A stretch of 64,000 bases of DNA from Octopus vulgaris (taxonomy: Eukaryota). Positions 1 to 64,000 of this stretch are shown in pieces. Every line of letters starts with the position of its first letter. The stretch's first letter is position 1. The DNA lies in NCBI GenBank assembly GCA_951406725.2, contig OX597827.1, forward strand, positions 1 through 64,000, in the 5' to 3' direction. The notes below the pieces were generated by a model. It ran no database searches. It saw only the letters and a list, made by a program, of their open reading frames with translations, and was not told the DNA's origin. A program made the position numbers and the translations under genes.

Positions 1-564
1 TCTTCTTCTACCCCTTTTTTTTCTTTTTATTTTCTACCTCTTCTTTATCTTCTTCTTTTTCTTCCTCTTTTTTTCTTCTATTTCTACTTCTTTTTCTTCT
101 TTTTACTTTCTGCTTCGTCACTGGTCTCCCTCTTTTCCATTCTCTGCCAATTCTTCCTCTTATTCTCATTCTCATGCTCTTCCTGCTCCTTCTGCTGATA
201 GCCCCAGCTGCTCCTCCTCAGTCATTCTTTCCTTTGTCCTCCTCCTAAACCCCCCATCTCTCCTCCTCCTCTGCCCCTCCCCATCTCCTCCCCCCTCTCC
301 TACTTATTCTGCTTCCTCTTCTTCATCTTCTTCTACTTCTTCGTCTTCTTCTTCTTCTTCTTCTTCTTCTTCTTCTTCTTCATCTTCTTCTTCTCCTTCT
401 TCTTCCTACTTTTCTTCGTTTTCTTCTTCTTCTTCTTTTTTTCTTCTTCTTCTTCTTCGTTATCTTTCTTCTTTTTCTTCCTTTCATTCTGAAGTCACGG
501 TGTTTGATGTCGTATCACAAATGTTTTCCATATAATCTATTTTACACTTTCTTTACTGCTATAG

Positions 565-636
565 ACATCTTTGGAAGAACGACATTTCAACCATCAAAGA
601 AGGTTTATTCACGGGGCTTTCGAATTTAAAGTCATT
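565..636 (+). CDS. LRR exon 1 (HLWKNDISTIKEGLFTGLSNLKSL)
   Basis: Pyrimidine tract plus ATAG acceptor, GTAAGT donor, 72 nt, phase 2-2. Matches the typical 24-aa LRR consensus xLxxNxIxxIxxxxFxGLxxLxxL. Confidence 0.92.
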
Positions 637-1597
637 GTAAGTTCGTTTAATTTCTCGATACTATTTTCCGAAAGTAATAATTGATGCTGATATTAAGCTC
701 ACAAATGTATAAAATTTCAGACTGTACCGGGCAAAATCAATTCAAATTTGTAGAATGAACACGATTTAGGAAGAAACAAAGAAAATCGGGGAGAGCGAGA
801 CAATGTGAAAGAAAGAGAGAATTTGAAAGAGAAAGTGAAATGATAGGAAAAATATAATGTTCTTTTATTGTATTTGCTTTGTTTCAATTCGCATCTCAAT
901 AACTCATTTTTGTTCCCCAAATTTCAATGATTTTGATATGAATCTGTATTAGAAATGGTAACGTTTGAGAGTTTACATGTTTGCATCAGATATTTTTAGC
1001 TGAAGTATATGTGTATGTTCATATATAAGTGTAGTTCTGTGTGAAATGTGACTATATTATTCCTTTATTTTATATTTTTCATCCTCCTCCATTTCCTAAT
1101 TCAATATTCTGCTTCGTGTTTCGATATTATCATTCAACTTCGAATTTTGTCATTCACTTCACGTTATTTATGTAATAGAGCAACTGAAGTGGAAGCGGAA
1201 AATATATATTCAAATAATATTGTCACATACATTCTATCTGTAAACCTGAAATACTTACTGTACTTGTAAGCTGGAATATTTGGCCTGATACAATTAAACT
1301 GCAGATATATTTCCTGTGTGTTTTCTAATATGCTTGTGACAATGAAGCGATATGAAATAAATAATCTCTCTCACCATATTTCCACAAGCGTGAGTGGGAA
1401 TATGTGTGATGTGAGTGTGTATACCGCATTCCGTCTTCTTCTTCTTCTTCTTCTTCTTCTTCTTCTTCTTCTCCTCCTCCTCCTCCTCCTCCTCCTCCTC
1501 CTTCTTTTTCTTCCTTTCATTCTGAAGTCACAGTGTTTGATGTCGTATCACAAATGTTTTCCATATAATCTATTTTACACTTTCTTTACTGCTATAG

Positions 1598-1669
1598 ACA
1601 TCTTTGGAGGAACGACATTTCAACCATCAACGAAGGTGCATTCACGGGGCTTTCGAATTTAAAAGAATT
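1598..1669 (+). CDS. LRR exon 2 (HLWRNDISTINEGAFTGLSNLKEL)
   Basis: AG/GTAAGT boundaries, 72 nt, phase 2-2, LRR consensus. Confidence 0.93.
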
Positions 1670-2651
1670 GTAAGTTCATTTAATTTCTCGATACTATTTT
1701 CCAAAAGTAATAATTGATGCTGATATTAAGCTCACAAATGTATAAAATTTCAGACTGTACCGGGCAAAATCAATTCAAATTTGTAGAATGAACACGATTT
1801 AGGAAGAAACAAAGAAAATCGGGGAGAGCGAGACAATGTGAAAGAAAGAGAGAATTTGAGAGAGAAAGTGAAATAATAGGAAAAATATAACGTTCTTTTA
1901 TTGTATTTGCTTTGTTTCAATTCGCATCTCAATAACTCATTTTTGTTCCCCAAATTTCAATGATTTTGATATGAATCTGTATTAGAAATGGTAACGTTTG
2001 AGAGTTTACATGTTTGCATCAGATATTTTTAGCTGAAGTATATGTGTATGTTCATATATAAGTGTAGTTCTGTGTGAAATGTGACTATATTATTCCTTTA
2101 TTTTATATTTTTCATCCTCCTCCATTTCCTAATTCAATATTCTCCTTCGTGTTTCGATATTATCATTCAACTTCGAATTTTGTCATTCACTTCACGTTAT
2201 TTATGTAATAGAGCAACTGAAGTGGAAGCGGAAAATATATATTCAAATAATATTGTCACATACATTCTATCTGTAAACCTGAAATACTTACTGTACTTGT
2301 AAGCTGGAATATTTGGCCTGATACAATTAAACTGCAGATATATTTCCTGTGTGTTTTCTAATATGCTTGTGACAATGAAGCGATATGAAATAAATAATCT
2401 CTCTAACCATATTTCCACAAGGGTGAGTGGGAATATGTGTGATGTGAGTGTGCATACCGCATTCCGTCTTCTTCTTCTTCTTCTTCTTCTTCTTCTTCTT
2501 CTTCTTCTTCTTCTTCTTCTTCTTCTTCTTCTTCTTCTCCTCCACCTCCTCCTTCTTCTTTTTCTTCCGTTCATTCTGAAGTCACAGTGTTTGATGTCGT
2601 ATCACAAATGTTTTCCATATAATCTATTTCACGCTTTCTTTACTGCTATAG

Positions 2652-2723
2652 AAATCTTTGGGACAACAACATTGCAACCATCAAAGAAGGTACATTCATG
2701 GGGCTTTCGAATTTAAAAGAATT
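2652..2723 (+). CDS. LRR exon 3 (NLWDNNIATIKEGTFMGLSNLKEL)
   Basis: AG/GTAAGT boundaries, 72 nt, phase 2-2, LRR consensus. Confidence 0.93.
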
Positions 2724-3736
2724 GTAAGTTCGTTTAATTTCTTGATACTATTTTCCGAAAGTAATAATTGATGCTGATATTAAGCTCACAAATGTATAAA
2801 TTTTCAGACTGTTCCGGGCAAAATCAATTCAAATTTGAAGAATGAACACGATTTAGGAAGATACAAAGAAAATCGGAGAGAGCGAGACAATTTGAAAGAA
2901 AGAGAGAATTTGAGAGAGAAAGTGAAATAATAGGAAAAATATAATGTTCTTTTATTGTATTTACTTTGTTTCAATTCGCATCTCAATAACTCATTTTTGT
3001 TCCCCAAATTTCAATGATTTTGATATGAATCTGTATTAGAAATGGTAACGTTTGTGAGTTTACATGTTTGCATCAGATATTTTTAGCTGAAGTATATGTG
3101 TATGTTCATATATAAGTGTAGTTATGTGTGAAATGTGACTATATTATTCCTTTATTTTATATTTTGCATCCTCCTCCATTTCCTAATTCAATATTCTGCT
3201 TCGTGTTTCGATATTATCATTCAACTTCGAATTTTGTCATTCACTTCACGTTATTTATGTAATAGAGCAACTGAAGTGGAAGCGGAAAATATATATTCGA
3301 ATAATATTGTCACATACATTCTATCTGTAAACCTGAAATACTTACTGTACTTGTAAGCTGGAATATATGGCCTGATACAATTAAACTGCAGATATATTTC
3401 CTGTGTGTTTTCTAATATGCTTGTGACAATGAAGCGATATAAAATGAATAATCTCTCTGATCATGTTTCCACAAGGGTGAGTGGGATATGTGTGATGTGA
3501 GTGTGCATACCGCATTCCGTCTTCTTCTTCTTCTTCTTCTTCTTCTTCTTCTTCTTCTTCTTCTTCTTCTTCTTCTTCTTCTTCTTCTTCTTCTTCTTCT
3601 TCTTCTCTCCTCCTCCTCCTCCTCCTCCTCCTCGTCCTTCTTCTTTTTCTTCCTTTCATTCTGAAGTCACAGTGTTTGATGTCGTATCACAAATGTTTTC
3701 CATATAATCTATTTCACGCTTTCTTTACTGCTATAG

Positions 3737-3808
3737 AGATCTTTCGGACAACAATATTGCAACCATCAACGAAGGTGCATTCACGGGGCTTTCGAATTTA
3801 AAAGAATT
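3737..3808 (+). CDS. LRR exon 4 (DLSDNNIATINEGAFTGLSNLKEL)
   Basis: AG/GTAAGT boundaries, 72 nt, phase 2-2, LRR consensus. Confidence 0.93.
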
Positions 3809-5233
3809 GTAAGTTCGTTTAATTTCTTGATACTATTTTCCGAAAGTAATAATTGATGCTGATATTAAGCTCACAAATGTATAAATTTTCAGACTGTTCC
3901 GGGCAAAATCAATTCAAATTTGTAGAATGAACACGATTTAGGAAGATACAAAGAAAATCGGAGAGAGCGAGACAATGTGAAAGAAAGAGAGAGAATTTGA
4001 GAGAGAAAGTGAAATAATAGGAAAAATATAATGTTCCTTTATTGTATTTGCTTTGTTTCAATTCGCATCTCAATAACTCATTTTTTTTCCCCAGATTTCA
4101 ATGATTTTGATATGAATCTGTATTAGAAATGGCAACGTTTGAGAGTTTACATGTCTGCACCAAATATTTTTAGCTGAAGTATATGTGTATGTTCATATAT
4201 AAATGTAGTTCCGTGTGAAATGTGACTATATAATTCCTTTATTTTATATTTTGCATCCACCTCCATTTCGTATTTCAATATTCTCTTTCGTGTTTCGATT
4301 TTGTCATTCAACTTTTTTCTTCTTCTTCTTCTTCTTCTTTTTCTCTTTACTCCTTCTTCTTCCTCTTCTTTCTTTTCTTCTTCTTGTTCTTCTTCTGCTT
4401 CTGCTTCTTCTTATCTTTCTCTTCCTCCACCTTCTTTTTCTTCTACTTCTCCCTCTTTTTCTCCTTATTCTTGTTCGTCTTTGCCTTCTCCTCCCCCTTC
4501 TTCTTTTTCTTTTCCTTCTCGGCTTCCTCCTCCTCCCCTTCTTGTTGTTGTTGTTGTTCTTCTTCCCCCCTCCACTTCTTCATATTCTTCCTATTTCCTC
4601 CTTTTCTTTCTTCTTTTCTTCATTTTCTTCTTCTTCTTCTTCTTCTTTGTTTTCCTCTTCTTCGTATTGTTTTACCAACTTTTCATTTTTTACTTTTCTT
4701 TTTTACTTTATTCTGTCCGTGTTGTTATTGTTGCTTTTGTGGTTGTTCTTCTTCTTTTTCTTTTTTTCTTCTCCTTCTTCAATTTCTTCGTCTTCTACTT
4801 CTTTTTCTTCTTATTCTTCTATGTTAGCACTGAGGACATCCTCAATTAAATGAATATTTGCGGCCACTCCAAGTTCTTGTCATGTTGTGTAGTGGACACT
4901 AAGGACATGATTCCCTCTATGCATCTGTTGACATCGATTTTTCTGGGGTATAATGTAATGAGATTGTCTGTGAAAAGTGAAGTGTAGTTCTGTGAGGTCA
5001 ACACGCGTGATCCGTGTCTCGTTCTTAGACTATATATTCTGCCTCGCTAGATCACCGATGCTTAGACCACCCACCATCACTTCAGCAGTAAATAAATGCA
5101 CCACTGAGCGCTGGTGTGGCTGGACCCTACCCACCCAACACCCTGAGAACAACAATTAGGAGAAAGGAATGATTGCACATGCAGTAGGAGCTAGCGTAAG
5201 AACCACCTTGAAGAATCACAGACTAAAGTATAA

Positions 5234-5680
5234 CTAGTTTAGTTTAGTTTAAATTTTTGGCTCAAAAAGCAAAATCAAGGCCATGTAGGGGGACAGGGAG
5301 TTATGTACAGGGAGTTATGTACAGGGAGGGTGGTCATACAAAGAGTTCAGACTATTTCTGGTGAAGAGAGACTTTGAACCGAACGGTCATCGGCATCTTC
5401 ACTATCTCGTCCAGCAGCTTATTCCACGGATCCGCAACCCGGACGGAGAAAGCCCCTCTCCTTCGATTGAAATCAAATCGTCGTAGATAGAGCTTTCCGG
5501 AGTGACCCTGCAGCCGACGCTCTGGGGCAGGTGTGAAGAACAGCTCTTTCGAGAGGTTACACTTTCCGCTATGATGTAGTGAGCAAGAATGAGATCACCA
5601 CGGCGTCGTCGTTTTTCGAGAGAACAAAGGTCGAGCGTCTTCAGTCTTCCTTCATAAGATAAATGCTTGAAACAATACAT
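5234..5680 (-). mobile_element. CR1/L2-like LINE 3' fragment
   Basis: LSYEGRLKTLDLCSLEKRRRRGDLI is the typical CR1-group ORF2 C-terminal motif. It ends in an (AAACT)n-type tail, read as TAGTTTAGTTTAGTTT on +. Confidence 0.8.
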
Positions 5681-5689
5681 GTAAGTTCA

Positions 5690-5970
5690 AGGTGCAGCCA
5701 TTTGTGTCGGTGTGTCTGGAGATATTGCTGACCTCTTCATGACCTGGTGGATCAGAAAACCCAAGCAATCATTGGCAAAACAGTCCACAACTCTTCTACT
5801 TTACTGTAGGTATATAGATGGCAATAATATCACAGTTAAGACCAGATCTAATAACGGTAATGTAGAAACTGAGAGGAACATAATGGAGAGCATCCAGCAA
5901 GTAGCCAACTCCATCCACCAAAGTATCAAGGTGACTATAGATTATCCCACTAGGCACCCCAACAACAGTG
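5690..5970 (+). mobile_element. Degenerate Penelope-like RT fragment
   Basis: SGDIADLFM...LLLYCRYIDG (decayed YIDD)...ANSIHQSIKVTIDYP resembles the PLE RT motifs 4-6. Confidence 0.65.
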
Positions 5971-7361
5971 CAACTCTTCCACTCCTATTACATGATTTAA
6001 TTAGTAATTCAGTTCTCAACCTAATTAATTGCATCGTTTTGGCAATGATGATCGAGATGTAAGCTACATTTCGAGCTAAAATAATTGTAAATTGATTCTT
6101 TAAAATAGTTATTTCAAAGTTTTTGAGGTAAAAAATGGCAGCGTAAGGCGAAAGAGTGACTTTGAATCAAAATATCTCAGTTATTTCCAAAGAAAAATGT
6201 GTAGATTAATCAAATTTTTAAAAAATGTCTTCATGGGGAAGACTCTTTAAGTAAAAATCCCGTTATAAAAATCAACCAAGAAAAAAGCAGTGTGGCTTTT
6301 AGCGACGTAGAATTGGTAACAATTAAATCCAAGTCGAAGTATTCTAATGCTTCTGATATTTGTTTGCCAATGATTTCCAATAAAGTTTGATGAGCTATCC
6401 TTGTTCTTCATTTTCTTCTGAAGTGTTCAAATTGTAAAGTCTATTTATAGGTACCCAGTATATATCTTCTACCAAAAGGTGACCATTGTTTTATGTACTT
6501 TGAATAGGATTCTGAAAGTTATGTACTAGCCTGATGATGGTCAATGTTATTGCAATAATTAATATTTTATTGTTTTGAAAACCTTTTTTATCATTACACT
6601 GCTACTGGAGTATATACTTTTACTATTCCTTGTTTCAGTTATCAGATTGCGGCCATTCTGGAGCAGTAGCTTTAAGCGATTCCTCGAACAAATCATCCTT
6701 AGTACTGAATTTTTAAAATCTGGCACTTAATCAGTCGGATACCTTTTGCGGAACCACTAAGTTACGGGGGGCGTAAACAAACCAATATTTGTTCTGAAGC
6801 GTTGGTGGGGATAAACACAAAGACAAGCACACGCATATATATATATATATATATATATGGAAGGAATCCACACAGTTTCCTGCAGCAAATTTACTCACAA
6901 CGCTTAGTTGACCCAAGGTTATAGTAAATGTTATTTGTCCAATGTGCCACACAGTTGGACTAAAGAATCCATGGATGTGAGAAGTAATTTTCCTGCCACA
7001 GAACCTTGCCTGTATGGTGAATGATATTTCTACCATAGATGAGAATGTTACCTAAAACCCATATTGTGCACATAAGAAAGTCTCCTTGCTATTTTGTTAG
7101 TTTTGTATTTTATCCTCTTCCATCTTTTGCTGTTTTGTTATCAGGTTTTCTTTTAGGATAATTAAGTTAGATTGAAGGAACCTATTCTTGTTCAAACAAC
7201 ACTTCCCACAGAACTATAAAGAGAAATAAACAATTGTAGTGTGTAATATCAGCATTTACCCTGTTAGTGTTGACTAAAAAGCAATTTAGTACTGAACAAG
7301 AGTAAACAGATTTATTTAATTTTACTTATTTTAAAGTGTGTAATATTTGTCTCTTTTTCAG

Positions 7362-7433
7362 ATATTTACATAACAACCTCATAGAAAAATATGAAGATGG
7401 CGCTTTCTTATTCCTTACCAGCATAGTTGAAAT
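7362..7433 (+). CDS. LRR exon 5 (YLHNNLIEKYEDGAFLFLTSIVEI), donor reads ATAAGC rather than GTAAGC
   Basis: Strong acceptor TGTCTCTTTTTCAG, 72 nt, phase 2-2, LRR consensus. The donor +1 base is A. Confidence 0.8.
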
Positions 7434-8181
7434 ATAAGCAACAAGTTTTTTTTGTTTATAGGAAAATGAAAATAATAAGAATTAGGTCATCGAATTCTCA
7501 ATTCCTCGTTAAATGTTGTTGGTAATAAACAACAATGAGTTGATTTAAATTTCAGTGGATCAACATGATTTCAGAGCACCGTGTTTTATTATCGAAAAGT
7601 TTATGTTCAAATATCAGATGGTTGGTTTGATCTAGTTTACCCCATGTTTATAAATACACATAATTCACTGGAGTCGAGAGAGTGGCCTACATACCAAACT
7701 ACATGCACACATATATAAAGATTCATGTGTGTGTATGCGTATGTGCATACATAAGCATACACACACACATATATATATTGTTATTACTTATTATATCCTT
7801 ATGACAACGAAGTTATCAGAAGGAATAAGATCCACAAAAATTCCATTCAAATATCTCTGATGACTGCTGTATTTGCCTCTGTATTTTTACCACGAAACCA
7901 TTTGGTATAATATTCTTTCTACGATAAGCACAAGGCCTGCAATTTTGTGGCTGGGGGTTTGTCGATTACATCCACCCTAGTGCTCGGCTGGTACTTAATT
8001 CATTGACCCCAAAAAGATGAAAGGCAAAATCGTCCTCGAAATGTTGAACTCAGAACATGAAAACAGAACACCCTGTAACTATAGGGTCGATTTGCCAATC
8101 TGATAGAAACGGGATGATTCAATATGTATGATATCTCCATTCTTCTGTGTTAATATATATATATTTACACACACACACACA

Positions 8182-8229
<48 letters not shown>

Positions 8230-9132
8230 TATATACACGTGTGTGTGGAGAGGTAAAGAAAGAGAGGGAAATTTAACACAATCCTATCCCTATTAAAGCT
8301 TAACCACACTGCTTGGAATGGAGAACCTTTTAAGGAGATAAATAGTAGTAAAACTAACAACGTTCGCGCAGTATTAGAGGTTGGGAGGTATACAAGCAGA
8401 TCTATTTCAAAATTGTATTTATCAGAACATGATAGAATTGCATTACGATGTAGCAAAATTCCTAAAAGGTTCAGAATATTCTCTTCTGAAAATCATTTTC
8501 AATAAAGGAAGTGCCAAGGGAGAAAACATTTCCAATACCTACAATTTCAGATATATCTGCTATAATTTCCAGTTATATTTAGAATGCTTATCCAGCTAAA
8601 TCTCTCATGTCAAATATAACTGGTATTTTACTCAGCAATATTTCGCAGCTTCGCAATACCTAGTAACTTTCGCCACAGCACATATATGACAATACCGTTT
8701 GCCAACAATAGCTCGTATGTCACTTATATCTTGTAGCTGGTAATCTCTATATTGCAGGTTAGCTACATTTAGTAGATTTATCCATATCGTGTATGTCATC
8801 TCTTCAAACATATCATCAAAATCTATCATAGCATATCATCTATATCTAGTATATCCTCTAAATCTCGTATGCCATTTATATATTGTATGTCATCTCTTTC
8901 TCCTCTGACAGTTGTATGCAATCTGTTTGCCCAATACATTTTACTATATCATGTTTGTCGTATGATTCAAAACTATATCTAGAATATCATTTAAAGATTC
9001 TCTAACCACATCCTACCTAATTTTATTTGGTATCTGTTATTTTCAATTATCATTTTCTCATTTCTCCTCTCTAATAAATTTACTGCAGTATGTAGTACAG
9101 AGTGGTGGGAATGGCTTACATTCATACCCCCA

Positions 9133-9223
<91 letters not shown>

Positions 9224-9685
9224 CTCTAACTTTACTTTCTACTACCATATTCATGCTTGAATGTGTATGAAGATGTCTATGATTGCATGTGAAGGGTCAA
9301 ATGAGAAGGTTAAACCTTCTTTTATTCATTTTTCCCTCTAATTTCTACTCAGGCATAAGACAATTGAACTGAGAGGTTTTTGGCTTTAGGGATAATCCTT
9401 ACAATGGATTATTTGGTTTTGGTCAATACACAGCGAATGAGACAGACCAATGAGGTAGCGAGAGCCTGGTCTTATGCAACAATGATCAGGCTTTCAGTGG
9501 TACGCTTCAAATCACCTCGCTCAAGCCATGCCCACGATGCTGTATTATCCTTAACATCCTGTTTATTCCTTTCAAACTGTCCATGCATTCTCATTTAAAG
9601 AATGTATTCTTTTCTCTTCTCCTAAGCAATTTGGATTATCCTACTCTTCCTCCCTCCTCCTCCCCCTCCTCCTCCTCATCATCAC

Positions 9686-9736
<51 letters not shown>

Positions 9737-9784
9737 TATCATCATCATCATCATCATCACCACCATCATCATCATAATCATCAC

Positions 9785-9829
<45 letters not shown>

Positions 9830-10223
9830 ATGAAAACTCACAGCTTACTTTTCTGGGTTTGATGGAAAGTGTTACTTGTTTACTGTTTATACTTCAAGAA
9901 CCCTACGAAGAATTCTTGCGTTCCAAGCAATACTAATTTCTTTTAGGTGTTCTACCTTCACACTTGTACCAATTGTTTTCAGTCATGCTAGTAGTTGAGT
10001 GCTAATACTTCCAAATGTACCAATTACTATTGGTATCACATCTACTCTCTTCATTGTCAACAACCTTCTATTTCTCACTTCAAATAGTCATGGTTGTGTA
10101 ATTATTATTATTATTATTGTTGTTGTTGTTGTTGTTGTTGTTGTTTTTGTTGTATTTTTGTTGATGTTGTTGCTGTTGTTCTTGCTGTTGCTCTTTTTTA
10201 AAAACACTGAAAATATTGTATAT

Positions 10224-10537
10224 TAGCCATCTCAATATGGCTAACCACTAAGGGTGGGTGTTACTGTAGCTTGTAGCCCCAGGAGATCATCGTCTCCAGC
10301 TGGCTTTAGGCACACTATCTGTGCTCTTATGGTATTTGCAAAGGGAGGTCATCCCTCTCTCATAAGCCTAAGTGATACGCACGGACCGCAGTTTCGAGGT
10401 ATTTGCCTCTTGTCAACGCACGGCAATCACTGGTTTACGATCGTAAACCGGTGAATACCCTGCGTTGACGATGATCTCCTGGGGTTAAAAGCTATAGTAA
10501 CACCCACCCTTAGTGGTTAGCCATATTGAGATGGCTA
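10224..10537. mobile_element. Short element with ~70-bp terminal inverted repeats enclosing a decayed hammerhead
   Basis: TAGCCATCTCAATATGGCTAACCACTAAGGGTGGGTGTTAC...CCAGGAGATCATCGTC is mirrored at ~10468-10537. Confidence 0.8.
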
Positions 10538-11147
10538 TTATACTTTACGTTGTCGAGCCGTTACTGTTTACATCTCGTTCAGAGATTTATTATTGACTGA
10601 AAATATTCAAATTGATATATCAAAATTGAATATTAATTTTCCCCTTCTTAATTAGGAGTATTACTATACATGTCTGTACCGCTGAAGCTATAAAATGTAC
10701 AACACTGTAATCTCTCAGTTTCTGCGCTGGTACGTCTCTAGTTTTAAAACCAGTTGCTACATAGAATAAACATGTCCTTCTTAGCGCCAAAGCCGCCCAT
10801 CTAAATGAGTTTTCTCAGACAGAGCGGCGCAAGATCCCTACTACAAAATTCCCGACACTAAAATGTCCCTAAACTACAATAAAATAGAATCGTTTCAAGT
10901 GGCTAGTTATCTTATTTAAAGATACCTTATTATTCAATATCTAAGCTAAAAGAGAATAGAACCTTAGTGCTTCCACTTTCTACTAGAAACCATTTCGCAA
11001 TATTGATGTTATTAACAACACTTAAAAAAATGAATGCCATAGCGTTTATAAACCTGCTCAAATTTTATAATCTTTGTTTCTTGTCAAATCACATAGGAAT
11101 TTCTCTGTTGATCTGAAACGCATTCAGAGTTCTCTTTATTATTACAG

Positions 11148-11305
11148 TAACCTCAAAAACAATAACCTTATGAGGTGTGGATGTCACTTGCCAGCCTTCG
11201 TTAAGTATATTAAAGAAGTCTATAACAGAACTGTTGCTGTCTTTGGCACGTGTCAGGAAGGCTCAGGGAAACGAATACCTATACTGGATTATTCGCAATG
11301 TCAAA
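11148..11305 (+). CDS. LRR C-terminal cap (LRRCT) exon: NLKNNNLMRCGCHLPAFVKYIKEVYNRTVAVFGTCQEGSGKRIPILDYSQCQ
   Basis: TTATTACAG acceptor, GTAAGT donor, phase 2-1. Shows the CxC...C...C four-cysteine LRRCT pattern. Confidence 0.88.
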
Positions 11306-13525
11306 GTAAGTAAAATTCTCGTTTCTTCTTTTCTTTTATTATTAATACTAAGAAAATCCGGGTTATTCTCTGAAGCTTACAATATCATGTCTTATGAAAG
11401 GGAAACTATAGATAAAGATATGAGGAATAAACGTTTTACCATTCGCACGCTTTACATTCACATCTTCTCTCCAACGAACTTATAGATTCAACTGTATCAC
11501 ACAAACCATCAACAGCACACACACACACACACACACACGGGCGCGCGCGCACACAGACATACACAAACATACATACGCAAACATTCACAACAGCGCACAC
11601 ATGAATGTACGCTCACATGTACACACACATATGTACACAGACATACTCTCTAACCCTCTCTTTCACGTACACTCTCTCTCATAACTACATATGTATAGAA
11701 CAAAAACAAGTCATCGAAGCGGTCACGATTGACAACAAAATGTCGCTAACAACCATAACTGGTTGATAGGTTAACCAAACGGTTAATCAAACATTCATTT
11801 AGTTAATTCGTTAACAAATTGTTAACAAAGTGACGAATATTAAAGTGAAATAGAACCAGTACGTGTGTTTATTATTGGCTAAATGACCCTCCCGAGATAC
11901 CAACAAATGTTCCAGTATTCGATCCCCAGAAGAGGACAACTTGGTAACAAAGCCAAACACACTATCTTCAGTTTGGGTTTCGTGCCCATTCTCATCTGTT
12001 GTCATGAATATTGGCTAACGACTGAAAGAGTCTGATCTCAAACAGAAGCAGCCGAAATGGGATTCCTCCGAAAAAACTGGAGTAGCTTTACTCGACACAG
12101 TGTGTACCTTGGAGATGAGGGAGTCTCTCCAGATCAGGTCGGTACTTTTCCGTATTGTGCCACTACATTTCCGGTAATGCGGACATGCGATTAGGATGTC
12201 ACATGACAAAATCGCAAGATCGATTCTTTAAAATGATGCAAAACAGCAGGGAATGTAGAGGTAGACCAAAAAGAGATGGCTAGAAAATATCCATAGCCTC
12301 ATTTGGTCATGCTTGAGAATTCAGTCAGTATGCGTATTGGCAGTTGCCTCTGATAGTACTCTATGCAGGAGGTACCTGAGGCACCGGATGTCCTCATGAC
12401 CCTCCCAGGAATAATGAGCGTTGAAGATGGTAGATGGATGGGTATACAGAGTGTGGGTATTAAATATAACGATTTTATGTCCCATTATATTAAGGAAAAC
12501 GTAGTGTATTGGTAAGCAAAGGCGTTAGAGAGCATAAAGTTGTAGCTGAGAAAAAAGCTGATATGGCGGACTGGAAGCCATCTAAATATTCTTTGCTACT
12601 CTAGGCACAAGGCATGAAATTTGGTGGGGAGAGGGCCAGTCGATTGGATCGACCCCAGTACGCAACTGCTACCCCGAAAGGATAAAAAGCAAAGTCGACC
12701 TCTGTGGAATTTGAACACAGAACGTGAAAAAACAGACGAAATACTGCTAAGCTTTGCGCCCGGTGTGTTAACGTTTCTGCCAGCTTGCCGCCTTGAAAGC
12801 CATCTAAATATTGGAAGAGAGAAACCTGTATTCATGATAATTCATGACGGTTACCACAATTCAGACACCATCACTGCTGTTCAATGCTCTGGGAACACTG
12901 TAAAGTCAGCAAGACGTGACATGGACAGTTGCAGTAGAATCTATAGGATAAAAATCGAATAAGAGAGAAAAGTTGCTTCAGAAGATCAAATACCAAGACA
13001 AGAAAGGGCTAAATGCAGGCAAAACATTGAGTAATGTAAATTGTCTGAAAAAGATGGCACACTTCATGAAGGTCAAATAATGTAAACGGTACAAGCAAAG
13101 GGTTGGTACACATGGGTTAAGTGAGAGACAGAAAATGGCTGACGAAAGAAGGAGAGAAGAGCAAAAGTGGTTTTATTCGAAGAAGAGTGAACACGAATGG
13201 AAAGGGAGAGAAGAAGGGTGCGGTATGCGTGCGTATAGGGGAGATAAACCGTTGCAGTTAGTAGGAGCCAAGTAGTGGGAGGAAAAGGGAGGAGGAGGAG
13301 GGGGAGAGAGAGAAGTGAGTGGTTTAGAGATACAAAGCAAAACGTTGGGTGCAAAAGTGAATAGGTGAGGGCAGCACTTGTGAGTATGGGTATGTGTGTG
13401 TGAGTGTGTGTATGTGTTTGAAGAGTGAGTGTGCGGGAATATGTATGAGTCTATGTACGAGTGTGTATGCATTTGTATGTGTGTGTCAAATGTAGAATAT
13501 CCAATGGGACAAAGTTGTGTGTATG

Positions 13526-13556
<31 letters not shown>

Positions 13557-14019
13557 TTGTCTTTGTGTGTAATGAAGTGTGCAGAGAGTAACTGTGCTAC
13601 CGAAGTGAGATGTGTAGGTAGAAACTGTGGTCTAGCGTGTGAAGTGTGTATAAAGTGTAAATGTGGGCGGAGGGACAAATAATGTAAGGATGTGGGTTGG
13701 TAAGAGTGATGCTGCGGAGGAGAGAGAGGAAGAAAGCGAAGTAGAGAGGTAAAGTATATTTTTAGCGCTTAGCCAGGAAGACAGTCAATGCTCAGGATCA
13801 TTCAGAAGGCTGCTGTGATTGGTTGGGGCAAAGTAGGAAGATATCCTGAAACCAAAGACCTGCCTTGATTGTTTATAACAGAGAAGAATCCGGCATAAAC
13901 AGCGAAGGTTCCAAATGACAGACTTAAAATGGGGTCCGATGAAGCACATCACTCGAGAAAATATATGAGTCAGTATGTATATGTATGTACATACGCACAT
14001 ACATACATACATACATACA

Positions 14020-14053
<34 letters not shown>

Positions 14054-14147
14054 CATACGTACATACGTACATACATACATACATACATACATACATACAT
14101 AAATACATACATACGTACATACGTACATTCATGCATACATACCTACA

Positions 14148-14181
<34 letters not shown>

Positions 14182-14329
14182 CGTACATACATACATACAT
14201 ACATACATACATACATACATACATACATACATACATACATACATACATACATACATACATACATACATACATACATACATACATACATAAATTCCCATGG
14301 ATGCTAGAAGTCCTTCAGCTTGCTAAATT

Positions 14330-15480
14330 TCCAGTGAGCCATAATCAAAGCCATAGCTGACCTGATTCCATTGTGGGCAACCATCATGAAATTAAACACA
14401 AAGAGTGACTATTATCACTGACAGAATACTATATCGCAAAGGCATATTCCAAGGGGACAACCTCGTTATGATGTTGTTTATACTTTCTGTAAACCTCATG
14501 TCATTCATGTTAAGGATATCTCATTGGTTCAAAAGGAAACAGAAATTACAAAATTGAACACTGTTTCTTTGTGGATGACTTAAAAACTTTATGCAAAGAA
14601 TATGGATGAGATGAAAAAGAGCCTTGACCAAGTTACAACATTCTCAAAAAATGTGGGGTTGGCGTTTGTTCAGGATAAATGTTATATGGTTGTGAAAAGG
14701 GCGAAAAATGTAAACCAGACTAGCAACATCGCCATCAATGACCTGACAGTTTCCCCTATATCTGAAGAGGAATGTTACAGATATCTAGGGGTGGTTGAAA
14801 ATATATCTCATAACAGCACCTGTAACAAAACAAATGCTTTTTTACAGGTACCATTAACTTACAGGTGTCATTAAAGTATAAACAAAGAACATTACAGCTG
14901 AATAAATAAAATTTCGACCTCAGAAATCTATGCATTCAATAAAACATTGGCCCACAACGTGTTTGCTGTGCAAGTACTCATGCTGACATTTGGGCTGCTT
15001 TATTGGACACTTGATGAGATCCGAGCTGTTTATGTGAAAACCCGGAAAATACTGACAAGTACACATAATTTCCACATAAACGGTGAAGTAGACCCCCTCT
15101 CCTTAAAACGAAAACAAGGCGGCAGGGGCTTAACATCGATGCAAAATGTCTTTGAATGTCGTATCATATCCTTTCGGTAACATCTTATAACCACAAATGT
15201 CAAAGTGCATCCCTTGACCAAGTCTGCATAATTCATATGACTTGGAAGGCAGCTCCTTGAGCAACATTCCTTATCTGATAACAGAATACATGCTCAAAGA
15301 TGTCGCACGACTCTACCGCAACGTATCATTAGATGAACGGATGAGGATCTATAAACAGAAGACTATGCATGGATATGTTGGTAGAAAGTTCCGAGATGAT
15401 GGCAATATTGATGTTGTTGAAATTCCAATGAAGGAGCCGTAGGTGTAGGATAGAAACTCTCTCCTCTATTGCCAAGAAAT
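14330..15480 (+). mobile_element. Decayed R4/Dong-like (RLE-clade) non-LTR RT fragment
   Basis: GIFQGD, FFVDDLK, YRYLGV and KTRKILT...FH...RKQGGRGL motifs lie across frameshifts, flanked by (TACA)n tracts. Confidence 0.75.
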
Positions 15481-15667
15481 CTTGAAATAACAGTGAATAA
15501 TGACATACATACATACATAATACATACATGTATTATTATGGCTGCCCCCTTGTTACCGAGTATGGCCATTGGACGAAGCTTAACTGTTACTGGTGCTGTG
15601 ATCGAATGTGACTTTTTAGCCCAGCTAAATATCTACAATGTATTTTACAGGATTGGCAACTAAAACC

Positions 15668-15699
<32 letters not shown>

Positions 15700-16249
15700 C
15701 ATACATACATACATACATACATACATACATACATACATACATACATACATACATAAATGTGTGTATATTGGAAAAAGCACAATATTAGTGATCATAATTT
15801 TTATTGTTTATCCAAATATTGTTTTGCTCACTTCACATATTATGGCCTTCTTCACATACTATATGACATTGCAGCATAACTTAAATGAGATTCTCAGGTT
15901 TCATTAGGGAGTTCCCACTGCAACAATGCTTGCAACTTACAAATTTAATCCCTTTATTTCACTTGTTCAACGATTTTCACGTGTTTGTTACATCAGAATA
16001 CTAAAAGGACAACAAGTGGCTTTCATGCTTCTCTCAGTTGAATTTGTGACATTATTGAATCGTTTCCAAATGAACATGAAAATAGGTTTATAGTCTTTGT
16101 TAATAATTTGCTTTATATGTCTAACAAGTATTGATTTCAATACTAACACGCATACATTTGTTTTTACATCTGAAAGAAAATATTTCTTGTTATTGCTATG
16201 CATTGCATTATTTGGTTCATAAATACAGATATTTACTTGTATTCTGTAG

Positions 16250-16341
16250 ATTACTCGTTATTTCAACGGAATTTACAGTGTCAAACATGTTCAGGAATCA
16301 CATGCAATGATTCAAAAGTGACAAGCTGTCCAGAAGCAGAG
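16250..16341 (+). CDS. Ly6/uPAR (three-finger) domain exon A: NYSLFQRNLQCQTCSGITCNDSKVTSCPEAE
   Basis: TTCTGTAG acceptor, GTAAAC donor, phase 1-0, matching the LRRCT exon. LxCxxC is the start of an LU domain. Confidence 0.88.
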
Positions 16342-18298
16342 GTAAACTGGAATGTTACTTTCTTCCTTTTCGTTAAAATATATCCACAGCCGTCACTCGA
16401 AAGCCATAAAGTCCACATAGATTGTAATATGCTTTCGCTAGTTTTTTTTTATGTGCCTGCGTAGACATACACACACCCTGTCGATCTTCTTATTCATGAC
16501 TCAATGGGAAAACAAGGATGTGACGATAGAAGGGAGAAATAGATGAACATCACTAGGTTGGGACACATTTCACTTGATTAGACTGGGACAAAGTGAAATG
16601 AAGTGCCTTGTTCAAGGACGCAACGTTCTACCGTGTCCAGGAATCCCTATTCAAGAAACGAACACACGAACTTAGAGTGACCTTTCTCCGACAAACATGG
16701 CTGTCCTTAGAGTAGGATGCATGAATGTATGTGGCTATAAGTCAACTTGGAATCAAGGTTCCTTGTCGAATGACCTCGGGTCACTAACCTTAGAGGGGTA
16801 ACTGGAAGTCGAACCTGGCCCTACCAGTTCGCAAACATTACAGGGAGCGGATTGAATAAGTTAAGAAGCAAATGACAGTTTTCCTTCGTCTGCTGGCCAT
16901 AGCAAAAGAGGTTGTTTGATATACGAGGTTATGAAATATTCGAAACAGATTAAATCTTCCCTCACATCAAGTAGTACAATAAGCTCTCCAGAACATAATA
17001 GGTGGGGGTCATATTGTTTCACAGAAAGGTAAAACCTATAACTTTAAAACGCAGCTAAAACACAAATTAAAATTGTCAGGCATATCTCTGAATACACAGT
17101 TGTACATTGGTGAAAGAAACACAAGAGAAACAATAAAAGACACCGGTAATGTCACAGATCAATGCTTCACATTACGAGAATATAGGAGAATAGAGCGTGA
17201 CATAAGAGCATGGCTGCATTCTGTTGCCTGTTTTATTGTCTGTTTTGATCTCAGACCTTTCTGTTTTCTTGAAGCTGAGTTAGCTTATGTAATGATTCAT
17301 GCATTTGCAATCACAGACTCCATTGGCTCTTTTGAATACGCCAGCCTTCGGACACTATCATTGGTTATTTTTTCATGACATCCTCACTCAGTTTGGGAGA
17401 TCCAATTTTCTTTCTAAAACTTTTCCAACATTGGAAGAAACGAGTTTCAATTCCAAACTAAGGCAACGCATATCTTATTTCTAACTTCAGTGTCTACATT
17501 TTCATTGCTTTTATTATTGTTAGGTGTTTGCGATTATTAATTGCGTTTTCGTGATGGATTCTTTTCTTAAATATTCTTCTCCATTTCTGATATTTTTCGC
17601 TTTCAGAATGTCCCTTAAGTTAATAAGACCTTGCTTGTTTTCTTTCCAAATTTTATACTAATATACCGTATTTTCATATAAAATATACTTGCAAAATAAA
17701 ACGAAGTTTCTCTTGTGTTCGTTTTAAGTATTTTCTGTTTTATTTGCTTGGACTGAGGAGTTCAATCTGACAATTATATTTCATTTTCATCTTTGGGTAA
17801 AAGCATATTAGTTTCTCTTGTTGGTGAGTTTTGTACGCATGATTTTCCGTAAATTTTATATGAAAAATTCCTCTTGAGCATTCCTCCAGTAAGAAGAAAT
17901 TTTAGAGAATTGATACATCTTTGTTGGGATAATTTGACCTATTTTAAGTTTGGTGACGGGTGACAGTGCGATGCGGTTTTGCTAAAGACCGTGATCCGAT
18001 GTCCATATCTACATGTGATCCGAGAGGTTTGGACACTGTAAGCATTTAAAACATGATTTTTGAATACTAAATAGCAATAAATTTTACGGAATTTTACTTA
18101 TGCTGTTAACTTTCAACAATTCGGCAACTCTTTTACGGTTTCATTTATGCTTTTGGGTATTTTAAAGCAATGATTAAACTTACTTGCATGGTAAACATCC
18201 CCAGTGGTGTTGTTTCTGTTGTTGCTGCTGTAATTAGCAGTAATCGTACTAATAAATATTGTTGTTGTAGTGTATAATTTTCATATCTATTATTACAG

Positions 18299-18482
18299 CC
18301 TGTATGCCGATTCGCAATATCAATGAACGGTACTAAACTGAAGACTGAAAGGTCCTGCAGCACATACAGAAAATGTGTTGAAGCTATGATAAACAATACC
18401 CTTACATGCAATAAACGGACGAATAGCACGTCTTGTACTGGTTGTTGCGTCGGACACTTATGTAACAAGAATGATTTCATTG
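18299..18482 (+). CDS. Ly6/uPAR domain exon B: PVCRFAISMNGTKLKTERSCSTYRKCVEAMINNTLTCNKRTNSTSCTGCCVGHLCNKNDFI
   Basis: TATTACAG acceptor, GTAAGT donor, phase 0-1. Ends with the diagnostic CCxxxxCN motif. Confidence 0.92.
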
Positions 18483-18725
18483 GTAAGTGTTATTTATTGT
18501 CTAATATAACACTAACAAGTTTATTAGACATTGATAGTTAATAAGAACATTTTATAGTAATTAATATACGGGAAAATATTTTGATGTGTGTATACGTGTG
18601 TATATATATATATATATTATATATATATATATGTGTGTATATATATATATTGTTTGCAATGCTCTCTCTCCCTCTCTCCCTCTTCCTCTCTCTCTCTCTC
18701 TCTCTAAAACACACACACACTCGCA

Positions 18726-19008
18726 GATGGAATCAAACACCACGACATGAAGGAAAAGAGTAAAAGAGAGCACTTTTGGCGAGTGAGCAAAATATTGGTT
18801 AGAAAGCTGAATGCCTGGAACATAATTTCGGCGATAAACTCGTACGCAGTCGCAGTAGTTCGGAATGATGCTGGAAAACTGAAGTGGACAGAGGAGTTGG
18901 ACAGGAAGTCAAGAAAGGTCCTATCGATGTATGGAAGCAATCATCCATGTGCAGGCATTGATAGCTGATACACGAAGAGAGCGACAGGAAGAAAAGGAAT
19001 GATAAATG
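18726..19008 (+). mobile_element. R4/Dong-like LINE fragment (longer paralogous copy at ~45470-46260)
   Basis: LNAWNIISAINSYAVAVV...W...ELDRKSRKVL.MYG..HP is the post-RT region of RLE-clade LINEs. Confidence 0.7.
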
Positions 19009-19308
19009 TGTATATATATATATATATATATATTATAATTATTATTATTTGAGTGAATAAAATCCAAACTTACAAGGGAAAAATTAAATTTAGAAATACT
19101 AAATCAAATTTCACAATATAAGATATATATAAAAAATTAAAATAAAAAAAACAGCTTTTATCAATTCAAAATGAACAATTAAATTACACCATCTAGAAAA
19201 TTACATATAACAGAAATATAAAAAATAAATAACAATTAAATGTCAATGCTTAAGTAAATTGGAAATAATAATAATAATAAAAACGTATATAATAGATAGA
19301 ATAAGAAT

Positions 19309-19379
<71 letters not shown>

Positions 19380-19494
19380 AAGTGTATATGTGATTATGAA
19401 TGTATATTTTTATCTATGTATGTGGGTTTTATGTGCATCTATGAATTGTGTCTCATTTATAAACGCAGCGATTATTTTCTATATCAATCCATAG

Positions 19495-19577
19495 GCTGGA
19501 CCAAATCCCTCGTATTTCGTTTGATTTTTAAAAAGTTCAACGAATATAAAATCCCCGCTGAGAACATATCAAGAGCC
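19495..19577 (+). CDS. SEA-like domain exon 1: GWTKSLVFRLIFKKFNEYKIPAENISRA
   Basis: TCAATCCATAG acceptor, GTGAGT donor, phase 1-0. Same length and frame in the paralog at 50302. Confidence 0.8.
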
Positions 19578-20125
19578 GTGAGTAGATATCTGCCCTCTCT
19601 CTCTCTTTCTCCGTACACAGACGCGCGTGCGCGCACACATATGCACTGAACATGCGCACACATGCATACATATACACACTCTCACGCACACATACACACA
19701 CACATGCATATTTTATAGAAGAAATGTGAAACGTCACATAAATAGTGAGGTTTCATGAAATTCAGACAATCAACTCCATTTACTGATAGTAAACTATTAC
19801 ATAAAACTTTCTTTTTTAACTTACTGAAGTTTTGCTGGTCAATAAAAAGACTGTTCTACCCACTATTTTGTCTTTATATATTCCGTCTTATAATTTCCGA
19901 TTCTGACAGTAAATAAAATCCTACTCAAATATTCACTAATCTTGTGTTTACACACAGACACACACAGACACAGACACACACACATAAGAACATATGTAAT
20001 CACACACTTCCTTTTGGTAATATTTTTCTTCTCAACATTTTCGTTTTCCTTTCTGAAAAAGAGATATGCTCGGAACATTAAAAACCCTCCCATTTCCCCC
20101 ACTTTACCGAGTGTCAAGCTAATAT

Positions 20126-20438
20126 ATAATTATATTCTCAAACGCAGGATAATGTTAATAGTATAGCATGAACAGGATAAAGTATTCACCTGTTGCCGAA
20201 AACTCTGTCGGCGGCCAGATTACGCGTCTTATAAAGCTAGATGTATATAGCCTAAATTTGCGGAAGTATTTGTCGTTCACGCAGTTTAGCTTAATGGTAA
20301 AGCACTTAAAGCGTAATCACAGGGGTGTGAGTTGTAGTCACACAGCTGGCCGCCGACAGATTTTTCTGCAAATTATGGATATTTCATCCGGTTCACGTTA
20401 TATCATTAGCATTATCCTGCGTTTCAGAATAAAATTAT
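20126..20438. repeat. ~93-bp imperfect inverted repeat enclosing a tRNA-like SINE head
   Basis: AAACGCAGGATAATG...TCTGTCGGCGGCCAG pairs with CTGGCCGCCGACAGA...CATTATCCTGCGTTT. The interior has the A-box-like TAGCTTAATGGT. Confidence 0.65.
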
Positions 20439-20499
20439 TTCTTTATTGTTCAATACATCTCAACGCTTTTAAATCGAACTTAATTTCTTGAATTTAATG

Positions 20500-21008
<509 letters not shown>

Positions 21009-21010
<2 letters not shown>

Positions 21011-21509
21011 AAAAGCAATAAAGATTCAAGTTAATTTAAATGAATTTACTTGAATATGGTACCTAACTTAGATGCACCAAAAAAAACTATACTGTTTTAG
21101 CAATACAATAATGTGGGGTGATTATAAGCGAGAAAGAAGCAACAAGAATGGATAGGTTTTTAGTACAATCGTTTCATACAAGGACAGGCTTTATTAAAAG
21201 TTGCAAAAATTACAGCATATAAACGTGTCCTGTACTCATCAGCTAAAATACATGTGAGTTCTCTAGACATCCTATTGGTTGAGGCTATACTCATGACGTA
21301 GATAATTAAGTAACATAAACAGATTTCCAAAGCTCATTAAAGTTCTATAAAGATGATGTACAGTCTTATCACAGAATTTAAAAAAAGTTTTAACAGCATC
21401 ACAGAGAAGGTGTTTATATGCTGTAATTTTTGCAACTTTTAATAAAGCCTGTCCTTGTATGAAACGATTGTACTAAAAACCTATCCATTCTTGTTGCTTC
21501 TTTCTCGCG
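21009..21509 (-). mobile_element. Short 3' remnant of the element-B PLE family with inverted tail and hammerhead (21158-21248)
   Basis: Reverse complement of ~31000-31412. Bases ~21412-21508 invert ~21127-21224. Confidence 0.85.
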
Positions 21510-21527
21510 TATATATATATATATATA

Positions 21528-21840
21528 TTTATTATATAGAAGGAGCTTCTACAGGACTAGAACTGTTTCATTCAAAAGAAATCATCAGGAAGCTAGTTGA
21601 CAAGAGTTGTTTTGGCATTTATACATTTAGGCAGGTTTAAAGGGGTGGTGGTGGGGGACTTTTTGGGGGTAGGCATGGCGCAAGACTATCATTCTTAGGG
21701 GAGTGGTCAAAGGAAACGGTGGTAAAGTAGATAAAAGAATAAATAAAAGAATAAAAGAATAAATAGAAAAATAGAGTTTTAGGTAAATAAGGAGACTCTC
21801 ACTTATACATATACATATATATATACACCCACATATTCAT

Positions 21841-21895
<55 letters not shown>

Positions 21896-23642
21896 TATAT
21901 ATACATATATATATACATATACATGCACACACATGTCCATATACACACACATATACACACATATGTGTACATATACATACACACACATACACACATATAT
22001 GCATACATAGACATATACATATATACACATACACATACTTACACATACACACATACACCCATATACACATGTACATATGTACCCATATACATGTATCTAC
22101 GTACACGCCCATACCCATACTCATACATACACTTATATATGTCTACACACATATATATATATAAATATATAAATATATAAATATATAAATAAGAGGGGAT
22201 ATACACACCCATACACACACGCTCACATATCCATATATATGTATATATATATACATATATATATATATATACATATACATACACATATATATATATATAC
22301 ACACACACCCATATACACATATATATACATACATACATACACATACAAACCCATACATATATATACATATATACATATACATATGTATATACATATATAT
22401 ACATATATACATACATATACATATATATATACACACTGGCACATATATATACATACACACACATACACATGCATATACATGCACACACATACACACACAT
22501 TTTTATTCCCTTATTTTAATTTTATTATTGCCTTTGTTTAAATCTTTATTTTTATCTTGAACTCGGTCAGCCATCCCGGCTGTCGTCCCAAGGGACAGTC
22601 TAAAGAGTCCATTTATCTTTCTACTCACTGATACGAACACAAACACTCACTCACGCACACACACTCACACGTACACTCATACAAATACACACATGCACGT
22701 GTTATATTCATACATACATTCACGTATATACACATACGTACACGTACCTACAGATTCATATCTACACGCATACACACACATACCTCAATACACCCACAGA
22801 AGACTAGTCCATACATATACTCTAATAAATATATATACACATATACATATATACATATACACATACATACACATACATACACATACATACACATACATAT
22901 ATATATATGTATATATATATATGTTGGTCCCGGGTTGATTCGGGGTTAACCACAGTAAATAAGGTACTCAATACATAGCAGAGTAAAATTAATTTATTAT
23001 ATAGAAGGAGCTTCTACAGGACTAGAACTGTTTCATTCAAGAGAAATCTTCAGGAAGCTAGTTAACAAGAATTGTATTGGCATTTATACATTTAGGCAGG
23101 TTTAAAGGGGTGTTGGTGGGGGACTTTTTGGGGGTAGGCATAGCGCAAAATATCATACTTGGGGGAGTGGTCAAGGAGTCAGTGTTAAATTAGATAGAAG
23201 AATAAATAAAAAAATATAAAAATATATATTAAAAAAAGGGAATAGAGTTTTAGGTAAATAAGGAGATTCTCACTTATACCTATGCACATATGTATACATA
23301 TATACACACACATATACAAACATTTATACATATACATACACACATACATACACACACACATATATACATATATATACACTTACACATACATATACATATC
23401 TACACATACACATATATGTATACATACACACACTCACATGCATACACGTATACACACATGTATATATACACACACGACCACACATACATATACACACAGA
23501 AAAATATATATACACATACACACACACAGTCACATACACGCATACACACACATATATCCACACACACACATGCACACACAGCCCACTAGTCCCTATATAC
23601 ACATATATACACATACACACATATATATACACACACATACAT

Positions 23643-23708
<66 letters not shown>

Positions 23709-24111
23709 GTGTACCTATGCATACCTACACATACACACAATATATACACATACAAATACAGACCCATTCCCTAATTTTAATTTTATTATCTTCATTTATT
23801 ACTTTTGTTATCTTTGACCGCTGGTCACAAAAATATTGGCTATGACAGCCAGTCCATTTATCTGTCTACTGGAAAACAAGCACTCATTCACTCACGCACA
23901 CTCTTTAGCACGTACACTCACTCATTCGTACACTCATACACATACACGCTCCCACGCGTTATATTCATACATACATACATCTACATACATTCACGTATAT
24001 ACACATACGTACGCGTACCTACAGATTCATGTCTACACTCTTAGAAGGCTAATCTATACATATACACCAATAAATATAAATACAAACACATACATATACA
24101 CCTACATACAA

Positions 24112-24150
<39 letters not shown>

Positions 24151-24365
24151 CACATATATACACATATATATATACATACATACACATATACATACACATA
24201 TATACACATATACACACATACACATACATACATATACACACATACACATATATACGTATACATACATACATTTATACACATACACACACCCACACGTATA
24301 CATATACATACATATATATACGCGCATGCATACACATACGCATATACATATACATACATACACAT

Positions 24366-24414
<49 letters not shown>

Positions 24415-24604
24415 CACACACATACACATACATACATACATATACAAATATACGCACACACATACATACATACTCATACACACATACACACACACACACA
24501 TGTACATGCGCACCCACACACACACACACACGCGCGCATCCATATATACACATAAGCACACACATGCTATATGTATATATATATATATATACATACATAT
24601 ATAT

Positions 24605-24647
<43 letters not shown>

Positions 24648-25027
24648 CATACACATATACATACATACACACATACACATATACACATATATATGCGTAC
24701 ACATACACACACACGCGCGCGCATCTATATATACACATAAGTACATACATACATAAATGTATACATATGTTTATACATATGCATACATATACACACACAC
24801 ACGCGCCTCCTTATATACATAAATACATACATGCATACAGACATATACATATATACATACATGCATACTCGAATAATAAATAATAAATATATATACGTGC
24901 AGTTACCCATTATACAGACGGATACATACATATAAACATACACATATATACCTATTTACACATATGTATATATACATACATACACACATAACTCTACATA
25001 CCTACATATACATAAACACACAAGCGT

Positions 25028-25074
<47 letters not shown>

Positions 25075-25145
25075 TACACACATATACATATACACATACC
25101 TCTACATATATATATATATATATACACACACATATATATATATAT
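21528..25145 (-). mobile_element. Two tandem copies of a non-coding, microsatellite-rich hammerhead-bearing element (element C)
   Basis: Copies start at 21528 and 22926 and share the HHR plus GGGGGACTTTTTGGGGGTAGG block. They are the reverse complement of ~31770-33981. Confidence 0.8.
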
Positions 25146-25151
25146 ATATTT

Positions 25152-26964
25152 AGACCATATTGTGTCTTTCTCTTCAGGAAGAAATAGGAAATCCGTTGGA
25201 AAAAACAAAAACAGAACAGAGGCGGAGCAAAACAAATCGAACTAGGCTCCTAAGAGCCCATGGCAAAACTGTTTATCAGTGTATGTTGAGAACCGGTGGT
25301 TGAAGATTTTATCGGGTCAGGCAGCGGTCATTCCTGTGGGTGAGGGTGTGTAGATGTTCTTTGTGACCGAGAATAAAGTTCTGACTATTTAAAGAATATT
25401 TGATGTATTATAAGGGGCGAGAAAAAATGGTTTGTAATTCCCTTTGGTAAGCAGATTAGAACTAACCTCCCCCTCATTTTTAGACAAGCCATCGCCAATA
25501 ACTTCCCCAGAAATTCCAAATATTACTCCACGGTTAACTCGCATAAAGTTAGGATAGCTTTCTCCAACACTAAAAACCTCGCCCAGATAATCGCCTCCCA
25601 TAATAATAGGCTGCTTACTAAGACCCTATCACCTTTTTCCGGAGGCACAGCCTCTTCCGCTCCCGGTTTAATGCTCAGTAGGAATAATTATAGTAGTAAT
25701 AATGATATGAGAGCCAGTACAGTGACTCATAATCTCAGCTCCAGCCAGGGATTACACACTGGGGGTATAGTTATGAATGGGGGTGTTGTAGTTGACGGTA
25801 ACAATGGCAGTAGGGTAGAGAGTCCCAATAGCAACCCCAGCATCATTTCCGGCAATAGCAGCACCACGGGCACTAGCAATGACAGCACTCTGATAGATAG
25901 TGGAGAATCAGGGGTTATTCCGTTAGTTAATAGTGACGTAGTGGAAAATAAAGTAGTAAGCGGCTGCAGTTCTCGTAACAAATATAGTGACAGTAACGCA
26001 ATTCTAATTTCAGAAACTAATCCTAGCAGAATAAGATTCACGTCGGCGAACTCCAAGATCAGAAACGCCGTCTACCAATGCAAGGTTTACACGGACTCAG
26101 ATGTCTACACTTATGAAGGGGCCTCATCGTCAAGATTGGCTTTGCAAATCTCCAATCATTACGCAACTTTTCGAGACATGAATAAACGCCAGACCACGGG
26201 ACTCAGCAAGCTAATATGGCGATTGAAGGATACGAACTCAAGCTACAGGCTGGAATGGTCAATTTTGTCGGTGGCCCTCCCATTTGATAGGGGCAGAAGG
26301 AAGTGCAGCCTTTGTGTCTCCGAACTCTTCCATATATTGTTCGCCAGAGATAATTACGATTAACCACTGCAAGGGGAATTACTCCTGTGAGATAAACGGG
26401 GCTTTGTTTTTGACGACGGGGGGTTTCTTTGACAAGGCATGATTAGACGAACACACGCACACATAAAACATAAAATATTTTTCTGCCACCCAACGGTTTT
26501 TACTGCAGTAGCCATTGTGTAGAGCTGTTTAACAACTGACAGCCGAGCGATCAAACGCACACACGTACACAAAAAATGTTTTCTACCCCTTGACGGAGTT
26601 TTCAGCAGTGACCAGTGAATAGCGCTTCTTGCCAACCTGCGCCAGCACACATATATAGAACAGTAAACACACACATGTCTCTAAGTAGATTTTTCTCGCC
26701 CCTTATAATACATCAAATATTCTTTAAATAGTCAGAACTTTATTCTCGGTTACAAAGAACATCTACACACCCTCACCCACAGGAATGACCGCTGCCTGAC
26801 CCGTTAAAATCTTCAACCACCGGTTCTCAACATACACTGATAAACAGTTTTGCCATGGGCTCTTAGGAGCCTAGTTCGATTTGTTTTGCTCCGCCTCTGT
26901 TCTGTTTTTGTTTTTTCCAACGGATTTCCTATTTCTTCCTGAAGAGAAAGACACAATATGGTCT
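25152..26964 (+). mobile_element. PLE-derived element A: ~275-bp inverted repeats (25152-25426 / 26690-26964) around a GIY-YIG ORF
   Basis: The arms are near-perfect reverse complements, and a hammerhead sits at the right arm. Confidence 0.85.
25671..26363 (+). CDS. GIY-YIG endonuclease with Ser/Asn-rich leader, no RT (C-terminus probably frameshifted)
   Basis: AVYQCKV...YTYEG...NHYATFR...TTGLSKLIW...LEWSIL...KCSLCVSE aligns by eye with the EN of the Penelope ORF at 37602. Confidence 0.75.
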   Translation: MLSRNNYSSNNDMRASTVTHNLSSSQGLHTGGIVMNGGVVVDGNNGSRVESPNSNPSIISGNSSTTGTSNDSTLIDSGESGVIPLVNSDVVENKVVSGCSSRNKYSDSNAILISETNPSRIRFTSANSKIRNAVYQCKVYTDSDVYTYEGASSSRLALQISNHYATFRDMNKRQTTGLSKLIWRLKDTNSSYRLEWSILSVALPFDRGRRKCSLCVSELFHILFARDNYD

Positions 26965-27022
26965 CAATATTCAATCGGATTTTGGTAAATTGTGCCTTTC
27001 GAAACACGTGTAGAATGAAATA
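26930..27022 (+). ncRNA. Type I hammerhead ribozyme
   Basis: TATTTCTTC-CTGAAGA-stem II (GAAAGACACAAT...ATTGTGCCTTTC)-GAAA-CACGTG (palindromic stem III)-TA^GAATGAAATA. Confidence 0.85.
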
Positions 27023-27227
27023 AAACGATTTCTGTTCAATCTTCGTTCAGCTCCATTTCTTCAATTCACCAATAATACTATAATTCAATTATCCACACCA
27101 ACGCACGGTTGCAACACCATATGGTTGTACCTCCAACCGTGCTGTCTTCTGCTGTGATTTTTGCTACCAAGGTATCGGTTAAACTTTTGATTAATCTGCT
27201 ACAAGATTATTCATCTTTCTATTTCAC

Positions 27228-27277
<50 letters not shown>

Positions 27278-27463
27278 CATACACATAAGTACATACATGC
27301 ATAAATGTGTACATATGTTTATTCAAATGCATACACATACACACACTCACGTGCCTCCTTATATACATAAATACATACATGCATACAAACGCATACTCAT
27401 GTAATAAATAATAAATATATATACATGCAGTTACCCTTTATACAGATGGAAACATACATATAA

Positions 27464-27496
<33 letters not shown>

Positions 27497-28737
27497 AGCG
27501 AGAATGAAGCAACAAGAATGGATAGGTTTTTAGTACAATCGTTTCATACAAGGACAGGTTTTATTAAAAGTTGCAAAAATTACAGCATATAAACGTGTCC
27601 CGTACTCATCAGCTAAAATACATGTGAGTTCTCTAGACATCCTAGTGGTTGAGGCTATACTCATGAAGTAATGTAGATAATTAAGTAACATAAACAGATT
27701 TCAAAAGTTCATTAAAGTTCTTTAAAGATGATGTACAGTCTTATCACAGAATTTTAAAAAAAGTCTTAATAGCATCACAGAGAAGGTGACCCAATCCATA
27801 GTGCACATATGAATTTCCAGAGATATGATGAGGGATTACATACTCACAGAAGGCAAATTTATCCATTGTTAATTACAACGAGGTGGGTTTCAATTCCTGC
27901 TTATTAGCATTACAGAGAGGGTGAATTAATCCTTTGTATAGATGCACAATTTCCAATGGTGTAGGTGTAAATTTCCAAGGAATTTCATATTCACAGGCGA
28001 TAAATTTATCAATGGTTGAACACAATGAGGTAGGTATCAATTCTTGCTATATGATTAGGTATTTGCCACATTAATCACATTACTGCTATTTACAAGAGGC
28101 TGTAGCTATTTAACTTTTAAAGGCTGAAGGGCTTACTAGAGCTGTATAGAATAGAAAAGGGAGGGGCATAGAAGAAAAGTGAGAAAATAAAAGAAAGAAA
28201 ATAAAAGAGGAGGGAGCAAAAAGGGGGGAAAGGGGGACTCAAAGAGAAGAGAAAAGGAAAAAGAGAATAAGAAGAAGAAAAGGAAAAAAAAAGAGAAAAG
28301 AGAAAGAAAAAGAAATAGGGAAGGAAGGGAAAAAAGAAAAAGAAAAAGAAAAAAAAAGAAAAAAGAAAAAGAAGAAAGAAGAAAAGAAAAAGATAAAAAG
28401 GGTTCTAGTTATACAGAAGAATTAGTAGACGACAAGTCTGGTTTTAGTTTACAGGCATCTAGGAATTAGAGGAGAATATTATTCTTTGACCAGTTAAAAT
28501 AGCTAATTTATTGCTGTTGAAATCAGCTATGAATTTAAAGAGAATCTAAAGAGATAACACAGTTAGGGGTTTCGGGGTCAGATGCTAAAATCACCAGAAA
28601 ATACATTAGGGAAAACTAGGTATAATCTTATCAAAAAGTCATTAAAATTTACTTACTTATTTATTCATTTTATTGTCTTAAGGAGTTGCCGTTATTATTC
28701 ATACATTGACGGACTACAGGAAAGATAGAAATATAAA

Positions 28738-28768
<31 letters not shown>

Positions 28769-28773
28769 TCAGC

Positions 28774-29646
28774 ATGAATACCAATAGCAATTGTAATAAT
28801 ACTACCAACAATAAAAGCAGCAATAGTAACTATCAAAACATAGGTGAAATTAGTAACCACAGAATGACTAATAGCATTAACATTAATAGTAATAATAGCA
28901 ATGCCGATATTAGTAGAAGGAATAATGTTAATAATAGAAATAATAGAAATAGGGAAAATAGAGAAAATAAGGAGAATGAAAATATTAGTGATATCTATAA
29001 CAACAATATGCAGTCGGATAAAAAGACTAGCAATAATATTAACATTACCAATAATATAAGAAATCATGGTAGGACTTTAGATCTAAATAATGAAACAGAA
29101 GGATCAAGAAATAATAGCAATACTTTAGATATCAGCACCAACTATAGAAATGATAATCAAAATAACAGGAACCTAAAACATCTACCCAAGAATAATCCAA
29201 AGCCTGAAGGTATTCCTCCTGTGTGTAAGTGTAGAATAAAATCAAAATGCCCGGCACCTGGTCTATGTGGAGAAAATAATGTAATCTATAAATGTACCAT
29301 ATCCACGGAGAATAACAAATACTATTACCTTGGATGTACAATAAATTTTTTAGCTAGAGTTAGAAATCACATCTCGACTTTTAAATTACGTCATAAAGCT
29401 GGTACCACCACGCTTTCAAACAAAATCTGGGAACTCAAAAATAATAATAAAAATTATAACCTTAATTGGGAAATAGTTAGGAGAGCAATTCCGTATAAAA
29501 ATAGTAGGGTTGGTTGCCAACTATGCTCCATGGAGACATATGAAATTCTAAAGCATAGAAAACATAGAAACCTATTGAATAACCATATCGAACTAGGTCA
29601 AGTTTGTGTCCACGCTAAATTGAAGACTTTAAAATATTTTAAATGA
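28774..29646 (+). CDS. Asn-rich leader + CxCx5C linker + intact GIY-YIG endonuclease, no RT
   Basis: CKCRIKSKCPAPGLC, VIYKC...YYLG, RVRNH, TTLSNKIW, CQLC..E and LLN......CVH are all colinear with the Penelope EN at ~37602-38070. Confidence 0.88.
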   Translation: MNTNSNCNNTTNNKSSNSNYQNIGEISNHRMTNSININSNNSNADISRRNNVNNRNNRNRENRENKENENISDIYNNNMQSDKKTSNNINITNNIRNHGRTLDLNNETEGSRNNSNTLDISTNYRNDNQNNRNLKHLPKNNPKPEGIPPVCKCRIKSKCPAPGLCGENNVIYKCTISTENNKYYYLGCTINFLARVRNHISTFKLRHKAGTTTLSNKIWELKNNNKNYNLNWEIVRRAIPYKNSRVGCQLCSMETYEILKHRKHRNLLNNHIELGQVCVHAKLKTLKYFK

Positions 29647-31174
29647 TTAGAATATTCGTAACTAGATAGATAGATATAACCTGATTTCTACTGGTATAGC
29701 ACTGCTTTAAGTAGATAACTAAGAGTTCTCACACTACAGTTATCTTTTTCCTATATCTACATCAGTTTTTTGAGAACAGGTAAATGAATAGCACTTATTC
29801 GCCACTTAATTGAGGCTTTATTTAATTTCAAACTCACAATTTTTAAATTTTTTAAATTCTTAATTTTAAATCTTAATTGTAATTTTTAATTTTAGTTCCT
29901 AACTTAATCTAATTTAATTAGCATAACTCTAATAAATTAAAATGAGTTACTATAGACCCATTGTTCTATTCCAAAATTAAATAAATGAGACTATTCCCTC
30001 GGTGATAATATGATTATCTTCATTATGATAGACAATCCCCTAACACCTTTTAATGATCTTCTAAGATTTGACCTGTAGTCCGTCAATGTATGAATAATAA
30101 CGGCAACTCCTTAAGACAATAAAATGAATAAATAAGTAAGTAAATTTTAATGACTTTTTGATAAGATTATACCTAGTTTTCCCTAATGTATTTTCTGGTG
30201 ATTTTAGCATCTGACCCCGAAACCCCTAACTGTGTTATCTCTTTAGATTCTCTTTAAATTCATAGCTGATTTCAACAGCAATAAATTAGCTATTTTAACT
30301 GGTCAAAGAATAACATTCTCCTCTAATTCCTAGATGCCTGTAAACTAAAACCAGACTTGTCGTCTACTAATTCTTCTGTATAACTAGAACCCTTTTTATC
30401 TTTTTCTTTTCTTCTTTCTTCTTTTTTCTTTTTTCTTTTTTTTTTTTCTTTTTCTTTTTCTTTTTCCCTTCCTTCCCTATTTCTTTTTCTTTCTCTTTTC
30501 TCTTTTTTCTTTTTCTTCTTCTTATTCTCTTTTTCCTTTTCTCTTCTCTTTGAGTCCCCCTTTCCCCCCCTTTTTGCTCCCTCCTCTTTTATTTTCTTTC
30601 TTTTATTTTCTCACTTTTCTTCTATGCCCCTCCCTTTTCTATTCTATACAGCTCTAGTAAGCCCTTCAGCCTTTAAAAGTTAAATAGCTACAGCCTCTTG
30701 TAAATAGCAGTAATGTGATTAATGTGGCAAATACCTAATCATATAGCAAGAATTGATACCTACCTCATTGTGTTCAACCATTGATAAATTTATCGCCTGT
30801 GAATATGAAATTCCTTGGAAATTTACACCTACACCATTGGAAATTGTGCATCTATACAAAGGATTAATTCACCCTCTCTGTAATGCTAATAAGCAGGAAT
30901 TGAAACCCACCTCGTTGTAATTAACAATGGATAAATTTGCCTTCTGTGAGTATGTAATCCCTCATCATATCTCTGGAAATTCATATGTGCACTATGGATT
31001 GGGTCACCTTCTCTGTGATGCTATTAAGACTTTTTTTAAAATTCTGTGATAAGACTGTACATCATCTTTAAAGAACTTTAATGAACTTTTGAAATCTGTT
31101 TATGTTACTTAATTATCTACATTACTTCATGAGTATAGCCTCAACCACTAGGATGTCTAGAGAACTCACATGTA

Positions 31175-31265
31175 TTTTAGCTGATGAGTACGGGACACGT
31201 TTATATGCTGTAATTTTTGCAACTTTTAATAAAACCTGTCCTTGTATGAAACGATTGTACTAAAA
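31175..31265 (+). ncRNA. Type I hammerhead ribozyme (minus-strand copies at 27528-27618 and 21158-21248)
   Basis: TTTTAG-CTGATGA-GTACGGGACA...TGTCCTTGTAT-GAAA-CGATTG-TA^CTAAAA. Confidence 0.85.
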
Positions 31266-31408
31266 ACCTATCCATTCTTGTTGCTTCATTCTCGCTTATA
31301 ATCACCCCACATTACTGTATTGTTAAATCAGTATAGTTTTTTTGGTGCATCTAAGTTAGGTACCATATTCAAGTAAATTCATTTAAATTAACTTGAATCT
31401 TTATTGCT

Positions 31409-31440
<32 letters not shown>

Positions 31441-31445
31441 GCATA

Positions 31446-31480
<35 letters not shown>

Positions 31481-31485
<5 letters not shown>

Positions 31486-31756
31486 CCTATCTACACATAT
31501 GTATATATACATACATACATGCATATACACATAACTCTACGTACCTACATATACATAAACACACAAGCGTACACATATACATATATATACATATACATAC
31601 ATACATACATACATACATACATACATGTATGTATGTATGTATGTATGTATGTATATGTATATGTGTACGCTTGTGTGTTTATGTATATGTAGGTACGTAG
31701 AGTTATGTGTATGTGCATGTATGTATGTATATATACATATGTGTAGATAGGTATAT
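31481..31756. repeat. Near-perfect spacer-less palindrome centred on CATG at 31624-31627
   Basis: TACCTATCTACACATATG...AACTCTACGTACCTAC...CACAAGCGTACAC is mirrored after the centre. Confidence 0.85.
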
Positions 31757-31769
31757 ATATATATATATG

Positions 31770-32039
31770 TGTGTGTGTATGTTTATATGTATGTTTCCGT
31801 CTGTATAAAGGGTAACTGCATGTATATATATTTATTATTTATTACTTGAGTATGCGTTTGTATGCATGTATGTATTTATGTATATAAGGAGGCGCGTGAG
31901 TGTGTGTATGTGTATGCATTTGAATAAACATATGTACACATTTATGCATGTATGTACTTATGTGTATGTATGTATATATATATATATATATATGTGTATA
32001 TATATATATGTGTAGAGGTATGTGTATATGTATATGTGT

Positions 32040-32093
<54 letters not shown>

Positions 32094-32485
32094 ATGCTTG
32101 TGTGTTTATGTATATGTAGGTATGTAGAGTTATGTGTGTATGTATGTATGTATATATACATATGTGTAAATAGGTATATATGTGTATGTTTATATGTATG
32201 TATCCGTCTGTATAATGGGTAATTGCACGTATATATATTTATTATCTATTATTTGAGTATGCATGTATGTATATATGTATATGTCTGTATGCATGTATGT
32301 ATTTATGTATATAAGGAGGCGCGTGTGTGTGTGTATGTGTATGCATATGTATAAACATATGTATACATTTATGTATGTATGTACTTATGTGTATATATAG
32401 ATGCGCGTGTGTGTGTGTATGTGTACGCATATATATGTGTATATGTGTATGTGTGTATGTATGTATATGTGTATGTATATGTATG

Positions 32486-32550
<65 letters not shown>

Positions 32551-33159
32551 GTATGTGTATGTATGTGTATGTATGTGTATATGTATATATGTATATGTGT
32601 ATATATATTTATTAGAGTATATGTATGGACTAGTCTTCTGTGGGTGTATTGAGGTATGTATGTGTATGCGTGTAGATATGAATCTGTAGGTACGTGTACG
32701 TATGTGTATATACGTGAATGTATGTATGTATGAATATAACACGTGCATGTGTGTATTTGTATGAGTGTACGTGTGAGTGTGTGTGCGTGAGTGAGTGTTT
32801 GTGTTCGTATCAGTGAGTAGAAAGATAAATGGACTCTTTCGACTATCCCTTGGGACGACAGCCGGGATGGCTGACCGAGTTCAAGATAAAAATAAAGATT
32901 TAAACAAAGGTAATAATAAAATTAAAATAAGGGAATAAAAATGTGTGTGTATGTGTGTGCATGTATATGCATGTGTATGTGTGTGTATGTATATATATGT
33001 GCCAGTGTGTATATATATATGTATATGTATGTATATATGTATATATATATGTATATACATATGTATATGTATATATGTAGATATATGTATGGGTTTGTAT
33101 GTGTATGTATGCATGTATATATATATGTGTATATGGGTGTGTGCGTATATATGTGTATG

Positions 33160-33203
<44 letters not shown>

Positions 33204-33535
33204 CATATATATGGATATGTGAGCGTGTGTGTATGGGGGTGTATATCCCCTCTTAGTTATATATTTATATATATATGTGTGTGTAGACATATATAAGTGT
33301 ATGTATGAGTATGGGTATGGGCGTGTACGTAGATACATGTATATGGGTACATATGTACATGTGTATATGGGTGTATGTGTGTATGTGTAAGTATGTGTAT
33401 GTGTATATATGTATATGTCTATGTATGCATATATGTGTGTATATGTGTGTATGTATATGTACACATATGTGTGCATATATGTGTGTGTATATGGACATGT
33501 GTGTGCATGTATATGTATATATATATGTATATATA

Positions 33536-33602
<67 letters not shown>

Positions 33603-33981
33603 ATGAATATGTGGGTGTATATATATATGTATATGTATAAGTGAGAGTCTCCTTATTTACATAAAAATCTATTTTTCTATTTATTCTTTTATTCTTTTAT
33701 TTATTCTCTTATCTACTTTACCACCGTTTCCTTCGACCACTCCCCTAAGAATGATAGTTTTGCGCCATGCCTACCCCCAAAAAGTCCCCCACCACCACCC
33801 CTTTAAACCTGCCTAAATGTATAAATGCCAAAACAACTCTTGTCAACTAGCTTCCTGATGATTTCTTTTGAATGAAACAGTTCTAGTCCTGTAGAAGCTC
33901 CTTCTATATAATAAATTAATTTACTCTGCTATGTATTGAGTACCTTATTTACTGTGGTTAACCCCGACTCAACCCGGGACC
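31770..33981 (+). mobile_element. Element C copy in opposite orientation (right arm of the large palindrome)
   Basis: Reverse complement of 21528-22920 and parts of 24700-25140. Ends ...AACCCGGGACC followed by (TA)n. Confidence 0.8.
33849..33899 (+). ncRNA. Type I hammerhead ribozyme (minus-strand copies at 21544-21594 and 23009-23059)
   Basis: AGCTTC-CTGATGA-TTTCTTTTGAAT-GAAA-CAG TTCTAGTC CTG-TA^GAAGCT. Confidence 0.85.
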
Positions 33982-34015
33982 TATATATATATATATATAC
34001 ATCCGGCTTTTGCAG

Positions 34016-34068
34016 ATGGAGCATGACCTTTCAACCGTGACGGGAACATTTAGAGTTGAAGACTGTGG
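34016..34068 (+). CDS. SEA-like domain exon 2: MEHDLSTVTGTFRVEDCG
   Basis: CTTTTGCAG acceptor, GTAAGC donor, phase 0-2. The paralog at 50778 keeps length and frame. Confidence 0.8.
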
Positions 34069-34278
34069 GTAAGCAGATGCATCTAACACATTTATTCAAA
34101 TTTATTTGGTTTTGTTCCAAACATTCGATTTAATCGCATATATACGTCACAATAGTCAATAGTGTTGTACTTGTGACCTACAATATACTAATTCATACAT
34201 TCAATGAAATGTTTAAGTGTGTTATCAACGTTTTATTATACAAAGGACAAACAAACCCATATAAAGATACAGAGAGAA

Positions 34279-34323
<45 letters not shown>

Positions 34324-34343
34324 TATATACATATACATACATA

Positions 34344-34425
<82 letters not shown>

Positions 34426-34481
34426 GATGTAGGTATGTACATATATGTATGTATGCATATGTTTTATTCATTAAATTGTTG

Positions 34482-34567
<86 letters not shown>

Positions 34568-34750
34568 CATATGCATACACACACATATATACACACATAT
34601 ATATATACACACATATATGGGTGTGTATTTATATAAATTGAGGTGGGTATCGGCAATTTGAAACCAACAAGGAAATAATTCAGTCACTATGTGTGAAAAG
34701 AGTGCAGTGAGCACCAGCATTATTAGAAATATTAGTCATAGACTCCTTAG

Positions 34751-35096
34751 TGAAGGCGCATGGCTCAGTGGTTAGAGCGTCGAGCTTACGATCGTGAGGT
34801 TGTGAGCTCGAATCCCGGGCCGGGCTGCGTGTTGTGTTCTTGAGCAAGGCACTTTATTTCACGTTGCTCCAGTTCACTCAACTGTAGAAATGAGTTGCGA
34901 CGTCACAGGTGCCAAGCTGTATCGGCCTTTGTCTTTCCCTTTGATAACACCGGTGGCGTGGAGAGGGGAGGCCGGTATGCATGGGCGACTGCTGGTCTTC
35001 CATAAACAACCTTGCCCGGACTTGTGTCTAGGAGGGTAACTTTCTAGGTGCAATCCCATGGTCATTCATGACCGAAGGGGGTCTTTACCTTACCCT
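34751..35096 (+). mobile_element. tRNA-derived SINE with 12-bp target-site duplication
   Basis: Same family as 20621. TAGACTCCTTAG occurs at 34739-34750 and 35097-35108. Confidence 0.9.
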
Positions 35097-35379
35097 TAGA
35101 CTCCTTAGCCACAAAAAGACATGGTCTTTGCATTGACAGTGGGGAGAACATTCCCCACGGTAAGCCAGATGGATTAGATTAGCATGGTAATTTCTTATAG
35201 GAAGTTAATACTCATCAGCAATGCTCACTCCATTACGGCTGGTGGAGGCTAACTCACGCCTCTCAGTATCATTGAGAATGCCATAGGAATTAGGGATTGA
35301 TTTCACAAAATAGCAATGTGAAGATTATAAAATATTTAAGGTGGCTAACACACAATTTAAAACCAACGAGGTAATTGTA

Positions 35380-35455
<76 letters not shown>

Positions 35456-35466
35456 TAAAGTGTATT

Positions 35467-35526
<60 letters not shown>

Positions 35527-36030
35527 CATATATAAAGTGTATTTAAAGATTTATGCAGGGAGTGAAGACCATCATGTGGATTTCTTAGTGGACGAATATC
35601 TTCTTAAGGCCAACTTTTAATCACCCGCGAGTAGTTCTAGCCTTCTTCACTAATTCTGTTCTCAACCATACTGAATGCGGTTATTTTAGCTATGATGATC
35701 CAATCCTGAGCTATATTTGAATATAGAGATAGAAAGCGATGTGAAAGACAGTGATGATGGTGGTGGAGGTGAAAGTGATGAAAAGTATTGATGGTGATGG
35801 CGTCAGAAGTCTGGATGGCGTGTGTATGGCAGATATGGTTGTGATGGTGGTGGTACTGTCGTTTATCATGAAGCTTTGCAATAAGTTCCGAGTCGACAAA
35901 TTATATCATTGCTTTGATGAAAATTGTTCATTGCTTGAGAAATATTCATGTTTCATGAAACTTAATATGTACTCAATGCATGGTGTCATTGTTGGACCCA
36001 AGGATTAACAGGGCAGCTTTTAAACGAATG

Positions 36031-36099
<69 letters not shown>

Positions 36100-36207
36100 A
36101 TGTATGTATATTTCTAGCTAGCTAGCTACATACATACATACATACATACATACATACATACATACATACATACCGACATACATGTATGTATTTATTTTTT
36201 ATTTCAG

Positions 36208-36362
36208 CTCCAACAGAAATAAAATATTTGCTATTTACTGTACAGTATTTAGCGAAATGACTGAAAGTCAACTGCGGCGCAATATCTCCCAAGTTTTGAA
36301 CAAATCCCAGGCATTGCTTAACTTAGGAGTTAAGAAAAGCCACATGAAATTCCTTGATGAAA
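36208..36362 (+). CDS. SEA-like domain exon 3: SNRNKIFAIYCTVFSEMTESQLRRNISQVLNKSQALLNLGVKKSHMKFLDE
   Basis: TTTTATTTCAG acceptor, GTAAGT donor, phase 2-1, open frame. Confidence 0.82.
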
Positions 36363-37212
36363 GTAAGTATCGTGTTTCTTATTAATTTTATCATCATTAC
36401 CGTCATAATTAGCTTCATCAATCACCAACCTCTTCGTCGTTGTCGTCATCATCAACCACAGTAGATGATACCAAGCACACAGACTCTTTCCCCCTCTCTC
36501 TCTCTCACGCACAACTATTTATTTACATTTTCTCAAAGCTTGGATAATTTCAAAAAAACAGCATTTTATTTTGCGCTTTTCCTTTTCTTGTCCCTACGGA
36601 ACTGTTTGTCTTTGCTCAGTTTCTTTTTAATTATACCAATTAACCAAGGGCAAAAAAGTTGTCTTCTAATTTTGTATAGAAGTAGAAGATGCAGACTCTA
36701 CTGGGCAGAAAAATTCAAACAATTCCAGTACTTTCTTAAATTCAAACAGGAAAACTATTTAATGCTGCAAATAATTTTCCTCAGCGGAATTTCATTTTGT
36801 TTGAAGTGAACCTATTAATTTTTGAATAAGAAACGATAGATACACACACAGCTCATACGCTTTAAACAATGTCTAAGAGATATAAGAGAGGAACAAATCA
36901 TATCCCATTGCCGAAAAATGATATATTTTCTCTTCGTTTCCATTCATTTCATTTTACCATCGCCAAATCAATATAACATCCACCTAATTCTAGCGTACAT
37001 TAAGTTTTGCGCTTCCGGTCTAAAGAGTGATCAATATATTACGAAATTCAACACTAGAGGCCGTGAAACAGACTAGCATTCTGAGTAGTCATAACCCGTA
37101 ACCAGTTATATATTGCTCGAGAAAATATAAAACATATATATACATATGCACAGACCTCTATTTCTATTTTATTTATTATTTTTTTAAGAATATATAAGGA
37201 AATATATATAAA

Positions 37213-37247
<35 letters not shown>

Positions 37248-37601
37248 ATAAAACGGTAAGATAACAAAAGAAAGAAAGAGACCTCAATATTATGTAAATA
37301 GAGGAAATTTATCTATACAATATGTTACATTACTCGGTAGTCAAGATAAAACTCTGAGTTTCAGATGCCGAAGTGGAAATCCACAACACCATCTCTTCGG
37401 TTATCTGGCTATTTGAAAACGTTATGAAAAAATACCGTTAAAAATGAAGGGAAATTACTCTGTTATAACTCTGCTTTGCCTGCGTACTTATACATCGCTC
37501 GCATTTTTCGTCATAAAAATTATATAAAAATACATAAAAAATATATAAAAATATATAAAAATATATAAAATCTTCTTGGGACATAACACAGAAAGCATGT
37601 T

Positions 37602-39727
37602 CTATCCGTTTTCTTTAGGGGACCAAAAACGTAACAGAAATTTAGTCACATGTGGGCATGATCCGAAAAGTTCTGTCCTTGTATTTAGACATGTGGTAGG
37701 GTCTAAGCTGCTTTTCCAGATAAGCCATCTCTCCATGTCGCATAAACCGCACCTTCCGCTGCCGTTAGTATAGGGCTTACATCTGGCCAAAATCTTCCAT
37801 TGTATGTTATAATCGACACCTTTATCTCTTAAAGACCAAATATGATTGGATAATTGTGTCGCTTTTCTTTTGTTCCAGTGCCTAAAGCTCAAAGTGTGGT
37901 TATTGAACCTGGCCTTGAAATTACCCTCTGTCAGGCCCACGTATTTCTTCGTCAAAACGGTGTCTTTAGTGGTTATAGAGTTTACGGTAGCCTCATATAT
38001 GATGGTCTTGGACATGCAAGCTCCATTTAGCGGGCACAATTCTTTATTCCTGCATGAACAGCTGTTTTCTTCTTGTGTTTTTTGTATGTTATGATTGATT
38101 ATGTTTTTAAAATTGGTAGTTGAACTAAAACTAATTTTTAAATTGTGTCTATTGAAGAGTTTCCTATAAGCATGGTTAACTGGAAAATGTCTATCTATCA
38201 GTGCTAGGAAATATTTACCTATATTGAAGGCCACCTCGGGTGAGTAAGGGGGCGTAAACCAGATGACCTTCCTATTTCTATTATTCCTTTTCTTTATTGT
38301 TGGGCTGGTGATAGGTGTATATTTTATTTTTTCGCTAAAACCACTATCTTTTAAAGCTTTATTATAAACTGGGGCAACGCTATTGAAGATGTCCTCATTA
38401 GATGAGAGGCTAGAAATCCTCTTACTAATATTTTTAACTAAATTTTTGAATACTATAGGGGGATGGCATGAACCTACATTAATATAACTTAGTCTATCAT
38501 TGGGCTTCCTATAAGGCTTATAAATATTATTATTAAGATCTAAGGAAACGTCTAAGAAATTGACAACCGTCAGGTTAGTGTCTATAGTTATACTAAGTCC
38601 GAAGTGTTTCATTAACTGGATAATATCCTTCCTAAAACGATCTTGTGCTGGTCCATTTGTATTAGCTGTTAAGGCGAGGGCATCATCTTTGTAGATGGCG
38701 AAATGTACGTTAGGGAATGTCTTACTGAAGGTATCTAGGAGAAAGAGTCCAATTAGATCACAGATGCCTGCCCCATCATATGAACCCATGCTCACATCGA
38801 AAGCGCCCTCCGTGTCGGTGTTTTTTACCCACTTTGCATTCTCACTGAAAAGTAATGTCTTTCTAGCATGGAAGATTATATCCTTATCATTGGTACTAAT
38901 TTCTATGAAGTCACTAGCGAAGATTAGGGCTTTATCTAGCAGTTCTTTAGAGATAGAGGCATAAAAATCAACAATATCGAATTGTGTAAACCTCGCTTTT
39001 TTCTTATTCTTAATAGCTTTAAACCAGTCTACGACTTCTATACTATTGGACCATTGCACTAGCCTAGTATCGGTCTTAATTTTCGTATTTATTTTATCTA
39101 AAATTTCTTTGCTAATAATCCCTAGTTCTGACTTGGCTGGGTTGATAAGCCTACATTTAGGATTGGAAAGGAAGTTTTCTTTGTGGTCTTTAATAGTAAT
39201 AAAGGCCTCTTTTTGGGGGAGGGTTTCTATTTTTTTATCTAATTTAAGTTTAGCGGCGATGACGCTAGCTTCTTTATTAATTTCGTTATATGTCTGTGCC
39301 CTAGCCTTAGTATAATTATTAATGATGCTGTTGTATAAGAGTTGTGTGTATTTGCTGTTATCTACCAGGTATAAGTTCTTGGTTTTATCCGAAAAAAGTG
39401 CTTTTTTCTTGGAGCTTTTTATATGATCAATATCTTTCTTCAATTTATGTTGGAAAATGTTAAAAGACTTACGAAACTTTATTTTGCTCATGATCTTCAG
39501 CAGGTCCGCTTCGAAATCTTCCAAGCCTTTAATCCTAGGAGGGAATTTTTGGATTTTATCCGATAGCAAATGTTTTCCTTGGTGTTCGCTTCTGTGTCAA
39601 AAAAGAAAGCCTTCCATCTCATACGCTTAATTACATCAGTAATTTTTTGCAGAAGTTTCTTAGAGTAAAAATCCTTTGATGGGATCGGTATATTTTTCAT
39701 AGAATAATCTATGTGATATGCGTCCAT
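37602..39727 (-). CDS. Penelope RT + C-terminal GIY-YIG polyprotein (one frameshift near 39550)
   Basis: DKT motif, FDIVDFY, MGSYDGA, YKDD, FLDV, CSCRNKELCPLNGAC linker, IIYEA...YVG, CGLC and CPH. Confidence 0.93.
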
Positions 39728-41641
39728 ATTAGATTCTTTTGTTTGTGAGAGTCCTCAACCGATGTTAGGCGATAATCCCAAAAAGGTCGTATTAGCTCTT
39801 AGTTGAGAATAACGTCGTCCGGGAGGTGATTTATTGATAAAACGGTAAGATAACAAAAGAAAGAAAGAGACCTCAATATTATGTAAATAGAGGAAATTTA
39901 TCTATACAATATGTTACATTACTCGGTAGTCAAGATAAAACTCTGAGTTTCAGATGCCGAAGTGGAAATCCACAACACCATCTCTTCGGTTATCTGGCTA
40001 TTTGAAAACGTTATGAAAAAATACCGTTAAAAATGAAGGGAAATTACTCTGTTATAACTCTGCTTTGCCTGCGTACTTATACATCGCTCGCATTTTTCGT
40101 CATAAAAATTATATAAAAATACATAAAAAATATATAAAAATATATAAAAATATATAAAATCTTCTTGGGACATAACACAGAAAGCATGTTCTATCCGTTT
40201 TCTTTAGGGGACCAAAAACGTAACAGAAATTTAGTCACATGTGGGCATGATCCGAAAAGTTCTGTCCTTGTATTTAGACATGTGGTAGGGTCTAAGCTGC
40301 TTTTCCAGATAAGCCATCTCTCCATGTCGCATAAACCACACCTTCCGCTGCCGTTAGTATAGGGCTTACATCTGGCCAAAATCTTCCATTGTATGTTATA
40401 ATCGACACCTTTATCTCTTAAAGACCAAATATGATTGGATAATTGTGTCGCTTTTCTTTTGTTCCAGTGCCTAAAGCTCAAAGTGTGGTTATTGAACCTG
40501 GCCTTGAAATTACCCTCTGTCAGGCCCACGTATTTCTTCGTCAAAACGGTGTCTTTAGTGGTTATAGAGTTTACGGTAGCCTCATATATGATGGTCTTGG
40601 ACATGCAAGCTCCATTTAGCGGGCACAATTCTTTATTCCTGCATGAACAGCTGTTTTCTTCTTGTGTTTTTTGTATGTTATGATTGATTATGTTTTTAAA
40701 ATTGGTAGTTGAACTAAAACTAATTTTTAAATTGTGTCTATTGAAGAGTTTCCTATAAGCATGGTTAACTGGAAAATGTCTATCTATCAGTGCTAGGAAA
40801 TATTTACCTATATTGAAGGCCACCTCGGGTGAGTAAGGGGGCGTAAACCAGATGACCTTCCTATTTCTATTATTCCTTTTCTTTATTGTTGGGCTGGTGA
40901 TAGGTGTATATTTTATTTTTTCGCTAAAACCACTATCTTTTAAAGCTTTATTATAAACTGGGGCAACGCTATTGAAGATGTCCTCATTAGATGAGAGGCT
41001 AGAAATCCTCTTACTAATATTTTTAACTAAATTTTTGAATACTATAGGGGGATGGCATGAACCTACATTAATATAACTTAGTCTATCATTGGGCTTCCTA
41101 TAAGGCTTATAAATATTATTATTAAGATCTAAGGAAACGTCTAAGAAATTGACAACCGTCAGGTTAGTGTCTATAGTTATACTAAGTCCGAAGTGTTTCA
41201 TTAACTGGATAATATCCTTCCTAAAACGATCTTGTGCTGGTCCATTTGTATTAGCTGTTAAGGCGAGGGCATCATCTTTGTAGATGGCGAAATGTACGTT
41301 AGGGAATGTCTTACTGAAGGTATCTAGGAGAAAGAGTCCAATTAGATCACAGATGCCTGCCCCATCATATGAACCCATGCTCACATCGAAAGCGCCCTCC
41401 GTGTCGGTGTTTTTTACCCACTTTGCATTCTCACTGAAAAGTAATGTCTTTCTAGCATGGAAGATTATATCCTTATCATTGGTACTAATTTCTATGAAGT
41501 CACTAGCGACTTATGTATTTTTATATAATTTTTATGACGAAAAATGCGAGCGATGTATAAGTACGCAGGCAAAGCAGAGTTATAACAGAGTAATTTCCCT
41601 TCATTTTTAACGGTATTTTTTCATAACGTTTTCAAATAGCC

Positions 41642-41704
41642 AGATAACCGAAGAGATGGTGTTGTGGATTTCCACTTCGGCATCTGAAACTCAGAGTTTT
41701 ATCT
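41642..41704 (+). ncRNA. Variant hammerhead in the Penelope terminal repeat (minus-strand copies at 37344-37406 and 39933-39995)
   Basis: AGATAA-CCGAAGA-GATG...CATCT-GAAA-CTCAGAG-TT^TTATCT. The core has C in place of U4. Confidence 0.55.
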
Positions 41705-42260
41705 TGACTACCGAGTAATGTAACATATTGTATAGATATATATATATATATATATATAAGTAAATATATATATAATCTACAGGATATCAAGTAGTTATGC
41801 AGTTTCAAACGGCTAAATTTAAATGAACAATACAAACATTACATCAATTTAAATGCAATGCCTTGTTCACCTGCATAAATAAAGAAATAGAATTTTAATA
41901 AGTAGGGTACTTTAATGTAATTGTTCTCAAATATTTTAAGAGAGCAAGAAGATGGAGAAATTCATATTGTCGCTATTTTAGTTAAGAATAGACTACACTT
42001 CCAAGAATTGCATGGAGCCTGGTTGGGGTGGGGGTCCTTGTGTTGTAAGGGATTGTAATTCATTTCTAAATCATTTATCTCTTTACAAACTACTAAATGA
42101 AAAACTAGAAATCTGTCTATTTTGAATAAATATATATGCTCTCCGTATATGTTTGCAATACTTCATGTATCATTGTCCTCAAATCAGCCAGCAGGTGGTC
42201 CAAACAATTTATTTCCAACATTAACTACTACTGCTGTTGCTGCTGCTGCTGCTGCTACTG

Positions 42261-42325
<65 letters not shown>

Positions 42326-42361
42326 GACTTCTCTCATATCCATATTTTGCTTCTTTTTCAG

Positions 42362-42476
42362 TGGTTTGTGATGAAAGCACAACATCAACTAACAATCGAG
42401 CTTTCTCTTGGCCAATGACAAAAATAGGAACTACTGCGGAGATCCCATGTCATGGAAATGTAGCCACCAGGCATTG
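42362..42476 (+). CDS. HRM (hormone-receptor motif) exon 1: MVCDESTTSTNNRAFSWPMTKIGTTAEIPCHGNVATRHC
   Basis: TTGCTTCTTTTTCAG acceptor, GTTCGT donor, phase 1-2. C...WPxTxxG....PC...ATRxC is the HRM signature of class B/adhesion GPCRs. Confidence 0.9.
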
Positions 42477-42714
42477 GTTCGTTTGTATTGATTTATTTCT
42501 ACTCAAAGTTTGAAGTTTTCAGCGTCATCCTACTGTGAGAGAATGTTACTTGGTAGAGCAAATAACAGTTTTATAGATTAACAAGATAGAATTAGACGTC
42601 TATCGGTTGCAATCTCTTGTCCCAGCATTTTTACATTTTATACATTATTTGATATAATTTAGCCTAGATTTACTTTGTCGCCAATATTATACAAAGCTTT
42701 CATTTCATTGGTTT

Positions 42715-43095
42715 TTATGTTCTGAGTTCAAATTCTGCTACGGTCGACTTTGCCTTCAATTTTTTCGGGTCGATGAAATAAATACCAATTGAGCACTGGG
42801 GTTGGTGTAAACGACTTATCCCTTCCCCTGAAATTGGTGGCCTTGTGCCAAAATTTGAAACCAATATTAGACAAAGCTTTATGGTGCTGAGCTGGCAGAA
42901 TCGTTACCATGCCGGACAAAATGCTTAGCAGCATTCATTCCGACTTTACATTCTGAGATCAAATGCCACCAGGGTCGACTTTGTCCTTCATCCTTTCGGG
43001 ATCGATAAAATAAGTACCAATTAAACACTGGGGTCTATGTAATCGAACTACCCCCGCCCCAAATAGCTGGTCTTGTGCCAAAATTTGAAATCAGC
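42715..43095 (+). mobile_element. Cluster of decayed tRNA-derived SINE copies
   Basis: Repeated GTCGACTTTG.CTT...CGAT.AAATAA.TACCAATT..CACTGGGG blocks; related pieces lie at ~7900-8060 and ~12605-12770 (minus). Confidence 0.7.
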
Positions 43096-43883
43096 ATTAT
43101 TCAAAGATTTAAAGATTCTTGTAAGTTCCAGAATTTCACAAAATAATTGTAGCAAAGAAAGCACATACCTAGATACAGTTAATAGAATCTATCAGTGATT
43201 CTGTTGGTTTCAGGCTAATATTATTTATTCAAATTTATGATTACTGTAGAGCTATATATCTTGCTAGTACATGATGGTCATCCTGGGATTTCACTCATCA
43301 CAGACTATGTAACACGGTCTCTCTTCTCTCATTTCTACCACGTCATTCCACAGGTTAAGCATCTAAATTGTTCCTCCCAGAGGCTGAGCTTTATTAGTTT
43401 TAAGACAAGACCAACTGGTGGAATTACTCAAATCTGTGCATATGTAGGAAAATATACATAAATCCATTGCTGCCGCTGTTGCTACTGATGTCTATGGCGT
43501 CGATATATTAGCAACTAATTCCCCCATTCAACTTGAACTAACAACTTGGCTCCTTAATTCTGCATCACTTACACCGTTCCAACTAATCTTGTATTGAATA
43601 ATCATAAAAACAAGAAATTATTGTAAATAAAAACAGATGCAGGAATATTGTTTTTATATCTGAACTCTAGTTAGAAAATATCTGACATTAGTTTTGAGGA
43701 TAGGGTTCAGGAGTAAATAATAGATTTCTCCCCCAAATGCAAGACACCATTTATCCTTCTTTCACTAAATTATGAGTTCAAATCACGACCAGTTCGAAGG
43801 TTTCTCATATTCCTCTGAGATTGATGAAATTCTCCTCAGAATGAATAAACTCGACTGACAATATTTAACATTTATTTTTTCAG

Positions 43884-44026
43884 TTCTTCCAGAACGATGC
43901 GGCATCCAGAAATGGCATCAAGTCAAAACCTGTCATCACAAAAGTGTTCACCGTTTACTGGTATCTGGCAAGAAGCAGACATGTCTCAATGTTACAGTGC
44001 AGAACAGAGCAAAGGCATTGATGATG
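43884..44026 (+). CDS. HRM exon 2: SSRTMRHPEMASSQNLSSQKCSPFTGIWQEADMSQCYSAEQ...
   Basis: TTTTTTCAG acceptor, phase 2, completes the TG|T Cys codon. GxWxxxDxSxC ends the HRM. The 3' boundary is uncertain because the GTGAGC donor at 44027 may be LINE-derived. Confidence 0.75.
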
Positions 44027-45311
44027 GTGAGCGAGCAAATGTTTTTAAATGACTTTTACAGTAGTAGAAGTAGCAGGATGAGAAGAAGTAATTTTTGTGA
44101 GTGACTTTCTGTCTGTTTAAATACGACCACTCTCGTGGGGGTGGGGGTGTTGAGTGTGTATGTGCCTGTTCCATTATGACTGTCCTGTGTGTGTGTGTGT
44201 GTTTGTAATTACAATGATTTATCAAAAGGTAATGCAACCTATTCTCCCGTTTGAGTCCTCCAGGAATGTGTCCATCTCGTTCAACGGCAAATCATTTGAC
44301 TCATTTATGGAAACGTTATGAAAGAATTTATTACTTTGGAGAGTTGAGTTCATTATTGTAATATCGTTAAAAGCACGTTTTCGTAAACATTCTGCAGACA
44401 GGCTGAGTAGAGAGAAGCAGAAAAACAACAGGGATGCGCCTGATGTGTGTTTTTTTTCTTTTTAGGGAGCCGGTTTCTGTTTGTGTTAGTAGATTTCGTG
44501 GGAGTGTGTTTGGAGCATGTATAGGTGACAATGTTTTCAAAGTGCTGCCATGCGGTCTCAATATGAGAGGAATTGAGAGTAAAAGACCAGTCGATGGAAG
44601 ACAGATCCTTTCTGATTGTTCCCCAGTCCGCTTTGTGGAAGTTTATGTTGTCAAATGGGTGCCATGGAGTGGGATTGGCTGGTTTGGTTTTTATATGTCG
44701 GGAATTAAGATTGCAGAGTACCATGTCGTGGTCTGAGAGGAGAGTTTTTCGACTGAAATACTGTGAACGTAGCTAGAGTGATTGGTCAATACCAGATCCA
44801 AGATCGTTTTATTCTGTCTCGTTGGTTCGAGCACTAGCTGAGTCAGGAAATACTCATCCATTAGATTAAAGAGCAGTTCTGCTGCTGCTCTATCTGATGT
44901 AGAGCACTTGCCTAACTTCAGAGTATTTGTGGGCCAGTTCACATGAGGGAGGTTAAAATCATCACCCATCACTAGTATGTTTCCGGAGTGGTACTTCCGA
45001 AGGAAGGACTTGACTTTGCTAAGGCACTCTTCAAAGTACTTTAGAGGTGCCTGGGGAGGCCTGTAAAGACCAACAATGGTTATTTCCTTGGCTTTGTTGT
45101 ATAGTGATACCGATTCACAGTAGCCATTGGAAAATATGTCCTTGGCATCAAGTGAAAAGGAGTCATGGATAAAGATGGCTGTCCCTCCCTTATTTTGGTC
45201 TGTGCGATCCGCACGAACAATGGTGAAATCTTTTATTTTCACCTCTGCGTCCATATGGGTGTTGTTCAGGTGAGTCTCGGTAAGGATAAAGAAAGGGAAG
45301 CAATGTGCCAT
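44005..45311 (-). mobile_element. Decayed LINE APE-endonuclease region (CR1/L2-like)
   Basis: LTETHL, RADR..KGGTAIFI, GLYRPP, MGD.FNLPHVNW, EPTR..ILDLVLT and NFHKADW motifs. Confidence 0.88.
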
Positions 45312-46379
45312 TTCGGCAAGCCAACTCTCTATATATGGGATCTTCCATTTATATCCTTTTATTTACACGATTTTTTTTATTTCATGTTCATTTCATTCAT
45401 CGTTTACAATGCTCTCTTCCCCCCCACACACACACTCCTTCTCTCTCTCACTCACATTCACACACACACAGATGGAATCAAACACCACGACATGAAGGAA
45501 AAGAGAAAAAGAGAGCACTTTTGGCGAGTGAGCAAAATATTGGTTTGAAAGCTGGACAGAGAAGCTAAAGGAGATGGACAGGAAGTCAAGAAAGGTCCTA
45601 ATAATGTATGGAGCCCATCATCCACGTGCAGACCTCGATCGCCGATACACGAAGAGAGCGAATGGAGAAAAGGGACTGATAAGTGTGGGAAACTGCGTGC
45701 GTTTCGAACTCGAAGGCTTAATGAGATACCGAACCCAAAGAAAGGAAACCTTGTTAGTGACAGTTAGGAATGAGGGAGTATTGAAAGCAGGAAAAACGAA
45801 GGAAGAAACACAAAAAGAAATGAAGAAGAATGGCGCAAGAAGAGAGAACACAATGAATTTCCATATAACAAAAAATAGGTGGGATTGGCTGATGAAAGGA
45901 ATTCTAAAGAAAGAGACCGAGAACACTATATTGGCAGCGCAAGAGTAAGCTTTGGCCACAAACTGGAGGGTCGACATTAGAATGAGCAAGTGTCCAGGAA
46001 CTCCCACAATGCAGGCCTCAAGGAACTCCTACAAAACCTGTGATAAAGAGAAATAATAATCAAAATAAAGAAATTTGACAAAAACTAATAAGTTGCTGAA
46101 AATATGTGGAGCTCAACATCCGAAAGCAGATATCAACCGACTGTAATTAAAGAAAGACCAGACTGGGAGATGCTTAATAGCAGTAGAAGAATGTATAGAG
46201 ATGGAAAAAAAAGCTTAGCCGAGTATTTACAATGTGGCACAGAAAAACTACTAAAGACTGAATAAAAGGCAGGTAAAAGCAGACTTCTCTTGCTATAATT
46301 CTAATGAAAAGGCCTGCAAGTGTGAAAAGTGCAGAAACTGTGTCCAAAAAGCCTAAATTAAGCGACGCGAGAGAGAAAA

Positions 46380-47480
<1,101 letters not shown>

Positions 47481-47917
47481 ATATGAATCTTTAGTCAAAT
47501 ATATTCAATGAGAATATTACATACTGAATATATATTGAGTGCTCTGTTGTATCAAAGTATTAATATTATTAAGGTATTTATATATTTAATGCGAGCGATT
47601 ATATATATTTTTAAATAATATATTATTATTAATATTAAGAATTCAATATCGGAAAACTTCACAGAAAGATATACACATGTGAAAAAAAATGGTTGTATTA
47701 AAAATATATAAATAAATAAATATAAATATTTATAAAAATATATGTATATATGTATACGTATAAATATATAATGTATATGACAGTTTATAAGTTTTGAATT
47801 AAATATTTAAACCTTTTTACGATCGTTTCACAGAAGTGCTGTCCCTATAATGAAATCCTATATTGGATACGTGTACGTGCACATAGATGCAAATAAATGT
47901 TTCTACATGTATAAATG

Positions 47918-49108
<1,191 letters not shown>

Positions 49109-49154
49109 TATATATATATATATGTTTACTTATGTATGTACATATGAATATAAA

Positions 49155-49228
<74 letters not shown>

Positions 49229-49470
49229 ACGTATGTATGCAAATGTGGGCTGATTTGCATATATGTATATATAAATAGATGAGTGTATTTTTACCTTGTT
49301 AACAATTAACACGGAAAAAATAAATAAATAGTTACCAGGGTAGCAAAAATCTCACAAGTAAAGATGTTGTAACTCATTGTTTATAAAGGTAGAAACTTCG
49401 TGTTTACGTTGAATATTTTGAATAATATATGAATAAATAAATGGAGTTTAACGCAGGTGTAATCAAATAT

Positions 49471-49945
49471 TTTTACTTTCGACACATGTTTCGACAATTC
49501 CACTGTTACTATTCAAAAGAATAAATGAAACAATGCAATCTTCTCTTCAGGAAGGTGAAAAAAGCGAAACTTGTCAATAAGACATTTTAGCAAAAAATGA
49601 TGGATTTGTAGAGTGATAGACAGCACGCTATTAATATTGTTTAAAAAAACGTTATATGGTATAACGTCATAAGTAGCTAACAGAAAGAGTAGGGATACCC
49701 ATAGTGAATGTTAAATATAAAGGAAATTAAAGTTTGAATTATATATAATTATAGAGACTACTTATATGCACTAAATGTATGTTTCTGCCAATGCTTACAT
49801 CTGTATGCTCGCTTTATAACCGTGTTTACTAGAGTATTTTTAGATAAAATAATGAAAAATAGCTCAGAATTGCAGAGAAGACAGAATTTCTTGCCTTTGT
49901 CATATGGTATCGAAATTGAGAGAATCAACCATTCTAAATGAAATT
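49471..49945 (-). mobile_element. PLE 3' fragment: GIY-YIG C-terminus + type I hammerhead (49471-49560)
   Basis: LEWLIL...PYDKGKKFCLLCNSE...CKH. The minus-strand HHR reads TTCACCTTC-CTGAAGA...GAAA-CATGTG-TC^GAAAGTAAAA. Confidence 0.8.
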
Positions 49946-49949
49946 GTTC

Positions 49950-50013
<64 letters not shown>

Positions 50014-50018
50014 CTATA

Positions 50019-50068
<50 letters not shown>

Positions 50069-50301
50069 TACATGGAACTGTGTATGTGTACAAACATGCA
50101 TTTATATGTGTTTATACATGTAGATGCAGATGTATTAATGTGAGTCTGTATGTTCGTATATATATATATTTATTTATAGTATGTTTAAGTGTATATGTGA
50201 TTATGAATGTATATTTTTATCTACGTATGTGGGTTTTATGTGCATCTATGACGTGTGTCTCATTTATAAATACAGCAATTATTTTCTATATCAATCCATA
50301 G

Positions 50302-50384
50302 GCTGGACCGAATCCTTCGCATTTCGTTTGATTTTAAACTCTTTCGACGAATATAAAAAACCTGCTGAGAACATATCAAGAGCC
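50302..50384 (+). CDS. Duplicated SEA-like exon 1: GWTESFAFRLILNSFDEYKKPAENISRA
   Basis: Paralog of 19495-19577 with intact AG/GT and the same phases. Confidence 0.7.
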
Positions 50385-50707
50385 GTGAGTAGATATCTGC
50401 CCTCTCTTTCTCCGAACACACACACACGCGCGCGCGCTGAACACGCGCACACATGCATACACTCACACACACACACACATGCATATTTTATACAAGAAAT
50501 GCAAAACGTCAATTTAAATAGTGAGTGAGCTCAATACGTTTCGTAGATAGTGATATCGATTTTATTAAATGATAACAGGTATTTTAAAGTTTAGCCTGAT
50601 TAGCTTAAACACATAAATACATACATATGTAAAATTATTTCCTTATCTGTATCTTTTTATACTACTCAAGGCTTTTAAATCAAACTTTGTTTCTTGAATT
50701 TAATGTA

Positions 50708-50762
<55 letters not shown>

Positions 50763-50777
50763 ATCTGGCTTTTGCAG

Positions 50778-50830
50778 ATGGAGCATGAGTTTTTAACCGT
50801 GACTGGAAAATTCAGAGTTGAATATCCTGG
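50778..50830 (+). CDS. Duplicated SEA-like exon 2: [18 protein letters not shown]
   Basis: Paralog of 34016-34068 with intact AG/GT. Confidence 0.7.
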
Positions 50831-51044
50831 GTAAGCAAAAGCTTCTAATACCTTTATTCAAATTTATTTTGTTTTGTTCCAAACATTCGATTTTATCGCA
50901 TGTATTAGACGTCACCATAATCAACAGTGTTGTACTTGTAACCCACAATATACTAATTCGTACCTTCGACGAAATGCTTAAGTGTTTTATCAATGTTTTA
51001 TTATACAAAGGACAAACAAACCCATATAAAGATATAGAGAGATC

Positions 51045-51106
<62 letters not shown>

Positions 51107-51130
51107 TATATACATACACATACATACCTA

Positions 51131-51162
<32 letters not shown>

Positions 51163-51169
51163 ATCTAAT

Positions 51170-54100
51170 AATTTAACATTACTTGAAAAGGTAGTGGGTA
51201 GCGAACTTCTTCACTACTTCAGGGAGTGACGACCCTGCCTGACACGAGTTCCGGGCTCAGCTGGCTCCAGCTGACAGTACCCGGTATGGGCCCCTATCCA
51301 GGGTTACGGAAAGGGGACAACCTTCAAAGAAATCCGGAGTGGAGCCCCGAAGGCGGTCTAGTGTTCGACTCGACACTCTTCTGGCAGCTCCTGCAACCAA
51401 GCTGCTGCCAAACGTAATGCACTGCGCTCCTTTGGACTACATCAGCAAGGTCGAGAGAGGAAACCTGACGATTGAGCTACCCAGGACTTTCTTATCTATA
51501 GCCCAGGCTTGCGCAAAACTGGAGATGACACTTCAGTGCTGCTGTAAAAAGCTGCAGAAACAACACGGGAGGTAACAGTCACGAGTGATAAGTCTATTCA
51601 GATTGGCGTAAAATATGGGCGCTACGGGTTACCTCTGACGGTGGGAGGGACCTCCGTGTCCTATTGGTTAGCTACTGCCCACCTCAAGCTGGGCAGCCCC
51701 CAGTTAATAAGGTGCTGACCCGCCACAGGTCGCCTGCTTCATTGGGTGATTGAAGCTAAGAGTTTGACTTGAAAAGCGGCCTGCAACCTCTGCACCAGGC
51801 AAACAACTAAAAGTCAAGAAAACACCAGTTGTGCGGTTGGCAAGCTGGAATGTCAGGACCATGTGCCCTGGAATATCTGATGATCTACTCAGGGTTGAAG
51901 ACACAAGGAAAACGGCCATCATTGACCGTGAACTAAAGAGGATCAACATAGATATTGCTGGGCTGCAGGAGACAAGTCTCCCCTCAAACGGAAAACTCAA
52001 AGAGCAGGATTTCACCTCCTTTTGGCAGGAAGCGATCCAGAAGAACCTCGTCAGCATGGCGTTGGCTTTGCAGTGAGAAACTCATTACTCTCCTCAATAG
52101 AACCACCATCAGGAGGCACTGAGCGTATCCCCTCACTGCGCCTCTCGACTTCTTCTGGCTCAGTACATCTACTCAGCATCTCTACTCCCACTCTCTACAG
52201 CTCAGAGGAGACCAAGTACCAGTTCTACAAAGATCTCAACTGTGTCATAGAAAATATACCAACGACTGAAAATATCTACCTTCTAGGGTATTTTAACGCT
52301 CGCGTGGGATCTGACCATGATTCGTGGCCCATTTGTGTTGGACACTTTGGTATTGGCAACATGAATGACAATGGTCAGAGACTACTCGTATTCTGCACAT
52401 ACCACAACCTGTGCATCACAAACACATTCTTTACCAACAAGCCTTCCCACAAGGCATCTTGGAGACATCCAAGATCTCACCACTGGCATCAGCTGGATCT
52501 CATCATTACACGGAGATCCTTTCTGAATTCTACTCTATTGACCCGCAGTTACCACAGCGCGGATTGTGACACAGACCACTCACTAATTAGAAGTAGGGTG
52601 AGGATTCTGCCTAAAAAAGTCCATCGCTTCAAGGAAGTGGGCCGACCACGCATTAACACTGCCAGAACCTCGGAACCTACACTGCGAAAATGTTTTGCTG
52701 CTTCTATCAAGGTTGCCTTCAGTAGCTTCCCAACCTCCTCTGCTGAAAGTAGGTGGAACTATATCAGGGAAGCTTTGTATACGACATCAATAGATACTTT
52801 CGGCATGAGAGAAAGGCAAAACCCAGATTGGTTCAATGCTGGGCTCTCAGAGCTGGAGCCAGTTATCAAAGCAAAGCGTGCAGCTCTGATGCAATACAAG
52901 AGTGACTCTTCTACAAAGTCACTCGAAGAACTCAGAAAGGCACGAAATAAAACCCAACTGACAGCCAGATGCTGTGCAAATAAGTATTGGCAGGAAATCT
53001 GTCAGAGTATCCAGTCAGCTGCTGACAGTGGCGACACCTGTGGGATGTATGCCGGTTTGAAGAAGGCCCTCGGTCCATCCGCAACCAAGTCAGCCCCTCT
53101 GGAGATCTCATCAGGGATCAAGGCAAGCAAATGGATAGATGGGTGGAGCACTAACAGGATCTCTACTCACGGGAGACTACAGTGGCTGAGGCTGCAGTCG
53201 AGAGTGTCAAGATCTTGCCAGTCATGTGCGAACTTGACAGTCCGCCATCTATAGCAGAGCTCACCAAGGCTGTTGACTCCCTAGCAAGAAATAAGGCTCC
53301 GGGAAAAGACGGAATACCCTCAGATATCGTCAAAGCCGGCAAAAACACCATCCTGCTTCGGCATCTTCATGAGCTTCTGTGTCAGTGCTGGGAAGAGGGT
53401 ACAGTCCCTCAGGATATGCGGGATGCTAACATCATTACGCTTTACAAAAACAAAGGTGACCGTGGTGATTTTAACAATTACCGTGGTATATCTCTTCTAA
53501 GCACTGTTAGAAAGACCTTTGCCCGCGTTATCCTGGCAAGGCTACAACTACTTGCTTCTCGTATCTATCCGGAATCGCAGTGTGGCTTTAGAAGAAGCAG
53601 ATCAACTATCGATATGATATTCTCCGTACGCCAACTTCAGGAGAAGTCCAGAGAGCAGAAAATGCCATTATATATGGCCTTCATTGATATAACAAAGGCT
53701 TTTGACTCGGTAAGCAGAACAGGCCTCTTCATCCTGCTCCAAAAAATCGGATGTCCACCAAAGCTGCTGAGGATCATCAAGTCTTTCCATGGTGACATGC
53801 AAGGCACCTTACAGCATAACGGTTCAACATCAGCCGCCTTCCAAATAAAAAACCGGGTAAATCAAGGTTGTGTCCTCGCTCCTACATTGTTTGGCATCTT
53901 CTTCTCGCTCTTACTCTCACAAGCCTTTCAGACATCAGATGATGGAGTGTTTCTGCACAGTAGAAGTGACGGGAAACTGTCCAATCTCTCGCGCTTGTGT
54001 GCCAAGACCAAAATCAGAAACGTCCTGATCAAGGAGATGCTATTTGCTGATGATGCCGCTCTGGTATCACACACAGAAGAAGCCCTCCAAAGGCTCATTG

Positions 54101-55035
54101 ACTGTTTTGAGCAAGCATGTAACGACTTTGGCTTAGCTATCAGCCTTAAGAAGACCAACATCATGGGTCAGTCTACATCGGACATCCCAAACATACATAT
54201 TGGAGACCACAGTTTACCTATCTGGGCTCTACCGTCACCTACAACCTATCCCTTGACGCTGAGCTCAATATACGCATTGGAAAGGCAGCTGCTGCGATGG
54301 CCCAACTCTCTAAACGGGCTTGGGACAACAATAAGCTGATTAAGACCACGAAAATGAAGATCTACCAGGCATGTGTACTCAGCACTCTACTGTATGGAAG
54401 TGAGACTTGGACGCTATACACACGCCAAGAGCCTCACCTAAACATCTTTCACCTGCGCTGCCTCCGAAAAATCCTCCGCATCAAATGGCAGAATCATATC
54501 CCCAACAAAGATGTCCTCAGGCAAGCAGGAATACCAAGCATGTTTGCACTCCTCACACAAAGACGTATGAGATAGCTTGGGAATGTTAGCCGTATGAAAG
54601 ATGGCAGAATCCCCAAGGACATACTCTACGGAGAGCTTGCTAGGGGTACTAGGTCTGTGGGTAGACCGATCTTACGTTACAAGGATGTTTGCAAAAGGGA
54701 CATGAAGGCCTGCAACATCAATATTAGCGGTTGGGAGGCAGTTGCCGGCAACCGTGGAGAATGGCGACGTACCGTAAAAGAGGGAATACAAAGGAGTGAC
54801 AGGGAGAGAGAGGAGAAATGGAAAGAAAAGAAGAGACGTCAACAAGAAACTATGACATTACAACCAGCCAGGAACAGTCTTCGCTATATTTGCGGTACCT
54901 GCCAGAGGGAGTGTTTGTCCAGGATAGGACTACACAGCCACAGCAGGAAATGTATCAGGATATGAAATATAAAAGCCGGACTGGACTATTTTATGCGCAA
55001 CTCCATTGTCTCCCGAGACAAAAAGGATGCCAACC
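51170..55035 (+). mobile_element. Near full-length RTE-clade LINE, disrupted by frameshifts and stops
   Basis: EN: ASWNVRT, GLQET, GVGF, YFNARVG, HQLDLII, DTDH. RT: YRGISLL, QCGFR, KAFD, QGCVLAP, FADD. C-terminal CxxC...HSRKC. Confidence 0.95.
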
Positions 55036-55268
55036 AATATATATATATATATATACATACACACACAGAAGGATAAGATCAATATTTAAATATCGATTTT
55101 ATCAGGTGGCCAGCATGGGAATAAAAACCATCAAAGGTAACAATTATTTAAAATTATAATATAGGGTAATAGCAGTCAAATCTTGACTCTAGAGCCACAT
55201 TAAATGTTCATATAGCACCAGGAGAGAAGACGAAGAGACAAAATAGAATAGCAAACATTTCTGGATAA

Positions 55269-55325
55269 TTCCAGATCCCGGATTTCTGACTCTGCATAAG
55301 AAATGCTCTGCCTTCATCAGTGGAA
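55269..55325 (-). ncRNA. Type I hammerhead ribozyme
   Basis: Minus strand reads TTCCA-CTGATGA-(imperfect stem II)-GAAA-TCCGGGA-TC^TGGAA. Confidence 0.7.
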
Positions 55326-55406
55326 TATACTCAGAAAAGCAAATAAATACAAATATATACATATACAACATACGATATACTTACATATACGAACGTATAT
55401 AATATA

Positions 55407-55519
<113 letters not shown>

Positions 55520-55656
55520 ATATATATATATGAGCGTGTATATATAAATCAAGGCGGCTATCAGCATTTTAAGACCAACAGGGAAATAATTCACAATCAC
55601 TAAAGGTGACAAGAGTGCAGTGAGCACCAGCATTATTAGAAATATTAGTCATAGAC

Positions 55657-55860
55657 TATTTCGTTTTGGGATTTGGTTTGCAAGATTCTTTATATGAGTT
55701 CGTGTGTTGAAGCATATTCTGTTCTGTCTGGGGATAGCCATTTTCTTTTTGTGCCTTATAATTCCACACACCGGTAACATTTCAACGTATTTCTTATTTT
55801 TATTTTCCTAAAACTTTTCGTTGAGTCTTGCAAACTTTTACCAGTGATTGTGTTAAATTA
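55657..55860. mobile_element. ~200-bp insertion with 11-bp target-site duplication
   Basis: TAGTCATAGAC at 55646-55656 and 55861-55871. The insert is absent from the paralogous site near 34740. Confidence 0.7.
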
Positions 55861-56418
55861 TAGTCATAGACACCTTAGCCATAAAAAACACATGGTGCAT
55901 TGACAGGGGGGGGGGGCAACATTCTCCACGGTAAGCCAGATGGATTAGATTAGCATGGTAATTTCTTATAAGAAGTTAATACTCATCAGCAATGCTCACT
56001 CCATTACGGCTGGTGGAGGTTAACTCCCGCCTGTCAATATCATTGAGAATGACATAAGAATGAGTGATTGATTTCACAAAATGGCAATGTGAAGATTATA
56101 AAATAATTAAGGTGGCTAACACGCAATTTAAAACCAACCAGGAAATTACATATATATATATATATAAAATGTATATAAAAATTTATACACGGAGGGAAGA
56201 CCACCATGTGGATTTCTTACATGCTAAAGAGGGAAAGCCACGGTACTGGACGAATATGTTCTTAACACTAACTTTTAGTCACCCTCTTGTAGTTCTAGCC
56301 TTCTACACTAATTCTGTTCTCAACCATACTGAATGCGGTTATTTTAGCTATGATGATCCAATCCGAAGCTATATTTGAATATAAAAATAATTGAAACAAA
56401 ACAATTAATCTCTTTAAG

Positions 56419-56501
56419 TGTTCAAAGTCAACTGCGGCGCAATATCTCCCAAGTTTTGAACAAATTCCAGGCATTGCTCAACATGAATTTGTTTGATGAA
56501 A
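56419..56501 (+). pseudogene. Shortened duplicate of SEA-like exon 3 (VQSQLRRNISQVLNKFQALLNMNLFDE)
   Basis: Homologous to the 3' part of 36208-36362. The 5' part is lost and there is an in-frame 21-nt deletion. The GTAAGT donor is intact and a possible new TCTTTAAG acceptor keeps the frame. Confidence 0.6.
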
Positions 56502-57414
56502 GTAAGTATCGTGTTTCTTCATTTTTTTAACACCATTACCGTCATAATTAGCTTCATCAATCACCATACCATCCTCTTCGTCGTTGTCGTCATCATCAAC
56601 CACAATGGATGATACCTTAGGACACCCACGCGTGCACGCAAGCGCACAGACTCCCTCCCTCTCTCTCATACATACAACTATTCATTTGCATTTTCTCAAA
56701 GCTTGGGTAATTTCAATAAATCAGCATTTTATTTTGCGCTTTTCCGTTTCTTGTCCCTACGGAACTGTTTGTCTTTGCTCAGTTTCTTTTTAATTATACC
56801 AATTAACCGAGGGCAAAAATGTTTTCTCCTTATTTTGTATAGAAGTAGAAGATGCAGGCTCTACTGGGCAGAAAAATTCACACAATTCCAGTATTTGCTT
56901 TCATTCAAACAGGAAAAATATTTAGTGCTGCAAATAATTTTCCTCGGCGGAATTTCATTTTGTTCGAAGTGATCAAGTTAATTTTTACATTAGGATCGAT
57001 AGATACACACACAGCTCATACGCTTTAACTCATCTCTAAGAGATATAAAAGAGGAATAAATCATATCCCATTGCCGAACAATGATACAATTTTTTTAACT
57101 TCGTTTCCATTCATTTCATTTTACCACTCCCAAATCAATATAAAGTCTATCTATTTCCGGCATAAAAGAGGTTTATGCGCATCCGGTCAGTATGTCTAAG
57201 TAGTGTTCAATATTGAGGAAATGCAACAATAGAGGCCGCGAAACAGACAGTAGCATTTTTACTAGTCAAATCCCGTAACAAATTATATATTGCTCGGGAA
57301 AATGTAAAAATATATATACATATACACACACATATTTCGGGATGGTCATGTTATTTATTATTTAAAAAATATATAAATGAATAAATATATGTGTGCATAT
57401 ATATATATTGTGTG

Positions 57415-57590
57415 CCCAGGTAGAGTACACGGGGATCTTTACGTACAACAGTGTTCGGGCAAACAGATCACATCGGCATAATTTGAAGAACGCTGTCAAA
57501 GTAGTTTCTCATGGATTCAGATCTACGTTTCGAGCATTGTCTTCTGTGAAATATACACGCTGGCCATTTTCAAGATGTACAGATAGATTT
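57415..57590 (-). mobile_element. Helitron Rep/helicase fragment
   Basis: The minus strand translates LSVHLENGQRVYFTEDNA...TTLTAFFKLC..D.FARTLLY..IP.Y.TW, a conserved Helitron motif. Confidence 0.8.
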
Positions 57591-58059
57591 TAAGAAAGTG
57601 TTCCTACATGTAAACAGGATGTGACCTTTGTGTTGACAGTGTATTTGTCTAAAAGCAGAACAGTTCTTCCATCAGCGCTTGTCAATTGGCTGAAGTAACA
57701 TGAAAGGCATCGTCATTCATGGTATATTCGTGAATAAGTCACAAACTGAAATACGTTGATCTATTGTTTAGGGAAATATTATTTACTTGTTTAAGGGTTG
57801 TACTGGATACATAGCGAAAACAGCTCTAACAGTTCAAATAGTAAGAAATAAACACATATATATATATATATATATATATACAAATTCATACTATCCGGTA
57901 ATTAATGTGCTTAAAATTTTATATTTTATGTTTTTCCATTATGTTTCCAGGTTCAAGTACTGGTAATGGAACAGAGGATAGAACAGCAGAAACAAACTTT
58001 TGAGTGAAAATCGAAAAAGAGCCTCCAAGAATCGTCTTTGATGATATTTTATGCTATAA

Positions 58060-58210
58060 AACGATATTTTCTGCATATATAATACAAAATAAAATTTTCT
58101 CCATATATAATATAAAATAATATTTTCTCCATATATAATATGAAATAATATTTTCTTCATATATAATATAAAATAATATTTTCTCCATATATAATATAAA
58201 ATATTCTTTC
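58060..58210. repeat. ~30-bp minisatellite (TTTTCTCCATATATAATATAAAATAATA-like), about 5 copies
   Basis: Direct tandem repetition. Confidence 0.8.
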
Positions 58211-58997
58211 CTTGTAACGACACTATAATTATACGTTTCAATACAACACTATGCATGCATGAGACTGTATAATCCACCATAATGTAATTTAAACAAGTTT
58301 CAGGGCCTCACTATGGCTTGAAACAGAAAATATTGCATGATTTGAAATTATATTGATATTCTATCTTCTTGCCAATATAATGTTATCAATGTAAGCTTTA
58401 AAATTGTTAAATAAAGGATTAAATCTGATCTGTTGCTACCGTTCGTTTTCTAGATGAAATACTGTAATACCGCAGACTAAGATCAAATACCACCGGAAGA
58501 GGCATTGATTCCATTTGTTATTTTAAACATTCCACTAAAATGTTAAAACTTGCAAAATGTATCATGTTGATTAAATTTACGATCATTTATCTAATTAGTA
58601 TTATCAGGTCATTCAATTGTCATTGTTCAAGTAATCAACATTTCACAAACAGCTACATTCCAATCAAAGCACCGGACGTATATTCGTCTTCTACACGTTC
58701 ATGTCTACTTTCACTTCATCAATGTTACACAAACACGAGACTGCGCACGCCTCAATGTCTTCATTGAAGTAGTTTCTTAGTTATATTCTCTACATGATAT
58801 TCAGGCCCATTAGGCCGCAGTCTCTCTCGGTATCCAACATATTCCAACACCCGGGGATAGAAGACACCCCACTAAAAGAGATGCCAGTCTGTTGCAAGTT
58901 TAACCCTTGGTTGTTGCTGGTATTTCTTCTCAGATGACTGCACTGGAAGTGTTTTTCTCGTGGACAGAACGCACCGAACCAATAGTCCATGTGTCTA

Positions 58998-59073
<76 letters not shown>

Positions 59074-61819
59074 CTTGTCTATGTATGTGTGTGCTTTTTA
59101 GCCCCTTCTGTTTTCCGGATCATTGGTCGCTCTCTTGCCAGCCGGAACACCGCTACGCCCTTCTTTTATGCTCTGCTTGTTGCTGTTAAAAGATATGTAG
59201 CCGTTTATCGTAACAGCTCTGTCATTTCTACTGCTTATTACATGGCCTGTGGTTTTAGATGTCTTGGTACATCGACTGAACTAAGGAATTATTTTTTAGT
59301 TTCCTCCTAATTAGATGATCGCACCATTTCACTCTCTTCCGTCTGACTACTTCAGTTCTGGTTTATTTCATGTAAATAACGTTTCTTATACAAATTACGC
59401 CACTCTCAATATAATATCTCTTTAGTTTTAAACACATTTTAATAACCTCTTACGTATGTGTTTCTAGACCCTGATTAGAGAAACAAAAATGTGCAACCTA
59501 TCAATGCATCGCTGGCTGTTGTCCTACAATCTCCAGATCCTGTTTCTTAAATCTCTCAAATGCTATACATGCTAGCGTGACCTGTCTTTTCTAACCTGTG
59601 TGTCTAGTGCGTCGGATACTACACAACTCTCTGTGACATGTTCAACATAAGAACCATTCAGTGTAATTATTTCCTTTGCTTTGTGTAATTAATCTGTATA
59701 TAATGCTATTCATTTTCATAGCCCATTTTCCCCATATTTCGTCTGAGACCATCAATATTGGGTTTGCTTCCCAACCACATAATTCCGTTTTTTTTCTTGG
59801 TCTCATCGTGTGACATGGCAGTTTGGGCAATTTTCACCATACTGAGAAAAAAGTACTAGGGTCAATTCGTTCGACTAAAACTTATTCCAGGGGCCCTCCA
59901 CCTCCTCCAGCATGGCTGCAGTCTCATGACTGAAATAAAGGAAAAAGTTTTAAAATATATATTTCCTCACTTCGTTATTATCTGTGAACACATATTTTCT
60001 CTATTTCTCCTTTCAGTGAAGAAAACACATCTGTCTCCATGACATTTCTCCTTCACTCACTCTCTGTCTCTTTTGCTACTTCTCTCTCTCTCTCTCCTAT
60101 CTCTTATAGCTTTGCCTCTCCCATACACTTTCCTCGTCAGTCCATGCTTCTCTCTCTCTCTCATATCACATGTTGCTTCCCTGTGCCTGGAGAATTAAGC
60201 CAGCAAAGACGTTCAACATTTTTATAATTGTTTTTCATCTCCGCTGTTTCGTTTAACATATTTTCTCTCTTCATTGTGAACCACAAACATAATCATTCTT
60301 CATTATTTTTCACACCATAACTTACTTCTCCTTGATCTGCCTTTCGGCCCTCATATGGCCCCTCCTCCATACCGTTGCCCACAAATTCCATAGGTTCTAC
60401 AACGATGAGCCCCCAATATACTACAAGCACTATGACGAACAACCTGGTTATGAATCTAACTCTGCAGGTTCACAATGTTCAAAAACCCATCTACAGACAT
60501 CTACACATCTGTGCCTTACCTCAATATACAACACTTAACCTATATTGGGTGCTTGTCACACGTAGTTGCAGTACTTACAATCTTGTGAAAATATGACATA
60601 CAACAGACAATTTGTAATACGTCCAGGCTGACAAGCAAGCTTTAATACGTGACTGCACGAAGATGTTGAATCCTATACAAACACAACATATAAATGGAAC
60701 TAGTAGATTATAAACCGTAATGGTTAGCACAAGGTTTATCGAAGAATCAAATTCTGGATTAGTTACATCCACATCTTTGCTATGGGCTCCAAGAAGGGAA
60801 GTGCTGTTCCCTTGCATATTCCGCTATAATGCCTAGAAGAATAGTAAAATTCTGACCAATAGCAATATTCTGAACATATGGACGTGATAGGTGTGTAGCG
60901 AAACCAATTTCTATTATTGTATATTTGAAAACATTAAGTTAGTTTCTGAAAGCTCACCACGCTACTCTGTTGAGATTGGTTAAAATAACTATCATAAAAG
61001 TCATTGGACATTTATTGAACCCTGTGTTGTGATTAGCTGAGTGTTGCGCGGGCGCTGGATCGAAGGTCCAATAACGTTACGCGTTATATATTTCTGGAGC
61101 CTCATTTCTTTTCATAAATTGGTGCCATAAATTATTTACGAGTCAGAGAGGTGAGAGTCATTCATCAAGGCGAAGTATGCGGATTCCTGCCGTTTTCAGC
61201 ATTAATTTGCTTACTCCATCTAATTTTTGAGAGCGGTCGAGTTCACTTTTAGTATTCTCGTTTGTGAGAGCAGTCGAGTTTATTTCAGATATTCTCATTC
61301 TAAAAATCATCTCTGGCTCATCGTTGAGGATGTTGGTATTGTCTCGGCGAAGGTTTGCACCTTTTAAGTGCTCTACTGATTATTGTTATTGTTGTTGCTG
61401 CTTCTGCTGCTGCTACTGATGATGATGATGCTGATGATATACAAGGTAATTCGGTAAACTGAAAATATCATTTCAGTCACCTATTCGATTGATTTATTTA
61501 TAGAGTAATTCAGTTAACTGAAAGTACCTTTTCAGTTATCCATTCGGATGTTTAATTTAAAGAGTTTACAGGTTTATCCGTGATCCATCCTTGCCTCATT
61601 CGTTACTGTTGTGGAAGGATTCCGACAACTCCCATATGATTAAAAGTGAATTGTCACATTTGCTATGAATAAAGAACTGACGAGTTATCAGCAGTTCGCT
61701 GTGAGCCGTGTAACCTCGTATAACAGGAAGACTCGTGCGTTCGTGTAAATACTTCGTTAAATTATTTATCAAACTTACAAGGATATAAAAGTTACTTATA
61801 AAGGAAATATACTTACACC

Positions 61820-62950
61820 ATACCTCACGTTTTTGACAGTATCCGCGGAAGGAAGAGACTTGTGGATGACATGAATTACATATTATGAAGCACAGAAACA
61901 AAAAGCCGATGAATCTAAGACTTACAGGAAATTCGAAATTATGTCCTGTAACGCTCGAGTGCACATTATGATACATGATGAAGATCATACCATAATTCAG
62001 TACATTGGTGAAGATCCTCATTGTTCATGTGCTTCAAAATCCATGCATCATATTCAGGTGGGGTTATTCAGTGTTCCGCAAAATAAAAATCAATAAACTT
62101 ACACCCGCCTTTTTTATAAGCTAAATGAATTACACCAAAGACTGAGCCCTGAAGATGTTATGAGGGATTTTGAAAAAGCTCTTATTTATAGCATTGTATC
62201 TGTTTCCTACTACTTCCATCTCATGCTGTCTTTTTCATCTATCACAAAATATATACAGAAAACATGTGAATTTGGCTTGAAGGAAAGATACCATCATTAT
62301 AATGAGTTCAGCATTAAAATAAGATGGTTTTAAGCGTTGCTAATTCTTCGTCTCGATGATGTGATTGACGGAAAATCTTGTAAATGACGATGATCTTCCG
62401 CAAGAACTTGTGACCTACTTTGGATTATCGTATCTAAGAGGTTTGCGAAGTAAAGGAATGAGACCACAAAGGACTTCTCCCTAGTTTCCCATTGGTAGTT
62501 GGAATGTCCGCTTTAAAACAGAATCGGAAATGCCTCGCACTAATAAACTTTTAGAGGGATTTCACAACGCCCTACAAATTTCCTTAATTTGTTCACATCC
62601 GAATATATGGAGATAATTACAGCATTGAAAAGGGAAGAACACTTGGCACAGCTGAATTTGATGGAGATGGGATCTGGGAGACCAAACGAAAATAAAAGAA
62701 AGAATATAAGCAAACAGATAAGTATTGAGCGACACAGTCCCGAAAATAAGATGGATTTTATATGAACAATGGCCCCTAACCTTCATTTTTATTGAAACTT
62801 TTAGTAATAATTTTAGGTTTTACTCGACTTTTTATTTTATCCTTATTCAACGTTTTATTTTTTCTAATATCGGGAGTGAAATTGACTGGTAGTCAAATTA
62901 CCGGAGTCAAAATACCGGGGGTGAAGTTATCAGGATTCAAATTGCCTGTC
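61820..62950 (+). mobile_element. Decayed MULE/Mutator DNA transposon
   Basis: FLYWCH-like start; PEDVMRDFEKAL...CCLFHLSQNIYRK; PRTN...EGFHNAL...HPNIW; short subterminal repeats at ~62870-62945. Confidence 0.8.
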
Positions 62951-63599
62951 GCCTACTCAGTCGATGTCTGAGGGATACGGGTTCGAGTCTCATAAGTGTA
63001 CCCAGACTTTCTCTGCTATCTCTACAGCTTTACTGGGTTTGAAATGTCCTTTCTTATCTGCAAGGTATCGCGTTTGAAATGGTTAAGTATGTTATCATTT
63101 ATTTATGCAGAAGAGATAACATTACATGACAGGGAGTAGCTTTGATGGAAGAAAAACATATTCGCAAAATACATAAATTCCTACGTCTCTTATTAAGAGA
63201 GACTAATGAGTATTTCTCTCGATGCCACAGGGAATGTTAACCATCTTCTAAATTTATGTCCCAGATTCAAGATACAGTTTTGAAGAATTAAATGAATACT
63301 TTGATCACCTGCAAACAAAAAGAAACTTGTTACTATGGAATTGCTTCAACGTAATCGTTGGAGACCTCCGCAACAACGAAGAAGCAGGCTGAAGCAAGAA
63401 CTGACCAAATGCTATAGAAAGATAAAGCTTTGGCAAACTAAAAGAGAAGCGAGCATAATTACTACGTTTGTGTGCAATAAGGGGTCTCATGATAACAAAT
63501 ACTGTGTCCGGAAAAGAATGTCTGGAAGCTAAATCAATATATATAATATCCTTCAATTCATTACTTTGAACAATGATCGTCAAATTTGCTTTGGCAATT

Positions 63600-64000
63600 C
63601 TAAAGATATTTTGGTGTTACGAATTGTGTCACCAAAACAGATCAATTAACCTTTAAAGTTCAATACCTGAACTTCAAATCTTACTATCCAACATATACAA
63701 AACGCAATATCCCATACAACCTAGCCGGGAAAATTTGTACGTTTGTGGAGGATGTGAGAAAAGCCTAACAAAACTAAAAGAATCTCTACCCAAGCAAAAA
63801 TATCCGTCTCTACTCATAGAAAATGGTATACAGCTTGATATAGAAATACCCATAGAAGAACTTAGGGCCACCCGAGGAAGAGGAAAACGAGAACAGATCA
63901 TAGCAATTATAGTGGCACACAACCCATGTTACCAGAATACCTTAAGCATTGCAAATCAAACTTGCCGATCATTATTCAAAGTAATGAATTAGAAGATATA
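63600..64000 (+). mobile_element. Degenerate Penelope-like RT thumb fragment, runs off the window
   Basis: NIPYNLA.KIC...LTKLKESL.KQKYP..LIENGI...HNP pattern. Confidence 0.65.

What the first reader, a model, noticed from the sequence alone, without database searches (positions are those of the whole stretch)
27493..31412. Element B: intact GIY-YIG endonuclease without reverse transcriptase, in a young HHR-bearing element
Seen in sequence: a 290-aa ORF of ~145 aa Asn-rich sequence followed by the CxCx5C linker and a complete GIY-YIG domain with Arg, Glu, Asn and CxxC/H residues intact. It has a ~1.75-kb 3' region with a hammerhead and near-identical 1.23-kb inverted arms, implying recent insertion. 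In the autonomous Penelope in this window the RT thumb directly precedes the same linker; here low-complexity sequence replaces it. Known: PLEs are described as RT+EN or RT-only (EN-minus). Inference: an EN-only PLE class that supplies its own nuclease and borrows RT in trans, or half of a bipartite system. Caveat: the 5' end is cut by the inversion, so an upstream RT cannot be excluded from this copy.
Basis: partly seen in the sequence, partly recalled or inferred. Interest (0 to 1): 0.75.

Follow-up and report, generated by a model that had tools for sequence, protein, structure and literature searches.

The report
Truncated Hydra-type retrotransposon with long spacer
This is a recently inserted jumping gene of a known family whose DNA-cutting enzyme looks intact but whose front end was cut off on insertion, so the missing copying enzyme is more likely lost from this copy than absent from the family, although an enzyme-sharing pair of elements remains possible.

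Summary
The anatomy is confirmed: a 290-aa ORF (28774-29646) with 150 Asn-rich residues, a CxCx5C linker and a GIY-YIG domain with Tyr, Arg, His, Glu and Asn intact; a type I hammerhead (cleavage after 31259); 1.23-kb inverted arms with 2 substitutions; (TA)n flanks; and a second short copy at 21010-21513. These features define the published Hydra clade of Penelope-like elements, already known in Octopus. No RT remnant lies in this copy. But 'low complexity replaces RT' is not shown. At the window's three other inverted junctions the body is 5'-truncated. Neighbouring element A, and database proteins P0071 and P0014, keep the RT thumb and carry 81-126-aa low-complexity spacers before the same nuclease. 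Best reading (0.6): a 5'-truncated RT+EN Hydra with an unusually long spacer and 3' region. For EN-only (0.25): an in-frame TAG sits 6 nt past the junction, no thumb appears in 183 codons, and element A is young yet lacks the catalytic Arg and Asn, so it could be a complementary partner.

The parts
27493..28720 (-). Inverted 5'-truncated copy of the element's own 3' region (inverted pseudo-LTR arm); starts ~112 nt inside the 3' end; carries a mirror hammerhead (core at 27612, minus)
   Evidence: reverse complement of 30072-31300, 2 substitutions in 1224 bases
28721..28773 (+). 53 nt of body between the inversion junction and the ATG: in-frame TAG at 28726-28728, then an AAT run in frame with the ORF; 64% A, like the coding spacer; probably the cut end of a longer sequence
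28774..29223 (+). Asn-rich low-complexity coding segment, 150 aa, 33% Asn; best read as an expanded thumb-to-EN spacer; homologous to the N-terminal part of P0001 (40 of 93 identical; 0 of 1000 shuffles reach the score)
29224..29268 (+). Hydra-type CxCx5C linker (C151, C153, C159) plus conserved C165
   Evidence: motif defined in PMC8557442 section 11
29269..29646 (+). GIY-YIG endonuclease domain, no CCHH, with Y172, Y185, G187, R195, H199, CxxC 248-251, E254, N269, CxH 278-280; stop at 29644-29646
29647..31412 (+). 1766-nt non-coding 3' region, T-rich, with a pyrimidine tract at about 30393-30618; no RT remnant; only low-complexity frames reach 60 codons
31175..31265 (+). Type I hammerhead motif with a 60-nt extended stem II and a short quasi-palindromic stem III; predicted cleavage after GUA at 31259
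   Evidence: same layout as Hydra rows in File S2 of PMC8557442; activity not tested
31301..31412 (+). 112-nt 3' tail absent from the inverted arm, ending at a (TA)n tract; same arm start and same 3' end in copy B2
21010..21513 (-). Second, independent insertion of the same family (B2): 403-nt 3' fragment with hammerhead plus ~102-nt inverted arm, in (TA)n; 13 substitutions in 402 bases against B
25146..27229 (+). Element A, comparator and candidate partner: inverted arm 25146-25426, body cut in the RT thumb, ORF to 26363 = thumb + ~125-aa spacer + EN lacking Arg, Asn, CxCx5C and CxH; hammerhead core 26939
37246..41741 (-). Element D, comparator: canonical Hydra RT+EN unit of 2589 nt (37246-39834) preceded by a truncated tandem copy and an inverted arm; one frameshift near 39550

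Best explanation
Element B is one recent insertion of a Hydra-clade Penelope-like retrotransposon whose full-length form encodes RT, thumb, a very long Asn-rich spacer and the GIY-YIG nuclease in one ORF. Mechanism: the RT-EN protein binds its RNA, the EN nicks a (TA)n tract, RT primes on the nick and copies from the 3' end (31412); synthesis stopped at about 28721, inside the spacer, and a second strand primed ~112 nt inside the 3' end gave the 1.23-kb inverted arm. RT was lost from this copy by truncation. Shown: anatomy, fold, residues, truncation at the other three junctions, long spacers in thumb-bearing relatives. Inferred: the upstream RT, the nicking and priming steps (from PLE biology as described in PMC8557442), and that the TAG at 28726 reflects a one-base slip or junction filler in this copy.
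For: (1) At all 3 other inverted junctions of this kind examined in the window the body is 5'-truncated: D inside RT (41509), A inside the thumb (25427), B2 in the 3' region; PMC8557442 describes frequent 5'-truncation with an adjacent inverted copy as typical of PLEs and notes it for Hydra Penelope-13_HM. (2) Long low-complexity spacers occur with the thumb kept: of 101 fetched proteins with both thumb end and EN (of 206), 8 have >=20 aa, 2 have >=80 aa (P0014 117 aa, P0071 81 aa at 52% Asn); element A has 155 codons from thumb end to the first Tyr motif against 29 in D. (3) Argonauta hians RT+EN proteins P0151, P0006 and P0197 carry low-complexity inserts around the thumb, Asn-rich in P0151 and P0197, and B+P0001 fall with P0006/P0151 outside a 19-row group (85/91, unstarred). 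(4) The 53-nt leader looks like cut coding spacer: 64% A against 34% in D's 5' UTR, AAT run in frame, and the hexamer AGAAAT is in frame 5 of 5 times inside the ORF but shifted by one base in the leader, where the frame from the junction reads KDRN. (5) The first Met of P0001 aligns 57 residues inside B's ATG, so no shared start is seen. (6) EN is better conserved than the spacer between B and P0001 (67 of 88 against 40 of 93); selection on EN is easiest to explain in a protein that acts on its own RNA (inference).
Against: An in-frame TAG lies in the body 6 nt after the junction and 15 codons before an ATG; the other junctions show only 0-2 nt of filler, so a copy-specific slip must be invoked. 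No thumb trace in 183 codons, longer than any spacer seen. A full element would be >=4.2 kb (2.69 kb body plus ~1.5 kb for D's 512 residues before the linker), whereas Hydra elements are reported as generally <3 kb. No RT-fused close relative was found among 509-2000-aa proteins (0 of 55 candidates; weak by the tool's own note), and the only close relative, P0001, also lacks RT. Tree support for kinship with the Argonauta proteins is weak and the bootstrap had not settled.
Confidence: 0.6

Rival explanations
1. B is an RT-less Hydra derivative that encodes only the nuclease from ATG 28774 and is copied by another element's RT; element A (thumb kept, EN degenerate) may be the complementary RT donor, the two forming a split system that integrates at (TA)n.
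For: In-frame TAG then ATG; no thumb in 183 codons; P0001 also has spacer+EN only; family has >=2 insertions in 64 kb. Element A is young (278 of 281 arm bases identical) yet has Gln for the Arg found in 194 of 198 relatives, stops before the Asn, and has lost CxCx5C and CxH, so it appears to need a nick in trans. Both A and B have unusually long hammerhead stem II inserts (54 and 60 nt). Stand-alone GIY-YIG ORFs exist in Terminons (PMC6431247 passages).
Against: 5' end is a truncation junction, so absence upstream is untested. No shared 3' sequence between A and B (7 of 200 shuffles reach the score). A's own RT is not seen beyond the thumb. D-type RT+EN elements in the same genome could supply both functions, which would remove selection on a separate EN; the window also holds a hammerhead-bearing non-coding family that shows no EN is needed to be mobilised (inference). 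P0001 is a gene model with a deviant C-terminus, probably a decayed copy.
Confidence: 0.25
2. The full element has RT upstream but in a separate ORF or exon, with the EN translated from its own ATG (a split RT / EN arrangement within one element).
For: Explains the TAG and ATG without a mutation and keeps selection on EN; PLEs retain introns and Terminons carry separate EN ORFs.
Against: No Hydra with two ORFs is listed in File S1 of PMC8557442; the leader has no pyrimidine tract for a splice acceptor (4% C, 26% T); leader resembles in-frame spacer.
Confidence: 0.1
3. The structure is an assembly fold-back or a chance ORF in AAT-rich DNA, or a domesticated host gene.
For: Arm differences are mostly homopolymer indels, as sequencing error would give.
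Against: Arm starts at the same point in two independent copies; same geometry in A and D; ORF far beyond shuffles; clear GIY-YIG fold; (TA)n flanks, hammerhead and a second copy mark a mobile element.
Confidence: 0.05

Closest known systems
Hydra clade of C-terminal EN+ Penelope-like elements (Craig et al. 2021, PMC8557442), including Hydra-1_Obim of Octopus bimaculoides
   Same: CxCx5C linker, GIY-YIG without CCHH, CxxC and CxH around the conserved E and N, (TA)n insertion, hammerhead near the 3' end, 5'-truncated body with inverted copy.
   Different: No RT seen in this copy; >=165-codon Asn-rich segment before the linker; 1766-nt 3' region; 60-nt stem II insert; 112-nt tail against 30-40 bp described for PLEs; body alone is 2.69 kb against <3 kb for whole Hydra elements.
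P0001, NCBI model 'myelin gene regulatory factor-like A' of Octopus sinensis
   Same: Asn-rich segment + CxCx5C + EN; 67 of 88 EN residues identical; sister to B at 99/98.
   Different: Starts at a Met internal to B's spacer; C-terminus departs after the WEIVR motif and lacks CxxC-E-N; the name given by the source does not describe it; DNA context not available.
Argonauta hians Hydra-like RT+EN proteins P0151, P0006, P0197
   Same: Octopod; same EN type; low-complexity inserts beside the thumb.
   Different: RT present; thumb-to-linker spacers only 22-26 aa; P0006 is 41% identical to B's EN.
Stand-alone GIY-YIG ORFs of Terminons (PMC6431247, PMC8557442 passages)
   Same: A PLE-type EN in an ORF without RT.
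   Different: Those lie inside giant telomeric Athena elements that carry RT ORFs, and have CX2-5CxxC and CCHH motifs; B has the Hydra motif set and inserts in (TA)n.
Animal non-LTR retrozymes (bioRxiv 10.64898/2026.07.22.740005)
   Same: Type I hammerhead, proposed non-autonomous PLE derivatives.
   Different: Retrozymes are tandem, non-coding; B encodes an intact nuclease.

Membership tests
Hydra-clade PLE | CxCX5C linker before the EN | tested here: met
   C151-K-C153-x5-C159
Hydra-clade PLE | GIY-YIG EN lacking CCHH, with CxxC and CxH either side of conserved E and N | tested here: met
   No Cys pair between Y172 and Y185 beyond C174; C248xxC251, E254, N269, C278xH280; fold match to I-TevI Z 11.0, rmsd 2.4, 90 aligned
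Hydra-clade PLE | Insertion into (TA)n | tested here: met
   Both ends of B and of B2 abut TA tracts
Hydra-clade PLE | Hammerhead motif near the 3' end | tested here: met
   Core and three stems by custom scan, 0 of 2000 shuffles; not found by Rfam; cleavage not assayed
Hydra-clade PLE | Pseudo-LTR / inverted 5'-truncated copy and 3' tail | tested here: met
   Arms 27493-28720 / 30072-31300, tail 31301-31412
Hydra-clade PLE | Single ORF with RT (RWK, DKT motifs) upstream of the EN | tested here: inconclusive
   No RT or thumb in this copy, but the body is cut 53 nt above the ATG; no eukaryote genome collection was on hand to extend it
Hydra-clade PLE | Length generally <3 kb | tested here: inconclusive
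   Body is 2692 nt and incomplete; it would exceed 3 kb if RT is present
Proposed EN-only non-autonomous PLE class | Defined 5' end without RT, shared by several copies | not testable with these tools
   Only one copy reaches the ORF; B2 covers 403 nt of the 3' end
Proposed EN-only non-autonomous PLE class | Conserved dedicated start codon with stop upstream | tested here: inconclusive
   TAG 28726 and ATG 28774 present; P0001 starts at a different Met
Proposed EN-only non-autonomous PLE class | Purifying selection on EN in RT-less copies (dN/dS) | not testable with these tools
   No DNA for P0001; only protein identity 67/88 against 40/93
Naiad/Chlamys (N-terminal EN) PLE | EN followed by CxC motif and RT downstream | tested here: not met
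   Stop at 29646; longest frames in the 3' region are 60-99 codons of low complexity
Non-LTR retrozyme | Non-coding tandem units each with a hammerhead | tested here: not met
   Single unit with a 290-aa ORF

The most novel reading that the evidence does not exclude
Octopod genomes hold a split Hydra system: B-type elements have dropped RT and keep a live GIY-YIG nuclease on an Asn-rich disordered arm, while A-type elements keep RT but carry a nuclease domain stripped of its catalytic Arg, Asn and two metal-binding motifs; the two complement each other in trans to retrotranspose into (TA)n. It would be a retrotransposon whose cutting and copying enzymes travel on separate, independently mobile RNAs.
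Probability: 0.15. Interest if true: 0.85.

Novelty: new variant of a known kind. Interest (0 to 1): 0.42.

Why it matters
On the likely reading it extends the Hydra clade with an octopod lineage whose thumb-to-nuclease spacer, 3' region and hammerhead stem II are all much expanded, and it warns that such elements surface in protein sets as mis-named host genes (P0001). If the family truly lacks RT, it would be a nuclease-only mobile retroelement, a form not found in the searches listed, and with element A it would make trans-complementation of PLE integration directly testable; the PLE transposition cycle is described as still undefined (PMC8557442).

Tried and rejected
Pfam scan: no GIY-YIG hit for B, weak hits for D. 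Rfam: no hammerhead in the window at E<=0.1 or in 31100-31412 at E<=10; the first regular-expression scan missed B's hammerhead because it allowed only 40 nt in stem II. Search for RT-fused relatives among longer proteins: 0 of 55 candidates. Scan of bacterial/archaeal genomes: 163 pattern matches, none confirmed. Accession and contig look-up for P0001 and six other proteins could not be made, so their genomic context is unchecked; metagenome and viral contig collections stayed unchecked. ESM Atlas: B matches unnamed and GIY-YIG clusters at 0.92-0.95; A gave no usable hit. The many 130-250-aa EN-only hits were rejected as support for an EN-only class: of 100 rows without a thumb match (of 153), 82 have <=45 aa upstream and many begin at a Met inside the thumb end; of the other 18 only B and P0001 are Asn-rich. 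3'-end similarity among A, B, C, D: none of 6 pairs beyond shuffles. The 57-row tree finished only as a quick tree; the 26-row tree left out element A and trimmed P0001 to 90 aa. Literature: searches listed no paper whose title or abstract start describes an EN-only PLE class; most hits were seen only as listings, subscription papers and Repbase/Dfam entries are not covered, and bioRxiv supplements could not be seen. Searches for I-TevI mutant data found nothing, so the essential role of the Arg is partly recalled.
Full report
1. Observation. The region 27493-31412 is bounded by (TA)n on both sides. Its left 1228 nt are the reverse complement of 30072-31300, with 2 substitutions in 1224 aligned bases and 9 gap characters confined to pyrimidine runs. 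The body runs 28721-31412. An ORF from ATG 28774 to 29646 gives 290 aa: 150 aa at 33% Asn, then CKCRIKSKC and a 140-aa nuclease. The frame is far longer than chance (longest 166 codons in 2000 shuffles; for the 165 Asn-rich codons alone 127), and the other two frames of that stretch hold 8 and 58 stops, so the low-complexity part is coding. Pfam does not call the domain, but a model built on a 75-row alignment (pLDDT 91.6) matches the I-TevI catalytic domain best of 48,161 chains (Z 11.0, rmsd 2.4, 90 residues), followed by other GIY-YIG enzymes. The superfamily layout, two Tyr motifs, a central Arg, a Glu and a C-terminal Asn (PMC1564403, passages), is met by Y172, Y185, R195, E254 and N269, each the commonest residue among 198 of 206 fetched proteins; L193 departs from a Lys found in 190 of 198. 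Activity is inferred, not shown. A type I hammerhead sits at 31175-31265; it passes a strict three-stem filter that 0 of 2000 shuffles pass, has the short quasi-palindromic stem III described for PLE ribozymes (PMC4209133, passages), but is missed by Rfam and is not the lowest-energy fold. A second insertion, 21010-21513 on the minus strand, shares the 3' end and the arm start and differs at 13 of 402 bases.

2. Identity. CxCX5C linker, no CCHH, CxxC and CxH flanking E and N, (TA)n targets and a 3' hammerhead are the stated marks of the Hydra clade (PMC8557442: abstract and introduction, section 11 in full, passages, supplement parts 1-2 and search hits), which includes Hydra-1_Obim from Octopus. 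The only close protein relative is P0001 from Octopus sinensis, so the host is probably an octopod (inference). Element D in the window is a canonical Hydra of 2589 nt whose N-terminus resembles Hydra-1_Obim by eye; it has one frameshift and a CCGAAGA ribozyme core.

3. Is RT absent from the family? It is absent from this copy: an RT+thumb profile from 28 sequences finds only A and D in the six-frame window, and a thumb profile that detects a 20-aa remnant of A (E 0.005) finds nothing in B's three frames. But the body begins at an inversion junction only 53 nt above the ATG. At the three other such junctions examined the body is truncated: in RT for D, in the thumb for A, in the 3' region for B2. 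The claim that low complexity replaces RT rests on comparison with D alone. Element A, directly left of B, has a clear thumb (E 9e-16), then a Ser/Gly/Asn-rich spacer and the EN: 155 codons from thumb end to the first Tyr motif against 29 in D, and at least 183 in B. Of 101 fetched proteins with thumb end and EN, the median spacer is 6 aa, 8 are >=20 aa and 2 are >=80 aa, among them P0071 (81 aa, 52% Asn) and the RT-bearing P0014 (117 aa). Argonauta RT+EN proteins carry low-complexity inserts before and after the thumb, Asn-rich in P0151, and group loosely with B in a 26-row EN tree (weak, bootstrap unsettled, A left out). The leader has the base make-up of the coding spacer, not of D's 5' UTR; its AAT run is in frame; and AGAAAT, in frame 5 of 5 times within the ORF, is one base off in the leader, where the junction frame reads KDRN. 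P0001 shares the spacer (40 of 93 identical, above all 1000 shuffles) but starts at another Met.

4. Results against this reading. The TAG at 28726 is in the body and in frame; other junctions show 0-2 nt of filler, so a copy-specific slip must be assumed, though slips are present in B's arms and in D. B's spacer would be the longest seen. A full element would be over 4.2 kb against generally under 3 kb. No RT-fused close relative turned up (0 of 55), and P0001 has no RT. Most notable, element A is young (3 differences in 281 arm bases) with an open frame of 311 codons, yet its EN has Gln at the Arg column (194 of 198 others Arg), ends before the Asn, and lacks CxCx5C and CxH. Several coordinated losses suggest a lineage-level change, although Arg to Gln alone could be one base change. 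A therefore seems to need a nuclease in trans, which B-type or D-type elements could supply. No shared 3' sequence links A and B.

5. Mechanism. Most likely (0.6): ordinary Hydra target-primed reverse transcription at a (TA)n nick, 5' truncation within a long spacer, and an inverted second copy starting 112 nt inside the 3' end. Shown: structure and motifs. Inferred: upstream RT, nicking, priming. Rivals: RT-less EN-coding derivative (0.25, of which about 0.15 for true complementation with A-type elements); RT in a separate upstream ORF or exon (0.1); artefact or host gene (0.05). These weights are judgement, not computed.

6. Known versus new. It works like a Hydra element and meets five tested Hydra features; the RT feature is inconclusive. 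Stand-alone PLE nucleases are known inside Terminons (PMC6431247, passages), and non-coding hammerhead-bearing PLE derivatives are known as retrozymes (bioRxiv 10.64898/2026.07.22.740005, first of five parts: abstract, introduction, part of methods). Six searches listed no description of an EN-only PLE class; most papers were seen as listings only, and repeat databases and bioRxiv supplements were not seen. The labels A, B2, C and D are mine. Verdict: a real, young, atypical Hydra variant; EN-only status unproven and less likely than truncation. Interest 0.42.

Noticed in passing
window 25146-27229 (+): Element A: young Hydra-type insertion with RT thumb, ~125-aa spacer and an EN lacking catalytic Arg and Asn and both outer Cys motifs; hammerhead at 26939 with 54-nt stem II; no fetched protein is closer than ~40-46% over the EN.
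   Followed up: partly
window 37246-41741 (-): Element D: inverted arm + truncated copy + full 2589-nt unit, 1 substitution in 1675 tandem bases; one frameshift near 39550 and a ribozyme core CCGAAGA in both tandem copies.
   Followed up: partly
window 21520-25145 (-) and 31413-33981 (+): Family C: non-coding, microsatellite-filled units with a compact hammerhead near the 3' end (cores at 21566, 23031 minus; 33855 plus), in tandem and inverted arrangement; A and B sit in TA tracts between the units. Looks like a retrozyme-type non-autonomous PLE derivative.
   Followed up: partly
window 35177-35218 and 55948-55989 (-), 55274-55320 (-): Further hammerhead-like cores passing the looser filter; the first two lie in a dispersed repeat (35097-35376 ~ 55867-56147, 90%).
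   Followed up: no
window 5685-6062 (+): Short frame with a YIDG motif resembling an RT fragment, possibly a Naiad-type PLE remnant (recalled resemblance; no Pfam RT hit, not matched by the Hydra RT profile).
   Followed up: no
window 51932-54965 (+), 44353-45362 (-), 48257-49027 (+): Broken LINE remnants: RVT_1 at 53155-54336 (E 2e-32), AP-type endonuclease at 44691-45359 (E 3.5e-11), and a further LINE-like C-terminal frame without a Pfam hit.
   Followed up: no
window 491-4314: Tandem array of ~1.03-1.05-kb units, 93-99% alike, each with a (TTC)n tract.
   Followed up: no
window 20621-20951 and 34753-35081: Two 94%-identical ~330-nt copies of a SINE-like repeat; B2 is inserted in the TA tract at the end of the first. 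ARAGORN not run.
   Followed up: no
P0001: An O. sinensis gene model named 'myelin gene regulatory factor-like A' is a Hydra spacer+EN fragment.
   Followed up: partly
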